Shown: positions 1 through 64,000 of the stretch, piece after piece
Numbering within the stretch: the stretch's first letter is position 1
Layout of the letters: every line of letters starts with the position of its first letter
From: a virus
IMG/VR virus record: IMGVR_UViG_3300045988_173832
Length of the DNA stretch: 64,000 nt
Direction: 5' to 3' (one strand)
Made by a program: the position numbers and the translations under genes
The notes under the pieces: generated by a model
Told to the model about the DNA's origin: nothing
What the model saw: the letters and a program-made list of their open reading frames with translations, nothing else
Databases searched by the model: none

Positions 1-420
1 CAGGAACAGTGGAGGTCTGTGATCGAACAGATGTACAGGGAGTATGCAGATTGTACACCGAGATTTAGTAGACATCTTAACTTTGTTACAGGCGATAAGT
101 TTGATAATGCTGGTCATCTCGATTTTCATCATAGACGCATGATACTCGATATGTTTATTGTATTTGGGTATCATGAAAAACTATTTTCTTGGAACAATCC
201 TACACACTTTATGCTGCGTGTGTGTGATAACTGCGTAGTGTATCGTGATTGGATGGTTTAATAAACTAGGCGTGTGCAGCCGTTTAGTAGTATGTCATAA
301 TAATCTTTAGAAGGAGGCTGTCCCACCCTCCTTCCAACAGTAGGATCCTTCAGATCCTTCAACGCTCTATAGTAATGCACAGATATGACCAGCTACTGTC
401 TATTGTGAAAGGAGTACTTT

Positions 421-1275
421 ATGTACAATTACAGCAATTTGGTACACACTGTTGTAGCTAGTGGTGAAAGATATGCCGCTAGAGTACACAAACAGACTAT
501 GCCATTTATGGTTCTGAGGCGTTTGGCAGCGGAGGATAATATGAACTCCACATTTAAGAGTGCAAATATCTCTGCAGCTAGAGCTGTGGAGTACACTTTA
601 CGTGGTTTACGTGATACACTGACCGCTCGTAAGGAAGATAAGCCTAAGCTTATGCGCATTTGGGACAGTGGATTCTTGGCTTTGACAGAGATCCTGCGCA
701 TTTATGGTGTGAAGATTGTAGAAGGTAGTCATTTTGCGGCAACACTGTATAAGACGCTTAAGTCAATTGATTACGATGTCTTAACAGAGAGCTTCTGCAG
801 GGCGAATAACTCAAAGCACATGACAGTTAGGATGTTTAGTCATGCTCTTGCATACCCTGCAATGTATACATCTGCAAATATTTGTCAGCGTACAATAGCT
901 CGTATGCAGCGGCTGCATACCAGATATGGTATCAATATTGAGATGAGTGATTTTTCTGACGAGCAGCGTATTGATATTGTTGATCTGACAAAGACGATTA
1001 TTGACAGTGCAGAGGTATCTGGCTACTATTACACATTTAGATACTTTGCTGCTTTCGCTCCGAGATTTAAGCTCTCTGATGAGTTAGTAAAGAGCATCAC
1101 AAACTGCCTTGATCACGAGAATTATAATAAGAATGTGCTCTTACAGGTTTATTGGGAGCTCAGGAAGTTAAACGCACAGGGTGAGTTGCCTGAACAGCAG
1201 GGTATCATCTACTTATTTGACTTGTATGGTGGACCTTATTTCAATGCCGGGTACACTAATGTCTTCGGACGTTAA
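421..1275 (+). CDS. hypothetical protein (284 aa)
   Basis: Long ORF in track; ATG preceded by GAAAGGAG RBS; no recognisable motif. Confidence 0.5.
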   Translation: MYNYSNLVHTVVASGERYAARVHKQTMPFMVLRRLAAEDNMNSTFKSANISAARAVEYTLRGLRDTLTARKEDKPKLMRIWDSGFLALTEILRIYGVKIVEGSHFAATLYKTLKSIDYDVLTESFCRANNSKHMTVRMFSHALAYPAMYTSANICQRTIARMQRLHTRYGINIEMSDFSDEQRIDIVDLTKTIIDSAEVSGYYYTFRYFAAFAPRFKLSDELVKSITNCLDHENYNKNVLLQVYWELRKLNAQGELPEQQGIIYLFDLYGGPYFNAGYTNVFGR

Positions 1276-1319
1276 GTCAGTATAAAGTGTACATTTAGCA
1301 GGTTGTAGATCAGGATAAT

Positions 1320-1495
1320 AGAATGAATCTGACTGATTCATTAAGTAGTTACAGTAATGTGCCATGATGATAAGCAACCTGCACAGCGCATGCAGCTGTG
1401 ATATTGTAGGCTGATAGTATCTTTGGAGCTGCTGCATGCACTGTGCAGCTCCAACAGAATGAATCTGACTGATTCATTAAGTGGTTATAGTAATG
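1320..1495. repeat. two 40-bp direct repeats (1320-1359 and 1456-1495, 38/40 identical), each holding an inverted repeat aatgaatc-N5-gattcatt, flanking a long GC-rich inverted repeat (about 1378-1450)
   Basis: Read directly from sequence; arms ctgcacagcgcatgcagc / gctgctgcatgcactgtgcag are near-perfect reverse complements. Confidence 0.6.
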
Positions 1496-1725
1496 CATCA
1501 TTTCAGAAGGCAGTATCAAATTATTTTATATTTGTGTGATAACAGATACAGTTACTTAGGCTTCATGGCAGTAGTCATGAAGTTTTTATACGGACAGGGC
1601 TTTAGCAGCAGTTAAGGCTGAATGTAGGGAATGCCACAAGAGGTGGCACAACGCTTGATGGTGGGTTTGAGGCATAACGAGATGACAATTTGCGCATGAG
1701 CAGAAAGTCATAACCAAATAGTATC

Positions 1726-1754
1726 TTGACACTAGGATTTAAGTGTGTTATACT
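1726..1754 (+). promoter_or_regulatory. sigma-70/SigA-type promoter: TTGACA, 17-bp spacer, TGtTATACT (extended -10)
   Basis: Consensus -35 and extended -10 read from sequence, about 45 bp upstream of ORF 1798. Confidence 0.55.
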
Positions 1755-1797
1755 ATTAGCAAAATAATGTTTCTTAGCTGAGATTGGAGAATAAAGC

Positions 1798-2274
1798 ATG
1801 CTTCACATTTATTTCAATCCTAGGGACGATTATGACAGTGTCTTAACCGAGGATAACTATCGTATTCAGCCAACCTTTTGGTTTGATTATCAAGGAGGTG
1901 CTGATTATATTACTGGAGATGTTGAACGAGCAATTATTGCAGATATCGATAAAGGTGAAGTTATCAATAGAAACATGATTGATTTCCCAGTTTTTGGGTG
2001 TATGTCTCCAGATAAGCTATCGGGTACTTCCAAAACACTTATTCTTGCCAACAATGAACCAGGCATATACGTAAATGGGGACTTTGTTGGTAATAATGGT
2101 TATAGGTGGATTCTATCTTTAGCAGAAGACAAGGATATCTATCTACATGCTACGTGTCTGATGCATTTCCAATGCGATTTTAAAGCTCATATTATTAATG
2201 ATGATTCTTATATTTCCTCTTGGAAGGAGTTTTTAGATAAGGGGGTAGATTTCTTATATGAAAGGAATTCGTAA
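1798..2274 (+). CDS. hypothetical protein (158 aa)
   Basis: ORF track; downstream of consensus promoter. Confidence 0.5.
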   Translation: MLHIYFNPRDDYDSVLTEDNYRIQPTFWFDYQGGADYITGDVERAIIADIDKGEVINRNMIDFPVFGCMSPDKLSGTSKTLILANNEPGIYVNGDFVGNNGYRWILSLAEDKDIYLHATCLMHFQCDFKAHIINDDSYISSWKEFLDKGVDFLYERNS

Positions 2275-3232
2275 GTTTCAATTATCCTCAAAGAATATCT
2301 TGTTTGATATTGAGCTGCATAGAAATGTTACAGTAATTCGCGGTGACGGCGCAACATATAAGACAATGTTCTGTAATATGCTTAGAGCAGCCCATGTCAA
2401 GGGAAGCGGTGTTCATCTTCGCAGTTATCAAGCTGAAGTCCTCTGTTTAACAGATCAGGAGTTTAATGCAGATAATTTAGTACAGTACAAAAATAAAGAC
2501 GTCATTCTTGTATTTGACGAATCTTCTTCTTGTATACGTACAACAGCATTTAGAGAAGCAATTGAATCCACAGGTTGCTACTTTATTCTAATCACTAGAA
2601 ATAGATGTGACTGCTTTGGTATGAGCATGAAAGAGCTGTATGAGTTCACATATTCTGACTCAGTCGACTTAAGCAAGCGTGTGATTAGCATGAACCCACT
2701 TTACAAGAGTGATTGTTATGGAATATTAAGCAATCAGTCACAGGTGATTACTGAAGATTCTAATGCAGGCAAGCAGTTCTTTAACAGGGCATATGGGCAT
2801 GAACACGTTTACACCTCTCATGGCAAAAGTAATATTCCTGCAGCAATAAAAGAGTATTCAGATAGTATTGTAGTTGTGGATGGAGCAGCATTCGGTTTTG
2901 AAGTAGAAGATGTTCTCCCTCTGCTGTCAGCATACAATTGCTATTTAGTAGCAAAAGAGTCTTTTGAATATGTATTGTTGAAGTCTGGAATTTTGAAGAA
3001 TCTTGTGACCATTAATATCGATGAGCCGGAGGTTGATTCAAAGAAATATTTAACATGGGAACGTTTTTACACAGATTATATTCAAGAGATTACATCAGGA
3101 ACTGTTTTTGAATATAATAAAGTACATTTAAATGAAGCCTACTACATTTCGCAAGACAACAAACAGAAAATTTTGGATGTTTACAAATTACCATATGCTT
3201 TATTTTCAGAAACCACTTCATATTTTGAATAA
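2258..3232 (+). CDS. hypothetical protein (324 aa); possible degenerate P-loop NTPase (RGDGATYKT ... VILVFDE)
   Basis: ORF track; weak Walker A/B-like motifs only. Confidence 0.45.
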   Translation: MKGIRKFQLSSKNILFDIELHRNVTVIRGDGATYKTMFCNMLRAAHVKGSGVHLRSYQAEVLCLTDQEFNADNLVQYKNKDVILVFDESSSCIRTTAFREAIESTGCYFILITRNRCDCFGMSMKELYEFTYSDSVDLSKRVISMNPLYKSDCYGILSNQSQVITEDSNAGKQFFNRAYGHEHVYTSHGKSNIPAAIKEYSDSIVVVDGAAFGFEVEDVLPLLSAYNCYLVAKESFEYVLLKSGILKNLVTINIDEPEVDSKKYLTWERFYTDYIQEITSGTVFEYNKVHLNEAYYISQDNKQKILDVYKLPYALFSETTSYFE

Positions 3233-3287
3233 CACATGTTATGACTGTACGCTGTACAGTCATATTTCTTTAGTAGGAGGTAAATAT

Positions 3288-3470
3288 ATGTCTACTTATG
3301 AGATCATCAGCTTTAACGGCAAAGTTATTTCTACAGGCATATGTAAAGACATCAGGCACTATTATGATCCATTTACACATGTAGAAATGGTTGACTTTAC
3401 AGATTCAGTAACGAATACAGTTATCACGATTTGTAAAGATTTTGTTACTATCACACCTTTAGCAGCTTAA
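3288..3470 (+). CDS. small hypothetical protein (60 aa), internal start of ORF 3132..3470
   Basis: ATG 3288 preceded by CTTTAGTAGGAGG (RBS AGGAGG, 7-nt spacer); ends ...TPLAA. Confidence 0.4.
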   Translation: MSTYEIISFNGKVISTGICKDIRHYYDPFTHVEMVDFTDSVTNTVITICKDFVTITPLAA

Positions 3471-3487
3471 GGAGACGAATAAATATT

Positions 3488-4222
3488 ATGCGTATATGTA
3501 AAAAGGGAATTAATGACCTTAAAACTTGGTGCTCACAGCATGGAAATTTTGGTCAACAGCTAATGACCGAATGGACAGAAGATATTCCAATGGATAGCAT
3601 AGCCAGAGGAAGTGGTAAAAAAGTCAAATGGAGATGTTCAAAAGGACACGAGTGGTATGTAAGCATAAATGAAAGAACAGGGAAAAAGCGAAGTTGTCCT
3701 TATTGCTTTAGAGAAAACGCAAGTACATTGATGACAAAAGCAAGCCTTTCAGAAGAAAACAGTCTTAAAACCTGGTGTATGCAGAATGGCGCATTTGGTC
3801 AGCAGCTCATTAGTGAATGGACAGGCAAATTATATGACGGAACCAAAACAAATTTAGATGAAGTAACAAGAGCAAGTGGCAAGAGAGTTAAGTGGAGATG
3901 TGACAAAGGGCATGAATGGTATGCTACAATATATAGTAGAACGAGACAAAAGTGTGGTTGTCCTTATTGTTCTGGACGGATGGCTTCAGAAGAAAACAGT
4001 TTAAAAACTTGGTGTATGCAAAATGGTGATTTTGGTAAGCAGCTTATGAGTGAATGGACAGGTGAGCTTGAAGATGGAGCTAAAACAAGTTTAGATGAGG
4101 TAGCAAAGGCAAGTCGTAAGAGGGTCAGGTGGAGATGTGACAAAGGGCATGAATGGTATACAGCAATCTGGCAAAGAACAAGCCAGAAGACAGAGTGCCC
4201 TTATTGTTACAGAAAAAATTGA
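3488..4222 (+). CDS. protein with three tandem zinc-ribbon repeats of about 70 aa (W-C..GHEW...CPYC; resembles DUF4379/PF14311 'probable zinc-ribbon')
   Basis: Three near-identical repeats visible in translation (KRVKWRCDKGHEWY...CPYC). Confidence 0.6.
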   Translation: MRICKKGINDLKTWCSQHGNFGQQLMTEWTEDIPMDSIARGSGKKVKWRCSKGHEWYVSINERTGKKRSCPYCFRENASTLMTKASLSEENSLKTWCMQNGAFGQQLISEWTGKLYDGTKTNLDEVTRASGKRVKWRCDKGHEWYATIYSRTRQKCGCPYCSGRMASEENSLKTWCMQNGDFGKQLMSEWTGELEDGAKTSLDEVAKASRKRVRWRCDKGHEWYTAIWQRTSQKTECPYCYRKN

Positions 4223-4283
4223 AGCAAATAGGGAATCAGCACTCCTCACGTCAACTGATTACTTTTAATTATAAGGAGATTTT

Positions 4284-5201
4284 ATGCTTTACGTATATGA
4301 GTACCTAGATTCTATAGTTCTGGTAAGAGAGATATGCAAGCATTGCACAGATTACATCGCATGTCCACCACGATTTTTTAATGATATGATTAGTCATATA
4401 GATTTTACTGATGAAACTATTCATGATATAATTTCACAAGTGGATTCTTCACTTATAAATCGTATTTATGCTGCAATTGATCATCAAGCGCTAGAAGATG
4501 TGTGCGCAATACTGTCAGATAGCTGTAAAACTGCAATTATAGCGCACCTCTATCAGGATTATTGTATATCGTTGGATTACGCATCATCTTTCTTAGTAGA
4601 AGAACTGATTCATAGTTGGGCTAAGCTTCGGGATGTAAGTATAGCAACAAGCAGACCACTTACGAATGTATATTGCAGTGCTCCAACATATTTTGTCCCA
4701 AGAGGAACATGCTATTCAATTGAGCAGATCAATAGATATATTGACGCTGATTTGAAAGCAGAGCACAAGTCTTTACAGTGTCAGTTGTCTACAGATGGTT
4801 TTTATTTAGATTTTGATCTTGCTGGACCTATACAGATAGTGCATGATAAATATAGTTGTGCATCTAGACTTTATGAATTGGCACGAACACATACTAATGA
4901 TATAATGGAAGGCACTGACCTATTATTGGGGGCTTATACACCAGGACAGTTTACAATGTTTCCACGAACTGCTAAGCATGTTTGGGTGGTTGACCCCTAT
5001 GAAGAACTTATTGATAGCTCGGTAGTAGCACAGGAAATAATATCAGCTTCAATGAAGGGGCATTATTTTATCATACCAACATTGAAACCCATGCGCAGTT
5101 ATTTTCAGGATGCTATTTATACAGATAGAGACCTAACTTTTGCAGAGCATACTTTTAAGATACAGAAGCCCACGCCTACTACATCAACTAATTACTTTTG
5201 A
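4284..5201 (+). CDS. hypothetical protein, paralog of ORF 8615..9502 ('MLY..E / YIACPP / LSDSCKT / TLKPM..YF' family)
   Basis: Shared N-terminal and C-terminal motifs with 8615..9502 visible in translations. Confidence 0.6.
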   Translation: MLYVYEYLDSIVLVREICKHCTDYIACPPRFFNDMISHIDFTDETIHDIISQVDSSLINRIYAAIDHQALEDVCAILSDSCKTAIIAHLYQDYCISLDYASSFLVEELIHSWAKLRDVSIATSRPLTNVYCSAPTYFVPRGTCYSIEQINRYIDADLKAEHKSLQCQLSTDGFYLDFDLAGPIQIVHDKYSCASRLYELARTHTNDIMEGTDLLLGAYTPGQFTMFPRTAKHVWVVDPYEELIDSSVVAQEIISASMKGHYFIIPTLKPMRSYFQDAIYTDRDLTFAEHTFKIQKPTPTTSTNYF

Positions 5202-5317
5202 TTATAAGGATATTTCATGTCAAAACATCTTTTAGCAGCTGAAAAAAAGTCTGAAGAAATATGCTGTTACAACTAAACCTGCAGATGCTATGGCTAATCT
5301 GCACTTTGTGCTGATTC

Positions 5318-5554
5318 ATGGATATGGGAGTCGCTGTAAGTAACATGAACAAACACATTCGAAATGTTTATAAATCCATATTCAACGAAAATTTCAACCC
5401 CGCTTTACCAGACAATCGTTTGAAAATGCAAAGTATGGTATATCTTCTTCAGGAGAGTGGAACATCATTAGGCGATTATGGTTTTCTATGGTACAAATGC
5501 GGCTTATATTGTCAGGCATTAACTGACGATATGCTTGAAGAAAACACAAAATAA
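5318..5554 (+). CDS. hypothetical small protein (78 aa) in atypical-codon segment
   Basis: ORF track; C-ending codons enriched compared with flanks. Confidence 0.35.
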   Translation: MDMGVAVSNMNKHIRNVYKSIFNENFNPALPDNRLKMQSMVYLLQESGTSLGDYGFLWYKCGLYCQALTDDMLEENTK

Positions 5555-5597
5555 AACAATAAATGTACGAAAAGGAAACAAATTCTGAGAGAACAAC

Positions 5598-6026
5598 ATG
5601 GCATTAAACGAAATATTACAGAACATAACAATCCTCACAAACAACAGCGCAAGCCCCACCGGTTTTGCATGGGAATGCATCGTCTTATGCGGAATAGCAT
5701 GCTGTATTATGATTGCATGGCTTATATGCGAGATCATAAATTATGGACATACTTCAGTCAAGATTTTTGCAGGCTTTATGGCAACGCTTTTTGCTGCTTG
5801 TATAATAGGCGGCATTTTATTGATTTGCAACGAAGACATGCATCTTGCTGGCACAGTAGTAAACCTATACGTCAGATTCAACGACGTCACAATCGAAGAT
5901 ATGTCACAGTATTTCAAAATAAGTAATATGACAGCGGCAAATGAAGGAATATACGCTGATATAACGCCTATTGCTGAATATAGCATGGAAATTAAGCATG
6001 CATTGAACAGCATGGGTGTAATCTAA
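5598..6026 (+). CDS. small membrane protein (142 aa, 2-3 TM helices)
   Basis: Hydrophobic segments; RBS-like GGAAACAAATTCTGAGAGAACAACATG weak. Confidence 0.4.
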   Translation: MALNEILQNITILTNNSASPTGFAWECIVLCGIACCIMIAWLICEIINYGHTSVKIFAGFMATLFAACIIGGILLICNEDMHLAGTVVNLYVRFNDVTIEDMSQYFKISNMTAANEGIYADITPIAEYSMEIKHALNSMGVI

Positions 6027-6395
6027 AGATACACAAATCTCTGATAGACACAGTCTATGGTCTGTCTTCCACGGAACTTAATGCAATCTCAACCAGAAAT
6101 AACAATCAGTTTTACAAGCATAGACAAAGTAAAACACATCATAAGCGAAGACATTATAGAAACTTCTATAAATATGCTGGTGTGTCATCACACCACGACA
6201 AACAGGATTACGAAGATTGTAATAAATATATCGTTTATTTTCGGCGACAAAATCGCAAACCTGATAACAATTTCGGCTATCAGGATGAGCATTTTGTTGA
6301 AACAGAAAACAACTGGAAAGAAACATGAGTCAGAAAATAATATCTGTGGCACAAGCCACGCCACATCAACATTTCTGAAGAAAGGAAAGAACAAA

Positions 6396-7253
6396 ATGCT
6401 TAACATTGCCAAATCTGCAAAAATCATTCAGAAAGAACTTGATAAGCAAACGCTTGAAAACGCAACGTCTGGCTGGATGGAAGAAAACATCACGCAGACT
6501 ATATACAGTGGCGGCTGTGAAATCAAAATGCCAAAAACAGATGTCAACGATTTCGATGCCTGTATTACATACATTTATGAAACGCTCAAACTTGCAAGAG
6601 AAAGAAATAAGCGTTTTTGCATCGACAAGCATGACATTGACAAGGAAAACATTGCACAAACTATAACCGCTGTCATATCCGAATTTCAGCGCACGCAGGT
6701 AAATCCTGAAATCGATGCATACCGCTATTCCAGACTGGCTGCTGCAGCCGGCATTCGGGAAAACTATATCCCAAATAAAGCAACCATCACAGCCAGACTA
6801 TTGAACCAGCTCAGCAAGGTTCGTAGTGAGATAAGTGATAAGGACGATATTGTTATTGTCATGAGCCGTCATGCTTACGACAAGCTTATATATTCAGATA
6901 AAGTTTCGCAAAATATCGAAACATCTCAGTTCAGACAGGGCGAACTCGATTTGTATGTAAAGTCCATTGATAATGTTTATATCATTCCTGTGCCGTCTAC
7001 AAGAATGAAAACCGCATACACATTCAATGATAACGAGGGATTTGCTGCAATCGAAAATGCCAAAGAAATCAACTGGATCATCTGTCCCAGAACAACCCCT
7101 ATTGCAATATCCAAGACGGACAATATTGTAATCACAACACCCGAAACAAATCAGTTTGACCCTGATTTATGGGACGTTGATTACAGCAAATATTATGACC
7201 TGTTCATACCCGACAACAAGAAAGCTACTATTGCTGTTTCCATTAGAGAATAA
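6396..7253 (+). CDS. hypothetical protein (285 aa); ORF 6057..7253 in track with a likely real start at ATG 6396
   Basis: First in-frame ATG with AAAGGA upstream; region 6057-6395 A/C-rich and probably non-coding. Confidence 0.45.
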   Translation: MLNIAKSAKIIQKELDKQTLENATSGWMEENITQTIYSGGCEIKMPKTDVNDFDACITYIYETLKLARERNKRFCIDKHDIDKENIAQTITAVISEFQRTQVNPEIDAYRYSRLAAAAGIRENYIPNKATITARLLNQLSKVRSEISDKDDIVIVMSRHAYDKLIYSDKVSQNIETSQFRQGELDLYVKSIDNVYIIPVPSTRMKTAYTFNDNEGFAAIENAKEINWIICPRTTPIAISKTDNIVITTPETNQFDPDLWDVDYSKYYDLFIPDNKKATIAVSIRE

Positions 7254-7278
7254 CACTTGAAAGAGGTGACAAAACCAA

Positions 7279-7297
7279 CATGATGAATTTCATCATG
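7279..7297. promoter_or_regulatory. perfect 19-bp palindrome catgatgaa-t-ttcatcatg (operator-like) in intergenic region
   Basis: Read from sequence. Confidence 0.4.
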
Positions 7298-7505
7298 CCA
7301 GACCCTAAAACGTAACCAAAAATAGTATTAAATGCCCCTTGATTCGGGAAATTGCTATCGATATGTGTAAATCAATGCTGGGCAAGGATAATTTCGATAC
7401 GCAGACATCTTACTGATGTCATGAAGAAAGGAGAATTGACATGACCAAAAACGAAATTAAGGCAGATTTATGCCTGGGAGCTACTGTTTATTAAAAGGAG
7501 TTTTT

Positions 7506-8600
7506 ATGTCAAAACATATATGGGGTTACTGGGACTGCCAGTGTGGGCATACGCATATTCGAGGAGACGTCACAGAATGCCCAGGATGCGGTTCTCCGCG
7601 TTTAGCAGATACAAAATTTTATGTGGATACATCGGTCAAAGAGTATGTAGAGGATTCCCAGAAAAATTCAAACCCAAACTGGATTTGCAATTACTGTAAT
7701 ACTCAGAATGCTTCTGCAGACCAAGTATGCAAACAGTGTGGAGCATCACGAGAAAAAGATTCTCAGACTTATTTTAATCATGGTGATAACTCATCAAACA
7801 AAAGAATGGTGCAATCTTCAGTTATAGCGCAGTGCAATATGACTAACAACGAACAGCCAGCATCTGATAAAGATACAATTTCAAGCAGAATCAGAGCTAT
7901 TCCTCGACAGGCAAAGTTAGCAATCATATGGACAACCTTAGCAGTGACGCTAATAGCTTTGTTAGCTTGGCTGTTTATACCAGTCGAGCATCAAATGACA
8001 GTTGAAGGCTTTAGCTGGCAACGAAGCATAGCAGTTGAAGAATTAAGAACATTTGATGAGTCTGGGTGGTCTCTTCCAACAAATGCTCGTTTGGATTATA
8101 CTCGTCAGGAGTTTCATCATAATGAAGAAGTCCTAGATCATTATGCTACTGAAACTCGGCAGGTTGAGCGTAAGCGCATAACGGGATATGATGAAAGAAT
8201 TGTAGGATATAGAGATCTGGGAAATGGCCAGTTTGAAGAAGAAACAGTAAGAGAACCAATCTATGAAACATACTATGAAACAGAGACATATCAGGATCCA
8301 GTATACAGAATGGAACCAGTCTATATGACGAAGTACTATTACGAGATAGACAGATGGACAAAGACACGCTCAGTAGACACAAGCGATTCAGGTAAAAGCC
8401 CGTACTGGGGCAAGATAGCTTTAGTAGACAAAGAGCGACGTGGAACATCATCTGAAAGTTATTTCATAAATGGACATATTGAAGATGAATATAAACAATT
8501 TTCAATCAATTATGAAGACTGGTCAAGATTATTTGAAGGGGATATAATTTCGTTTACAACATTTAGATTTGGCAATGAGATTTTGAGCATGACAGCTTAA
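7506..8600 (+). CDS. zinc-ribbon membrane protein (two CxxC...CxxC ribbons, one TM, Tyr/Glu-rich repeats); likely real start ATG 7506
   Basis: AAAGGAG RBS 5 nt before ATG 7506; CQCGH..CPGCG and CNYCN..CKQCG motifs. Confidence 0.55.
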   Translation: MSKHIWGYWDCQCGHTHIRGDVTECPGCGSPRLADTKFYVDTSVKEYVEDSQKNSNPNWICNYCNTQNASADQVCKQCGASREKDSQTYFNHGDNSSNKRMVQSSVIAQCNMTNNEQPASDKDTISSRIRAIPRQAKLAIIWTTLAVTLIALLAWLFIPVEHQMTVEGFSWQRSIAVEELRTFDESGWSLPTNARLDYTRQEFHHNEEVLDHYATETRQVERKRITGYDERIVGYRDLGNGQFEEETVREPIYETYYETETYQDPVYRMEPVYMTKYYYEIDRWTKTRSVDTSDSGKSPYWGKIALVDKERRGTSSESYFINGHIEDEYKQFSINYEDWSRLFEGDIISFTTFRFGNEILSMTA

Positions 8601-8614
8601 CAGGAGGAAGTATT

Positions 8615-9502
8615 ATGCTTTACATATGGGAAGATAATATAAATTTACGTGAAGTCGCAATTGAAAGTAATATGGAATATATAGCCTGTCCGCCAACCTG
8701 GTTTAACTCAGAGGCATTTCTGCAGATGAACTTAAACAAATTTAAGGAGATTATTCAAAGAGTTGATAATAAGTCTTTAGCAGAGGTTAAAGATCCTATA
8801 GCAGACCTTTCAGACAGTTGTAAAACTGTTATTGTTGTATATCATTATTATTCTGGTTATATTGTATCCCTAGATTTTATGGAATCTTCAGTTGGAGGTG
8901 CAATGATTGCAGAACTGTCCAGTATTAGAGATGTAAGAGTAGCTACAAGTCATGCAATAGCATGCTTGCCTTCTAACACACTTGCATACATAATGAATGA
9001 TGCAGCTGATCTTCATAAGGATATCAATCAGTGCATTGAAGAGGCATTTAAGCCTAAAGATAGATCGCTATATTGTAAATCATCTGCTGGAAGTTACAGA
9101 ACAGAACTTGAGTTTGCAAAGAACATTCAGGTAGTCAGAGGTGACTCCAGAGAGATGAAGATGCTCTACGATTTTGTCAAGCGTGAAGGAGACATACCTT
9201 TAGCAGGAACAAATCTTATGCTAAGTAATTATGAATCTTATAAGTTTCGTAATGACCACTATCGGTGCAATAATGTGTACATAACTAATCCATATGATAC
9301 AGAGTTGGCAGATCCTGCTGTAGCAATGGAGATTATGACAGTGGCTATAACCGGAGGCTATTTCTTAATCTCAACACTGAAACCGATGCATAACTATTTT
9401 GCTGAAATGATTGATACACAGGGCAGGCTACGTTTAGTAGGAGACACATTTAAGCTTACAACACATAATGAAGCAAGTGAAACTAATCTGTTCGGGGAGT
9501 GA
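8615..9502 (+). CDS. hypothetical protein, paralog of 4284..5201
   Basis: Shared motifs with 4284..5201; GGAGG RBS. Confidence 0.6.
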   Translation: MLYIWEDNINLREVAIESNMEYIACPPTWFNSEAFLQMNLNKFKEIIQRVDNKSLAEVKDPIADLSDSCKTVIVVYHYYSGYIVSLDFMESSVGGAMIAELSSIRDVRVATSHAIACLPSNTLAYIMNDAADLHKDINQCIEEAFKPKDRSLYCKSSAGSYRTELEFAKNIQVVRGDSREMKMLYDFVKREGDIPLAGTNLMLSNYESYKFRNDHYRCNNVYITNPYDTELADPAVAMEIMTVAITGGYFLISTLKPMHNYFAEMIDTQGRLRLVGDTFKLTTHNEASETNLFGE

Positions 9503-9597
9503 GATATTGAAGCATAACTTGGAAGCAGTTGGAATAATTATCGTATTTTCGGTTTCACTTTTTATTGTTTTATGTATAATTGGATAAGGAGATATCT

Positions 9598-10071
9598 ATG
9601 ACGCATTGTTTAAAAACTAAACCGAAATATTTTAACGCAATCCTATCTGGTTTAAAGACATTTGAGCTAAGAAAGAGTGATCGAAATTATCACATTAACG
9701 ATGAGCTTATCTTAGCAGAGTATGACACCACATTTACGGGTCGAAAAGTATCTGCAAGAATTTCATATATCTTAAATGTGGGTGATATTTGTCAGGAAGC
9801 TGCTAACTTTGTGATATTAGGTTTAAGCATGCATGATATATCAGAATTTCAAAATATCTTTGACTATGTTAAGAGCGCTGACTGGAATAACCATGTTTGC
9901 TTTGAGCAGTTACGCGCACTTTGGACAGCCTATTGTATACACAATCATTATGAGTGCGACACATATGCATATGATACAAAGCTGCGAGAATTGTACGAGG
10001 AGTATGCACAGCATGATGTTTCCTTAACAGTTGAGCAGTTTGATGAATATATGTGTGAACATCTTGTTTAA
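9598..10071 (+). CDS. ASCH-like (DUF3850-type) domain protein
   Basis: KPKYFNAILSGLKTFELRKSDR..NDELIL matches my recollection of the DUF3850/ASCH pattern; AAGGAG RBS before ATG 9598. Confidence 0.45.
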   Translation: MTHCLKTKPKYFNAILSGLKTFELRKSDRNYHINDELILAEYDTTFTGRKVSARISYILNVGDICQEAANFVILGLSMHDISEFQNIFDYVKSADWNNHVCFEQLRALWTAYCIHNHYECDTYAYDTKLRELYEEYAQHDVSLTVEQFDEYMCEHLV

Positions 10072-10085
10072 TTAGGAGGTACTTA

Positions 10086-10487
10086 ATGTATTTTTCAATG
10101 TACGCTACAATCAAATTTAACAGGCCTATAAATAAAGATACTGATTATGTTTCGCCTGGCTCTTATGAAATAGTTTCTGGAGATGAGACATACAGATTTG
10201 ATTTCGAAACTTATTATGGCGATGTCGATGCTGAAGATAATACAATTCTTCATATAGAGTGCATGCATCCCGATGGCTACTGTTTTGAGGATATCGCAAG
10301 ACTCACAAGGGATACTTTAGCAGAGATTAAGCAGTTTAGTGAATTTTTCATTTATATTACTGCATCTAATCTTACACCTATAGCACTAATGGACTGCGAC
10401 TTTGTTCTTCATGACTTTAACAACGAAGTTATATCATTATCTGAAAATGTCTGCAGTAAAACTAAATTTTCTTTTTCAGGAGATTAA
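10086..10487 (+). CDS. hypothetical protein (133 aa)
   Basis: ORF track; AGGAGG RBS. Confidence 0.45.
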   Translation: MYFSMYATIKFNRPINKDTDYVSPGSYEIVSGDETYRFDFETYYGDVDAEDNTILHIECMHPDGYCFEDIARLTRDTLAEIKQFSEFFIYITASNLTPIALMDCDFVLHDFNNEVISLSENVCSKTKFSFSGD

Positions 10488-10932
10488 TGTGTATAAGATA
10501 GTTTATGTACAAAATAATGAATTGCAGGAGTCTACATATTCATTATCATTTTATGAAGCGTTAAAGTCAGCAGCAATTTATATACAATTTGCTGACATGC
10601 GTGATAACAAATCCCACAAGCTCTTTATTCTAAAAGAAAATAGTAAAACTGGGTATCTTGAAGAATTTTATAGTGAGATAGGCACAAGTATATCTAAGGA
10701 TGAGCTAGAGACGACTCTGGGTCCACTTATTTATGTTAATGCTTCTACAGAAGATAATATAAACGTGTGGCATGGAATGTACACAAATCAGAACACAGCT
10801 ATTAAAGCTCTACCTAAGATAGCATTACACTTAAAGCAGCACAAGTCATTGTTATTTGAACTAACAACCTTTAGCAGTAAGGAAAAGTTAGGCATGTTTG
10901 ATCAATATGGCAAGGAAGTGGCTTATGGTTGA
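10488..10932 (+). CDS. hypothetical protein; candidate GTG start at 10488 for ORF 10402..10932
   Basis: Avoids 85-nt overlap with upstream gene; AGGAG 6 nt upstream of GTG. Confidence 0.35.
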
Positions 10933-11326
10933 TATTTGTTCTGTAAAGACATTTAACTATGAGAAGACCTATGATTTAGTTTATATTATAGTGAGAAGTC
11001 TTACTGCACTAAGAAATAGTGGAGATCCAATTCTCTCTCGAGGAGTCCAATGCAAACTGCTAAGTCCGGGGGACATTCTCTTTAAGAAGTACTTAAGTCT
11101 GAAGAGAAATGGCAACTGGAATATTGTAACCTTTGAGAATATCTATCGTCCAGAATTTGAATCTCAAATATCAGAAAGTCAGGAAGCCCAGCTTATGCTC
11201 CAGTCATTAGCTTTAGCAGATAAACAAATTGCACTTGTTTGCTATTGTGATTCTCCATTTCTGTGTCATCGCAGAATTATTGGAGAAATGCTTGAAAATC
11301 TCGGGGCAGAGGTTGGATATTATTGA
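10898..11326 (+). CDS. DUF488-like protein (..ALVCYCDSPFLCHRRII..)
   Basis: C-terminal CxC...CHR motif recalled from the DUF488 family; exact start uncertain (TTG 10898 / ATG 10925). Confidence 0.45.
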   Translation: MINMARKWLMVDICSVKTFNYEKTYDLVYIIVRSLTALRNSGDPILSRGVQCKLLSPGDILFKKYLSLKRNGNWNIVTFENIYRPEFESQISESQEAQLMLQSLALADKQIALVCYCDSPFLCHRRIIGEMLENLGAEVGYY

Positions 11327-11341
11327 TAAAGAGGTAATTTT

Positions 11342-11599
11342 ATGTTTACAAATCGAGCAGAAACAGGCAGAAATAATATCGTAGGAGTGGCTGTGCACGA
11401 GTATCGTAAGCAGTTGCGAATCAGCCAGCGCGAACTTGCGGATAGACTGCAGATTATAGGCTTGGATATAGACAAGAATGCTGTACAACGTATTGAATCC
11501 GGGCAGCGTTTTATAACAGACATTGAGCTAATATATCTAGCACAAGTGTTCAATATTACAGTTGAAGAACTTTATGAGGGTAATCAGACACAAATTTAA
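11342..11599 (+). CDS. XRE-family helix-turn-helix transcriptional regulator
   Basis: ISQRELADRL...NAVQRIESGQR is a classic Cro/CI-type HTH. Confidence 0.7.
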   Translation: MFTNRAETGRNNIVGVAVHEYRKQLRISQRELADRLQIIGLDIDKNAVQRIESGQRFITDIELIYLAQVFNITVEELYEGNQTQI

Positions 11600-11633
11600 C
11601 GTATGAATATGCAAACATTTGTTTTGAAATGAG

Positions 11634-12068
11634 GTGATACATCTGAGTGAAATACTATATAGAACTGAGTCAGCTTATGGCTCAAAACATAGAGAAATTA
11701 TTGATGTTATGCAATATGAGATATTTGAGCTAAATAATTCAGATATTCTTGATTATCTAATTATTCACCATACTGATGCTTTTGATGTTCATCAGATTAG
11801 CAGAATTTATGGTGTCTTTGCTGGCTTAATTAACACAGATAGTGCACAGTATGACTTTTGTAGAGAATTGGTAGAAGCTCTTAACAGTTATTACAATGTG
11901 CATCTAAAATACTGTTTATGGCTTGCAAGTAAGTCAACAGTACTAGACTTATATAATGCTTCTGAACAGGATATACAGAAATATGAAACATCACCTATTA
12001 TACTGAGTGATTTGGGTATGGATGGTATGCTTTTTGCCTATGAATCTATGCCAAGACCTCTAAATTGA
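11634..12068 (+). CDS. hypothetical protein (144 aa)
   Basis: ORF track. Confidence 0.4.
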   Translation: MIHLSEILYRTESAYGSKHREIIDVMQYEIFELNNSDILDYLIIHHTDAFDVHQISRIYGVFAGLINTDSAQYDFCRELVEALNSYYNVHLKYCLWLASKSTVLDLYNASEQDIQKYETSPIILSDLGMDGMLFAYESMPRPLN

Positions 12069-12202
12069 ATGATTATAGTGTATGATATGTTCATATAAGT
12101 GTAAAGTCCTTTTACCGTATCTCCAACACAGCTGAAATATTATATAAGTATACATGTAGCTCACAGGGGATATACAGATTACCTTTAGCAGGAGGTTAGA
12201 TT

Positions 12203-12493
12203 ATGATTCATCGTGACATACGCTATCGTAGGTTCCAGAGACGAAACGCAATTCAGCACAAGGTGAAAATTGCTGCAAGCTCATTTAGCTTTTCGCCAGA
12301 GTATCTTGCAAATCCCAGGCATGTAGGGCAGTGGGCTAAAGGTAAGGTGCATTGCTCTTGTCCTTTATGTGCCTGCAAGTCAACAAAGTATTTTGGAGTT
12401 CATGATAAGTCTATGCATAATTACAGTGCAAGTGACAGACGCAAGTTCATGCGTATGCAGGAACAGATTACAGAGTATTATACAGCAGCGTAA
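12203..12493 (+). CDS. hypothetical protein (96 aa)
   Basis: ORF track; ATG preceded by CTTTAGCAGGAGG. Confidence 0.45.
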   Translation: MIHRDIRYRRFQRRNAIQHKVKIAASSFSFSPEYLANPRHVGQWAKGKVHCSCPLCACKSTKYFGVHDKSMHNYSASDRRKFMRMQEQITEYYTAA

Positions 12494-12528
12494 AGCACCA
12501 TCTTTTTCAGTTTAGGAGACTATGTGAT

Positions 12529-13317
12529 ATGCGAATAACAACATTTCGTTCAGGCAAAACAGCAGAGCAGGCAAGAGAACATCTTTTCAAGTATCTAAAG
12601 CAGGTATCTTTAGTAGCACCTAAGACAACTGTCATGCCGGATATTCTCGCTCCTGTGAAGGGGAAAGAAACAATAATATCTTTAGTAGCTGATGGTGCAG
12701 CAGAAACTGTTGTGAAAGCACGCAGAGAGAATCCAAATGCTAAAATCGCAGTATTAAACTTTTCCAGTTTTAAACATCCGGGTGGCGGGTTTATGACAGA
12801 TATGCTTGCACAGGAAGAGAGCTTGTGTTATTGCTCAAATCTGTATTGGGAATTAAATAAGCATAGAAATGATTTTTATGCGGTTAACAGTAGCATGCTT
12901 AATTCAGGATTATACGCAGACAGGGCTATGCTTTCAGAAAATATTAGTTTTGTTGCATCAGCACCTGAAAACTATTTGCCTAACAAAGAAATTTGTACAG
13001 CAGATGTTATAACATGCGCTGCTCCAAATCTTAATTATATGATGCGAAGAGGACGCCATTGGGATAAGGAAGTTCTGCAGGCAATACGGGATCGTATTCA
13101 TTATGTGAACTCTATCTTAGCAGGACGAAATTACGATATAGTGATTTATGGTGCCTATGGTTGTGGTGTCTTTAAAAATGATCCTGACTTTGTAGCTAGA
13201 TGCTTCAAATGGGACCTTCAGCAAAATTATCCCAACTCCTTTAGCAGAGTAATATTTGCTATTCCAGATAAGTCAAGCAAGAATTATCTTGCATTCAAGG
13301 GGGTGCTCTTTGAATGA
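12529..13317 (+). CDS. bacterial-type poly(ADP-ribose) glycohydrolase-like macrodomain protein (DUF2263/TIGR02452 family)
   Basis: PARG signature GGG-X6-QEE present as HPGGGFMTDMLAQEESLC. Confidence 0.65.
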   Translation: MRITTFRSGKTAEQAREHLFKYLKQVSLVAPKTTVMPDILAPVKGKETIISLVADGAAETVVKARRENPNAKIAVLNFSSFKHPGGGFMTDMLAQEESLCYCSNLYWELNKHRNDFYAVNSSMLNSGLYADRAMLSENISFVASAPENYLPNKEICTADVITCAAPNLNYMMRRGRHWDKEVLQAIRDRIHYVNSILAGRNYDIVIYGAYGCGVFKNDPDFVARCFKWDLQQNYPNSFSRVIFAIPDKSSKNYLAFKGVLFE

Positions 13318-13592
13318 AAGTAAAAGATATGTTTATTGAATTTATAAATAAGACTGAGAGTATCATATCCACAATGGATGAAGACATGAGGATTCAGTGG
13401 CTATCTACAAAAGTATCATGCTCAGTGGGAATTATATTGCTGTGTGTGGGTACGATACTCAGTTTAGCTGTTGGAGTTACAGCCTGTGCAGCTACGATTC
13501 TTTTCTTCAGTATAATGTATTTCTCTATGTCAATTATTATTGGTACTGTGACCATTTTATGTATGCCAAAAGAGTCTACTGATAGACTTTGA
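13314..13592 (+). CDS. small membrane protein (92 aa)
   Basis: Two hydrophobic helices. Confidence 0.4.
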   Translation: MKVKDMFIEFINKTESIISTMDEDMRIQWLSTKVSCSVGIILLCVGTILSLAVGVTACAATILFFSIMYFSMSIIIGTVTILCMPKESTDRL

Positions 13593-14154
13593 CCAAATTT
13601 TAATCAAAAGGTGAAATTCCAGCCTGACTGCACAGATTTTGGTAGTTGTTTTAGTGGATGTTCTATGTATAATCAGTCTACTATTATACCAAATGGCACT
13701 ATTAATTGTTCAGAAATGTTCTATGATTGTAGTAGTTATGATCAAGAAACTATTGTACCTACTAGTGTTAAGAGGACGGATTCTATGTTTAGTTCATGTG
13801 AGAATTTTCGTCACAGAGTTCATATCAGTGCAAATCAGCTTTCAGAGGACACATTTGATGATTGCAAATATATGAATTCTGATAGTACTACATGTGTATA
13901 TTTGTAATTAATTACATTTAACAAGGAAAGGAATGATCAATATGCCCAGCAATCAGAAGATGGCACTGATAAGCGCTATCGGCGCTGTTTCTGCAATCGT
14001 AGTAGGCGCAATGTGCTATACCGTACCTAAGCTGGTCAGCTCTATTCTCAAGAGCTAATTAACAAACATACCCTGCAGAAAGGGGTGATGATCATGGACA
14101 GAGAAGGTGGTCTGTAATTACCTTGTCCTCTGATTATATTAGAGGACGCATCAT

Positions 14155-14536
14155 GGGGGCGTAAAGGTCTCGACGGGGATCTGAACCTCTGATAAGCGTG
14201 TACGGATTGAGCAGATCCGTTCAAAAAGCTCATCGTTGAATAACATTCAACAACTCTGAAGCTGTAGCAGCTTGATGTTACTAGGCGTTCACTAGAGCGC
14301 TGAAAAAGGTATGGAAAGATGAACTGGTGACCTCTGCGTTCCATTGCTTCAAAAGAATTGCCACTAGCTCACAATATCGCTTGTTGTATTGTGATAAAGC
14401 TGCCATGACAAGTAAGTGACCTGTATGGAGGCAGAATCCACCAAGCAGGAACTGACAACAGTGAAACTATCTACACACGTAGAAAATCAGAGTGGAAGAT
14501 TTCTGGACACGGGTTCGATTCCCGTCGCCTCCACCA
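14155..14536 (+). ncRNA. ssrA: tmRNA (ssrA-like) copy 1; tag reading frame GCT CAT CGT TGA... interrupted by in-frame TGA after 3 codons
   Basis: 5' GGGGGCG...TTCGACGGGG and 3' GGACACGGGTTCGATTCCCGTCGCCTCCACCA; acceptor pairing gives G3:U (Ala identity); T-loop TTCGATT. Confidence 0.8.
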
Positions 14537-14583
14537 ATATATGTAGACAGTCTATTAGCAGTCACACTTGGAGGTGAGTATCT

Positions 14584-15063
14584 TTGTTACTTGGAGTTCA
14601 TTTCAAAAACAGCAATATTGGTTTACATGAGCTTACAGAGAACACAATTCTCTTATGCGATACTACTGTAGTTAAAGACAGAATAACTAACGATTTAGCA
14701 ACTACATTTGTTGATAAGACAGCAGAGCATGTAAACCTTAATGAAGGCTACGAATGGATTGATAATAACGATGTGAGTTTTAAAAAGATTATGAATTTCC
14801 TGCCCACATCAAAATATCAGTTCAATGCACGCAATATTCATATAAACCTTACAGTTTCGATTGAGCCTGCTATTGTGTATAGTGTAAAGAGTCTATATGA
14901 CATTTGGTTTGTAAGACTGAGCAGTGATGACAAGCTTTTATTCTATCCTTTAACAGAATTTGAAAACTATGAGAAGTATAATGACTTAGATGCACTCTAT
15001 AAAGCAGTAATAGTCGGAAGATTCTCTATAAAGGGAGATGCAAAGACTATTCCTTCTGAATAG
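14584..15063 (+). CDS. hypothetical protein (159 aa, TTG start in track)
   Basis: ORF track; backbone-like codon usage. Confidence 0.4.
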   Translation: MLLGVHFKNSNIGLHELTENTILLCDTTVVKDRITNDLATTFVDKTAEHVNLNEGYEWIDNNDVSFKKIMNFLPTSKYQFNARNIHINLTVSIEPAIVYSVKSLYDIWFVRLSSDDKLLFYPLTEFENYEKYNDLDALYKAVIVGRFSIKGDAKTIPSE

Positions 15064-15192
15064 AGTGGGTGGATACGTTGTTAGAGTTTAGCTATTATGA
15101 CAGAATAATTCGTTAAACTGTTGCATACAACTGCTTGCTAAGCTCTGATACTCACATAGACGATATCCTTATCGACCTAAATTCCTAGATGA

Positions 15193-15813
15193 TTGAAACA
15201 AGGGGGTACTACGATGATTAACGATGACAAGCTGAAATCCAAGAAGCACAGACTGGTACAAACGAGACTAGATGTATTTATTCTCGTGATATGCTTAGCA
15301 TTAGGTGCAATAAGCATATTCTGCTTACCCCTACTGATAGGCATTATTACCCTAGCTGCTGTCACAGTGGGCTATATCATCTATTCGATAATATACTTCC
15401 ACGCCTGTGACCCAGATATCCCAGCTGAACTCTTTGCTGACTGTCTATACTTTAGAATGATGACAGTGGCCGTCATAGGGGTACTGTGCATCACCTATAT
15501 TGTAGTTTTCAGTGCCGAATATGACACTATCACCAAGGCAACAACTCCCGTAGAGGCTACAGTGATATCTGTTCAGGACCCAGACGCAAGAACACAGCTT
15601 ACACTGGAATATCTTGATAGCCAGGGTACTGTTCAAATGGCTAGTTTGCGTGTCCGAGGTCGTGATGCAGATTACTCAATCGGTGATACAGTGCAGATTA
15701 AATACTCCCAGACAAATCCTAAGCTTATCTGCTCGGGTGATATCACCCCAGACAGTCCACTATTTACGCTATACACATCAAAGGTCAATCCATATATTGT
15801 GAATAGGAGCTGA
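15193..15813 (+). CDS. membrane protein (2 TM helices + beta-rich C-terminal domain; DUF3592-like guess), atypical codon usage
   Basis: TM segments; C-ending codons enriched. Confidence 0.45.
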   Translation: MKQGGTTMINDDKLKSKKHRLVQTRLDVFILVICLALGAISIFCLPLLIGIITLAAVTVGYIIYSIIYFHACDPDIPAELFADCLYFRMMTVAVIGVLCITYIVVFSAEYDTITKATTPVEATVISVQDPDARTQLTLEYLDSQGTVQMASLRVRGRDADYSIGDTVQIKYSQTNPKLICSGDITPDSPLFTLYTSKVNPYIVNRS

Positions 15814-16109
15814 TATTTCATGTACAGAACCAGTGTTTATAGAAGACAGGCTAGAGCCAAGGCAATAAGACGTAAAAAGTTTTATGCCCATGCTACAGGG
15901 TGGATATACACCCAGACGGGGCATTATCAAAGGGCAAGATACACTGTTCCTGCCCTATGTGTGCAGCTAAGTCATCTAGAGATGGCGGTGTTACGAGCAA
16001 TTCTTATGTAATCAAGTCCAAGCAGGGCAAGCTTGCTATCATATTTGCTAGGGAGCAGTTAGCGGACATTGCCTAATCCAACACCTGGGTACCACAAGTA
16101 CCCAGTCAT

Positions 16110-16497
16110 GGGGGCATAAAGGTTTCGACAGGGACTTGAAGCTCAGATAAGCACGTATAGGCTGGTGGGTGAACCTGTATAAAAGCCAACTATTATCGAA
16201 TAACATTCGATGCTACTGAAGCTGTAGCTGCTTAATCGCTACTAGGCAGTCACTAGACTGCTGAAAAGTGTGCAGTGATTTGAACTGGCGACCTCTGTGC
16301 TGTGCATCTAAAAGAAATGCCGCTAGGTTCAGTACCTCGCTTGTTGGGTGCTGTATAACCTTTAATGACAAGTAAGCTACTCATATGGAGGGTGATGACC
16401 ACCAAGTGAGAGCCGACAATAGTAAAAACACCTAAGCGTGTAGAAAGTCAGTGTAGACAGTTTCTGGACACGGGTTCAATTCCCGTCGCCTCCACCA
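16110..16497 (+). ncRNA. ssrA: tmRNA (ssrA-like) copy 2; predicted tag ANYYRITFDATEAVAA (GCC resume at 16185, TAA at 16233)
   Basis: 5' GGGGGCATAAAGGTTTCGACAGGG, 3' GGACACGGGTTCAATTCCCGTCGCCTCCACCA; intact tag ORF ending ..AVAA-stop. Confidence 0.8.
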
Positions 16498-16530
16498 AAA
16501 TTAAGTTTTATGTAAAAGGGGTAGCCTGTT

Positions 16531-17280
16531 ATGCCAATATTTCTTTTTGTGATTTACTATATTTTAGTAGTGATAAGTTCTATTGCTTCAATCTACTGCG
16601 CTATCGTAGTACTTGTAACAAACACAGTACCTTTAAGCTATACCCATAATTGGCTGTTATGGATTATACGAGCTGCAGCAGTAATACTATCTCTTATTTT
16701 GCCAGGTATAACAGTGACTGCTATCTGCTTATTCATTTTAGTTCTTGATATTATAACACGTAATATCTGTAACAGGCATAAAATACCGGACTCTGCAATT
16801 GATGTTGAGCGACTTATAATTAGCGAAGCTCGACTAACAGGAATAGATACGAATGAAAAAAGTATCACAAAGCTACGTGAGGCATGGGATTTGGTTTTAA
16901 GAACGCTTAACTATAAGCTCGATGCTGCCTATGTATCAGCTATTTGTTTTTGTTTGGATTGTATTGATACAGATAAGGAAATTGACATTGAAATTCCAGA
17001 ACCCTTAGAGAAAGCACTTAAGGAAATCAAAGATCCTATTAGGATATGCACATATCTATTAAAGCAGCCATTGTTTGAACAAGGAGCAGTTACAGTTGCT
17101 TTAATTGTTGCAAATAAAGAATTGATACATACAAAAAGAGGTATTCTCTTGATACCAGATGAAAAATTCACAGAATTCAAGCAGGAACTTGATACATACA
17201 GAGAACCAGAAGATGATAGTAAGTTGTATGCTTTCTTATCCTCCTGTATTGAACCATTTCCTAAAACTGACGCAGCTTAG
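16531..17280 (+). CDS. membrane protein (N-terminal TM helices) with cytoplasmic domain
   Basis: ORF track; hydrophobic N-terminus. Confidence 0.45.
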   Translation: MPIFLFVIYYILVVISSIASIYCAIVVLVTNTVPLSYTHNWLLWIIRAAAVILSLILPGITVTAICLFILVLDIITRNICNRHKIPDSAIDVERLIISEARLTGIDTNEKSITKLREAWDLVLRTLNYKLDAAYVSAICFCLDCIDTDKEIDIEIPEPLEKALKEIKDPIRICTYLLKQPLFEQGAVTVALIVANKELIHTKRGILLIPDEKFTEFKQELDTYREPEDDSKLYAFLSSCIEPFPKTDAA

Positions 17281-17396
17281 TGATAAGGACACTGCTTAGA
17301 GATTGGGTGCATAACATATTTTAATAACCTTAGCAATCTATGTAATACTTTCTTACCAAAGTATCCTATAGGTATAGTAAGAAAGGAATGATTAGT

Positions 17397-18911
17397 ATGA
17401 AATGCAGATTACCGAGACAGCAGGAAACAGATTTCATCAAGATAATTGAAGATATCTTTAGCCGCACTGTAAACTCACGCACAGCACATTACCAGGCAAG
17501 TATAACAGAAGAAGAACTCCCAGAGATTCTAAGACAGATTTATGCAATGAGTATCTTAGCAGTTCCTCATATCGAGAACTTATCACTCGAGCGTCTGAGT
17601 AATTACGCAAAATGTTTATACAACTCATTTAGCTATCCACTAAAGCAAAAGGATAAGCTGACAGAGGAGGCACTCAACAGTATTTTGCCTTCGGATCAAC
17701 TGAGTGCATGGTGGTATGCCTTAACAAAGGAAAAATCAGAGAGTGCAGAATTTATAAGCTACTGTTGCATGTATTTTTGTTGTATTACGCTGTACGCAAG
17801 TGCAGAATCTTTAGTAGTTGCAGAAAGCATACATACAGCACTTATTTGCTACTTAGAATCTCTAAAATTGGACTCAGCCTTTGTGACAGGCGGAGCTGTC
17901 ACTGTTGCATCAAAATGTGGTTGTCAGACAACCAAAAAAGACACTTTGCTTGCTGATCTGCTTTCTCACAAGCCGATTAATCAAGAGATTTTTGGTGACA
18001 TGTCAACAGCGGGTCAGAAACGCAAGTGGTGTCATCATCTCACAGGTAGGGATTCATCACCTAAACAGCTACCTTTAGCAGAGTTGAATTCCTGGTACAT
18101 TACATATCTAGCGAGTTTTGCAGTTCTTTATCCTACGTTGGTTTCTGCACAATGCGATGCAAAAATGCATCTAAATAATGTGATCAATAACAAAGGATTT
18201 GCATATAAGGATTATCAGATCTCAAATATGCAGCATGTTTGTGAAACATACAAAGAGTCTGCTGATAGAAAAACTGAAGAACTTACTAGAATGCATGAAA
18301 AATACGCAGAAATTTCTAAAGCTTATTCAGAGCAGACAAAACAGCTAAAATCATTGACAAAGAAGCTTGAATCAAAGCCATTAACAGTAGTTGCAAAGCC
18401 AGAAGTTGCACATGTTGCTGTTGAGAAAAGCAAAGATTGTACTGCAATCATAGATAAACAACGCTCAGAGATTGCAGAATTATCTAGAAGATTAGATGAG
18501 GCGCTAAAGCAGCAGCAAGAATCTGATGATATGATAAAAATGTTGTTATTCAATACCAATGAACATCAAATCGAGACGCAGGTGCTTTCAAGTGAAGATA
18601 AGCAGCTACTGAAATGCATAAGAGCACACTTTGTAATGCCTGATTTTAAAGCATTCAGACAACTAAAAGTTCTTATGCCTGGCTCAACATTTGAGTTTGT
18701 ACCTAAAGAGTCTATTGGAAAGCTTGTTGTTCCGAAGTCTAAAGAGTTATATCTTTTCTGTACAAGTCATGCCGGTCACTCTGTGTATGAATCATGGTTC
18801 AAACAAGTAGCATTCTTAGCAGTACCACATATTGTCTTTAACAGTTCAAATATTAATGTTATTTGTCATTTGGTATTAGACAATTACAAAAAGAAAGTTC
18901 TTCATATCTAG
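17397..18911 (+). CDS. large hypothetical protein with central coiled coil (about 505 aa)
   Basis: ORF track; AAGGA 9 nt before ATG 17397. Confidence 0.5.
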   Translation: MKCRLPRQQETDFIKIIEDIFSRTVNSRTAHYQASITEEELPEILRQIYAMSILAVPHIENLSLERLSNYAKCLYNSFSYPLKQKDKLTEEALNSILPSDQLSAWWYALTKEKSESAEFISYCCMYFCCITLYASAESLVVAESIHTALICYLESLKLDSAFVTGGAVTVASKCGCQTTKKDTLLADLLSHKPINQEIFGDMSTAGQKRKWCHHLTGRDSSPKQLPLAELNSWYITYLASFAVLYPTLVSAQCDAKMHLNNVINNKGFAYKDYQISNMQHVCETYKESADRKTEELTRMHEKYAEISKAYSEQTKQLKSLTKKLESKPLTVVAKPEVAHVAVEKSKDCTAIIDKQRSEIAELSRRLDEALKQQQESDDMIKMLLFNTNEHQIETQVLSSEDKQLLKCIRAHFVMPDFKAFRQLKVLMPGSTFEFVPKESIGKLVVPKSKELYLFCTSHAGHSVYESWFKQVAFLAVPHIVFNSSNINVICHLVLDNYKKKVLHI

Positions 18912-18923
18912 CAATATACTATT

Positions 18924-18958
18924 AGCCAGGTCGCAAATGCGACCTGGCTTATTTCGTT
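18924..18958 (+). terminator. rho-independent terminator (agccaggtcgc-aaat-gcgacctggct + tatttcgtt)
   Basis: Perfect 11-bp stem and U-rich tail right after stop of ORF 17397..18911. Confidence 0.7.
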
Positions 18959-18970
18959 ATAGAAAGGCAA

Positions 18971-19765
18971 GTGGTTATGTCATATAGCTATGATGAAAAA
19001 CTAAAGATGTTTAATGAGAATCTAGGGCTTGTTTACACTGTTGTATACAAACACTGGGGGTTAAAATATGTGCCTGAGGATGATCTGCTCCAAGAAGGTT
19101 TTATGAATTTATGGCTGATTATTGATTTATACAACCCTGATAGCGGTACAAAATTTGCAACATATGCTTACGTAGCATTAACAGATAGACTGACTAAATT
19201 TACTTTAAAGTATCAGTATGGTAGCTCTATGCGCAGTTCTTCTTTTCAAGAAGCTATGTCTGCATTGCGTTATGCTAAGTTAAATAACATATCTGTTGAT
19301 TTAGCATGTGATGCATTAGGATTTAAAGGTGCTAAACGAGAATATGCATTGCTCATGGCAAAAGGCAGTCTTCTAGTGGAAAGTCTATCATCACCTGTAG
19401 TATCTTCAGACCAGGATTGTGAAACAACACTAGAGGATATTGTTCCTGATGCATACTCTTTAGCAGATGAGGTATGTGAAAAAGTATCGTCAGAAAATTT
19501 AAAGAAGATACTCTATACTGATTTCGTGCAATACTGTATCAAAAAACATACAGGGAAGCCGCCTGACTATTTTGAAGATTTAGTAAAAATGTATCTTGAT
19601 ACGATTTTTAATGATGAGCATATCTCTCAGAATGCTATAAGTAAGAAAATTGGTGTATCTAATACAGTTGTTAGTAAACACTTTAAATGTTTCAAGCAAA
19701 ATCTCAAGCAATTCATTATACAAAAACATTTGATCTCGAGGAGCGTTTCACAATGTTCACACTAA
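18971..19765 (+). CDS. sigma-70 family sigma factor (regions 2 and 4)
   Basis: DLLQEGFMNLWLIIDLYNPDSGTKFATYAY matches region 2.1-2.3; C-terminal ISKKIGVSNTVVSKH HTH (region 4). Confidence 0.7.
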   Translation: MVMSYSYDEKLKMFNENLGLVYTVVYKHWGLKYVPEDDLLQEGFMNLWLIIDLYNPDSGTKFATYAYVALTDRLTKFTLKYQYGSSMRSSSFQEAMSALRYAKLNNISVDLACDALGFKGAKREYALLMAKGSLLVESLSSPVVSSDQDCETTLEDIVPDAYSLADEVCEKVSSENLKKILYTDFVQYCIKKHTGKPPDYFEDLVKMYLDTIFNDEHISQNAISKKIGVSNTVVSKHFKCFKQNLKQFIIQKHLISRSVSQCSH

Positions 19766-19789
19766 TCAATAAAATTATACTAAGTATAC

Positions 19790-19818
19790 TTGACAAAGTG
19801 ACAGAAATATTCTATTAA
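19790..19818 (+). promoter_or_regulatory. sigma-70-type promoter TTGACA-17-TATTAA
   Basis: Read from sequence, 13 bp upstream of RBS of ORF 19831. Confidence 0.45.
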
Positions 19819-19830
19819 CGGAGGACTATT

Positions 19831-20061
19831 ATGAACAAAATAGCAATGGCTATCACAACTGGTGCAGTCATAACTGCAGTCATAACTCTAGCAGCGCTTG
19901 CATACAAGAACCCTGATGCAGTTAATACAGTAAAGACAAAGGGAAAGAAAATATTGACCAGATTTAAATATAAAGCTGATGATACAGTTGCTAATGTCGA
20001 AGTAACTGCTGAACAGCTTGCAGATCTTTTGAAAGGACTAAGATCTGATGAAAAGGACTAA
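19831..20061 (+). CDS. small membrane protein (76 aa)
   Basis: GGAGG RBS; one TM helix. Confidence 0.4.
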   Translation: MNKIAMAITTGAVITAVITLAALAYKNPDAVNTVKTKGKKILTRFKYKADDTVANVEVTAEQLADLLKGLRSDEKD

Positions 20062-20360
20062 AGAGTGCTGGGTGATGTGGATTTACTGTTTCACAGCATC
20101 TGCATTTATAACTTCTTTTATTTTCTTTATGCTTTTTATATTTATTGCTAGAATATTAATTACACTTAGATGATGATTATACCAATGCAAAATCATGAAA
20201 GACACATAAGCATCAAAGCACGGATCCGTGCTTAGGAATTATCCATATAGTTGTTGCAATGACTTCTAGGAATACATAAAGTCTTTGATAAGATGATACT
20301 TGTGACAAATGCAGCTGCCGATATTCAGAGAGGTATCAGTTTATAAATTGTGAGGGAACT

Positions 20361-20597
20361 ATGTCATTGGAAGAATTACTAAAAATGTTGGGAAGTAAGC
20401 ACCCACTACGTGAAAATCCAATTAAGGAAGTTATTGATGGAGATGAGCACATGAATTACTTAACAATATCTGGATGGAAGGCATATGATCGACTTACATC
20501 ACTTATTTTTGCTCTTGATACACTATGTCCAGGAACAATCAATATTGATTCTCTTATTGATGAGCTCGATTATCTTGTAGATAATGAACTGTACTAG
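20361..20597 (+). CDS. hypothetical protein (78 aa)
   Basis: ORF track. Confidence 0.35.
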   Translation: MSLEELLKMLGSKHPLRENPIKEVIDGDEHMNYLTISGWKAYDRLTSLIFALDTLCPGTINIDSLIDELDYLVDNELY

Positions 20598-20645
20598 ACA
20601 TGAGGCAACTCTACCAAACATGTAAATCAGAATCGGAGGAATATT

Positions 20646-20972
20646 ATGACAATTAGAGATTATTGTAAAGATTTCACAGAAGCAAATGACGAAAAGCGGC
20701 TAATCATCGTGGACGGGCAGACGCACGGTGTTTTAGCGGATTGCAAAATGATGATCATGCAAAATAGCCAAACTCGTCAATATGAACTGTGCACTATGAT
20801 GCACGAAGAATTTTTGGATGCTGAAATAATAGATGCTATTGATACGCAAATTGCTATAACATTTGTTATTCATCCAACTCTTATTAACAGTCATATACCA
20901 GTAAAGATAGTTTTGACTCAAGTCAGTAATAGCAGAGACAGTAACAAAGACAAGAGCGAATGCATTTGCTAA
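20646..20972 (+). CDS. hypothetical protein (108 aa)
   Basis: GGAGG RBS. Confidence 0.4.
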   Translation: MTIRDYCKDFTEANDEKRLIIVDGQTHGVLADCKMMIMQNSQTRQYELCTMMHEEFLDAEIIDAIDTQIAITFVIHPTLINSHIPVKIVLTQVSNSRDSNKDKSECIC

Positions 20973-20979
20973 ATCTATT

Positions 20980-21291
20980 ATGCTTGCATTGGTTATTTTA
21001 GCAGGAATATTTTTAATCAATGTAGTAATATATCCACCGCAGCCAAGCGAACTTATAAAAGGCACTGCAGATTTTACTATTGTTGATAAGTTTACTTTAT
21101 CCGATAATTCAAAAAGTAACAACTATGTACGCTTACATTGCAAAGACTTGAATATTCAGATTATGATATGTGATAGTCAGATATATAGACATAGTAATTT
21201 GGGTACAAGCGTATCATTGCCTTATACATATCAGTATAGTAAGTATACATTTCCTACAACAAATTGTATCTTAGTGGAGGATTTGCCATGA
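20980..21291 (+). CDS. hypothetical protein with N-terminal TM (103 aa)
   Basis: ORF track. Confidence 0.4.
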   Translation: MLALVILAGIFLINVVIYPPQPSELIKGTADFTIVDKFTLSDNSKSNNYVRLHCKDLNIQIMICDSQIYRHSNLGTSVSLPYTYQYSKYTFPTTNCILVEDLP

Positions 21292-22539
21292 ATATCAAAA
21301 GATCACTTATAATATCTTTAGCAGTTGCAATGTTAGCAGTTACCCCCCCCCCATACATTAATACAACATGCCAGCGCAAGTACTGTTGTCTCTGCAACCA
21401 AAATCTCACACAGCTATCCTTATCACTGCAATGAAGGTAGTTATGACGCATCACAGAGTCCTTATGATGGTACTTGGTATGTAAGGGATAAAAAATTATG
21501 TAAGCATGGATCTTTAGCGCCACATCTTTACGATGACAAAGGATATTGCAATTATATTTTGCATGATATAACTGCTGTTGATACAAAACTTGTTATGGAT
21601 TATGAGGGCACTTATCATGGATATCCTGAACCATGTCTTTATGAATTCAATGTTGAAGATATTGCAGCAGATTTAGTGGCATCTGGAATACCTATGACAG
21701 TCTCTATATCTGGACCGATGTATGAGAATAAGTATTTTATTGCAGGGTATAAATATAAACTTAAGACATCGTGTCCTTATCACGTACCGCTACTATTATC
21801 CTCTAAGGCAGGTGTATTTATAGATGCATATTCAGATGAGGTTGAGGTAATTCCAGAGCAATTAATAGGCCACTCTCTAAGCGTAGGCACATTATCTGGG
21901 CAGATATCTATTGCAAAACGTGATACTAAGACAGTAACTCATGATGCCTTAGCTTGTAGCGAAGGATTTCGGAAGATAATTGGTACGCATAAAGATGTAC
22001 ATAGTTCACCAGGAGAAAATCACACAATTTATGATGATAAAGGTAATGCAATTGGTGGATATGGAACAACAAATCATTACTGTGCATATTGTAGAACCTC
22101 ATGGCAAACTGGGGGCAATGCTGTAACTCCAGGATATACAGGAGATGTTTATGACAAAAATGGAAATAAGGTAGGCAGCATATCTGAATCTGATTGGGGC
22201 TCAGATAATACAGGATTAAAATTGATTTTACTTAATGGACTGCCATGGTCAACACAGCCTGTGACGGAAAGTAATGCATGTATAACTGCGAAGTATGATG
22301 TTTGCAGTGAGCATGCTAATTATGTAGGTCCACATTATTTTTGTCCAGATCACGGCTATGTGGGAACATCTGGATACTGTACATATGCACTGGATGGTAA
22401 GCCATTATATGCAGACACAAAATGCTATGGATTTTCAGGAAATGGGTTTGACAGTATTTCAGTGTATAGTGTGACAATTAAAGGAGTCAACGGTGCTACA
22501 GGATATGTGGATTATGTTTCTTCTGTGCAGGTGTCTTAA
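21288..22539 (+). CDS. secreted Cys-rich protein, phase-variable: signal-peptide exon (ATG 21288) is out of frame with ORF 21559..22539 because of a C10 tract at 21343-21352; 9 or 12 C would restore one 417-aa ORF
   Basis: Manual translation: deleting one C fuses MNIKRSLIISLAVAMLAVTPP... in frame to ...LHDITAVDTKL...; paralog of 24526..26013. Confidence 0.6.
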
Positions 22540-22550
22540 ATCATTTACAT

Positions 22551-22760
22551 ATGTCAAAGAAAACGAAATATCATATTACTACTGACCAAGGCACTGAAAT
22601 ATCCTCTGGCGTAGGGACATCTGTTCCATTTACTATGCAGGATGAAAATATCATTATAAAGTTGGAACCAGATAAGCTAACTCAAACAGTCACAATACAG
22701 GGTTCATTGCATAAAACGTATAATACAAAAACATTTAATCTAAGCGCAACTGTTTCATGA
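22551..22760 (+). CDS. small protein corresponding to the conserved C-terminal cassette of the secreted family (...KTFNLSATVS)
   Basis: Similarity to C-termini of 23503, 24526 and the 26035 fragment. Confidence 0.4.
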   Translation: MSKKTKYHITTDQGTEISSGVGTSVPFTMQDENIIIKLEPDKLTQTVTIQGSLHKTYNTKTFNLSATVS

Positions 22761-22775
22761 CAAGGAGAAATAATC

Positions 22776-23489
22776 ATGAATATTAAACGAGCAATAAGTA
22801 CAGCTTTAGCAGTTATCTTAGTAGTTACTCCCCCCCACCCCCTGAGAGAGGTTAGCGCAGCTTCTTTTTGCCAGGAATATCATCTGCTGAAGGATACCTA
22901 CAATGCGTGGGCTTCTCGTGATGATGTTGTGAAATTGCTTGGAGTTAACCCAGACAGTCACACCTTCAATAACATACATAGCGGTAGTCATGAAGAATCG
23001 ACAGGAGCTCCATCCGGAACTCCACAGTATGTTTATCTGTCTTTTATAAGAATCTACATTGACCCTAGACTGACGGGTACTTTTGAACTTCATACATTTC
23101 ATTTCGCGCATGATGACACAATGACATATAATGAATCTTCTAGTGGACTATATCAAGTATATAAGGGTTCAACTGATAGCTATCCTACATTAGGCACTAT
23201 AGATATAAGATACGTGCCATCACAGGAAGATTTAAGCCGCGGAGTCTCATTTGTGAAAACAGATTCAAAAACTAGAGCTGTTCCTTCAGATTTTGCAAAA
23301 GTAGATCCACTGGCATCTAGCTTTAATATATCTGTTGGAACTGATGACACTTGCGCCTTCACATTATCAGATATGCTATCCTATGCACAGTATGGTGTCT
23401 TTAAACAGCCACAGGAAATATCTATTTGTAAGAACCAGTTGGCAGTGTATAATCAAGCAGCATTTAATATTATGGTCAGTATTACATAG
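22776..23489 (+). CDS. secreted protein, MNIK-family paralog (signal peptide + C7AC5 tract, in frame)
   Basis: MNIKRAISTALAVILVVTPPHP signal peptide; family resemblance. Confidence 0.6.
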   Translation: MNIKRAISTALAVILVVTPPHPLREVSAASFCQEYHLLKDTYNAWASRDDVVKLLGVNPDSHTFNNIHSGSHEESTGAPSGTPQYVYLSFIRIYIDPRLTGTFELHTFHFAHDDTMTYNESSSGLYQVYKGSTDSYPTLGTIDIRYVPSQEDLSRGVSFVKTDSKTRAVPSDFAKVDPLASSFNISVGTDDTCAFTLSDMLSYAQYGVFKQPQEISICKNQLAVYNQAAFNIMVSIT

Positions 23490-23502
23490 GAGGATATAAT
23501 AA

Positions 23503-24219
23503 ATGAACGTTAAGAAACAAATTACTATATTATTAGCAGTTTCTATGCTTGCACTTACCACACCCCCGCTTATGCAAGGAGGCTGCCTAACTGCTAAAGC
23601 AGTAACATCTACATCTTCAGCTGAAGAGATTGCTAAAGACTTATTTGAGTATAAAGATGGTGTATTTAAGGCAATCAGTGCAAGAGTATCATATAGTTAT
23701 GATCCTAATAATCCTAATCATGAAACAGGACATGGTCATGGATCTAGTGTTGTTATTGATCCTCGAATAACAGGAAAAGTTGAAGTTTATGCACAACGAG
23801 TCAGTAGTAACTCTGAAGAGGAAATTATGGGTAATAGAAGCAGTTGTTCTTGGTCATTTTCAGTCAATGAAAGAGGTGAATACTCTGGATATAGTAAAAT
23901 AAGAATAGAATATACACCGTCGAAAGAAGACATTGCAAATGGCGCTGTTGTATTAAGAACGCCTCAGCCATTAACATATGCAGGATCTAATGATTTAGTC
24001 TATTTTAATGGTTCAAGGCAATATATCTCAATGATAACGACTCCTGAATCTACATATAAGTATAGCACAGAATACTTAGGATATGGTATAACCTTTAAAG
24101 ATGTAGTTAAATATGCATTTCCAACTGCATTTCAAGAGCCACAAACAATTATAGTAACAACACCTTGTACAACGATATATAATAAGCCACAGTTTAATCT
24201 AGGAGCATCAGTTTCATAA
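23503..24219 (+). CDS. secreted protein, MNIK-family paralog (C-terminus ...QFNLGASVS)
   Basis: MNVKKQITILLAVSMLALTTPP signal peptide; C5 tract. Confidence 0.6.
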   Translation: MNVKKQITILLAVSMLALTTPPLMQGGCLTAKAVTSTSSAEEIAKDLFEYKDGVFKAISARVSYSYDPNNPNHETGHGHGSSVVIDPRITGKVEVYAQRVSSNSEEEIMGNRSSCSWSFSVNERGEYSGYSKIRIEYTPSKEDIANGAVVLRTPQPLTYAGSNDLVYFNGSRQYISMITTPESTYKYSTEYLGYGITFKDVVKYAFPTAFQEPQTIIVTTPCTTIYNKPQFNLGASVS

Positions 24220-24231
24220 AAATGAGGCATT

Positions 24232-24500
24232 ATGCATATCAAGAAAACTTTGGTAGTCGCAGTATTTGCACTACTGTTATTTACTCCCCGCTAACTAGTC
24301 TCAAAGAACTTATTAGCCACTAAATTATCTGAAGAAGGATATGGTACTGAGCAAATGCAAATACCAGGTGGTACAATTTGCTTTTTGCTTGCAGATGTGA
24401 TTTCATATGGGAAATATGGTGTTTTTAAGCAATCACAAGATATCACAGTAGATAGTACTAAATCAGTAACATATAACCAATTATCGTTCAATCTATGAGT
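24232..24500 (+). pseudogene. degenerate mini-paralog: signal peptide MHIKKTLVVAVFALLLFTPR, in-frame TAA, then C-terminal-cassette-like sequence (...YGKYGVFKQSQD..LSFNL)
   Basis: Manual translation across stop at about 24292; resembles C-terminus of 22776. Confidence 0.4.
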
Positions 24501-24525
24501 TACAATTTCCTAGAAAGGAGTAACT

Positions 24526-26013
24526 ATGAATATAAAGAAAATAGCAATGAGCTTAGCAGCAAGTTTACTAATGCTAGTTTTATCTCCTCCCCAACTGGTC
24601 AATCTAGCAAGCGCAGAAACTGTAGTTGTTGATTCATGTTTTACTCAAGTAGGAGCAATAAATTATTCAGCATACTGTTCAGATTGCAACTATGCAATAC
24701 AACAAATAACAACTCCTGACAATAAGCATTATTGGAGGATGGCGGACAGTGCTAAAATGTGCAGCCATGGCTCTTATAACCCACACTATTATAATCCAAG
24801 TACAGGTGAGTGTTCTGGAAGAGTAACAGGAGTTGATTATTCAACTGCAGTACCAATCAGAGAAGGACAACCATCTCTCAGCGCAGTACCGTATTATACA
24901 TTCGATCCTATTTTAGCAGCTGCACCTCTTAGAAAGTATGCACAGAATGTAAGTGTATCTTATACAGGAAATCTATACCAAGGTAGTTATTATATTTACG
25001 GTAAGTCTTACACTCTATCTATAAAATCATCAAGTCATATTCCAATTACAGTTGAGAATTCATCTTTACTCTATGATGCATATAATATGAACACCAGTGT
25101 ACCTGTAAGTTCAAGTCTGTATACTATTGGGACATTATCAGGAGATGTTACTTTGTATTTAGGCCTTGGCAGACTTCAGCATAGAACAACTCTATGTCCA
25201 AATAGTCAGCCAGTCTTAACGGGATCACATAAAAATGCTCATGAGGTAAGTTCTTGGTCAGAGAACTATAACGACGGTAATGGTAATATCATAGGTGGTG
25301 CTGGCGGAGCTAAGTTTGAGTGTTCAGCTTGTGGTGCGGCATGGACAGTGTCTGGAGGTGGGCTTACTACTCCTGGATACTCAGGTTCAATCTACAATAG
25401 TGATGGAGATCTAGTAGGAGGAATATCATCATCTAGTGGTACAACGAGCTCTTGGGGTGTGGGTCTTATGCTCGAACGCGGTGATTTTAATTATTCAGCT
25501 GGATCAAGTCTGGTTAGAAAAAATCCATGCTATACAGCAACTTATCCTGTATGTACCAAACATGATAACGCAGTAGGTGCACATTTTTATTGTGAAAGAC
25601 ATAATTATTATGGGTTGTCAACCCTTTGCCCATTCGATGATAGAGGTAATCTCTTATATAAAGATGCCAGAGTGTATCAGTTTTATGATCAAAAAGATGA
25701 AACAAGGGTATACTCTTGTAATTTGTCATGTGCACGTGGAACATTAGTGTATGCCAATTATGCATCTACAGTTCCGGGTGGGCATATTACACTAACTAAC
25801 GCAACAAACAGTGACGCAAAATATACAGTCATTGCTAATTCCAAGACTGTTGCATCAGGTGTTCTAACATCAAGTGCTACTTTTGATATGCCTAGTGCAG
25901 ATGTCGTAGTCTATGTCGAGCCGGTTAAGCTTGCACAAAATGTTTCAGTATTAACGAGTTATACAATGCACTATAATAATCAAACATTCGATCTGCAAGC
26001 AGTTGTCTTTTAG
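24526..26013 (+). CDS. large secreted Cys-rich protein, paralog of 21559..22539
   Basis: Signal peptide; shared CxxCG..W..GG..TPGY and C..H.N.VG.H..C..H.Y motifs with 21559 ORF. Confidence 0.6.
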   Translation: MNIKKIAMSLAASLLMLVLSPPQLVNLASAETVVVDSCFTQVGAINYSAYCSDCNYAIQQITTPDNKHYWRMADSAKMCSHGSYNPHYYNPSTGECSGRVTGVDYSTAVPIREGQPSLSAVPYYTFDPILAAAPLRKYAQNVSVSYTGNLYQGSYYIYGKSYTLSIKSSSHIPITVENSSLLYDAYNMNTSVPVSSSLYTIGTLSGDVTLYLGLGRLQHRTTLCPNSQPVLTGSHKNAHEVSSWSENYNDGNGNIIGGAGGAKFECSACGAAWTVSGGGLTTPGYSGSIYNSDGDLVGGISSSSGTTSSWGVGLMLERGDFNYSAGSSLVRKNPCYTATYPVCTKHDNAVGAHFYCERHNYYGLSTLCPFDDRGNLLYKDARVYQFYDQKDETRVYSCNLSCARGTLVYANYASTVPGGHITLTNATNSDAKYTVIANSKTVASGVLTSSATFDMPSADVVVYVEPVKLAQNVSVLTSYTMHYNNQTFDLQAVVF

Positions 26014-26034
26014 AGAGGATACTTGTAAAAGTAA

Positions 26035-26232
26035 AGAAACATTATTAGAAGTGGTAACGCTACATCTATAACTGATACATTGAAAGTAAATGAGGCTGTG
26101 ACATATACAACTTACGGATTAACCAGTATTTCATTGGAAGCTTCAAAACTAACACAGGCATTATCAATTCAGAACAGATTTAGCAAGCAGTACAACAGTA
26201 CTAAATTTAACTTAGGAGTAGCAGTTACATAA
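26035..26232 (+). pseudogene. orphan copy of the family C-terminal cassette (no start codon), same frame as 24526 ORF after TAG/TAA/TAA stops; ends ...KFNLGVAVT
   Basis: Manual translation of open frame 26035-26229. Confidence 0.35.
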
Positions 26233-26760
26233 ATGAAACTCTTTAACTCAATCATGTTAGGCCTAGCAATCGGACTATTAATCTTTAGTGGCGTGTTGCT
26301 AGGCTTATCTTCACAAATAAACAATCTTATACAGGCAGATTATGTTGAATTTGCAAAAGAACAGGTTGCCATAAATAAGCAGAATAGCACATTGATTGTA
26401 TCATCGTCTCATCCGGAAGGTATTATTCTCGACGATCCAACTAGTGAATTTCATCAGACACTTTTAATACCTGAGCATCCCGGCAAGTATACGGTCTCGC
26501 TCGTTGATATCTATTTGCCAAGTGTTGCTGTTTTTATTCCAAATGTATGGAATTGCTTTAACTATCAACCATCAACGATAAAAGTCGCTACACTGCAAGA
26601 TGCTGACGTGTCATCTTTAGTAGACGCGGAAATAAATTATGTTACAGCACAATGCAATGTGACATATCAAAATATGGCATTATTGCTTGTTACACAAATT
26701 GCAATATCTGCTTTACTTATATGTTTAGCTTTAGCAGGATTAAAAGACAGAGAGGATTAA
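26233..26760 (+). CDS. bitopic membrane protein (175 aa)
   Basis: N- and C-terminal hydrophobic helices. Confidence 0.45.
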   Translation: MKLFNSIMLGLAIGLLIFSGVLLGLSSQINNLIQADYVEFAKEQVAINKQNSTLIVSSSHPEGIILDDPTSEFHQTLLIPEHPGKYTVSLVDIYLPSVAVFIPNVWNCFNYQPSTIKVATLQDADVSSLVDAEINYVTAQCNVTYQNMALLLVTQIAISALLICLALAGLKDRED

Positions 26761-26764
26761 TCAT

Positions 26765-27007
26765 ATGGATGTACCTTTTTGGGTAGCTGTGCCAGATTAT
26801 GGTGGAATAGCATGCCAATCATTTGAGTATATCTTAGATGCACCTGGTCACCCACATGCATTCTTATCAGAAGATGAGTTATCTGTATACATAGCAACTA
26901 GACATTTATCACAAGGCATTACAGAATATCTTCAGTATTATTCCATACCAACAGAAGATTGTCCAACACCGGAGAGACTTTATATTACCACACCTCTACT
27001 AGTATAA
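26765..27007 (+). CDS. hypothetical protein (80 aa)
   Basis: ORF track. Confidence 0.35.
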   Translation: MDVPFWVAVPDYGGIACQSFEYILDAPGHPHAFLSEDELSVYIATRHLSQGITEYLQYYSIPTEDCPTPERLYITTPLLV

Positions 27008-27045
27008 AATGATTACAAAAATACAATTATACTGGAGGAAATATT

Positions 27046-27321
27046 ATGACGTACTACTTTACCTATGGCGCAGATAATACAATGTTTCATAAAGGAGGTT
27101 GGACGCGGTTAGATTGTCCCGAGGGAACGACAACGGAACAAGCAATTGCAATCTTTACAGCACTTCGTCCATCTCATGGTGAAAGATATGCACATTTTGC
27201 AGGTGTGTATCCAGCAGTTATATTTCATGAAACAAACATATATCTTAACGGAGATAACTGGGGGTATCGCGAGCATGATCATATAACTATTTTGGAGGAA
27301 TCAAATGAAGTTGGGATTTGA
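27046..27321 (+). CDS. hypothetical protein (91 aa)
   Basis: GGAGG RBS. Confidence 0.4.
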   Translation: MTYYFTYGADNTMFHKGGWTRLDCPEGTTTEQAIAIFTALRPSHGERYAHFAGVYPAVIFHETNIYLNGDNWGYREHDHITILEESNEVGI

Positions 27322-27889
27322 TATAGACGATGTCCTTTACAAAACATCAGTTATGATAGAACATGAGGTACCCAATATAATGCACAGTATGAATCTCAGA
27401 CCAGAGTTTGATATGTCAGCATATGAATGGGAGGATATGTTCAAACTACCGATGCATGTAATAAAGCAGATACTAAATCAGATGTCATTTGATACACTGG
27501 AATATGTGGACCCTTTAGCAGTGCGAGCAATTAAACAGTACAAGCAGATTCATCCAGATATACAGCTTGCAATTGTGACTAAACGCAATAGAACATCTAC
27601 TGAAATCATAGCAAAATACATAGAAGATTACTTTTATCTCAACTTTGATGAAATTTACACAGACGCTGGAGGAGAGATTTCTAAACTTGAAGTTTGCAAA
27701 CGTAATCAGGTAGACATTCTTTTTGATGATCACCAACGAAATGTAATGCCATTTATAAAGGTTAGCAATCCTTTAGCAGTATTGGTATCTACACCTGCTG
27801 TAAAGCATAATAAAAGATTTGCAGAGACATACCCTCATGTTCTTACAGATTGGAGCGACCTGCATACAATACTTGACAATCTGGTTTAG
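27305..27889 (+). CDS. HAD-superfamily hydrolase, 5'(3')-deoxyribonucleotidase-like
   Basis: HAD motif I FDIDDVL at N-terminus, motif II VTKRN(R)T, motif IV FDDHQ. Confidence 0.5.
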   Translation: MKLGFDIDDVLYKTSVMIEHEVPNIMHSMNLRPEFDMSAYEWEDMFKLPMHVIKQILNQMSFDTLEYVDPLAVRAIKQYKQIHPDIQLAIVTKRNRTSTEIIAKYIEDYFYLNFDEIYTDAGGEISKLEVCKRNQVDILFDDHQRNVMPFIKVSNPLAVLVSTPAVKHNKRFAETYPHVLTDWSDLHTILDNLV

Positions 27890-27922
27890 CAGTAGTATAA
27901 TAATATAAAGAGGTGAACAATT

Positions 27923-28699
27923 ATGCTAGACTTAAGATACTTAAAGTGGGATGATACAACAGCACATGGTAGTAGCTTTGGTATGCTTAACAAGGCAGAG
28001 GAGTTCACCTCAACTGGGAAACATTTTTATTATAAGATGTCGCGTATGCAAGGTAGCAGCGTTGTAGGACATGAAGCAATTTTTGAATATATTGCATCAA
28101 GGGTCTTGGACGTGCTCGACATTCCTCATGTTAGTTATAATCTGCTTCCAGCCAACATATTCTTAAGAAATAAAGAGCTTAAAACAGTTATATGCCAATC
28201 AGAAGATTACAAGCAATCAGAAGATGAAGCCATTCCAATTTGTGAATACTGTCTAGAGCAATCTTTAGCAGAGCAGACAATAGTTAATGATTTTGGATTA
28301 AAGTCTCTATTTCAAATATATTTAGTAGACTTCATTCTCAACAATGTTGATAGACACGGGTATAACATTGAGATTGTGAATGGCATGAAGATTGCCCCAT
28401 TATTTGACCACGGAAACAGCTTGTTATACTGGGCGCCAAATGAAGAATCCGTACGCTCTTACGATGTTATGACTGACTCGCCAACAAATAATTATATAGG
28501 TGATGAGAGCCTATATATTAACTTGCATAAAATAAGTCATCCTGTCTCAGTTACTGCTTTAACTGAACGAGCTCGTTCTTACATTTTTTATAATGTGAAA
28601 AACGAGTTTCTTCCACAGCAAATTAAGGATAAGACTTGGGAAATGATTTGGAGGAGATACAACTATGCCAAAGACAAGGACTTTCTTGTTGAAAGATGA
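27923..28699 (+). CDS. HipA-like kinase-fold protein (catalytic-loop-like NNVDRHGYN and DFG-like FDHG)
   Basis: Motif resemblance only. Confidence 0.4.
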   Translation: MLDLRYLKWDDTTAHGSSFGMLNKAEEFTSTGKHFYYKMSRMQGSSVVGHEAIFEYIASRVLDVLDIPHVSYNLLPANIFLRNKELKTVICQSEDYKQSEDEAIPICEYCLEQSLAEQTIVNDFGLKSLFQIYLVDFILNNVDRHGYNIEIVNGMKIAPLFDHGNSLLYWAPNEESVRSYDVMTDSPTNNYIGDESLYINLHKISHPVSVTALTERARSYIFYNVKNEFLPQQIKDKTWEMIWRRYNYAKDKDFLVER

Positions 28700-29033
28700 G
28701 CGACACCCACAGAAACCAGTAGCTACTTTAGCAGTTGTTGAAACAGGCAAACATAGCACTAATCAGTATACTATAAAAGTGCATGCAGACAGTAATCCAT
28801 CGCTTTCCTTAAAGGTTCTAGTTAAACATGCAGGAACAACAACAATTACAGGCAAACGTGCAGCAGACTGGATAGCAGGAAGAGCGACTCCAGCCGGACG
28901 ACAAAATATAGGTGATGTATTACATGCTGTTGGGCTGAGATCTTATGATGCTTGGGGTATTGTACAGGGACACAAGTGCAGATGCACCAGAGATCATATT
29001 TATATGGAGGAAATACAGGACGATCATAAGTGA
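28665..29033 (+). CDS. hypothetical protein (122 aa), GC-richer codons
   Basis: ORF track. Confidence 0.35.
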   Translation: MPKTRTFLLKDERHPQKPVATLAVVETGKHSTNQYTIKVHADSNPSLSLKVLVKHAGTTTITGKRAADWIAGRATPAGRQNIGDVLHAVGLRSYDAWGIVQGHKCRCTRDHIYMEEIQDDHK

Positions 29034-29062
29034 CCGTCCTGTGTTTGTTTAGAAGGAGTAAA

Positions 29063-30130
29063 ATGAAAACAAAATCTGAATTATTTGAAAAGCTTAGATG
29101 TCCAAGTCAGAGCGATAAGATACTGCTGCTTACTCACACAGATCTTGACGGTGCAGGAGCAGCAATCTTAGCACGCCTTCATTATGCTGATGTAACAGTT
29201 AAACATTGCCCCAATAATACAATGAGCAGAGATATTCTTGAAGCATGTTTAGCAGAACCTAATGAATATGACTTCATTTTTGCTTGTGATATCTCATGTA
29301 ATGACGAAGATGCTGAGAGCATCGAAGCTTCTCCTTGGGCAAGAGACCATTTTGTTCTTATCGATCATCATCCAACTGCAATGTGCCTGAATTCCTATAA
29401 CTGGGCAGTTATTTACTCAGATATGGTTGCAGATAGCTTCAGAGTAAAGGAGTACCCTGACCCTAGTCTAGGTCATTCTTCAGGAACTGGGCTGTTTTAT
29501 GATTATCTATGTTTTAATTATAAAGATGATAATATGCACCCAGCTGTTAAAGAGTTTGTTCGTTTAGTCTCAATGTATGATACCTGGGATTGGACAACTA
29601 TCTTTAACTGTACAGAAGCAAAAGAGTTATCAGCACTATGCTTCCTATACGGATTAGAGTATTTTGAAGAAACAATGAACGACAGATTGTCTGATTCTTC
29701 TTGTAAGTGTTTATTTAATTATACAGATCAGATTATTCTCAAATGCGAAGAGAATAAGATTAAATCACACATCGAGCGCATTCGCAAGTCATACAAATAT
29801 GGTACCATTACTTTAGCAGGAGTAATATATAATATTGTCTATTGTGCAACATCTAATTATCTTCCTCAGACTTTTGAGGATATGAAAATCAGATATCCAG
29901 ATAGAGATATTTATATGATTAATTGTGGGAACACAATATCAATGCGCTCATGTAAAGATGATATTGACATTGGACCTATTGCAAAACAACTTGGCGGTGG
30001 TGGACACGCCAAAGCAGCAGGTGTGCCAATTCCATATGAAAAGCAGATAGCATACTTTGAGTCTGCAATAGGATCTAAATTTAATTATCAGCTAGATAAT
30101 GAGCAAACAAACTTCTTTAGCAGGAGGTGA
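29063..30130 (+). CDS. DHH/DHHA1-family phosphoesterase (NrnA / pAp-phosphatase / cyclic-dinucleotide phosphodiesterase-like)
   Basis: Motifs THTDLDGAG (DxD), LIDHHP (DHH), GGGGHAKAAG (GGGH); ATG 29063 with GAAGGAG RBS. Confidence 0.7.
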   Translation: MKTKSELFEKLRCPSQSDKILLLTHTDLDGAGAAILARLHYADVTVKHCPNNTMSRDILEACLAEPNEYDFIFACDISCNDEDAESIEASPWARDHFVLIDHHPTAMCLNSYNWAVIYSDMVADSFRVKEYPDPSLGHSSGTGLFYDYLCFNYKDDNMHPAVKEFVRLVSMYDTWDWTTIFNCTEAKELSALCFLYGLEYFEETMNDRLSDSSCKCLFNYTDQIILKCEENKIKSHIERIRKSYKYGTITLAGVIYNIVYCATSNYLPQTFEDMKIRYPDRDIYMINCGNTISMRSCKDDIDIGPIAKQLGGGGHAKAAGVPIPYEKQIAYFESAIGSKFNYQLDNEQTNFFSRR

Positions 30131-30135
30131 AAGTT

Positions 30136-30324
30136 ATGGAAGAGTTTGAGTCACTTGCACAGCAGATTGAGCAAATGTCAAAAGAAAGTACTACATCTAG
30201 CTCAGAGATGGAGTTAAAGCATGAGCTTCCACCTTATAAGGTTTCACCACAGGATGTTGCTAGTTATAAGTTTGATGCATCTAAACTTTCAAAATCTTTA
30301 ACAGTATCTTTCGACAAGAAGTAA
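30136..30324 (+). CDS. small hypothetical protein; ATG preceded by CTTTAGCAGGAGG
   Basis: ORF track (30127..30324), AGGAGG RBS 8 nt upstream of ATG 30136. Confidence 0.35.
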   Translation: MEEFESLAQQIEQMSKESTTSSSEMELKHELPPYKVSPQDVASYKFDASKLSKSLTVSFDKK

Positions 30325-40489: not shown

Positions 40490-40834
40490 ATGAAGAGACT
40501 TATTACACTAGCAGCAATTGCTGCTACCCTCGCAATTACAGCAACTTGCGCATATGCAGAAACAGTCGAGCCTGAGGTTAATTATGACGACCAGGTAGTA
40601 CTCATTTCTGCAACCGAGGAGTCAGTACCTGCTGTAGGTTCTACTGTAGAGGTGACTGACACAGTCACATCCGAAGCCGAGACAGTTGCAACTGCCGAAG
40701 TCAATACAGTGACTCCTGCTACTGTGGAGGCAGATGACAAGGGTTCCCCTGACACCGGCGTTGAGGGCGTAGCTGCTCTTGCAGGTATTGCAGTTCTTGC
40801 AGCGGGTGCAATTATTCTTACTCGCAAGAAGTAA
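40490..40834 (+). CDS. small sortase-anchored surface protein (signal peptide; C-terminal SPDTG + hydrophobic helix + RKK)
   Basis: MKRLITLAAIAATLAITATCAYA signal; SPDTG-VEGVAALAGIAVLAAGAIIL-TRKK sorting signal (SPxTG type as in Clostridia). Confidence 0.6.
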   Translation: MKRLITLAAIAATLAITATCAYAETVEPEVNYDDQVVLISATEESVPAVGSTVEVTDTVTSEAETVATAEVNTVTPATVEADDKGSPDTGVEGVAALAGIAVLAAGAIILTRKK

Positions 40835-40848
40835 TCTTTAGCAGATAT

Positions 40849-40880
40849 GAGGAGAGTCAGCCACAGGCTCTCCTCTTCAT
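40849..40880 (+). terminator. terminator-like hairpin (gaggaga-N12-tctcctc + ttcat)
   Basis: Read from sequence. Confidence 0.45.
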
Positions 40881-40938
40881 ATCAGTACAAAAAGGTAACT
40901 GTCTTTGAGTGCTGTCCATAACTATCGGAGGTTTATTC

Positions 40939-41331
40939 ATGTATCATATCTCAATTATCAATAGAACTAATGGCCTTAAGAAGACATTTCAGCTTCTTGA
41001 GCCATCAAAGTATTTAACAGATGAAGGTATCACATTTTGTTCAGACAATGCATGGGATGGCATGCTTCACTTTATTCCATGCAGAGGAGTAGACAAGAAT
41101 ATTAGCATAACTTATAAGGTTCTTGGTAGAGTAGGTGACGCACGTACAATCAATGATGTACTGAAGTCAGCAGGAAGAATTTTTATAGCTGAGCAGGTTA
41201 TTATTAAAGATGCACATAATAAAACCTTGTGTAGCTGTTCACCCTGTGAAGTTCCTGATAATTTAAGAAAGCTTAAGTATTCGTCAGTATACAAGATTAG
41301 TAACAAATATTACTTTAAGGTAGGAGAATAA
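40939..41331 (+). CDS. hypothetical protein (130 aa)
   Basis: ATG 40939 with GGAGG RBS 7 nt upstream. Confidence 0.4.
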   Translation: MYHISIINRTNGLKKTFQLLEPSKYLTDEGITFCSDNAWDGMLHFIPCRGVDKNISITYKVLGRVGDARTINDVLKSAGRIFIAEQVIIKDAHNKTLCSCSPCEVPDNLRKLKYSSVYKISNKYYFKVGE

Positions 41332-41337
41332 AGACTA

Positions 41338-42201
41338 ATGAAAATGCAATCCACAGCCATTGCGCTGTTATGTAGCATTATGGCTGTAACACAGTTATCT
41401 GGCTGTGAAATGGTGCAAAATGCCTTAGGTCCTAATAAGCAAACAGTCGATTACTCGGAAGTATTAGCGAGGTCTGACTCATTCTTTAGCAGTAAACCAA
41501 GTGCTATAAATATTGAAGAAATCTCTAATACACTTAGACTTGAGTATGTGTATGGAGATTATTTTTCTGTCACAGAAACTTATAAGTTTGAGAATAATGC
41601 GGTCCAGACAACCACAATTGTATATCCTGGGGAAATAAGCACAGTGCCAGAGTTCGTTTACTACACAAACAACACATTATCAACAGCAAATCTCCAGGCA
41701 ACAATAAGTGGCACATATAAGTGGACAGGAGAACCACTGCTTATTCCAGGAATAGCAAATCTTGATCAGGAACACGCAGTACCTTTAGCAGAACAGCTAA
41801 AGGAGGAAGTAGACAATAACCCGGGCATTCCGCCTGACTTCTTTTTGCCGTCAGAAGAGCAAACAGATGCGATCACACAGGAGACAATTGACACTAATGA
41901 AGATGCTATTACACTACCTGGTTTGACAGATAATGGTTTATCAATTTTGGAATATTCTGATAATACACTTACAATGGATAAGTATGCTATTCACGTTGGA
42001 ATAGACAAAGAGCGCCAAATTACAATAGCACAATGCCCTAAAGATTATGTAGATAAGCTTGTGTTCATTTCCGATAATCCTACAATTGCTTCAGTAGACT
42101 CTAAAGGTATAGTAAGAGGTCATAAAAATGGGTCTGCAACTATAACAGTTACAGTTGATGGCGCTGCAGGATATTCTAGTATTATGGTGTATGTGTACTG
42201 A
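41338..42201 (+). CDS. lipoprotein with C-terminal Big_2 (bacterial Ig-like) domain
   Basis: Lipobox LSGC; C-terminal IASVDSKGIVRGHKNGSATITVTVDG... typical Big_2. Confidence 0.6.
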   Translation: MKMQSTAIALLCSIMAVTQLSGCEMVQNALGPNKQTVDYSEVLARSDSFFSSKPSAINIEEISNTLRLEYVYGDYFSVTETYKFENNAVQTTTIVYPGEISTVPEFVYYTNNTLSTANLQATISGTYKWTGEPLLIPGIANLDQEHAVPLAEQLKEEVDNNPGIPPDFFLPSEEQTDAITQETIDTNEDAITLPGLTDNGLSILEYSDNTLTMDKYAIHVGIDKERQITIAQCPKDYVDKLVFISDNPTIASVDSKGIVRGHKNGSATITVTVDGAAGYSSIMVYVY

Positions 42202-42275
42202 AGTGGAAAATGATAAAAGCCAAGGGAGAACTTGGTATGGCAATATTATTTATTGAGATAAGGGGTTAGAATAAC

Positions 42276-42671
42276 TTGCAATGTAAAACTGTCACATTTG
42301 AATTTCACAATCTTGATGAAGTAGCTTTAGCAGCTGGAAAAATGCAGATAACATTATCTGATATTACTTCAAACATTAAAATAGCAAATGCACAGGCTAA
42401 TTTGAAGAAGAAAGCAAAGAAAGCTGAAATTATCTTCAAGAGAGATTTCTTTGATGGGCGCTTCAGAGAGTCACAAGATTTGGAATGTATAGCTATCGAA
42501 ACAAATGCAAAATGCTTCCGAATATATTTTGACAATAAATTTTCAGACAGCATAAACCTCAACGAGCATGTGTGGATGAATGACTTCGATAATATGTGTA
42601 TCGCTATAGGGGAATATTCTGAAAACGAACTAAAACAAGTGCATGAGAGATTGAATTATGAATTTAAATGA
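42276..42671 (+). CDS. hypothetical protein (131 aa)
   Basis: ORF track. Confidence 0.4.
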   Translation: MQCKTVTFEFHNLDEVALAAGKMQITLSDITSNIKIANAQANLKKKAKKAEIIFKRDFFDGRFRESQDLECIAIETNAKCFRIYFDNKFSDSINLNEHVWMNDFDNMCIAIGEYSENELKQVHERLNYEFK

Positions 42672-43083
42672 TGAAATAACAAGGCGCATGACACTGTTGG
42701 GCATTTCACAAAGCAGAACATTAGCAGTATCTACATATAGAGGAATTGAGTCCCCAAGTAAAGATGTTAGAGATTATGTCACCTACCTAGAAGAAGAAAA
42801 TAAATGTACCATTTATCATGTGATAGAAGGTCCAGAACTTCTTTCAAATAGATTCTTTATGCTTGCAATCTCCAATGATTCAAACGCTTGGAACAGTGAG
42901 CTTGTTGCTCTACCTGAGAACAGGTTTAAAGCATATGCCTATTTTGGCTCATATAGACAATATCACTATGAACCAGGATACATAACAATAGAACAACATG
43001 GTAATCACTATAGCTACGTAGCTAATCCGAATCTGAGAGAACTCTTTAGCAGTATTCCATGTCCAGGGAAGAAGGTGAACTGA
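42658..43083 (+). CDS. hypothetical protein (141 aa)
   Basis: ORF track. Confidence 0.4.
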   Translation: MNLNDEITRRMTLLGISQSRTLAVSTYRGIESPSKDVRDYVTYLEEENKCTIYHVIEGPELLSNRFFMLAISNDSNAWNSELVALPENRFKAYAYFGSYRQYHYEPGYITIEQHGNHYSYVANPNLRELFSSIPCPGKKVN

Positions 43084-43521
43084 GTGACATTAGAAGAATT
43101 TACAAAGAATTTGTTTGGTGATCAGTTGATTGCCCTATGTAGTACATCAGCAGCGAATGTTTTTTGGCTAGGTACAGCAGCATCAGCAGCAAAGTCTATA
43201 TATGCATACAGTCAGATACTTGCTATTGATTTAGCAGATGCAAAGTTTCAGCCTAAACACCTAACGCGAGCAGACTATTGGAACATAATGTATATTCAGA
43301 TGGTTGATAGCACCCTTAACAGCAATGGCTTTAAGCATTTGTGTTACGCAATTTATCTGAACTATTGGGAAGAAATGCATGTGTTTGATTGTGGAATGGA
43401 GCCAATATGTTATGAAGAGTTCCTTTCAAATGAATATAAAGACAGTGAAGTAATGAAGGAAATTCTTTCACCATCTTTGTTCGAGCAGTATATTAAGATG
43501 AAGGAGGGTGTAAATTCATGA
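43084..43521 (+). CDS. hypothetical protein (145 aa, GTG start)
   Basis: ORF track. Confidence 0.4.
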   Translation: MTLEEFTKNLFGDQLIALCSTSAANVFWLGTAASAAKSIYAYSQILAIDLADAKFQPKHLTRADYWNIMYIQMVDSTLNSNGFKHLCYAIYLNYWEEMHVFDCGMEPICYEEFLSNEYKDSEVMKEILSPSLFEQYIKMKEGVNS

Positions 43522-44087
43522 CATACAGAGAAGTATCTTGCGAAGGAAAAGATCTTAAAGAAGTTGTAGTGTATCTTGTTTCTTTAGCAGCTGAAGGAGA
43601 ATTGGTCTGTACAAACTATCAGGGGACAATGCTGTATTCTGATAAAGTTAGCTTAAATAGTGCATTTATGAATATACTGGGCAAATCTTACCAGAGTTAC
43701 CTTGAGAAAACGCATAAGCAGTCAGATAGTTCAGCTGATTTGGATGAAACAAGCATTACTCAGACACTATTAGGTAGAGGTAAGCAGATTATCGATTCAC
43801 AGTTTTACTCTACTTGGGAAAAATATGTACTAAAGTATGTTAGTAAACAGGGATTTATCGAAATCTTCAATTATGCTCTGAAGATCCTCGCACTTGTGAA
43901 TAAAGGCTGCATGTCAGAGGCTGCAACTACATACAATTCTTGTCCGCCTGCATATCATAAGAACATTTGTCTTTTAGTAGAAAAGTGTTCAGCTTATGGC
44001 GAAAACTTTGTAGCTCGCGTTGTTAGTGCACAGAATATCTACAATGATACAGGAATCACAGGCAGTACGGAGTACTTTAAAAAGTAG
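43518..44087 (+). CDS. hypothetical protein (189 aa)
   Basis: GGAGGG RBS. Confidence 0.45.
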   Translation: MTYREVSCEGKDLKEVVVYLVSLAAEGELVCTNYQGTMLYSDKVSLNSAFMNILGKSYQSYLEKTHKQSDSSADLDETSITQTLLGRGKQIIDSQFYSTWEKYVLKYVSKQGFIEIFNYALKILALVNKGCMSEAATTYNSCPPAYHKNICLLVEKCSAYGENFVARVVSAQNIYNDTGITGSTEYFKK

Positions 44088-44164
44088 AGTATTACCCACA
44101 AATACTTCAGCAGTGATTGTTACAAAGATAACATGGGTAAAGAGCAGACCTTAATGCTCAATTC

Positions 44165-44719
44165 ATGAAGGAGATTGTTATTATGAATAAGCGTATTATT
44201 ACAATGGATGAGACAGTTGCCAGACCTCAGGACGTTCCTCTCGGAAGAGTGCCATGGAAAGATATGAAAGTTGGCGGTATATATCAGCGTAAAGATGGAA
44301 GATATTACATTTATGCTGGTAGAGCTAACACAACACATACAATCCTTGCATCAAGAACTGACTTTGGTGAGAAATATTATTACACTTACATCTATCTAGA
44401 CTATCCTACTGTTTTAACAGAGGATGTAGATACTAACAAGCTGCGGATCATTGCAAGCTCTGCTAAAATCAGAACATCTGAATATAGAGACATTGCAGAG
44501 GCACAGATTGGCATGCTTCCAGGATTTGCAGGACAGTCCGTATGGAAAGTTGCTGACTTTACAATTTATACTGACCCGAAGCATATAAGTGGTGGCTCTA
44601 AGAAGGCAAAAGTTAAGTTCAGTGCAGAAGCAGCTGCAACCTTTAAGGTCTATGAAAAGAAAGCTGAACTTCAGCAGAAGAGAAAGCGTGCAAGCAGGAA
44701 GGCTAGGGCAAAAGCATGA
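44165..44719 (+). CDS. hypothetical protein with Lys/Arg-rich C-terminal tail (184 aa)
   Basis: AAGGAG RBS. Confidence 0.45.
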   Translation: MKEIVIMNKRIITMDETVARPQDVPLGRVPWKDMKVGGIYQRKDGRYYIYAGRANTTHTILASRTDFGEKYYYTYIYLDYPTVLTEDVDTNKLRIIASSAKIRTSEYRDIAEAQIGMLPGFAGQSVWKVADFTIYTDPKHISGGSKKAKVKFSAEAAATFKVYEKKAELQQKRKRASRKARAKA

Positions 44720-45042
44720 CAGATAAGAAAAAGATAACGAAAATGATTAGCACAATCATATGGGCTGTGGTATTTTTTGCTGTAGGAGCTTTAGCAGCAG
44801 TTATGATAGCCTTGGAAGGGATGAAGGGTGCAGCATCATCAACACCTATTATGTATCTTGCGATGGGCAATACACTTTCAGGTACTGTACAGGATAAATC
44901 TTATGATGCTGGAGCTCATATGCTTTCACTGGAGACAAATGAGTTTGGGACAATTACTGTAGATTGTTCTACTGATATGTATAACTCTTGTGACATAGGC
45001 GACACAGTTCATGTTGACTTTGAGCTTTACGCTCACAAATAA
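44716..45042 (+). CDS. membrane-anchored small protein (108 aa)
   Basis: N-terminal TM. Confidence 0.4.
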   Translation: MTDKKKITKMISTIIWAVVFFAVGALAAVMIALEGMKGAASSTPIMYLAMGNTLSGTVQDKSYDAGAHMLSLETNEFGTITVDCSTDMYNSCDIGDTVHVDFELYAHK

Positions 45043-45066
45043 ATCTTTAGCAGGAAGGAGAAGTGT

Positions 45067-45327
45067 ATGGTTAACTATACTCCAAAGTTCAAAGTTGGAG
45101 ATGATTGCATTGTTGAGACATTCACCTCTCGAACATCATTGACGCGTACTCTTAATGATAGGGAGTTCGCAAAAGGTAAAATTATTTATGTACACCCCGC
45201 ACACGGTTGGGCTACTTATAGAGCTTTAGGATATAACATGGCACTTCCTAATGATCAGATTATGACAGTGACAGAGTATCAGGCAATGATTGCTGGTAAG
45301 GCTAATGTAAAACCACTTCGCGTGTAA
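45067..45327 (+). CDS. hypothetical protein (86 aa)
   Basis: ATG preceded by CTTTAGCAGGAAGGAG. Confidence 0.45.
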   Translation: MVNYTPKFKVGDDCIVETFTSRTSLTRTLNDREFAKGKIIYVHPAHGWATYRALGYNMALPNDQIMTVTEYQAMIAGKANVKPLRV

Positions 45328-45329
45328 AA

Positions 45330-45440
45330 ATTAAAGGCTGTAGGATAATCCTACAGCCATTTTCAGTTAAAGAGGCTGTAGGATAATCCTACAGCCGTTT
45401 TCCGTTAAAGAGGCTGCAGGATACCCTGCAGCCATTTTCA
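45330..45440. repeat. three tandem 38-bp units each forming a perfect hairpin (ggctgtaggat-a-atcctacagcc x2; ggctgcagg-ata-ccctgcagcc) followed by TTTTC
   Basis: Read from sequence; period exactly 38 bp (hairpins at 45336, 45374, 45412). Confidence 0.7.
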
Positions 45441-45463
45441 ATTATACAGAAAGGATTCACAAC

Positions 45464-46507
45464 ATGGCAAAAGCAGTGAAGATGCAGACATCCTCTGCAC
45501 CTAAAGTTGGAGGCGGAACAGGTAAGCGTATCATAGCACTTATACTTATGGCATCAATGATTGTAGGCTTGCTATTCCTAGCATCGATGATTATGAATCA
45601 GCGTGAAGAGTTAGTATCTGTAATGCGCCTTAAGAAATCAATTACATCTGGCACAGCAATTACGGATAGTATCTTGGAGGAATATCAGATGCCGAAGAGT
45701 ACTTATGAAACTCTTGGCTCTATTACAATGTATGATGCAAATAATAATCCATATCAGCAGCAGACTTATTTGCTTTGGCAGCAGAAGGAGCAAGTGCTTG
45801 GGATGTTTGCATCTAATTATATTGCTCAAGGCGATGTGCTCACATCAATGGACCTCACACGAACTTTAACAGTACGAAATCCATGGGTTACTGCAATGAA
45901 GGAAGATGAAGAGATATTCACGATGTCTTTTGATGCAGGTACTATTAACACACGAATGATTTACCCTGGAACTCGTCTAAGAGCTAGATTTGTATCCGAA
46001 GTACCTGTAGACAAGCTTAGTGAAGTAAAAACACAGATTGAGCGTGCAGAAAATATTGGTGATGGAACTGACGATATTGTTCACGATGCAGTAACAACTC
46101 TTCATGGTGATATCTTAGAAGACTCTGAGGCTAAGAATAGCGTACAGGTTGCTGAAGTTATTATTGATGAAATTATTATTACAGACATGACTAACAGTTC
46201 CGGTGAGAGTATTTATGACCTCTATATGAGCCTTCTCAAACTCCCAATCAATGAGCGCATCAGCTATCTAAAAACGGGTATTGGTTCAAATGATATTTCT
46301 AATAACTGGGCAGCAAGAGTTACACCTTCTACAATCACATTCATCCTCGATAAGAAATCAGCATCTCGTTTAGCAGAGTTTGAACAGACAGGTGGTACGA
46401 TTAAGTACACAATTCTTCCCGACAAGGCAGATTCTGAAGATCAAGCAAACCTGATGTCTCAGTTTGTTGAACTCAGCAACCAGATAAACACTGTTACGGA
46501 GGATTAA
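45464..46507 (+). CDS. CpaB/RcpC-like pilus assembly protein (N-terminal TM + periplasmic domain)
   Basis: Position at head of Tad-type module; topology. Confidence 0.45.
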   Translation: MAKAVKMQTSSAPKVGGGTGKRIIALILMASMIVGLLFLASMIMNQREELVSVMRLKKSITSGTAITDSILEEYQMPKSTYETLGSITMYDANNNPYQQQTYLLWQQKEQVLGMFASNYIAQGDVLTSMDLTRTLTVRNPWVTAMKEDEEIFTMSFDAGTINTRMIYPGTRLRARFVSEVPVDKLSEVKTQIERAENIGDGTDDIVHDAVTTLHGDILEDSEAKNSVQVAEVIIDEIIITDMTNSSGESIYDLYMSLLKLPINERISYLKTGIGSNDISNNWAARVTPSTITFILDKKSASRLAEFEQTGGTIKYTILPDKADSEDQANLMSQFVELSNQINTVTED

Positions 46508-46509
46508 GC

Positions 46510-47385
46510 ATGAATATTAAACAGCAGCTTATAACTCCACTTGTGACATTGCTTAAGACATTTTCTGGCACCGAAGAAATTCAGGTAAATGTGCCAGATT
46601 ACAGTAACGTCTTTGGATTTTACTCGCCAACAGGAGGTACGGGTGTAACTACATTCGTAGCAAATCTAGGTTATGTCCTTGCATCTCAGCTTAAGGTTGC
46701 TATTGTTGATTTTGACTTATATCATCCGGCACTATTTAGATTCTTACTTGACGATAGCGATGATAAAACAGGATTACACCCAGAAGCTGATTTAGTAGAT
46801 AAACTTATTACGTCAGGAGCTAATATTACTTCCTTTGGTCATACATCAAAGTATAACAATATAACATTGTTCACTGGTATGCCACAGGATGATATCATTA
46901 AGTTCTGTGAGCTGGATTACAACAACATTGTGCAGTGCATTAAGGAACTCTCACGCCTCTACGATATTGTTTTAGTAGACTTTAAGGGCAATCTTGCACA
47001 AGAAACCGTAATGGCTTCAATTGATGCTTGCACACGAGTATTCACATTTATTAGGCCATTGTTTAGTGATGTCGATAGCATGCACAAGGATAATGATCTG
47101 TTAATTCGTTATGGTTATGGAAAGAAACTTACAGCAATTGTACAGGCTAATATTCAGAAGCGATATCTGCCTGATAGTGCTTTTGATGATGAGGACATTT
47201 CAACTGTAATGCGTTTGCCATATGTAAAATCAGTAGAAGACACTGGCGAGAGTTTTGATATTTTCTATGCGACAAATGCAGGTTCATCAAAAGCTGGTGC
47301 AGCTTATGCAGAGTGTTGTAAGTTTATGGCAGAGTATTTATGCAACTACGAAAGAATGATTTTTGAGATGGGAGATGAGAAGTAA
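46510..47385 (+). CDS. TadZ/CpaE-like ParA/MinD-family ATPase (deviant Walker A TGGTGVTT)
   Basis: FYSPTGGTGVTTFVANLGYVLA + hydrophobic beta-strand then D (Walker B-like VAIVDFD). Confidence 0.55.
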   Translation: MNIKQQLITPLVTLLKTFSGTEEIQVNVPDYSNVFGFYSPTGGTGVTTFVANLGYVLASQLKVAIVDFDLYHPALFRFLLDDSDDKTGLHPEADLVDKLITSGANITSFGHTSKYNNITLFTGMPQDDIIKFCELDYNNIVQCIKELSRLYDIVLVDFKGNLAQETVMASIDACTRVFTFIRPLFSDVDSMHKDNDLLIRYGYGKKLTAIVQANIQKRYLPDSAFDDEDISTVMRLPYVKSVEDTGESFDIFYATNAGSSKAGAAYAECCKFMAEYLCNYERMIFEMGDEK

Positions 47386-48917
47386 TGGCGCTTACGAAGG
47401 GATTCTTTACAGCACGACGTTCAGAGAGTGCAGGTAGCGATCTTGCTTCTTGTATTTCCTTTGAGCAGTGTGTAGATATTCTATATTCTTATATCAATCA
47501 ATGTACTCTTGAACAGGAGAGTACCGTTGAAAATATGAATTATGCACAGGTCCGTAAGTTTACTGCAGACTGTATTGTAAACTATGTAAGTTCAAAGCAT
47601 CCTTTGGTGACTGGTTTTGTTGACGAAACCGGAAAAGCCGAATATGGTCGACTTACTAAAGCTTTAACAGATGAAGTGCTCGACTGGGGTGTCTTAACAG
47701 ATGCAATGCAAGACCCTAATGTGTCAGAAATTCAAGGTAATGATTATAAGAGTATCTATGTGGAGAAGAATGGTAAAACAGATCTTCTTCGCTCGGATAT
47801 TACTGATAAGATCATAACTTTTGAGTCAGCCGATGACATGCTCAAGATAGCAAATAAGCTATTACGTTTTTCTGAAGTATCACTTAGTAGGAATGGAGCA
47901 TTGCAGGGCGGTATGACACGTGAGGGCTTCCGTGTTGCAGTCTGCGACCCATCTGTAGCAGCGCCTGATAAGGGAGAAAATCAATTAAAAGATAAATCTC
48001 CTATGTTTGTTATACGTAAGTATGGCTCAACACCACCTAGCCTTGAAAAGTTGATTGGATGGCACTCAGTTACTATACAACAGGCAAATTTTATGAAGAT
48101 CCTAGCAAAGACTGGTTTACCAATTGTAATTTGCGGAGCAACTGGTTCTGGTAAAACAGTACTGCTTCAGTCTATTTTAAATAATCGTGTACCCACTAGA
48201 CGTTTAGCAGTTGTTGAGGATCAGTCAGAGTTAAACGCACGCATGCGTGATGAAAACGGTATAGATAAGTCAAACACAATACAGTTTGAGGCAAGACCAA
48301 CACCACCTAGTGGCACGGCACCTCTTACTTTTCCAACATTCAGTAATGTTACGATGCAGCTACTTCGTATGACACCTAGACTTATTGTATTAGGTGAGAT
48401 GAGAACGGATGAAATCGTATCACAGGCAATAACAGCAGCTTATACCGGCCATGGCTTGTATTCTACTATTCATGCCGAGAATGTTGAAGACTGTGTAACA
48501 CGTATGACAAAGTGTGTACAGGCAACATCTAATGGTACTCCATGGGACGTAAACATGCAAACAGTATGTGCTGCTATTCCATTCATTATCTCTCAGCAGA
48601 GGCTTGATGATGGATCTCGTAAGATGCTTGAATTCTCTGAAATTGAAGGTACTATCATGAAAGATGGAAAGCTAATGCCTAAGGTGAACACATTATTCAA
48701 GTTCATTTCTGATGGACAAGGTATTCATCCTGAGGATGGTAAGCTTCATGGTGAGTTCTATCAGATTAATAAGCTTTCATCTAAAATGATGGAACGCTTG
48801 AAGCTCAAGGCACTTACAAAAGACGAACTGAATATATTACTCTCTGGTCCCGAGCCAGGAACTATGCTGTCATGCACATTTGATGATACAACAGAACAGC
48901 AGGTAGTAAGGAGGTGA
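47385..48917 (+). CDS. TadA/CpaF-type (VirB11-family) secretion ATPase
   Basis: Walker A VICGATGSGKTVLLQSIL; size and context (followed by two polytopic TadB/C-like proteins). Confidence 0.75.
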   Translation: MALTKGFFTARRSESAGSDLASCISFEQCVDILYSYINQCTLEQESTVENMNYAQVRKFTADCIVNYVSSKHPLVTGFVDETGKAEYGRLTKALTDEVLDWGVLTDAMQDPNVSEIQGNDYKSIYVEKNGKTDLLRSDITDKIITFESADDMLKIANKLLRFSEVSLSRNGALQGGMTREGFRVAVCDPSVAAPDKGENQLKDKSPMFVIRKYGSTPPSLEKLIGWHSVTIQQANFMKILAKTGLPIVICGATGSGKTVLLQSILNNRVPTRRLAVVEDQSELNARMRDENGIDKSNTIQFEARPTPPSGTAPLTFPTFSNVTMQLLRMTPRLIVLGEMRTDEIVSQAITAAYTGHGLYSTIHAENVEDCVTRMTKCVQATSNGTPWDVNMQTVCAAIPFIISQQRLDDGSRKMLEFSEIEGTIMKDGKLMPKVNTLFKFISDGQGIHPEDGKLHGEFYQINKLSSKMMERLKLKALTKDELNILLSGPEPGTMLSCTFDDTTEQQVVRR

Positions 48918-48925
48918 GTTGATAG

Positions 48926-49903
48926 ATGGAAAACATCGTTTTAGCAGGTATTGGAATACTTGCCTACTTCTTTATGCGCACTTTAACGGGGCTAAAGATC
49001 TTCCCGTTACTTCATGAGATACTCACTGCTTTAACAGGCTCTGCAGTTAAGTCTACAACTCAATTTCGAGAACAGACTGCAGTGACATTTAGAAGAATGT
49101 CACTTGATGAAAAGCGTAAGAGCATGAAATATCGCTACTACTGTTTCATCAATGAGGTCTTAGCAGCATTTGGCTTAAAACAGCGTGGAATCAACGTTGA
49201 GGGCTTTACAATGTCTCTTATTGCAATTGTGATTGCAATAAGCATTGTTATTGCACTAGTAACTTCATCAGTGGCTTATGCTTTGCTATTACCAATTATC
49301 TTACTGCCAACTTTTATTGCATTAATATTTTTGGGATCACGTATGAGGGTACGCAAACGCAAAATTGAACTTTTGGATGCCATGGATATCTTATGTGCAG
49401 TTATGACAGATGGAATACTAAAAGCTGTTAAAGAAAACTATGCACAGTTCCCAATAGATATTCAGGAGTATTTTAAAAAGTTCGTGAGCAACATTGAACT
49501 CTTAAACATGTCAGTACCACAGGCAGTACAAGAGTTGAATGAAGATATCGGTAGTCTGTATGATGAATTTTGTGATAGTGTCATCACATACGAGGCAAAT
49601 AGAGCTAGAGGTATGGAAACTCTGTTCAATTTTTATATCTCGGAGAATGGTAAGACACAGGCTCGTGATAGGCAGATAAAGCGATTAAGTGATTCAGCTA
49701 ATATGGACTATTTTGCTTCATTGCTAGTTATTATTCTATTTGGTGTATTCTCATCAGTGTTTCTTGGAGGCGATTCAAGCTTGTGGGCAACACCATTAGG
49801 CAAAGTTGTAATAGTGCTATTGATCTTGGGAGCGGTAGGTGTATTTATATACATACAATATTTACTTTCAAAGCCATTCATTTATACGGAGAAAGATAAT
49901 TAA
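48926..49903 (+). CDS. TadB-like (GspF-domain) inner-membrane platform protein
   Basis: Polytopic membrane protein directly after secretion ATPase. Confidence 0.55.
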   Translation: MENIVLAGIGILAYFFMRTLTGLKIFPLLHEILTALTGSAVKSTTQFREQTAVTFRRMSLDEKRKSMKYRYYCFINEVLAAFGLKQRGINVEGFTMSLIAIVIAISIVIALVTSSVAYALLLPIILLPTFIALIFLGSRMRVRKRKIELLDAMDILCAVMTDGILKAVKENYAQFPIDIQEYFKKFVSNIELLNMSVPQAVQELNEDIGSLYDEFCDSVITYEANRARGMETLFNFYISENGKTQARDRQIKRLSDSANMDYFASLLVIILFGVFSSVFLGGDSSLWATPLGKVVIVLLILGAVGVFIYIQYLLSKPFIYTEKDN

Positions 49904-50847
49904 TGACACAGATTGCCAACAACATAGTCAAGTTCTTCTCAGAGAAATGGCCTATACTGGCAATTGCAGTTGTTGCCATAGTATTCTGTTTTCTGCTTTA
50001 CAAATGGTTGTTTACGCCAAGAAAAAGCACAGTACAGAGTAATTCAGAGAAGAATCGTAAACGGATTGATAAAGGAATTTCTTATAAAGAAAACCAAAAA
50101 GCATTACAAGCTAAAATCGACATTGCAAAGTTCTGGGGAAAGTTACCACTAGTTTCTTTCACAGAAGAGGACAAAGAAGAGCTTCAAAAACTCATTTTAG
50201 CAGTAGATAAACGAACGCCATCTGGGCGTTTGATGCTACCTGAAGAGATTTATTGCCAGCAGCTATTTATAGCTCTGGCAATAATTTTTGTATGTGTAAT
50301 CTTGATGTTTCTTACACCTTTTACAATCTTGGGTGTACTTATAGTTCCAATCATTATGCGTACACCAGTTAAAACGTTAGAAGGAGAACGAAAGGATTTT
50401 GCTGTTGCTTTAGCAGATGAATTTCTCTCTTTTTATAAATTGTATTTTGTCCAGTTTATTCAACCGGATAATACAACAACTCTCTCAGCAGTAATTAATG
50501 ACTATTTACCAAATGCATCATTGTCAGTAAAGAAAATACTGAAAGTAGTGGATAGTGATTTGGCTAAGGGAGAAGAATTTGCACTGAAGCGTTTTGATGC
50601 ACGCTTCCCAGACAGCCCAAAAGTACATAAGTTTTGTTCTGTCGCTCGAGCTAGGACAAAGGGTGATGAAACAAGCTATGAAACAATGAAAAGCTTTCTG
50701 GATCTTTTACAGGAAGAGCATGATGTGTATTTTGACACAGAGTGCAAGAAACGTGAAAAGCGAATTGAATCAGTTATAGGCATATTCTTAGCAATAAGTT
50801 TATGTATTGTTGCGTTCATGGCTTTCGCGATGATGTTTATGGTCTAA
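49903..50847 (+). CDS. TadC-like (GspF-domain) inner-membrane platform protein
   Basis: Polytopic; start overlaps previous stop. Confidence 0.55.
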   Translation: MTQIANNIVKFFSEKWPILAIAVVAIVFCFLLYKWLFTPRKSTVQSNSEKNRKRIDKGISYKENQKALQAKIDIAKFWGKLPLVSFTEEDKEELQKLILAVDKRTPSGRLMLPEEIYCQQLFIALAIIFVCVILMFLTPFTILGVLIVPIIMRTPVKTLEGERKDFAVALADEFLSFYKLYFVQFIQPDNTTTLSAVINDYLPNASLSVKKILKVVDSDLAKGEEFALKRFDARFPDSPKVHKFCSVARARTKGDETSYETMKSFLDLLQEEHDVYFDTECKKREKRIESVIGIFLAISLCIVAFMAFAMMFMV

Positions 50848-50860
50848 GGAGGACGCATAT

Positions 50861-51082
50861 ATGAATCTTAAGAAGATAGGGCCAGTTGTAGCAATTTTGG
50901 CCGTAGTACTTGTAATCGCAATTGTAGTTATCGCAAACTGGACCACCTGGCTTTCAGCTTTAGGTGACTTCGCTGGTGAGCAGGTTGGTCTTGATGGACT
51001 TGGCACTGCTGTTATCGGTGATGCAACAGGTAGAGATGGCGCGCAGGGTAATGGTAATGGCGGAGGCGCACAGGTTCCGTAA
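50861..51082 (+). CDS. Flp-type pilin-like small protein (73 aa, one hydrophobic helix, Gly-rich tail)
   Basis: AAGGAGG RBS; position after TadC; no canonical G/xxxxEY motif. Confidence 0.4.
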   Translation: MNLKKIGPVVAILAVVLVIAIVVIANWTTWLSALGDFAGEQVGLDGLGTAVIGDATGRDGAQGNGNGGGAQVP

Positions 51083-51155
51083 TTACTAAATTGACACTCA
51101 TAGAGAGGGAGTCCTAGCTCCCTCCAACTATTGATTAAAGATAAAGGAGAAAAAT

Positions 51156-51791
51156 ATGCATAGATTCACATGGGTGGCCAAGGGGCTCTTAGGGTTCATT
51201 TTAGCAGTTATTGCATTTGATATAATTATGCTCTGCTATTCATTTAGCGTTGTATCAAGCGCAATGGATGATACTTTGGACACAATAGCTGCAATGGTTG
51301 CAGAGGAGAATTGTCTTGACAAGGGTTTGGATAGCGGAAAAGCAATTAAAACTACTATTGACCCAAAAGTCACAATATCTAAAGACTCTAAGATATACTC
51401 AGCGCTCTCTGTTATGGTTGAAAATGCACCAATCTGGCTAACATACAATCAAAATGGCATGTCCGAGCTTAAAGATGGTAGCAATTGGATTCCTAAGAAC
51501 CCAACTAATACACAAATAACAGTACTTCAGGGTAAACCTGATGATGCAATTAAGAATATCGATGTTAGTTGCTTAACACTAAATGGAACATCTATCAACA
51601 GTGATATTACATATTTCAGTTATGAGAATTGTCCACAAAGAGGTACCCCTATAACAGTTGAGCTAACTGGATACTGGACGATACAGGTGCTTCCTCATTT
51701 CGGGAATGGCGCACCTTGGGATGGTTCTGTAAATTTTCAGATTAAGCGTTCTGTTACTGTAGTCGGTACAAAATTTTATAAAGGTAAGTGA
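51156..51791 (+). CDS. TadE-like pseudopilin candidate (N-terminal TM)
   Basis: Context and N-terminal hydrophobic helix. Confidence 0.4.
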   Translation: MHRFTWVAKGLLGFILAVIAFDIIMLCYSFSVVSSAMDDTLDTIAAMVAEENCLDKGLDSGKAIKTTIDPKVTISKDSKIYSALSVMVENAPIWLTYNQNGMSELKDGSNWIPKNPTNTQITVLQGKPDDAIKNIDVSCLTLNGTSINSDITYFSYENCPQRGTPITVELTGYWTIQVLPHFGNGAPWDGSVNFQIKRSVTVVGTKFYKGK

Positions 51792-51795
51792 TAGT

Positions 51796-52707
51796 ATGTA
51801 TCTGAAGAAAATAGCTTTAGCAGTTCTTGGATTTTTCATTTTAAGTTTTGCATCAGGATTTATCATTTGGTGCAATGATTTGACAAAACATGAGTCAGAT
51901 CTTCAAACATACATCCGTTTAGCAGTTAAAGATGCTATCATAAATGTACAAACAACTGAGCAGGAAGGCTTAAACTTTACAGTAGCAAATGCAAGAGCAA
52001 GCCAGGAAAAATATGAGACATATCTTGCGGATTTAAAATCATCAGCAGGGAAGAATCCTGCAGTTGATGAAACTCTTAAAACTATTAGAACATTCTTAAA
52101 CAATAACAACGAAGCCTTGCGGAGTACTAAAATAGATGGCGAAGGGTTATTCCGTCCTATACAATTTGGAATGACATATCTTGATAAGGAGTTATTTGAG
52201 GAATCATTTAAAAAATCCTTATCAAATCTTATTGAGGTAAATTATAACTCTGATCATAACATTTCAAAGAGTTTCACATGCTATGATGCTTTACATGTGT
52301 ACACAGAGACAATTAACTTTAATATTGATGGCCCTTATGTTGTTCCTTTAACAGATACAGATGACAAGACTAAACAGTTCTTACGCCAGCTTTATGGAAT
52401 AGACAAAGCAAGTGAATATATCTCAGGATATAATGATGCCTTGGGTGCAGATAGTGCAAGTTTGGGTATTTCAACTAATACTGTTCCTGATTTTTATGTG
52501 TATTATGACATCACTGTTGATGTGCCCTGGGGATCTTCAACAGCATTTCCTTTCCTGAGTAAGTCTGTTTGGGATAATAAAGGGTTTAAGAATATAGAAT
52601 ATTCTGATCCTGCAAATCAAGATGTTACAGACGCTCAGCGTTTTATTCGTTGGCATAGTGATAGCACTGTCGAGACATATACGTATCGCTATGTATTATT
52701 AAATTAA
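51796..52707 (+). CDS. TadE/TadG-like exported protein (N-terminal TM)
   Basis: Context. Confidence 0.4.
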   Translation: MYLKKIALAVLGFFILSFASGFIIWCNDLTKHESDLQTYIRLAVKDAIINVQTTEQEGLNFTVANARASQEKYETYLADLKSSAGKNPAVDETLKTIRTFLNNNNEALRSTKIDGEGLFRPIQFGMTYLDKELFEESFKKSLSNLIEVNYNSDHNISKSFTCYDALHVYTETINFNIDGPYVVPLTDTDDKTKQFLRQLYGIDKASEYISGYNDALGADSASLGISTNTVPDFYVYYDITVDVPWGSSTAFPFLSKSVWDNKGFKNIEYSDPANQDVTDAQRFIRWHSDSTVETYTYRYVLLN

Positions 52708-52724
52708 TTCATGAGGTTTAGCAG

Positions 52725-54251
52725 ATGTTAAATGTAATTCTAACAAACAAACCAAACAAACGTGACCTCTTAGACAGGTTTATTCGATCAAGAGGAATTT
52801 CAAATTTTATCATCATCACAGAGGCTGCAGATATTGGGAGTATTCTCAGTGATATTATGATTACTAGCGATTCGACTTTTAATCTCCATATTTTTGACTA
52901 TTACGGAGACCTTTCGATAGTTAATACAATTCGTGATTACAGAGATCAGATTAATCTTCTTCGTGTATACGTAGCATCTATTGAGGATTCACATGCATAT
53001 CTGACTTTAACAGAAGATGTGTTTATAATGCCGAATGTATTTGATATTCTTATGTACTTTTGGGATTCAGATGCTTGTCGAGCTAAGAATGTTGCTGCGT
53101 TTGACTTGATGCATATTGACTTCTTCAAAGTAAACATTCCTGACTCACTTGGTAGAACAGATCAGTTAGCAATTAATATAAACACGCAGCAGATTCCTTT
53201 GAAGTACAAGACAGCAAGTGGATCGATTGTAGAAACACAGGGACCACAGCTTGTAGTTTCTTGTAAAGCAAAGTCAAAAGAGATTAAATCAATCTTTGAT
53301 ACAAGAAATCAAGAGGAAGTCTATAGTCACCGAGTAAGAGATCTATCTGACCTTCCAACAGACATTGTGGAAGATCCAGTTCCTAAGAAAGAACAGGAAA
53401 TTGTCATCACTAAAGAGCCCAAACCTGTCAAAGTCAAAGAAACTAAACCAGTTAAAGTTAAAGAGCCTAAGTCTATTAAGGAAAAACAGATTAAGCAGGC
53501 ACAACCGGAGAAAGGAAGCTCAGACAAACATGATAATGGTTTCTCTGCTTTCTTTAAGAAGTTCAAGTTCAAGGAAGATGAACATGTTACAGAACCTTTA
53601 GCAGTTGAGGAAGAACCTGTTGCAACGCCAGAGCCAGAACCAATTCAGGAACAGATACCAATACCAGAGGAGCAGAAGTCCGCAGAGTCTATACCAACTC
53701 CACAACCAGAGGAATCAAAGTCAAAGCCAGAACTAAAACCTTTTGTTACTTTCTCTGGTGTGAAGGGTGGTACAGAAGTAGCGACTGGTCGTGCACCTAC
53801 ACGCAGATACACACTATCAGAGGTGTATGCATCAATATCGCAGTATTGCATTGAGAAGAAATATATTTCTGCTGAGGATGGTGTATCTTTACAGAAGGAA
53901 GTTGCTAATAAGCCTTCAAGAGATGCACTGTTTGGTAATCTTGCATTAGAACGTGGTCTGATTACAGAAGAGCAGCTGATAGATGCAGTAACACAGGTAA
54001 ACCATGTAGAGATTCTTACATGGGAAAAAATATCTGCAATGGAGCTCGATTTCACATACTTTAACAGTGACAAGTGCAAGGAGTTCAAGTTCTTTAAACT
54101 TAAAGATGCTCAGCCTAATGATACAGCACAAATAGTTTGTGCTTTCTCTCTATCTAGTATACATCCAGAGGTTAGACGTTTATTCGATAATCCACGAATT
54201 TTGTATACGCTCGATTCCTACATCACACGTAAGTTAGGAGAAACTTCATGA
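52725..54251 (+). CDS. pilus-module accessory protein with Pro/Glu/Lys-rich linker and C-terminal GspE_N/MshEN-like domain (..ERGLITEEQLIDAVTQ..)
   Basis: Motif resemblance to T2SSE_N; KPVKVKE repeats. Confidence 0.4.
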   Translation: MLNVILTNKPNKRDLLDRFIRSRGISNFIIITEAADIGSILSDIMITSDSTFNLHIFDYYGDLSIVNTIRDYRDQINLLRVYVASIEDSHAYLTLTEDVFIMPNVFDILMYFWDSDACRAKNVAAFDLMHIDFFKVNIPDSLGRTDQLAININTQQIPLKYKTASGSIVETQGPQLVVSCKAKSKEIKSIFDTRNQEEVYSHRVRDLSDLPTDIVEDPVPKKEQEIVITKEPKPVKVKETKPVKVKEPKSIKEKQIKQAQPEKGSSDKHDNGFSAFFKKFKFKEDEHVTEPLAVEEEPVATPEPEPIQEQIPIPEEQKSAESIPTPQPEESKSKPELKPFVTFSGVKGGTEVATGRAPTRRYTLSEVYASISQYCIEKKYISAEDGVSLQKEVANKPSRDALFGNLALERGLITEEQLIDAVTQVNHVEILTWEKISAMELDFTYFNSDKCKEFKFFKLKDAQPNDTAQIVCAFSLSSIHPEVRRLFDNPRILYTLDSYITRKLGETS

Positions 54252-55618
54252 TAGGTGTTGTATTGACAAAACGTCGAGAAGAGTTCTATAAACTTGCATC
54301 TAAGTATGCATTACAGTTCGAGGAAATATTTGATATCTCTGATACTGAAACTTTATGTTCCTATGAGAAAATTTATACTGATGGTCCTGCTATTCCTGCA
54401 GGGCCATTTTTGGTTAAGGATATATCTTCAGTTGATCTTAGAACAATTTTTATAGAATCGCCATTGATAGATGCTGAAGTTTTGTTAAAACAGGCATATC
54501 TTAGATATACTTTTGAAAAGTTTCAAGATGCTATACGGGTTGAGCCATTATCATTCTCTTGTACCTTTGAGGAGCCTTCTATTGTTGATGAATCTACTCA
54601 AGTTAAGATAAAACCGGTTATACTTGATAAAGTACAAGCAAATCCTGTTATAGATAAACCTGTTTTTGAAAAAGAACCTACAGTTGACTTTCAAGACATC
54701 TTTAACAGCGGTGAACCTGAACCTGAACCAGTACAAGAACGTGAGCAAGAGTCAACATTCATAAACGAGCCTCCATCATCAAAAGTATATCCTACAGACT
54801 TGTTTGTACAAAAACCAAAGCAGACGCAGCCTGTCAGAAGAACTTCATTGCAACCTGGATCAATTCGAGTACGTGGATTCACACAAAGAAAAAAGATATT
54901 CCAGGTTCCTGTTTTCACATTTAACAGTTTAACAGATAAAACTGGCACAACAACTCTCACAGCAGCTTTAGCAGTGGCAATGGCAATCCAGCAACCTTCT
55001 GCAAAGATATTGTACTTGGATTTGGATATGTCAAATCCAAATTATCTTTTGGAAATGTGGAATCGTAATCCAGGAACAGATGCTAGTGTTAAAACAATTG
55101 CAGGTTTAGCAGAGGCTGATTTTGAGCAGAACATTTCTCTGTTATCGGAAACTATTTCTGTTTCACAAGCAGTATTTTCATTAATTACTTGGGGACAGAC
55201 CACTTTCGTTGAAAAGAGAATATTAGCAGCACAGGATTTCAATTTATTCATAAACATTATCTACAATAGCTTTGACCTCATTCTTGTAGATATGGGAAAG
55301 CTCCAGTCAACTCTTGATTATCAGATGAAAATGCTCATGTCAACATCAACAAAGCATTTCATTATTGCAGATGGTTCAACATCTCGTAATGTGAGTACAT
55401 TCATTCAGTTAGCCAGTCAGTTACCTTATAATTTTGAAGTAATTATAAATAAGAACGTGCCTCAATCAGGATCTTTTGCAATTACACAACAATTAAGACA
55501 AAATCCTATTGCTACTGTAGGATATTATAGAAATATTGATAGAATTCTCACTGATCAGTTACCTATGCAGGGGACTGCGCTGTTCACTGAATTGTGTGAG
55601 TTAGGAGGTAAACTCTGA
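54248..55618 (+). CDS. second TadZ/CpaE-like ParA/MinD-family protein (deviant P-loop KTGTTT)
   Basis: FTFNSLTDKTGTTTLTAALAVAMA. Confidence 0.45.
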   Translation: MIGVVLTKRREEFYKLASKYALQFEEIFDISDTETLCSYEKIYTDGPAIPAGPFLVKDISSVDLRTIFIESPLIDAEVLLKQAYLRYTFEKFQDAIRVEPLSFSCTFEEPSIVDESTQVKIKPVILDKVQANPVIDKPVFEKEPTVDFQDIFNSGEPEPEPVQEREQESTFINEPPSSKVYPTDLFVQKPKQTQPVRRTSLQPGSIRVRGFTQRKKIFQVPVFTFNSLTDKTGTTTLTAALAVAMAIQQPSAKILYLDLDMSNPNYLLEMWNRNPGTDASVKTIAGLAEADFEQNISLLSETISVSQAVFSLITWGQTTFVEKRILAAQDFNLFINIIYNSFDLILVDMGKLQSTLDYQMKMLMSTSTKHFIIADGSTSRNVSTFIQLASQLPYNFEVIINKNVPQSGSFAITQQLRQNPIATVGYYRNIDRILTDQLPMQGTALFTELCELGGKL

Positions 55619-56409
55619 TGAACTTAGAAGAACGCATGCGTGAATCAGCACAGCGAGCAACAGCACCAAGACCAGGAGAAGACTACAGCGCATTGAAAGA
55701 CCCTAATATAGTATCTATGCTTCGAAACGCCATTAAAGAATCAGAGCCAGAGGATGCTAAATCGTCAGATATAGATGAGCCTGAAGATATGACGCTTGAT
55801 GATGAGGACGAAGTATTAGATATGCATGCCATGGCTAACAAAATTGCACCTGCTGTTGGCGTATCAGTAACAGGCAAGACAGAAAGTAGTATGCCTGCGA
55901 CAACACCTTTAGCAGAAGATAAAAATAGCTCAATGTCAGATTTGGATGATCTGTCGCTGGATAAAAAGGATGAAGATACAGATGAGCCCCAGAACAATAA
56001 GTTAAAGTTTATTATTGCAGGTATAGTTTTTATAATCATCTTGGCTATTGTAATAATTTTTAAGATAAAATCTTCTTCTGAACAGCAAAATTCTTCAACA
56101 CAGTCAACTAGCACAACTCAGCAAATTGAATCCAACATACATAAGTATTCAAATGATACTTTAGCGGTGACAGATAGTCAGACATATCAGGATTCAATGA
56201 CAATCAGCAAGTACATTGAGATTATAGACGATGCTTGTTTATTTGTGTTTGAAGGATACGCAGAAAATGCTAGGGCATTTGTTAAAGCTTATGTAGATAT
56301 TGATACTTACAATACCTACAAGGTTGGAGCACGTGTACCTATCATATATAACCGAATAACAATCGGTAATAAAGATTATTATATGAAAGTGAGGTTGAAC
56401 ATTTCATGA
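55618..56409 (+). CDS. acidic bitopic membrane protein
   Basis: ORF track; Asp/Glu-rich N-terminus, one TM. Confidence 0.4.
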   Translation: MNLEERMRESAQRATAPRPGEDYSALKDPNIVSMLRNAIKESEPEDAKSSDIDEPEDMTLDDEDEVLDMHAMANKIAPAVGVSVTGKTESSMPATTPLAEDKNSSMSDLDDLSLDKKDEDTDEPQNNKLKFIIAGIVFIIILAIVIIFKIKSSSEQQNSSTQSTSTTQQIESNIHKYSNDTLAVTDSQTYQDSMTISKYIEIIDDACLFVFEGYAENARAFVKAYVDIDTYNTYKVGARVPIIYNRITIGNKDYYMKVRLNIS

Positions 56410-57050
56410 GAACGAAAAAGAAGATGTATGTCTTCAGTTTGTTTGCATGCTTCATGTGTTGGATTGGTTTGTTTAGCACATCTGTTTTAGCAGCAAATAA
56501 CTTAGTGCCTTATGATGATACATCGCAGAGCTCATCAGTAACAGCTGTTACTGCTAGCACACCAGAAGACTCTGTAAAGGAGCCGCATGATTATGCTGGC
56601 GAGATTTTCCAGGATGTTAAGTATTCAGAGGATCCAGCTGTTACTGGTGCAGTAAGTTCTGTAGCAAAGGTGCTTAGCTGGATAATTACATTTGTTATTG
56701 GCGTTGTCCCATATGTTATGGGCATTTTGATGGTTATTGATATTGTTTGTTTACTTATCAAACAGGTCAATGTCCTTTTAGCAGGTTTGCCTATTCAGTT
56801 ATACTCTGATACTGTTATAGAAATCAACGGTATTCAGTTCGTGGGAACAGGTGAAGGTAACAAAGGCACAACCAATGTTGAGAAAAAGGACCTTAAGGGT
56901 CAGTCAAAGTTTTTGTATTACATAAAATCAAAATTCTTTGATATTCTGATAGCAGTAACATTGTTCTTGCTACTACACACGGGCATTCTCTTCAATGTGA
57001 TATTCTGGATTGCAAACAGGATTGTAGGATGGATTGATGGTCTTATATGA
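56406..57050 (+). CDS. polytopic membrane protein (signal + 3-4 TM)
   Basis: ORF track. Confidence 0.45.
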   Translation: MRTKKKMYVFSLFACFMCWIGLFSTSVLAANNLVPYDDTSQSSSVTAVTASTPEDSVKEPHDYAGEIFQDVKYSEDPAVTGAVSSVAKVLSWIITFVIGVVPYVMGILMVIDIVCLLIKQVNVLLAGLPIQLYSDTVIEINGIQFVGTGEGNKGTTNVEKKDLKGQSKFLYYIKSKFFDILIAVTLFLLLHTGILFNVIFWIANRIVGWIDGLI

Positions 57051-57361
57051 TTAAAGCAATTATACGTATTTTTGCTGCAATTAAATGTTCATTGCAGGAA
57101 AAGAATCGCCAATCAAGACAGTTTCAGCAGAAGCAACGTGAGGTGTATAACGAAAGCCTGATAGAAGTAAAACTGATGCAGCAATTGCAGTATATCGTAG
57201 ATGAAATGATAAACGATCCTACTATCGAAACTATTAGAATACGTTTCGCTCAGTCTGCATTGCCTTTTGTTGAAGATGCTTTCGCTCACACTCCTCTGAG
57301 GGTTACAGAATGCGCAGAAGAGACAGAATTTATTATCAGTTGCGACGAGGAATTGTTATAA
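57047..57361 (+). CDS. hypothetical protein (104 aa)
   Basis: ORF track. Confidence 0.3.
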   Translation: MIKAIIRIFAAIKCSLQEKNRQSRQFQQKQREVYNESLIEVKLMQQLQYIVDEMINDPTIETIRIRFAQSALPFVEDAFAHTPLRVTECAEETEFIISCDEELL

Positions 57362-57855
57362 TCCTCGTCATTTTTAGTTGCATAGCCTGCACGCCTTTAG
57401 CAGGTTATGCAACAAGCTCTCTGGATACAAAGAATGGATATTCTATTGGCAGAAATGATAACTTAACAAATGTTGTACCACAAACAACATCAAAACCAGG
57501 AGTAATTAATTCAGATGACTCTGAATTGATAGACCCTGTTAAGTCTAAAGAGGCGATAGATACAGAATCATTCAATAATGATTTTATCGATACTGCTATT
57601 TATATCATTGGAGGTTTAGCAGGTATTACGATGATGCTTCAGATCGCAGCATTTTGCTTTACAAAAGTCTATCCATCAACAAATCGCTTTTTTGAGAAAT
57701 TAAAATTCATAGGTATTGATGGTTACGATAGAGGATTTGTTGTGCCAACAATCAAAATTTTACTTTTGGGAATACTATCATTTTTCTGTATCTCAGGACT
57801 ACTAAAACAAATCATTGCCTATATCTTAGGCTGGTTTGTAATCACATTTGGATAA
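57310..57855 (+). CDS. membrane protein (181 aa)
   Basis: ORF track. Confidence 0.4.
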   Translation: MRRRDRIYYQLRRGIVIILVIFSCIACTPLAGYATSSLDTKNGYSIGRNDNLTNVVPQTTSKPGVINSDDSELIDPVKSKEAIDTESFNNDFIDTAIYIIGGLAGITMMLQIAAFCFTKVYPSTNRFFEKLKFIGIDGYDRGFVVPTIKILLLGILSFFCISGLLKQIIAYILGWFVITFG

Positions 57856-58948
57856 GGAGGTTTATATGCAAACAAAGATAAATAAATGGATGTGCGTTGA
57901 TAAGCAAACGCACATTTTTCGTGCTTTAGTATCATTGCTTATTGTAACAATGATGTTTTTATCACAGGCGTCTTTAGCAGTGACAACATATGCAGCAACA
58001 TCAGTTAGCTTTGATGACTATGCAACTTTTCTTGCCTATGATCAAGCAAGAAACAGTATAGATCCAAAGTCTGGTACTACAGAGAATAAAGACTTTGCTT
58101 TAGCAGATACAGATGCAATAGAAGACACCACAACGGACAATATTCCTAGCGTTTGGGGACTTATTGCTAATGTCGCTGATGCAAAAGCTGCCGGCAAGAT
58201 TGATTCAGTAAAGCAGCCTGTTCTGACAAAACTTTCAGCAACAGCACAGCGTATTACATCAAGTACAACACAAGCCAAGTTTACAGAGCAGGTTAAGGCA
58301 GTTTATGCTGCAGCTGGGGGTAAAATAAAAATCCATACTGGCACGGGTGCCTATGAAGCAGGGGACTCTAATTATGCATCGAAATTGCGTACAGCTGTAG
58401 GCAACTTCAATGCAGCTCAAGCAAGTAGTGCAGCAACGGATGTTTTTGAGTCTATATATGGGGCAGAGAACTGGCATCCTGATACAGGACTTGCTACAGA
58501 GGCAATGGCAGTTATCTATTCTGTTGTAAATGTCATCTTTACAGTTGTTGCACAGATCATTATGTGGTTCTTCATGGCACAATCAGCATTTGATTTATTC
58601 TATATCTCATTTGAGCCTATTAGACCCTTCATTGGTCCAAAGGGTAGCGGAGAGAGTAGAGCTAACAACAATGGCGGCGGAGGATTTTGGGATAAGTTTT
58701 GTATTCCGATCTGCTCTAATGCTGCAGTTGAAGCCGCAAATGGAAGCAGCAAGGGTGGCATGGATGGTGGAGCTAGCACAAACTCCAGTAAAGCTGCTAT
58801 CAACTACATAATTAAACGTGCACCATTACTGATAACAATTGCAATTTACTTTATTCTTTCAGTAATGGGTTACTGGACAAAGGTTATTGGTTGGGTAGCA
58901 GATTTTGTTATCAGAATCTTTAACTTTATTTTATCTATCGGCGGATAA
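57848..58948 (+). CDS. exported membrane protein with Gly-rich segment (366 aa)
   Basis: Signal peptide, C-terminal TM helices. Confidence 0.45.
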   Translation: MDKEVYMQTKINKWMCVDKQTHIFRALVSLLIVTMMFLSQASLAVTTYAATSVSFDDYATFLAYDQARNSIDPKSGTTENKDFALADTDAIEDTTTDNIPSVWGLIANVADAKAAGKIDSVKQPVLTKLSATAQRITSSTTQAKFTEQVKAVYAAAGGKIKIHTGTGAYEAGDSNYASKLRTAVGNFNAAQASSAATDVFESIYGAENWHPDTGLATEAMAVIYSVVNVIFTVVAQIIMWFFMAQSAFDLFYISFEPIRPFIGPKGSGESRANNNGGGGFWDKFCIPICSNAAVEAANGSSKGGMDGGASTNSSKAAINYIIKRAPLLITIAIYFILSVMGYWTKVIGWVADFVIRIFNFILSIGG

Positions 58949-58980
58949 TCATGTATGTGTCCGCCATATGGGGGACATAT

Positions 58981-61900
58981 ATGAAAAAAGTCATAGCAAC
59001 AATCATGGCTGCGGCAGTTATGCTGTCGCAGCTTTCTTTACTCGTCAAGGCAACAGATGGTAATCCTTTAGCAGTATCAAATAGAGTGACTGCAGACATT
59101 AATGAACTTAGACAGCGCGAAGAGGATATCAAAAATCAACGTGCTGCGCAAAAAGCAGCCTCAAGAGCCCTAATTAACTACGGAAAAACTACGGGAAAGA
59201 CAAATGATCTCTCGTTTTATATAAATCGTAAAAATCTGACTAAACGCGAATTCGAAGCATTCAAGTGGTCATTTATATTTAGTCAGTTTGCACATCCTTT
59301 AGAAGATTCTTTATTAAATGTTTTTGATCAGGATTTCTTTCAAGAATTGTCTAAGGCTGATCTTGATATTGATTCAGTTAGAACGACGATTTTGAATAGT
59401 GGCTTAGTAGCAGATTCTGATGATATCAAAGCTAGCTCGATGGATACAGATCTTCAGGCAATGATGTTGCAAGATGTGAATTTTAATGAATTAGCTGAAG
59501 TTATAAAGTCTAATTATGCTATATACCCATTAGTAGACTCAAATGGAACACCTGCAAGCCTGGATTCTTTTATATCAGGGGATCTCGGTCTTTATGAGCC
59601 TTTCTTTATCTATGACACCCATGGAACTGCTGATAGTGTTAATGAACTTAATGCACTTTTATATTCCAAGGATAAACTGACCGACCTGGATAAGAATTAT
59701 GGAGATAAATGGACTCTTACAGGGTTTACAACAGATGATTCTGCAGAACCCTATAAAGTGCCTGTATTATTTTATGACAGTAATACATTTTTAGCTATGC
59801 AGATGGCAATGACAATCTACATGACAAATAATGATTACAGTTCTCTGACAGAAGCGGTGGCATTTCTTGGTGCGCAAACTTTAGCAGTAGATTCTTATGG
59901 TAATATTTGCTTACAGAAGCAATCAGGCGACGCTGTTATATTTATCCCCAACTTTTATAATACAGTATTAACATCAGTGTTATGCGAGATAGATGGCGGT
60001 GAGAAGACTAAACAGGCTTTGCGTGAGACAATGGATTTGTTTAATGTTTGGTTTGTTGCATTGTATTCAAAAAACACTAGAACTCGTACAACTATTTATC
60101 CAGCTGTTTATACAACACATGTAAATGGTAGTACATCAAAAATCGTAAACCCAGATACTGGCGAAATTGAAGAAAAGGCAACAGAAGTCTTAGCAGACCA
60201 TTATGCACAACTAATAGGAGGTACAAGTCACTCATTATCTCGAAAGTTTCTGTTGGTAGAAAACTCAATCATATCTCCAGGAGAACAGCAAACTCAGGCT
60301 GTAGTGGATAGTGCTATAGATAATAAAGATGATGAAACTGCATTAGCATTTTCTCATGCAGCAAAAATGATAGCAGAAAAAACATTGAGTGAGTATATAG
60401 ATTCTTGGTTTCCTGGAAACATGAGTTCACGTCCAAAATCTGACGCATCAAATGTTGGTACTCTCGTTTCACCTTATAACACACATGCTTCAGCATTTAT
60501 GCCATTTACTGCAAATGACTCGAGTAAACCAACATACTTTGAGAATAAGTATCCACTTGCACAAGCACAAGTTGCCTTTAAGGAAAAAGATGTAATAAGC
60601 TCTGATGCAGCAAGTGCAACAAACTTTAGCAGGTTTGCAGCTATACTTGAAAATGCAAAATGGAAGTATATACTCTCTCCGAGAAGAGGAAGCTATAGTA
60701 CTCATAGTATACAGAGCTCCATGCATGCAGCATACAACGATAGTTCAAATATGATGGCTATTAATCCAACTGTTTCATTGATGACATCACTTCCAGCAGA
60801 GCAACTCATTCCAGACTTAAGATTTGTTAGTGCAAAGAAGAGCGAGCAATCAACAGGAGCTAGAACAGTAATATTTTTGCCAAAAGAAATACTTGACTTA
60901 GGACAGACCATGTCTGCATATACTCTATCAGATGAGAAAGGAATGTTCTTGTCTCAATATGAGGTTTATTTCTCGGGAGATATAGAAAGATTTCGAGAGT
61001 ATATGCTGGGAACATATAATCAAGTTCTAGGTACAGATTCAGGCCGATTCTTGACAGTAGATTATGATAGTGGAGTGCTCAAGGTGAAATCACTAGCGAC
61101 CTTTAACAGAACCTATCTCACTGAAGACACTGAATTTACACTATCTTGGAGCACTAATAAATATACTAGTACAGATTTTTTCGATTATGTTCATTACAGT
61201 ATTAAAGATGAGTATAAAAGCGGTCATTACAATGAGGGAGCACGATATGTTTATGAGGTCTTGAAGGAAAAAAAGGACGAAGATGGTAATACATATTATG
61301 AAAATTATGATCCTACAAAATACACCGTTAGTAGTGATGAGAAGTCCGGAGACAAGTACAGTTTTATTGCCGCTTATTATTATGATTCTGATATTATTGA
61401 TCCGGGCATATCTACTGGTTCATGTAGCGAGATTCCAACACCAGATTACAAGTTGAAAAATGATAGTGCAGACGCTAAAATGAAAGCAGGAGCTCAAGCC
61501 TTATGGGCAGCAGGTGCTGCTATTGCAGGTATGTCAAAAGATGCAGAATATGGTAGTACTGAAGGATTTCAGAAGCTCTTAGCAGATGTGTGTGCATCAT
61601 GTGGCTTTAACACAGACGAATTCTATTACATGCTCGTAAACATCTATAGATTCAATGGAAAAGATAATGGTACATTTGGAATAAACAGTGTTTATTTCTA
61701 TGATGAATATACTTGTCTATTGCGTAATGGTGCAACAGCATTTTCTGATATTGATTGTGAGAACTCTGATGACTTTGTGCAAACAACTTATTACTGGGAT
61801 AGATATTATTTAACTAAACAGCAGCTTTCTCAGGATGTTTCAGATTATGTAAACAAGCAGTATGAGTCTATAGATTCTTTAGTAAGTGATTATGAAAATT

Positions 61901-64000: not shown

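Follow-up and report, generated by a model that had tools for sequence, protein, structure and literature searches.

How a segment with a codon usage of its own came to lie between two genes of a large mobile element, and what it carries, are the questions raised by positions 5205-7500 of the window, i.e. of the whole 64-kb stretch of DNA analysed here. The initial annotation described this segment as free of the octamer TTTAGCAG, proposed that the motif marks native backbone, and took the segment for a likely inserted moron. The results presented here indicate, with a probability of roughly three in four, that positions 5230-7517 are a mosaic piece of foreign DNA, which was inserted between two backbone genes coding for proteins of 305 and 364 amino acids (aa).

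The backbone element

The backbone belongs to a large mobile element of the human gut; sequences carrying the genes of the window are 214-360 kb in size. The window has a GC content of about 0.376 and carries a Tad/Flp pilus locus, reverse transcriptases, a sigma factor and two tmRNA genes, and no phage structural module is recognisable in the 64 kb. A DNA search of positions 4200-9600 against the INPHARED phages yielded no match, nor did a megablast search of a 22-kb stretch (36-58 kb) against PLSDB plasmids and against phages, IMG/VR scans with the 305-aa protein and the capsid protein described below, or scans of the GTDB species representatives with an alignment of the 364-aa protein and with CpaF. 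Homologue searches with the 305-aa protein returned only clusters at 90% identity or more.

The empty site and the junctions of the insert

The relative L028, whose flanks are about 92% identical to those of the window, lacks exactly positions 5230-7517. The following features define the site:

4284-5201, + strand: 305-aa backbone gene, which adjoins the insert on the left and directly precedes a 371-aa gene in L028
5181-5229, + strand: left junction repeat, consisting of the end of the 305-aa gene, a ribosome-binding site and ATGTCAAAACAT (MSKH); matches L028 up to 5229-5233
7470-7517, + strand: right junction repeat with ribosome-binding site and ATGTCAAAACAT; homology to L028 restarts at about 7484
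7506-8600, + strand: 364-aa zinc-ribbon/transmembrane backbone gene, whose 5' end is the insertion point and which holds a motif copy at 7601

Positions 4272-5232 align to L028 9989-10949, and positions 7484-13318 to L028 10912-16764. In L028, 15 nt separate the 305-aa gene from the gene that codes for 371 aa there and for 364 aa in the window, which has 2288 bp in that place; as in the case of morons, extra DNA is found between genes that are adjacent in a related genome. Owing to the flanking repeat, the inserted segment of about 2288 bp can equivalently be placed at 5199-7486. Both of its ends carry an imperfect direct copy of the ribosome-binding site and the first four codons of the 364-aa gene, about 31-39 nt long with an exact core of 12 nt, and the members of this repeat family (D1) lie at 4248-4286, 5181-5219 and 7470-7508. 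The 305-aa gene is a paralogue of a 295-aa gene at 8615-9502 (30% amino acid identity over the full length).

The proposal that the segment is acquired DNA is borne out by this comparison with a related element: L028 presents an empty site with clean junctions, and the boundaries lie within about 25 nt of those first proposed. The polarity of the event depends on L028 as the one empty-site relative, and a precise deletion between the repeats would look alike; even if L028 had lost the segment, the flanking repeats and the cut donor genes would still imply an earlier insertion.

Composition, codon usage and the octamer motif

The ORFs starting at 5318, 5598 and 6396 had been said to be richer in C- and G-ending codons than the flanking backbone, and all codons named are indeed raised (ATC, 0.32 vs 0.18; GGC, 0.55 vs 0.18; GAC, 0.44 vs 0.27; ACG, 0.23 vs 0.08). 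The pooled GC3 of these ORFs is 0.406 vs 0.305 (Fisher p = 2e-6), their pooled C3 is doubled (0.267 vs 0.135), and they rank first, second and fifth of 76 for C3. The GC skew drops to about 0 across 5-8 kb. A sliding k-mer analysis likewise finds the segment compositionally foreign, with positions 5501-7500 ranking third for atypicality among 125 2-kb intervals (98th percentile of tetranucleotide distance). A composition and codon usage unlike those of the flanks, which is expected of a moron, is thus seen in GC3, C3 and tetranucleotide distance. Three ORFs at 14-16.4 kb that a crude call had marked as atypical overlap tmRNA genes and do not code for proteins.

The motif TTTAGCAG occurs 82 times in the window (80 copies on the + strand) against 4.6 expected, and its mean spacing of 785 bp agrees with the 0.8 kb given before. 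The gap originally placed at 5231-8775 is shorter, since a copy at 7601-7608 had been overlooked, and extends from 5231 to 7601 (2370 bp). An exponential model predicts about four gaps this long among 79, and the probability of finding no copy in the insert alone is 0.044; the motif gap by itself is therefore not significant. Copies inside the segment in related genomes, which would speak against the proposal, were found in 0 of the 29 relatives carrying it, and common variants of the motif were absent there as well. Variable segments, which come and go between relatives, make up 37% of the first 19.5 kb and hold only one of 15 motif copies (binomial p = 0.009-0.043, post hoc). This distribution lends limited, suggestive support to the idea that the motif marks backbone. 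The other variable region, at 13-18 kb, is likewise consistent with the combination of missing motif and atypical composition. Of 11 motif sites, 8 are kept between the window and L028 vs 64% expected for random 8-mers, i.e. conservation gives no signal, and a literature search for the octamer returned merely incidental sequence strings. A function of the motif as a recombination site was rejected; of about 10 indel boundaries, 2 coincide with the motif or lie near it (estimated p of roughly 0.09, not significant).

Highly expressed genes of Firmicutes typically favour C-ending NNY codons and GAA, and the shift in the segment is specific to C-ending two-fold codons and GAA. It could thus be argued that the segment is native, with a codon bias caused by translational selection on a highly expressed gene, as capsid proteins are abundant, and with a motif gap, not significant on its own, that arose by chance. 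This explanation is hardly credible: a close relative lacks the segment and shows clean junctions, the non-coding and remnant parts of the insert have the same atypical composition, this composition is found throughout an unrelated donor-type element, including its helicase and MCM-like genes, and the donor homology reaches into truncated flanking genes. The origin of the insert from a donor-type element explains instead why the codon usage is shifted, the GC skew is flat and the motif is missing.

Mosaic structure and donor family

Regions homologous to both halves of the insert occur in a family of about 202-kb gut elements, which have a GC content of 42-43%, C-rich third codon positions and no TTTAGCAG. 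The left half contains:

5218-5277, + strand: stub ORF of 19 codons (MSKHLLAAEKKSEEICCYN*), the duplicated start of the 364-aa gene, cut by the insert
5318-5554, + strand: 78-aa ORF of doubtful coding status
5587-6026, + strand: fragment A, with the gene of a 142-aa predicted membrane protein at 5598-6026

The frame of the stub is not conserved, and relatives have an indel at 5248. Polymorphism in the 78-aa ORF amounts to six nonsynonymous vs one synonymous change, and neither homologues nor family matches were found for it; the source of positions 5233-5586 was not found among the known donor loci. Fragment A shares 88% DNA identity with L041 9990-10427, an element of the ~202-kb donor type, and its homologues in L041, L042, L043 and L044 always occur in an MgsA ... 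RRXRR context. A version about 395 bp longer, with two more small donor ORFs, is carried by the relatives L029, L030 and L036-38. The membrane protein gene has a dN/dS of 0.42. Pfam, NCBIfam and PADLOC gave no match for the proteins of the insert or their neighbours, and Rfam gave none for positions 5000-7800.

The right half, fragment B (6035-7472), comprises a 5'-truncated upstream gene, a complete capsid homologue, an intergenic hairpin and the first codons of the next donor gene:

6035-6328, + strand: 5'-truncated remnant of the donor gene that precedes the capsid gene (209 aa in L023)
6396-7253, + strand: gene of an HK97-type major capsid (head) protein homologue of 285 aa, with the ribosome-binding site GAAAGGAAAG upstream
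6614-6618, + strand: T5 run, T4 in a widespread allele with a frameshift and a stop at codon 90
7165-7300, + strand: first L023-like block, 91-100% identical to L023, dS 0.13
7275-7301, no strand assigned: hairpin containing the 19-nt palindrome 7279-7297; a T-tract follows on the minus strand only
7385-7472, + strand: second L023-like block, 91% identical to L023
7441-7494, + strand: ORF previously read as a leader (MTKNEIKADLCLGATVY*), the 5' stub of a donor 190-aa gene that runs into the junction repeat

The remnant is 54% identical at the amino acid level, in frame 2, to the 209-aa gene of L023; its mismatches cluster at the third codon position of this frame, and no start codon occurs until GTG 6182. 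Positions 6057-6395 had been described as A/C-rich and non-coding, of which the A-richness stands: in 6027-6395, A accounts for 41%, C is barely raised (19% vs 17%), and the stretch, which is open in the frame of the capsid gene, diverges from its homologue with a third-position bias in another frame, as expected from a 5'-truncated gene remnant. The 19-nt palindrome and the 17-codon ORF are present as described; they do not bound the segment, since both lie inside the insert and were inherited from the donor context. The hairpin stem is kept in the donor-type element, where the loop is 6 nt longer, and the supposed leader ORF represents the first codons of the donor 190-aa gene (L023 10959-11531, starting with MTKNEI). 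The second L023-like block holds a small palindrome (GACATC-TTACT-GATGTC) and a ribosome-binding site in addition to this gene start. A structured leader or riboswitch was also considered and rejected, as 7240-7510 folds no better than shuffled sequences (z = -0.66).

The capsid genes of the window and L023 have an identical third-position composition (GC3 0.42, C3 0.27, G3 0.15), and C3 of other L023 genes, including those for helicase and MCM-like proteins, is 0.26-0.35. Outside the first block, where dS is 0.13, the capsid gene has reached saturation relative to L023 (dS about 1.7). L041 continues directly from L023 (100% overlap), and the counterparts of fragments A and B lie about 20 kb apart in known donor loci. 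This separation and the unsourced positions 5233-5586 point to a donor other than the known loci or to assembly of the insert in several steps. The DNA may have entered through short-homology or illegitimate recombination between co-resident elements, with no need for a dedicated integrase; such a route is suggested by the lack of a recombinase gene and by the donor genes cut on both sides.

An orphan capsid protein gene

Judged by its sequence, ORF 6396-7253 is a full-length homologue of HK97-type major capsid proteins. It matches phrog_422 with E = 5.3e-63 (residues 115-397 of the long ORF on profile positions 2-293 of 297), and tblastn detects 27-37% identity to annotated capsid genes of Streptococcus, Clostridioides, Lactococcus and Listeria phages, with 93-100% of the query covered. 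A sequence search of the PDB gave no match. With an AF2 model of low confidence (mean pLDDT 59; N-terminal 102 residues below 50), all 50 of the 50 best PDB fold matches are HK97-fold capsid or encapsulin chains, the matches being weak (best E-value 2e-3). The capsid identity of this ORF had not been recognised in the initial annotation.

Portal, scaffold, protease and terminase genes are absent from the 10 kb on each side of the gene in at least 30 loci, and no head-assembly genes are found near the donor-family copy; the copies in the window and the donor family share one non-structural three-gene context. The nearest non-orphan homologues are 55-58% identical, and homologues at 55% identity sit in head-tail clusters or head-assembly modules. 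Of 145 columns conserved to 90% or more in the other aligned homologues, 37 carry derived changes shared by the members of the orphan clade; among these other homologues, the two whose context was examined lie in head-gene clusters. The derived changes include the loss of a loop of ~10 residues in which Y/R/G/Y are near-invariant. A structural gene that stands alone between cut neighbours, and whose homologues at 55% identity belong to real head-tail clusters, could be what is left of a whole prophage or satellite after deletion of everything except the capsid gene. However, the cut neighbours are the non-structural genes that flank the orphan copy of the donor family and not head genes, so that the capsid gene was already an orphan when it was captured. 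Furthermore, neither an integrase nor an att-like remnant is present, and the other half of the insert derives from a different, non-structural donor region, which makes such a deletion very unlikely.

In a consensus scan, promoter-like matches were weak and close to chance (24 vs 19.7 expected), and no + strand terminator follows the capsid gene, the T-tract of the hairpin being on the minus strand. The gene might be read by run-through transcription of the co-directional backbone. It is intact in 23 of 29 loci. The T4 allele splits it into ORFs of 202 and 130/150 aa; in six independent loci this frameshift occurs together with other, linked SNPs, and it is listed in the index for 66 sample blocks. 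Programmed frameshifting or phase variation at T5 was rejected because five T residues make too short a run and because linked SNPs are inherited along with the allele. Disabling alleles also exist in the donor family, namely a nonsense mutation at codon 12 (L023) and a truncation to 248 aa (L040). Since the frameshift allele is widespread, the gene is probably dispensable. Its dN/dS relative to the donor-family copy is 0.19 over dS > 1, and intact copies are the least polymorphic part of the 13-kb neighbourhood (0.58% vs 3-8% polymorphic sites). Such low polymorphism, and purifying selection on an orphan gene over dS > 1, are easier to reconcile with a selected function than with pure junk. 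In the mosaic insertion favoured here, the gene would be dispensable cargo that is under purifying selection in the donor family and carries a common 1-nt frameshift allele in the window's element.

It is tempting to speculate that the capsid homologue is a working anti-phage gene, which would make the insert adaptive cargo and, in function, a true moron. The protein could be a Ccm-like or dominant-negative subunit, which co-assembles with the capsids of a related phage in the same host and misdirects or poisons them, or a decoy for capsid-sensing systems. The full-length ORF with its good ribosome-binding site, intact in most loci, agrees with such a function, as do the low dN/dS between two copies in the same non-structural three-gene context and the lowest polymorphism in the neighbourhood; the derived residues and the loop loss of the orphan clade could reflect a changed assembly behaviour, and the SaPIbov5 protein Ccm sets a precedent (PMC8569155). 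However, the inherited frameshift allele is widespread, nonsense and truncated alleles occur in the donor family, PADLOC has no match for the homologue or its neighbours, and integrase, small terminase and packaging-redirection genes are absent nearby. In addition, adjacent donor genes were cut on capture, which argues that the fragment was not taken as a functional unit, and no target phage is known. An anti-phage function is unlikely. It is similarly doubtful whether a distinct clade of stand-alone HK97 capsid homologues, marked by the shorter loop and the derived residues, has been kept functional by purifying selection and passed between two unrelated families of giant gut elements. If so, its protein would be a saboteur or redirector of phrog_422-type heads or an element-encoded shell, and the frequent knock-out alleles would reflect fluctuating selection and not decay.

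Implications

Composition and the missing motif located a real horizontal insertion to within about 25 nt, and the motif could help to tell the backbone of these large gut elements from their cargo. As an event, the insertion is mosaicism of an ordinary kind. It is evidence that two families of very large gut elements have exchanged DNA, both families being without a match in INPHARED, IMG/VR, PLSDB (one 22-kb stretch) or the GTDB species representatives, and it flags an orphan lineage of capsid proteins, whose function, if any, is putative.

Comparison with known systems

The closest described relatives of the capsid homologue are the phrog_422 major head proteins of Streptococcus pneumoniae IPP prophages, the Clostridioides difficile phages phiCD119 and phiSemix9P1, the Lactococcus phage 1358 and the Listeria phages P35 and P40. 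The homologue resembles them in its full-length profile match and 27-37% identity; in contrast to these proteins, which are encoded in a portal-scaffold-capsid module, the copy of the window is an orphan and lacks the conserved ~10-residue loop. Like encapsulins, which are among its weak fold matches, it is a small (~285 aa) HK97-type protein without other capsid genes. Unlike encapsulins, it has no encapsulin match in Pfam or NCBIfam, shows sequence affinity to phage capsid proteins, and is accompanied by a membrane protein gene and gene remnants instead of an adjacent cargo gene.

SaPIbov5 Ccm is a capsid protein homologue of a phage satellite that redirects the capsid assembly of its helper (PMC8569155). 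The gene described here is likewise a stand-alone HK97-type capsid homologue away from a head-assembly module, on an element not shown to be a phage. In contrast to Ccm, it is often broken and known from sequence alone, and the insert has neither satellite architecture nor a known helper phage; the Pfam listings of the neighbourhood contain no satellite integrase or packaging-hijack genes.

The Hodor conjugative megaplasmids of the human gut (200-390 kb, GC content 44.6-47.1%) were first taken for huge phages and are defined by Rep_3, ParA/ParB, multiple sortases and a T4SS (PMC12934698). The GC content of the window (37.6%) is lower, and none of these marker genes is found in its 64 kb. The Hodor plasmids and the elements described here (214-360 kb, and about 202 kb for the donor type) are gut elements of similar size, a likeness that serves as a lead only.

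Morons, the "more DNA" insertions described by Hendrix, are known from lambdoid and other temperate phages, and the term presupposes a phage as host and an autonomous transcription unit. In this strict sense, the name is unproven for the insert: it is pieced together and ends in truncated genes, a consensus scan detected neither a promoter nor a terminator belonging to it, and the element, with its Tad/Flp pilus locus and without phage or plasmid matches, is not shown to be a phage. Like morons, it lies between genes that are adjacent in a related genome, has a distinct composition and carries cargo unrelated to its neighbours.

Insertion boundaries and junctions

Comparison with related loci indicates that the DNA between a 305-aa gene (4284-5201, +) and a 364-aa gene (7506-8600, +) is a real, precisely bounded horizontal insertion whose donor family can be demonstrated. 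The empty site is found in the relative L028 (contig SRR25571971_1256), which carries a gene for a 90%-identical homologue of the 305-aa protein and, 15 nt downstream of it, a 371-aa gene that is 88% identical to the 364-aa gene of the window. Window positions 4272-5232 align with L028 9989-10949 and positions 7484-13318 with L028 10912-16764 (~92% identity); ~2288 bp (5230-7517) are therefore absent from L028. At each end of the insert, there is an imperfect copy of ATTA[T/A]AAGGA..TTT[C/T]ATGTCAAAACAT, which corresponds to the ribosome-binding site and the first four codons (MSKH) of the target gene. The insert and its left junction contain the following features:

5218-5277, +, 19-codon stub ORF headed by the left junction copy
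5587-6026, fragment with the whole of a predicted 142-aa membrane-protein gene, 88% identical to L041 9990-10427 (donor-type locus)
6396-7253, +, full-length major head protein homologue (phrog_422, E = 5e-63, profile positions 2-293/297)

The initial annotation, made from the sequence alone, had placed acquired DNA at 5205-7500, within ~25 nt of the true boundaries. Its core inference is borne out by the empty site, the foreign composition and the homology to a donor family, but several of its details were wrong. The comparison with related elements that it had proposed showed that the insert is missing in L028 and present in all 29 other relatives retrieved; these carriers differ from the window by at most ~1.6% in the upstream flank (1-3474), and individual downstream genes differ by up to ~5%. 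The case is one of ordinary mosaicism, in which the orphan capsid gene is mildly intriguing.

Composition and donor origin

The GC3, codon and k-mer analyses suggested in the initial annotation likewise set the insert apart from its flanks. The pooled GC3 of the three insert ORFs (5318, 5598 and 6396) is 0.406 compared to 0.305 in 73 other plus-strand ORFs (Fisher p = 2e-6), the fraction of C-ending codons is doubled (0.267 vs. 0.135; ranks 1, 2 and 5 among 76 ORFs), and every codon named in the annotation is raised. GC skew falls from ~+0.15 to ~0 over 5-8 kb, and positions 5501-7500 rank third among 125 two-kb intervals in tetranucleotide distance once motif copies have been taken out. The codon shift can be traced to the donor-type family (GC 42-43%), since its third-position composition is the same as that of the insert; the capsid genes of the window and of the donor-type locus L023 both have GC3 0.42, C3 0.27 and G3 0.15.

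Window 6035-7472 is colinear with L023 9600-10990, a stretch that runs from the 3' part of a 209-aa gene through the capsid gene and an intergenic hairpin region into the start of a 190-aa gene. Given this alignment, the region 6057-6395, described earlier as A/C-rich and non-coding, is rather a gene remnant: mismatches to L023 accumulate at the third position of frame 2 (48, compared to 26 and 27 at the others), amino acid identity is 54% in frame 2 vs. 39-41% in the other frames, and the remnant frame lacks a start codon upstream of GTG 6182. Both the palindrome (7279-7297) and the 17-codon ORF (7441-7494) of the initial annotation are present; however, the supposed leader ORF (MTKNEI...) actually represents the first codons of the donor 190-aa gene. 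Positions 7165-7300 and 7385-7472 are 91-100% identical to L023 10700-10990 (dS 0.13), and the remaining capsid gene is saturated (dS ~1.7). These patches span the last ~30 capsid codons, the hairpin and the region ahead of the next gene, a pattern that points to either recent gene conversion between the two element families or a constrained DNA/RNA element.

The homologues of the 142-aa protein (82-87% identity) that were examined for their surroundings, P0155, P0162 and P0163, share one MgsA ... RRXRR context, which is therefore the native context of this gene. L041 and the end of L023 overlap with 100% identity, and hence both insert fragments derive from one element family, in which they are ~20 kb apart. 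The two loci stem from independent contigs (ERZ857564 NODE_22, 201,850 bp; ERZ28563861 scaffold_39, 201,696 bp), whose nearly equal size suggests that they are probably complete ~202-kb genomes. Donor-type genes seen include ToxN, a UvrD-like helicase, YopX, Lar, an MCM/AAA protein, ClpP, SIR2, MgsA, RRXRR, PilZ and RecJ-like DHH; most of them share a strand, apart from a minus-strand block that follows the 142-aa gene in L041. In five relatives (L029, L030 and L036-L038), the donor homology extends over 841 nt: an additional 395 bp between window 5582 and 5592 bring in two further small donor ORFs, homologous to the donor 73-aa and 57-aa genes. This longer form is linked to the capsid frameshift allele wherever both are visible, and the shorter form of the window therefore appears to have arisen by a secondary deletion in the insert.

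The orphan capsid gene

The product of ORF 6396-7253 shares 27-37% identity with annotated capsid proteins of S. pneumoniae, C. difficile, Lactococcus and Listeria phages. Its AlphaFold model is poor (pLDDT 59); HK97-fold capsid or encapsulin chains nonetheless account for all of the model's 50 best PDB matches, at weak E-values. The 10 kb on either side of the capsid gene hold no portal, scaffold, protease or terminase gene. The nearest homologues beyond its own 90% cluster are 55-62% identical: those examined at 62% (P0032 and P0066) are also orphans, located in a different large element (L023), and those examined at 55-58% belong to portal-scaffold-capsid-adaptor-tail clusters of Oscillospiraceae MAGs. 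Two such compact clusters (L026 7609-15075 and L027 5427-13157) are situated between the housekeeping genes PFK, YbeY and PhoH, with no terminase or integrase in view and with 585-655 nt of uncalled, stop-rich sequence 5' of the capsid gene; they look GTA-like, satellite-like or like defective prophages.

We favour the view that the capsid gene is dispensable cargo. Ccm, the capsid-protein homologue of SaPIbov5, provides a precedent for interference by such a protein (PMC8569155), and a Ccm-like role, by analogy a minority alternative, would be in line with an ORF that 23 of 29 loci retain intact and that is preceded by a good ribosome-binding site, with a dN/dS of 0.19 against the L023 copy (over dS > 1) and with the lowest polymorphism of the neighbourhood (0.58% vs. 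3-8%). However, a frameshift (T5 to T4 at 6614-6618, stop at codon 90) is inherited and linked to other SNPs in six independent assemblies, and its product occurs in 66 sample blocks of the index compared to 29 for the exact 285-aa product. Nonsense and truncated alleles also occur in the donor family, the donor genes flanking the capsid gene were severed at capture, and no defence-system model matches. Of 145 strongly conserved columns, 37 distinguish the orphan clade from the other aligned homologues, and a loop of ~10 residues is missing from the clade; these differences may reflect either decay or altered assembly behaviour.

The motif TTTAGCAG as a possible mark of the backbone

The window contains 82 copies of TTTAGCAG, 80 of them on the plus strand (mean spacing 785 bp), whereas shuffles predict 4.6. 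The motif-free gap had been claimed to extend from 5231 to 8775; a copy at 7601-7608 was overlooked, and the actual gap of 2370 bp (5231 to 7601) ranks second after 13240 to 18074. As an exponential model predicts ~4 gaps of at least this size among 79, and the probability of finding no copy in the insert alone is 0.044, the gap is unremarkable on its own. Neither the motif nor a common variant is present inside the insert in the 29 insert-carrying relatives, and the donor-type element has zero copies in ~90 kb of loci. Among relatives, five segments of the first 19.5 kb are present or absent (1720-3268, 3475-4271, 5233-7483, 13319-13917 and 14538-16610); they make up 37% of this region, yet contain one of 15 motif copies, or two if the left-junction straddler is counted (binomial p = 0.009-0.043, post hoc test). 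Tetranucleotide distance also tends to fall as the motif count rises (rho = -0.35, overlapping windows). The earlier proposal that the motif marks native backbone is plausible, but unproven as a rule.

The motif extends to C-TTTAGCAG, with C directly preceding 54 of the 80 copies (e.g., at 1294, 7601 and 62836), and the variants TTTAACAG (23:2) and TTTAGTAG (17:1) have the same strand bias. Relative to the coding frame, xxT-TTA-GCA-Gxx (Leu-Ala) accounts for 54 copies; another 20 are intergenic or unassigned. The 5.7 kb preceding the window (6-7 copies, none on the minus strand) and L028 (21:0) have a similar motif density.

The neighbourhood and the host element

The DUF4379 (treble-clef zinc-finger) gene at 3475-4271 forms another cassette that comes and goes among relatives, being absent from L001, L009 and L010. 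At the right end of this cassette (4248-4286), the '...TST(D/N)YF* + ribosome-binding site' junction of 5181-5219 recurs, and a copy of the motif is found 9 nt outside the left boundary; these features suggest that cassettes were gained repeatedly at similar gene junctions. Insert and 364-aa gene are enclosed by paralogues (4284-5201 and 8615-9502; full length, 30% amino acid identity, E = 3e-41), for which no homologues were found beyond this element lineage. Some strains carry IS110-family and DDE_Tnp_1 transposase insertions (L013 15961-17160 and L017 15045-16022; near window ~10075 and ~9225), and the neighbourhood is therefore also a target of insertion sequences.

The window encodes a CpaF/Tad-type pilus locus, reverse transcriptases, a sigma factor, PARG, flotillin, two tmRNAs and a giant secreted protein. 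The full-length tmRNA genes (14155-14536 and 16110-16497, +; Rfam RF00023, 110.7 and 108.4 bits, gathering 47) are ~1.6 kb apart on this mobile-looking element, in the widest gap between motif copies (13240-18074), a region that varies between relatives; ARAGORN calls the second only (tag ANYYRITFDATEAVAA*). An ORF of at least 1692 codons (~58980-64000, +), with a signal-peptide-like N-terminus (MKKVIATIMAAAVMLSQ...), starts just 3' of the Tad/Flp pilus locus (CpaF, 47385-48917) and exits the window end.

Window genes and DNA gave no match in INPHARED phages, IMG/VR viral contigs or GTDB species representatives, and a 22-kb stretch found nothing among PLSDB plasmids. The term 'moron' used in the initial annotation is therefore not supported in its strict sense, which requires a phage host and an own promoter and terminator. 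Contigs with window genes are mostly 214-360 kb long, a few reaching 1.3-3.8 Mb. The host element is similar in size to the Hodor conjugative megaplasmids of the gut, but differs from them in GC content (PMC12934698).

Follow-up and report, generated by a model that had tools for sequence, protein, structure and literature searches.

The locus at 21288-26232 of a 64-kb stretch of phage DNA (hereafter, the window; 37% GC) raises the question of why a tandem family of genes for secreted proteins carries long runs of C within the signal-peptide code, and where the free-standing copies of the C-terminal module of these proteins come from. The carrier is an uncultured human-gut phage, with related contigs of about 200-380 kb, and its host is probably a Clostridia bacterium (Oscillospirales). 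The relatives used for comparison are about 35 related contigs from human-gut metagenomes; L001 is a ~90% identical relative, of which 21.5 kb was examined. Judging from these comparisons, we assign a probability of roughly 0.78 to the reading that the poly-C tracts are slipped-strand contingency loci controlling an orphan Sec-secreted family in this gut phage. The features of the locus are the following (ON and OFF denote tracts that keep a gene in frame or put it out of frame).

21288..21342, + strand: start of G1, with a Shine-Dalgarno GGAGG upstream, the ATG, and the n- and h-regions of the signal peptide (MNIKRSLIISLAVAMLAV)
21343..21352, + strand: poly-C tract of G1, C10, out of frame in the window
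21353..22539, + strand: mature body of G1, in the +1 frame relative to its ATG, with a Cys/His/Gly-rich core, homologous to G6
22522..22528, + strand: site of a window-specific 1-nt deletion, TCTGTGCAGG versus TCTGTTGCAGG, cutting G1 off its C-terminal module; present in 1 of 19 aligned sequences
22551..22760, + strand: G2, a 69-aa ORF that is the C-terminal module of G1, separate only through the deletion and without a Shine-Dalgarno sequence
22776..23489, + strand: G3, small paralog, 237 aa, in frame
22830..22842, + strand: tract of G3, C7AC5, interrupted; the gene is ON in the window
23503..24219, + strand: G4, small paralog, 238 aa
24232..24513, + strand: G5, a dead stump with a signal peptide, TAA at 24292-24294, a G3-like C-terminal module and an in-frame TGA at 24496-24498
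24526..26013, + strand: G6, large paralog, 495 aa, intact in the window; its short C-rich stretch CTCCTCCCC ends at 24592
26041..26232, + strand: G7, 3' remnant of the deleted large paralog 'e', consisting of the C-terminal module alone

The locus comprises five signal-peptide starts (21288, 22776, 23503, 24232 and 24526) and six copies of the C-terminal module, all on the + strand. A regular-expression search of the 64-kb window for the motif at the end of the module, YN...FNLxAxV(S/T), returned exactly six copies, all in the locus and on the + strand. The signal peptides follow the pattern MN[IV]K[KR], about 13 hydrophobic residues, (T/S)PP and then AxA; by eye, all members fit a Sec (SPase I) signal peptide, for example, MNIKR / SLIISLAVAMLAV / TPPHTLIQHASA|S, and neither a lipobox nor an LPXTG motif was noticed in this inspection. 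Two families, the large, Cys/His/Gly-rich one (G1 plus G2, and G6) and the small one (G3, G4 and the G5 stump), have the signal peptide and the module in common. In blastp comparisons, repaired G1 matches G6 (30% identity over 427 aa, E 3e-37), G2 matches the C-terminus of G6 (E 3e-8), G3 matches G4 (E 2.5e-9), G5 matches the C-terminus of G3 (46% identity, E 4e-11), and G2 matches G7 (47% over 34 aa, E 2e-4). The first-pass annotation had described a run of tandem secreted paralogs sharing a C-terminal module; all the units that it listed exist, their relationship is supported by blastp and the motif search, and the E-values (2e-4 to 3e-37) exclude spurious low-complexity similarity. Two entries in that list change: the ORF at 22551 is the C-terminus of the gene that starts at 21288, and the homology of G7 begins at 26041, not 26035.

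The best explanation of the locus is that an orphan family of Sec-secreted proteins has expanded in tandem within this lineage. As the initial reading without database searches suggested, no known domain was matched in Pfam, PHROGs, NCBIfam or PDB, and AlphaFold models of the family proteins have pLDDT values of 33-34. Big_2 (PF02368) was considered for the C-terminal module and rejected, there being no Pfam match in the window proteins; in a distant member, P0019, a sub-threshold Big_2 match (17.2 bits vs the 22.8 cut-off) lies downstream of the module. By dN/dS, the module (0.14) is the most conserved part of the proteins. Gene callers cut these genes up or short (calls of 186, 400, 424-425 and 493 aa), a lesson for annotation, given that split and truncated calls leave the family fragmented in protein databases.

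The free copies of the module had been taken for detachable cassettes, in a layout resembling cassette shuffling, but each of them is a relic of a frameshift or a deletion. The unit at 21288 is a single gene (21288-22539), with the body in the +1 frame after C10 and the frame restored by C9. The separate ORF at 22551-22760 exists because a T at about 22525 is missing from the window and from none of the other compared sequences; TCTGTTGCAGG and one fused 490-aa ORF are found in each of the 18 relatives in the alignment and also in L001, a more distant sequence that was compared separately. The start-less copy, G7, is the last 192 nt of a 514-aa paralog, 'e', which is intact in L001 (11520-13065) and was lost through a ~1.3-kb deletion that left the stump; the stump is alike in every other locus of the clade of the window, with the homology spanning the same 192 nt in 29 loci. 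The presumed mini-gene at 24232-24513 is likewise a stump; its signal-peptide segment, with the TAA, shows no difference among the loci covering it. Silent-cassette recombination was therefore rejected: the G2 frameshift product is unique to the window, and neither the G7 homology nor the G5 leader varies among the loci read. The locus was also considered as the target of a diversity-generating retroelement, a reverse transcriptase gene being present in the window (36335-37567), and rejected: no direct repeat of 40 nt or longer links the 21-26 kb region with the reverse transcriptase region at 36 kb, and no template/variable repeat pair was found in the window. Nor did dN/dS, at 0.2-0.57 overall and with no 60-codon window above 0.8, provide evidence for the proposed diversifying selection. 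The suggestion of birth-and-death, on the other hand, agrees with what we found: some strains have paralog 'a' and others lack it, the breakpoints of the deletions falling within the repeated signal-peptide DNA; all that is left of 'e' is a stump; and G6 has been knocked out repeatedly.

The poly-C tract, previously listed as a mere common feature of the units, is the key functional element of the locus. Apart from the C10 of G1 and the C7AC5 of G3, the 64-kb window has no run of seven or more C or G; shuffles give an expectation of 0.6 heptamer matches. The two tracts lie in the stretch that encodes the Pro-Pro of the signal peptide, beginning 54-55 nt past the ATG, and the 21.5 kb of L001 contains four C9-C10 runs, all at one signal-peptide position in four paralogs. 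Across the about 35 contigs, tract length varies from C7 to C17 between conserved flanks: 'a' ranges from C8 to C14; the orthologous tract of G1 is C7, C8, C9, C10 or C13; and that of G3 is either uninterrupted, C10 to C17, in some cases after CCA or CCACCA, or short, C4AC5 or C8AC5. In G4, the tract is short or interrupted (C5 at 23563-23567), and the gene is in frame in every locus read there. An alignment of 19 sequences over 12.7 kb contains just 16 indel blocks, most with two variants, against 8 and 13 variants in the tract blocks of G1 and G3, respectively.

The evidence for tract variation consists of differences between assemblies, and the loci share ancestry, so that the counts are not independent events. 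Short-read homopolymer errors could in principle produce both the variable tract lengths and the frameshifts: Illumina and assembler errors increase in long C/G runs, some contigs have low coverage (about 3.7x for L040 and 1.7x for L043), the 1-nt deletion of the window at 22525 is unique among the 19 aligned sequences, and contigs break at the tracts, with four (L003, L021, L022 and L024) starting inside a tract or no more than about 15 nt away and, in L002, a gap in the scaffold next to a tract, with garbled sequence on its flank. Such breaks are, however, also expected if the reads are heterogeneous there. Moreover, C10 recurs across independent assemblies from different pipelines (the window, L002, L018, L020, L037 and L041), and C9 is repeated in five samples of one strain group (L008, L010 and L012-L014), indicating that the consensus is not always unstable. 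The range of 7 to 17 far exceeds errors of +/-1, the rest of the 12.7 kb is nearly indel-free in 19 assemblies, and in-frame variants with different proline counts occur on multiple contigs. Sequencing or assembly artefact is thus a very improbable source of the variation.

Tract length decides whether a gene is in frame. With C9 or C12, the G1 tract reads VTPPHTLIQHASA|STVV, in frame, and C9 in L019 yields an in-frame 490-aa ORF; in L001, adjusting the tracts by +/-1 or 2 C turns all four paralogs into complete ORFs of 395, 490, 236 and 514 aa. Both ON and OFF alleles were found for G1, G3 and 'a', in different combinations: G1 is OFF and G3 is ON in L018 and L020, the reciprocal holds in L019, and both are ON in L035. 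The in-frame alleles vary only in the number of prolines, TPP (C9, L019) vs TPPPP (C13, L035) in G1 and HPP vs HPPP in 'a'. Three features that characterize contingency loci were thus found: an over-represented in-frame repeat, variable repeat number between conserved flanks, and ON/OFF toggling of an intact ORF.

Under the contingency-locus reading, the Pro-Pro codons of the signal-peptide c-region, written in most paralogs as a long poly-C run, would change in number when polymerase slippage alters the length of the run. A change of +/-1 or 2 nt would end translation 20-48 codons after the ATG, leaving neither the signal peptide nor the mature protein correct (OFF), and after a change of +/-3 nt the leader, which is cleaved off, would merely be one proline longer or shorter (ON). 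Every paralog would then switch ON and OFF reversibly and independently of the others, like the contingency loci of bacteria. We infer that switching is frequent inside the phage population and that it takes place in the DNA, either instead of or in addition to the RNA.

A different interpretation is that dispensable duplicates are simply being lost, with the poly-C runs being mutational weak points and not a selected switch. Apart from the dead stumps G5 and G7, such decay would account for the second frameshift in G1 of the window, for the at least two deletions of 'a', and for the truncated G1 body that L028, L030 and L032 have in common. Nevertheless, long C runs occur nowhere else in this AT-rich genome, and yet at least four paralogs retain them at matching codon positions, also in phages with a divergence of about 10-20%; under pure decay, the runs would be broken up or become shorter, which is what G5 shows. 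The mature bodies are intact in 33 of 33 loci for G3, 22 of 26 for G1 and 9 of 10 for 'a', and past OFF tracts they keep an open frame of 213-483 codons in almost every strain, at a dN/dS of 0.3-0.5; between the window and L001, the values are 0.37 for G1, 0.51 for G3, 0.32 for G4 and 0.20 for G6. ON alleles also persist on many contigs. The many nonsense and frameshift alleles of G6 likewise fit decay, and the contrast within the family is instructive: G6, without a long tract, is lost irreversibly instead of being switched, with at least six independent nonsense, frameshift or deletion events in relatives and only 16 of 25 bodies intact, against very few other substitutions. Tract-bearing paralogs are OFF at the tract yet otherwise intact. 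We consider decay of the whole family quite improbable, and the fate of G6 would illustrate, in a natural setting, what favours selection of a reversible switch.

OFF alleles are far commoner than ON alleles in the large paralogs. Counted from protein clusters, among the matches listed, G1 is ON on at least 13 contigs, with OFF-type calls on at least about 38; 'a' is ON on at least 14 and OFF on at least about 68; and the long-tract allele of G3 is ON on at least about 10 and OFF on at least about 86. Among the fetched loci, 'a' is ON in 0 of 10 and G1 in about 3 of 21, below the one-third expected from random length. The OFF excess in the large paralogs could reflect decay or expression through slippage at the RNA level. 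In the latter case, the out-of-frame tract would be the normal state, and slippage of RNA polymerase, or +1/-1 slippage of the ribosome on CCC-CCC-C, would supply a constitutive low dose of protein. Most long-tract alleles are indeed out of frame in the consensus, with bodies nonetheless intact and constrained; RNA polymerases tend to slip on runs of 9 or more identical bases, and CCC-C is known as a site at which +1 shifts occur readily. The correction that is needed, however, is not fixed: with the same flanks, nine G1 alleles require +1, four require +2/-1 and one is in frame, and the four tracts of L001 require -1, +1, +1/-2 and -1. In-frame alleles are present for every paralog, and slippage certainly occurs in the DNA because tract length varies there from 7 to 17. 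Expression slippage as the explanation of the tracts therefore appears unlikely, the two mechanisms not being mutually exclusive. A programmed ribosomal frameshift site was rejected, given that the offsets are +1, -1 or +2 depending on the strain and paralog and that in-frame alleles exist.

If the tracts are contingency loci, the proteins would be exported to the envelope of the infected cell or the medium, and their expression would usually be costly and occasionally useful; possible roles include surface remodelling, exclusion or adhesion. More tentatively, the four to six independently switching genes for exported proteins might make up a phase-variable "surface repertoire" of a widespread gut phage, from a single lineage of which infected cells or lysates with 2^n extracellular protein combinations could arise, perhaps evading recognition while a benefit is kept. 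Were this the case, the phage would have its own equivalent of the antigenic or phase variation of bacteria; the evasion targets might be host abortive-infection sensors, competing phages or host IgA, and the occasional benefit retained could be exclusion or adhesion.

Mucosal bacteria classically use repeats to switch genes ON and OFF. In leader-code phase variation of the Neisseria opa genes (CTCTT repeats) and of Helicobacter pylori outer-membrane genes (CT or homopolymer repeats), as in the present locus, the repeat lies in the signal-peptide code, in-frame changes spare the mature protein, and members of a multigene family switch independently, producing combinatorial repertoires. Those genes, however, lie on the chromosomes of mucosal pathogens, and their products are adhesins with known functions, whereas here phage genes of an orphan family are involved. 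The tandem related segments, the promoterless copies and the reverse transcriptase gene in the window also recall pilE/pilS, vlsE and diversity-generating retroelements; unlike in pilE/pilS and vlsE, the start-less copies are relics of 1-nt and 1.3-kb deletions, the latter invariant between strains.

In phages, repeat switching is only recently recognised, in Campylobacter phages in 2021 and in T-even phages in a 2025 preprint. Campylobacter Fletchervirus phages carry polyG tracts in receptor-binding protein genes (Sorensen et al. 2021, Cell Rep 35:109214, as cited in bioRxiv 10.1101/2025.10.21.683753). To the extent described in that citing work, the likeness lies in G/C homopolymers of 7-11 or more nt in coding genes, variable in length, in or out of frame and generating phage diversity, and the difference is that the Fletchervirus tracts belong to receptor-binding (virion) genes of a Campylobacter myovirus. 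Here, the tracts, up to C17, are in the signal-peptide code of a tandem, exported, non-virion-looking family, in a gut phage of a probable Gram-positive host. The contingency loci of phages T2 and T4 (Gomez, Barrick and Waters 2025, bioRxiv 10.1101/2025.10.21.683753) similarly involve reversible frameshifts at mononucleotide repeats, read as bet-hedging, with loss of function favoured under some host conditions. In T2 and T4, the repeats consist of short A-runs (about 6-9 nt) spread across many classes of gene, with mutation rates measured experimentally, whereas here long C-runs occur in a single paralog family only and the evidence comes from sequence comparison. The locus would thus extend phage repeat switching to a human-gut phage that is abundant and uncultured, to exported proteins instead of virion or anti-defence ones, and to a whole tandem family with combinatorial states, with natural population data, in the form of hundreds of public contigs, in which both states are already visible.

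The units that the first-pass annotation had grouped into one tandem family of secreted proteins were confirmed as real paralogs in the window. Five of the ORFs start with a common leader, consisting of MN(I/V)K(K/R), about 13 hydrophobic residues, (T/S)PP and AxA, and each of these starts is preceded by a Shine-Dalgarno sequence, which is weak at 24232. The C-terminal module (65-75 aa, ending in YN...FNLxAxV(S/T)) was found by a regular expression search of all six frames of the window in six copies, all within the locus.

Units of the family and adjoining genes
20980-21291: small membrane protein gene
21288-22539, +: G1, leader-bearing, large member
22551-22760, +: G2, separate small ORF carrying the module
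22776 (start), +: G3, leader-bearing, small member
23503 (start), +: G4, leader-bearing, small member
24232-24513, +: G5, leader-bearing, with a G3-like module
24526 (start), +: G6, leader-bearing, large member
26041-26232, +: G7, related to the end of a further paralog
26233-26760: small membrane protein gene

BLASTP pairs split the family into large, Cys/His/Gly-rich members (repaired G1 against G6, 30% identity over 427 aa, E 3e-37) and small ones (G3 against G4, E 2.5e-9; the G5 stump against G3, 46% identity, E 4e-11), with the module joining both sub-families (G2 against G6, E 3e-8; against G7, E 2e-4; against G5, E 4e-3). The large members share a CxxC motif, a C/H cluster (C..H....G.H..C..H.Y.G) and two YD..GN.(I/V)G motifs. 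The earlier statement that the family contains no recognised domain holds: searches of all members against Pfam, PHROGs and NCBIfam yielded nothing above noise, and a PDB profile search gave no match at E up to 5. A T9SS C-terminal domain, a dockerin and an LPXTG sorting signal were considered as identities of the module and rejected, there being no Pfam match and none of the motifs seen by eye. Structure prediction, proposed in the same annotation, gave AlphaFold2 models of G4 (pLDDT 33, 14-sequence alignment) and G6 (pLDDT 34, 3 sequences) that are useless. An exhaustive HMMER search detected only 12 family representatives among 1.84 billion proteins, and the family is therefore an orphan; a word-indexed homologue search with the paralog profile added almost nothing. 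P0019, a distant member, extends beyond the module with a weak repeat resembling Big_2 and then a hydrophobic tail at the C-terminus, which hints at cell-surface display. The most that can be said is that these are probably exported proteins of the envelope or surroundings of the infected cell; surface remodelling, exclusion or adhesion would be a guess at their role. A scan for promoters and terminators found no more of them than in shuffled sequences.

The C-terminal modules had initially been taken for detachable cassettes, an interpretation that did not survive comparison with related loci, where each case is accounted for by a 1-nt deletion, a deletion of ~1.3 kb or a fixed stump. The G1 leader (21288-21342) enters a C10 tract (21343-21352), after which the body, that is, the mature coding part, lies in the +1 frame; with C9, G1 would read ...AVTPPHTLIQHASA and then STVV..., parallel to ...VVTPPHPLREVSA and then AS... 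in G3. G1 ends at 22539, and G2 comes next in a different frame. All 18 relatives in a 19-sequence alignment, as well as the more distant L001 (a 218-kb contig, ~90% identical in the region, compared separately), carry TCTGTTGCAGG, versus TCTGTGCAGG in the window, and in the relatives with TCTGTTGCAGG the G1 body and module form a single 490-aa ORF. Given this fused ORF and the lack of a ribosome-binding site at the G2 start, the separate small ORF is the product of a window-specific 1-nt deletion, which could be genuine or could stem from faulty assembly. G7 aligns to the final 192 nt of paralog 'e' (514 aa), of which L001 has a complete copy (11520-13065), and the same 192-nt homology is present in 29 of the 29 other loci covering the site; G7 is what remains after one old deletion of ~1.3 kb. 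G5 consists of a leader, a TAA, a G3-like module and an in-frame TGA; its leader, including the TAA, is letter-identical in all loci read, and it is a fixed stump. Stop-codon recoding was rejected for G5, which has no body, family members ending in TAA, TAG and TGA alike. Targeting of the locus by a diversity-generating retroelement (DGR) was likewise rejected, no template/variable repeat pair being found in the window; a reverse transcriptase ORF (36335-37567, RVT_1, E 8.5e-32), which the distantly related phage L039 also has at its syntenic end, shows no evidence of DGR membership in the window.

The poly-C tracts are the only C or G runs of at least 7 in the window, starting 55 (G1) and 54 (G3) nt past the ATG. 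In L001, four C9-C10 runs occupy the same leader position in four paralogs; all four are OFF (body out of frame with the ATG) in the consensus, and after corrections of -1, +1, +1 (or -2) and -1, the paralogs become uninterrupted ORFs of 395, 490, 236 and 514 aa. Across ~35 loci fetched from independent samples and pipelines (Logan, ENA, JGI), G1 tracts with identical flanks measure 7, 8, 9, 10 or 13, and uninterrupted G3 tracts 10-17, some after CCA or CCACCA; short interrupted G3 tracts are in frame as C7AC5 and C4AC5 and out of frame as C8AC5. In paralog 'a', a further family member, the tracts are 8, 10, 13 or 14 long, and CCCAC9 also occurs. Three observations contradict assembly error as the source of these lengths: identical lengths recur across independent assemblies, the range is 7-17, and there are almost no other indels. 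The 19-sequence, 12.7-kb alignment contains just 16 indel blocks, among which the G1 tract has 8 variants and the G3 tract 13, most others having two. Four contigs start inside a tract or within ~15 nt of one, and one scaffold gap adjoins a tract, as expected from heterogeneous reads; poor local read quality would give the same.

Near-identical strains differ in state, sometimes reciprocally: G1 is OFF and G3 ON in L018 and L020, G1 is ON (490 aa) and G3 OFF in L019, and both are ON in L035. In-frame alleles differ solely in the number of prolines, HPP versus HPPP in 'a' and TPP (C9, L019) versus TPPPP (C13, L035) in G1, and the c-region of the leader, being cleaved, thus tolerates a variable repeat. 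RNA polymerase or ribosome slippage on the tract may add leaky expression, but slippage is ruled out as the designed route because the required shift changes sign between strains and in-frame alleles exist. We favour slipped-strand phase variation at the DNA level, with a probability of about 0.78.

With a C8 G1 tract, the called body frame extends upstream through the leader in three loci (L027 3779-5260, L029 3780-5261, L036 2433-3914), giving calls of 493-494 aa that start with MENYEHQK... and have no signal peptide. These are probably annotation artefacts, and they inflate apparent full-length counts in databases; the idea that C8 alleles yield a real product without a signal peptide, from a start further upstream, was rejected because the window does not conserve that alternative-frame start.

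Contig counts by state, partial, among the 15 members listed per cluster
G1: ON in at least 13, OFF-type calls in at least about 38
Paralog 'a': ON in at least 14, OFF in at least about 68
G3, long tract: ON in at least about 10, OFF in at least about 86
G3, interrupted, allele of the window: mostly ON, at least 49
G3, interrupted, C4AC5 allele: ON in at least about 181, OFF in at least 31
G6: intact in at least about 102, 424-aa leaderless calls in at least 94, truncated in at least 31

Despite about 80% of the long-tract alleles being OFF, the bodies 3' of the tracts keep their coding character: between the predicted cleavage site and the stop, they are open in 33 of 33 loci for G3, 22 of 26 for G1 and 9 of 10 for 'a'. 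Pure decay of the family is contradicted by this preservation and by the retention of the C runs. Between the window and L001, dN/dS is 0.37 for G1 (OFF in both), 0.51 for G3, 0.32 for G4 and 0.20 for G6, compared with 0.07 to 0.22 for flanking genes; thus, the family is constrained, less so than its neighbours. Comparison of the two allele classes of G4, whose alleles look mosaic when the alignment is judged by eye, gives a dN/dS of 0.73-0.77 in the N-terminal two-thirds versus 0.14 in the module. As no segment exceeds 1, the diversifying selection suggested in the first-pass annotation is not demonstrated.

The only C stretch of G6 is short and interrupted, and differing lesions have inactivated the gene in many strains; only 16 of 25 bodies are intact. 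The lesions include nonsense mutations at codons 43, 137, 273 and 298, a -1 frameshift at its own short C run, out-of-frame variant tracts (C5AC3, C8AC3), truncated bodies in three further loci (294 aa past the cleavage site in L027 and L042, 214 aa in L023) and, in some relatives, a 750-nt deletion, all against 1-30 other substitutions per 1488 nt. The deletion leaves a leaderless 302-aa hybrid ORF in which the G5 stump runs directly into the second half of G6 (L008 6853-7761, L038 6847-7755); five further contigs, all from other samples, have the same gene layout as L008 (L009, L010, L011, L015, L038). We infer that expression is often disadvantageous and OFF frequently favoured: long-tract paralogs would reach OFF reversibly, their bodies staying intact, and G6, without a long tract, would be lost irreversibly.

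Gene content also varies. Paralog 'a' (a 1.5-kb block) is present in about half of the loci, and where it is missing, the G1 leader is of pure G1 type, a hybrid with an 'a'-like first half and a G1-like second half (as in the window), or a full 'a' leader on a G1 body (the L008 group and L035), implying at least two deletions by recombination within the repeated leader DNA.

The window is phage DNA. Every ORF of at least 150 aa lies on the + strand, the GC content is ~37%, and there are genes for a major head protein (6057-7253, PHROG 422, E 5e-63) and, just upstream of the locus, a sigma-70-like factor (18971-19765). Related contigs of 170-380 kb come from human stool metagenomes, so the source is an uncultured gut phage, large and widespread. 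Because the nearest GTDB relatives of the capsid protein are nearly all from Clostridia MAGs (Oscillospiraceae, Ruminococcaceae, Acutalibacteraceae; at most 52% identity) and its nearest INPHARED relatives belong to phages of Streptococcus, Clostridioides and Listeria, the host is likely a Gram-positive Clostridia bacterium. In INPHARED phages, megablast and tblastn detected nothing related to the locus or to G6; an IMG/VR protein scan found none either, and GTDB genomes contain no relative of G4. An IMG/VR DNA-pattern scan for the leader and poly-C matched four contigs, all unrelated; one such chance match, IMGVR_UViG_3300045988_117551 (4990-6355), has C7, C9 and C10 runs within 1.4 kb and may represent a further phage locus whose tracts are hypermutable. 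L039 carries one family gene at the syntenic position, without the PP leader and with no C or G run of at least 7 found there; hence, the expansion and the tracts are specific to the lineage of the window. Two methyl-accepting chemotaxis proteins (dCache_1/HAMP/MCPsignal, 1-4318) adjoin the sigma factor gene of L039, an arrangement suggesting that the host is motile and that the phage interferes with chemotaxis.

Other features of the window
3488-4222: ORF with three tandem repeats of ~237-246 nt (about 80 aa), 65-79% identity
14155-14536 and 16110-16497: two tmRNA genes (Rfam RF00023, 110.7 and 108.4 bits)
31248-32771: flotillin/SPFH protein (Band_7 + Flot)
46510-47385: MinD/ParA-like ATPase
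47385-48917: T2SSE-family secretion ATPase (Pfam E 6e-26)
to 50847: two ORFs of ~320 aa, no match in a Pfam search

The tmRNA genes lie about 2 kb apart and are roughly 75-80% alike over repeat segments, the second having the ARAGORN tag ANYYRITFDATEAVAA; two diverged tmRNAs in one phage are unusual. The flotillin/SPFH gene is conserved in L001 and L039 and has tblastn matches in three human-faecal phage records. The gene order at 46510-50847 resembles that of a Tad/Flp-pilus core (CpaE, CpaF, TadB/C), in which case the phage would carry pieces of a pilus or secretion machine.

In bacterial adhesin multigene families, for example, Neisseria opa and H. pylori outer-membrane proteins, a repeat in the leader code is classic, a placement that the phage locus shares. 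Repeat-mediated switching in phage genes is already known, from polyG tracts in receptor-binding protein genes of Campylobacter phages and from A-run contingency loci in T2 and T4 (10.1101/2025.10.21.683753). What is new here is that phage repeat switching is combined with a leader-code repeat across several paralogs; also new are the phage itself with its niche, an orphan family of probably exported proteins, and how much natural ON/OFF data there are.

Follow-up and report, generated by a model that had tools for sequence, protein, structure and literature searches.

The intergenic region at the head of a divergent Tad-like pilus module carries three tandem 38-bp units, each made up of a GC-rich hairpin and a short T-run, and comparison of these sequences leads us to the view that they are probably tandem, individually weak intrinsic terminators, acting as an internal attenuator or insulator before the pilus operon. 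Such a triple terminator was among the options raised in an initial annotation of this DNA, and it is supported by the comparison: eight of ten diverged lineages have a hairpin and T-tract here, with the stems replaced and with G·U wobbles that pair in the sense RNA only. The array is most likely a signal of a known and ordinary kind, present at an unusual triple dose.

Anatomy of the hairpin array

The window (the whole 64,000-nucleotide stretch of DNA that was analysed) contains the following parts of the array, listed with the source of each call.

45335-45444, plus strand: tandem array, 2.9 copies of a 38-bp unit consisting of hairpin, T-run and 'GTTAAAGA' spacer (Tandem Repeats Finder, repeat search, sequence)
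45336-45358, plus strand: hairpin 1, GGCTGTAGGA-TAA-TCCTACAGCC, 10 bp, dG -16.3 kcal/mol (sequence, fold)
45359-45366, plus strand: tail of hairpin 1, ATTTTCAG (sequence)
45374-45396, plus strand: hairpin 2, stem-loop identical to that of hairpin 1 (GGCTGTAGGA-TAA-TCCTACAGCC), 10 bp (sequence, fold)
45397-45404, plus strand: tail of hairpin 2, GTTTTCCG (sequence)
45412-45433, plus strand: hairpin 3, GGCTGCAGG-ATAC-CCTGCAGCC, 9 bp, dG -17.7 kcal/mol, a compensatory variant (sequence, fold)
45434-45441, plus strand: tail of hairpin 3, ATTTTCAA (sequence)

The hairpins start exactly 38 bp apart, as had been described, and Tandem Repeats Finder agrees, reporting 45335-45444 of the window as a repeat of period 38 with 2.9 copies, 87% matches and a score of 171. 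In all three array hairpins the stem contains six or seven G-C pairs and closes a loop of 3-4 nt, with dG values of -16.3 to -17.7 kcal/mol. The initial annotation gave perfect stems of 9-11 bp; we find 9-10 bp, the value of 11 being reached by counting a pair that leaves a loop of 1 nt. The TTTTC said to follow each hairpin is read directly in the tails of units 1, 2 and 3 (ATTTTC, GTTTTC and ATTTTC respectively), where the T-run begins 1 nt past each stem, and unit 3 is indeed compensatory relative to units 1 and 2, a T>C change in its 5' arm being paired with a matching A>G change in its 3' arm. The 15-nt stretches between the hairpins (TTTTCNGTTAAAGA) repeat as well, so that the repeat is the whole 38-bp unit.

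The array is a real, non-random feature of this DNA. The exact 23-mer hairpin occurs at two places only in the window and gave 0 matches in 100 dinucleotide shuffles, and a 171-nt region folds at -71 kcal/mol compared with -34.7 +/- 4.2 kcal/mol for shuffled sequences (z = -8.75). In addition, the three hairpins are found within the top four terminator-like matches of 36-55 kb. In the minimum free energy fold computed over the whole region, units 1 and 2 can pair with each other in place of the local hairpins, and the minus-strand fold of the array region equals the plus-strand fold in stability.

As RNA, the tails (AUUUUCAG, GUUUUCCG and AUUUUCAA) have a U-run of four consecutive U, amounting to 4/8 of the tail, with A or G before it. 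These runs passed a loose terminator consensus scan, and as tracts they are sub-optimal; the canonical intrinsic terminator has a U-rich tract of about 7-9 nt directly following its hairpin (PMC3993855).

Gene context of the junction

The genes and signals on either side of the array, and the next hairpin downstream, are as follows.

45067-45327, plus strand: 86-aa ORF, last gene of a small-ORF cluster at 42276-45327 (ORF list; homologues at the same position in relatives)
45450-45455, plus strand: Shine-Dalgarno-like AAAGGA, 8 nt before the ATG at 45464 (sequence)
45464-46507, plus strand: 347-aa membrane-anchored CpaB/RcpC-like protein, first gene of the Tad-like module (N-terminal transmembrane segment; weak SAF matches)
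46510-47385, plus strand: TadZ/CpaE-like ParA-family ATPase (Pfam CbiA/AAA_31; NCBIfam)
47385-48917, plus strand: TadA/CpaF-like secretion ATPase (Pfam T2SSE, E 6e-26; TIGR03819, E 2e-27, below its cut-off)
48926-50847, plus strand: two TadB/TadC-like polytopic membrane proteins of 325 and 314 aa (gene order alone)
50861-51082, plus strand: 73-aa hydrophobic pilin-like small protein (translation)
51105-51124, plus strand: hairpin GAGGGAGT-CCTA-GCTCCCTC just after the pilin-like gene (hairpin scan)

All genes of the window lie on the plus strand. The array is on the sense strand, past the end of a coding region, and takes up the 136 bp that separate the 86-aa ORF, which is the last of the seven small ORFs of its cluster, from the 347-aa ORF. 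Hairpin 1 starts 8 nt past the TAA stop codon of the 86-aa ORF, and the end of hairpin 3 is separated from the ATG of the 347-aa gene by 30 nt, within which the AAAGGA ribosome-binding site is located, so that there is no room for a sigma-70 promoter.

The array had been placed at the head of a pilus module, and the gene order bears this out, as the SAF/CpaB-like, TadZ-like and TadA-like proteins and the two polytopic membrane proteins come next. A weak SAF domain match is present in 8/15 family members of the 347-aa protein, and all relatives have a small gene at the pilin-like position. The module is Tad-like but very divergent, and 'head of a Tad-like module' is a fair description of where the array lies.

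The hairpin right after the pilin-like gene has a counterpart at the corresponding position in seven of the ten scanned relatives.

L149, 11674-11695: post-pilin hairpin
L151, 11640-11663: post-pilin hairpin
L153, 11580-11605: post-pilin hairpin
L154, 11555-11579: post-pilin hairpin
L155, 8602-8629: post-pilin hairpin
L156, 11657-11680: post-pilin hairpin
L160, 11504-11529: post-pilin hairpin

It often has no T-run, as in the window (CAACTATT), L149, L153 and L160, and is likely to be transcript-stabilizing or attenuating. Single GC-rich hairpins also mark several other gene boundaries of the element.

The same junction in diverged relatives

The family of the 347-aa protein comprises 25 clusters with 39-100% identity, and we read the junction in ten diverged lineages (39-75%). 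The identities given below are those of this protein family comparison.

L149/L150, 75% identity: one hairpin, GGCTGTGAGG-TTA-CCTCACAGCC, followed by TTTTTT
L151, 65% identity: two copies of GGGTTGCGA...TCGC(A/G)ACCC followed by TTTT(T), 74 bp apart
L152, 64% identity: three units at 57-58 bp, GGGCTGTG(A/G)GG...CC(T/C)(C/T)GCAGCCC
L153, 56% identity: two unrelated hairpins
L154, 53% identity: no hairpin; genes 3 nt apart
L155, 48% identity: two units at 33 bp (GGGAGTGA...)
L156, 47% identity: one hairpin followed by TTTTTT
L159, 47% identity: three units at 48 bp, TGGGAGT(A/G)GC...GCTGCTCCCA followed by TTTTT
L160, 39% identity: no hairpin; genes overlap
L161, 51% identity: one hairpin followed by TTTTT

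One to three units of hairpin and T-tract are thus found at the same junction in 8/10 lineages. The stems are unrelated in sequence from one relative to another (GGCTGTGAGG, GGGTTGCGA, GGGAGTGA, TGGGAGTAGC, AGGCGTCGC and others), each is followed by 3-6 T, and the T-run always lies 3' on the sense strand; what is conserved at homologous positions is structure rather than sequence, with the polarity of the transcribed strand. Tandem arrays occupy the junction in five separate lineages, with periods of 33, 38, 48, 57-58 and 74 bp. As a weak trend, the T-runs are longest in the single-hairpin lineages, at 6, 6 and 5 T, and those of the array lineages are 3-5 T long.

Because the palindromes of the window are perfect, the strand polarity rests on the relatives. 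In L151, L152 and L159 the imperfect pairs are all G·U or U·G on the plus strand and would be A·C mismatches on the minus strand or in a duplex palindrome, and folding as sense RNA gives the hairpins of these three lineages 4-7 kcal/mol of extra stability over the minus strand. RNAalifold, run on a MAFFT alignment of 19 units, detected double changes in 4/7 pairs; as this alignment is not a structural one, the covariation counts understate the case, and we relied on the folds of individual units.

L151, L154 and L159 have homologous small genes upstream. This homology, taken together with the abutting or overlapping genes of L154 and L160, which have no hairpins, indicates that the junction lies inside a transcription unit, and the existence of two lineages without a hairpin indicates that the array is dispensable.

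A point of annotation concerns 6001-6051 of L149/L150, where the public call of the gene for P0002 (364 aa) puts the GTG start inside the terminator hairpin. The gene probably begins instead with the ATG at about 6052, which has AAAGGA before it; the called start is an artefact, and it conceals the hairpin between the genes.

Variation among strains

Among ten near-identical gut strains that were fetched, two (L024 and L027) have two units, so that unit number among strains is 2-3. L024 has lost one unit by fusion of units 1 and 2 and L027 has lost the third hairpin, their genes being otherwise identical to those of the three-unit strains. Smaller changes comprise an A<->T flip of the central loop base in L019 and L025 and, in L025, C>A at the pair that closes the loop of unit 3. 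In L158, a 310-kb contig, unit 2 reads GGCTGCAGGA-TTA-TCCTGCAGCC, with both arms altered and pairing retained, and L157, a short contig, ends within the array. The copy-number differences and the paired changes of L158 together indicate that the repeat number is unstable and that the stems are maintained.

Terminator reading and proposed mechanism

Terminators that act as sense-strand RNA are favoured by the retention of structure and 3' T-run while the stem sequences were replaced, and by the wobbles of L151, L152 and L159, which pair on the plus strand only. The repeat periods lack helical phasing, which favours terminators over DNA sites, and the terminator reading is further favoured both by the single GC-rich hairpins at other gene boundaries, including that after the pilin-like gene, and by the compensated stem change within the species (L158 unit 2). 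Rfam 15 gave no match to the array at the gathering threshold; its E-value mode returned only generic hairpin or miRNA-precursor matches and matches to sRNA terminator ends, all far below threshold, and the sub-threshold bacterial alignments cover only the terminator ends of sRNA models.

We propose that tandem duplication of one 38-bp terminator gave rise to three Rho-independent units on the sense (plus) strand. RNA polymerase coming from the upstream small-gene cluster would transcribe each GC-rich hairpin together with its short U-run (AUUUUC or GUUUUC). With only four consecutive U, each unit is probably leaky or sub-optimal, and three units in series would multiply their efficiencies, so that most transcripts would be removed before the Tad-like operon. 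As no promoter fits after the array, and as the genes abut in some relatives, the array would be an internal attenuator or insulator; the pilus genes, as we infer along with termination itself and its partial efficiency at each unit, would depend on read-through for their expression, perhaps aided by factor-dependent antitermination. Unit number, which is 0-3 between lineages and 2-3 between strains, would then determine how much transcription reads through.

Several points weigh against the terminator reading. Full termination would silence the pilus operon, and we identified no promoter for that operon anywhere, a result that we count on the same side. So do we count the regional fold in which units 1 and 2 pair, the dependence of the strand polarity on the relatives, and the two lineages that manage with no hairpin. 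The U-tract is short relative to the canonical 7-9 nt, the extra copies of the array could be neutral products of slippage, and the rules of bacterial terminators may be inapplicable if the element has an RNA polymerase of its own.

A more elaborate form of the terminator reading, which we put forward tentatively and hold to be unlikely, is that of a 'terminator rheostat', in which slippage or unequal recombination between identical palindromic units would alter unit number and tune the leak into the pilus operon strain by strain, such arrays having been rebuilt by selection, time and again, at this single junction in separate lineages.

Alternative explanations

If a single terminator suffices, the extra units might be neutral products of slippage or unequal recombination, and their number would then have no regulatory meaning. 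The two-unit strains L024 and L027 do coexist with three-unit strains whose genes are otherwise identical, several lineages get by on one hairpin or none, and the assembly of L157 breaks inside the array, as is expected of an unstable repeat. However, arrays occur at this one junction in five lineages, with unit lengths of 33, 38, 48, 57-58 and 74 bp, and neither the 64-kb window nor the 10-13 kb that we read per relative contained another duplicated hairpin. This recurrence at a single junction, with no other hairpin duplicated, suggests selection for multiplicity here, and we consider neutral copies to be decidedly unlikely.

The evidence for RNA structure on the sense strand would also suit an element of RNA stability or processing, whose hairpins would shield the 3' end of the upstream mRNA, or the 5' end of a cleaved pilus mRNA, from exonucleases and so set their half-lives. 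REP hairpins set relative mRNA half-lives in E. coli operons. What makes such a role improbable as the explanation of the array is the presence of 3-6 T after every junction hairpin in every lineage, which a pure stabilizer does not need; on the other side stand the shortness of the array U-runs and the post-pilin hairpin, which is often without a T-run and so indicates that the element uses hairpins other than classical terminators. The two functions are not mutually exclusive, and stabilization may coexist with termination.

Iterated binding sites were the other option raised at the outset, and the array would in that case consist of duplex DNA sites, serving a ParA-type ATPase as a sopC/parS-like centromere or else bound, as a multi-operator, by a pilus-operon repressor. 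In its favour, the design of tandem units, each with an inverted repeat, recalls F sopC, the downstream region has two ParA-family genes (46510-47385 and 54248-55618) and the palindromes of the window are perfect. Against this, the palindrome sequence is not kept among relatives whose neighbouring proteins are 47-75% identical, arm changes within the species are compensated too, the periods (33, 38, 48, 57-58 and 74 bp) are not helically phased, and the mismatches of the relatives are all G·T and on one strand only. The adjacent ParA-like gene precedes a T2SSE/TadA ATPase, which is the TadZ-CpaF context, and the flanking 347-aa protein is membrane-anchored with a SAF domain and is not a DNA binder. 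We found no HTH, RHH or ParB domain in 20 neighbouring proteins, and a 310-kb contig of the element has the exact hairpin at a single place. With no conserved sequence, no phasing, a TadZ context and no DNA-binding domain nearby, this option is unsupported, and we regard it as very improbable.

An antisense small RNA would start from the following promoter-like match.

45441-45470, minus strand: sigma-70-like promoter match TTGCCA-18-TATAAT, 11/12, overlapping the ribosome-binding site and start codon and pointing into the array (promoter scan)

The resulting three-hairpin transcript of ~105 nt, which would end at hairpin 1, followed on the minus strand by TTTAATTTTT, is scarcely credible. For it, the match is the best promoter-like one of a 19-kb scan, the folds of the two strands are equally stable and the -10 element corresponds to the 'TTATAC' block before the ribosome-binding site, partly conserved, as judged by eye, in L152, L155, L156 and L161. 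Against it, the coding sequence ATGGCAA fixes the -35 element, the scan shows no excess of promoter-like matches (62 found versus 65.6 expected), A·C mismatches weaken the minus-strand hairpins in relatives, where no T-run follows them except at the first hairpin of L159, and there is no Rfam family match.

Rejected identities and database searches

It had been suggested that the unit be sought elsewhere in the element. This search did not bring up any further copy: no other copies of the hairpin with <=3 mismatches are present in the 64-kb window, and the array occupies a single place in the 309,885-bp contig CDYQ01014008.1, so that a dispersed REP/BIME/MITE-like repeat was rejected. A CRISPR array was rejected because the 15-nt stretches between the hairpins are repeated and are not unique spacers. 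A riboswitch, leader-peptide or RAT-type attenuator does not fit either, there being no ATG in the array and no segment complementary to the 5' arm within 44600-46200; the nearest 9-mer identical to an array arm, and the only nearby one, lies 550 nt upstream. Although a reverse transcriptase gene lies 8 kb upstream, a DGR target-site hairpin was discarded, as no TR/VR-like repeat pair was found in 33-46 kb. Finally, a PeSL-like promoter inside each unit was rejected, since the sole match (TTTTCA-16-GATAAT, 9/12) has no equivalent in relatives and promoter-like matches are no more frequent than expected.

A search of IMG/VR yielded no relative of the 347-aa protein, and the array pattern gave only single chance palindromes there; the element as such has no match in that collection. 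In genome contigs, a loose-pattern search produced, among the matches listed, single palindromes in unrelated taxa, and the phage and plasmid reference collections (GenBank phages and PLSDB) contained no nucleotide match to the element.

Comparison with known systems

E. coli rrnB T1-T2 and engineered double terminators are examples of tandem intrinsic terminators. The array resembles these in having a sense-strand GC-rich hairpin and U-run just after a stop codon, and in having its units in series, where read-through of one would be caught by the next. Unlike the rrnB T1-T2 type, its units are near-identical 38-bp duplicates rather than unrelated terminators, its U-runs are short (4 U) and its copy number differs among strains. 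Since it lies inside an operon, directly before the ribosome-binding site, it probably attenuates rather than ends transcription.

Pilus and fimbrial operons contain attenuating or stabilizing hairpins within the operon, for example after the major pilin gene. There, as is proposed for the array, hairpins at gene boundaries set transcript levels, and the element itself also has a conserved post-pilin hairpin; the array differs in being triplicated and in preceding the assembly genes instead of following the pilin gene.

The centromere-like sopC of the F plasmid consists of 43-bp units with inverted repeats, and the array likewise has tandem units of ~40 bp with an inverted repeat near a ParA-family gene. 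Unlike sopC, the array has neither a conserved binding sequence nor a ParB or centromere-binding gene, its family shows asymmetric mismatches of the G·T type only and one-sided T-runs, and the ParA-like gene is of the TadZ type.

REP/BIME elements and the PeSL of T4-type phages are, like the array, intergenic GC-rich palindromes at module boundaries, at times clustered, with the upstream gene content varying between relatives. REP and PeSL elements are dispersed in many copies per genome, whereas the array hairpin is unique in the window and lies at one place in the 310-kb contig, and no promoter motif accompanies it, unlike the PeSL of T4-type phages.

The element and its other features

The GC content of the window is 34-41% in 2-kb windows and mostly 35-40%. 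Features that bear on the identity of the element, and others that were observed along the way, are listed below.

6057-7253: 398-aa HK97-type major head protein (phrog_422 'major head protein', E 5e-63)
14155-14536 and 16110-16497, plus strand: two tmRNA genes, 2 kb apart (Rfam, 110.7 and 108.4 bits)
36335-37567: reverse transcriptase (RVT_1, E 8.5e-32)

Capsid proteins from phages of Streptococcus, Clostridioides and Stenotrophomonas share 32-37% identity with the head protein, and these matches indicate that the 200-320 kb element is phage-like. The exact 347-aa protein occurs in 356 blocks of public assemblies, most of which are human-gut contigs of 10-320 kb, and we regard the element as a large, uncharacterized phage-like element of Bacillota. 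It has strong Shine-Dalgarno sites. The 'Hodor' gut megaplasmids have 44-47% GC and a T4SS (PMC12934698); identity with a 'Hodor' megaplasmid is ruled out by the lower GC of the window (34-41%) and by the Tad-like module.

Of the two tmRNA genes, ARAGORN calls only the second (16110-16497), with the tag peptide ANYYRITFDATEAVAA, and a hairpin lies immediately before each gene (14124-14148 and 16085-16105). A reverse transcriptase is also present near the pilus module in L153, L154 and L156. After the pilus module, a giant ORF with a signal-peptide-like N-terminus runs from 58981 past the end of the window, covering >1,670 codons (open frame 58924-63999), and probably encodes a surface protein. 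A 237-bp tandem duplication at 3748-4208 (1.9 copies, 78% identity) lies inside the ORF at 3488-4222 and corresponds to a repeated protein domain.

The window also contains a polar 8-mer, TTTAGCAG, which is present in 80 copies on the plus strand and two on the minus strand (for example at 45046, 40837 and 12184), or about one per 800 bp, with a median spacing of 616 nt. Most copies lie inside ORFs, in the frame NCT-TTA-GCA-GNN (Leu-Ala), and the ORFs contain 66 copies, compared with 7.3 +/- 2.6 when synonymous codons are shuffled and 2.1 +/- 1.6 when codon order is shuffled. The relatives retain the 8-mer or a shifted form of it, TCTAGCAG at 24:0 in L151 and TTTAGTAG at 12:0 in L154. The motif could be a Chi-like, translocase-orienting, primase-related or RNA-level signal; literature searches for it returned nothing relevant. 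In our view this polar, co-evolving DNA or RNA signal is a less usual feature than the hairpin array. A C10 homopolymer (21343-21352) closely follows two copies of the motif in a 267-bp stretch without a long ORF, and could be a site of slippage or phase variation, or else a frameshift prone to sequencing error.

Significance of the array

Taken alone, the array is routine regulatory punctuation, of modest value as a natural case of terminator multiplication by tandem duplication. Its copy-number variation between strains and the recurrence of arrays at one operon junction across lineages could serve the study of how read-through is tuned in uncultured mobile elements. The array is, in addition, the 5' limit of the divergent Tad-like pilus module, and the phage-like element of human-gut Bacillota to which this module belongs is very widespread and 200-320 kb in size.
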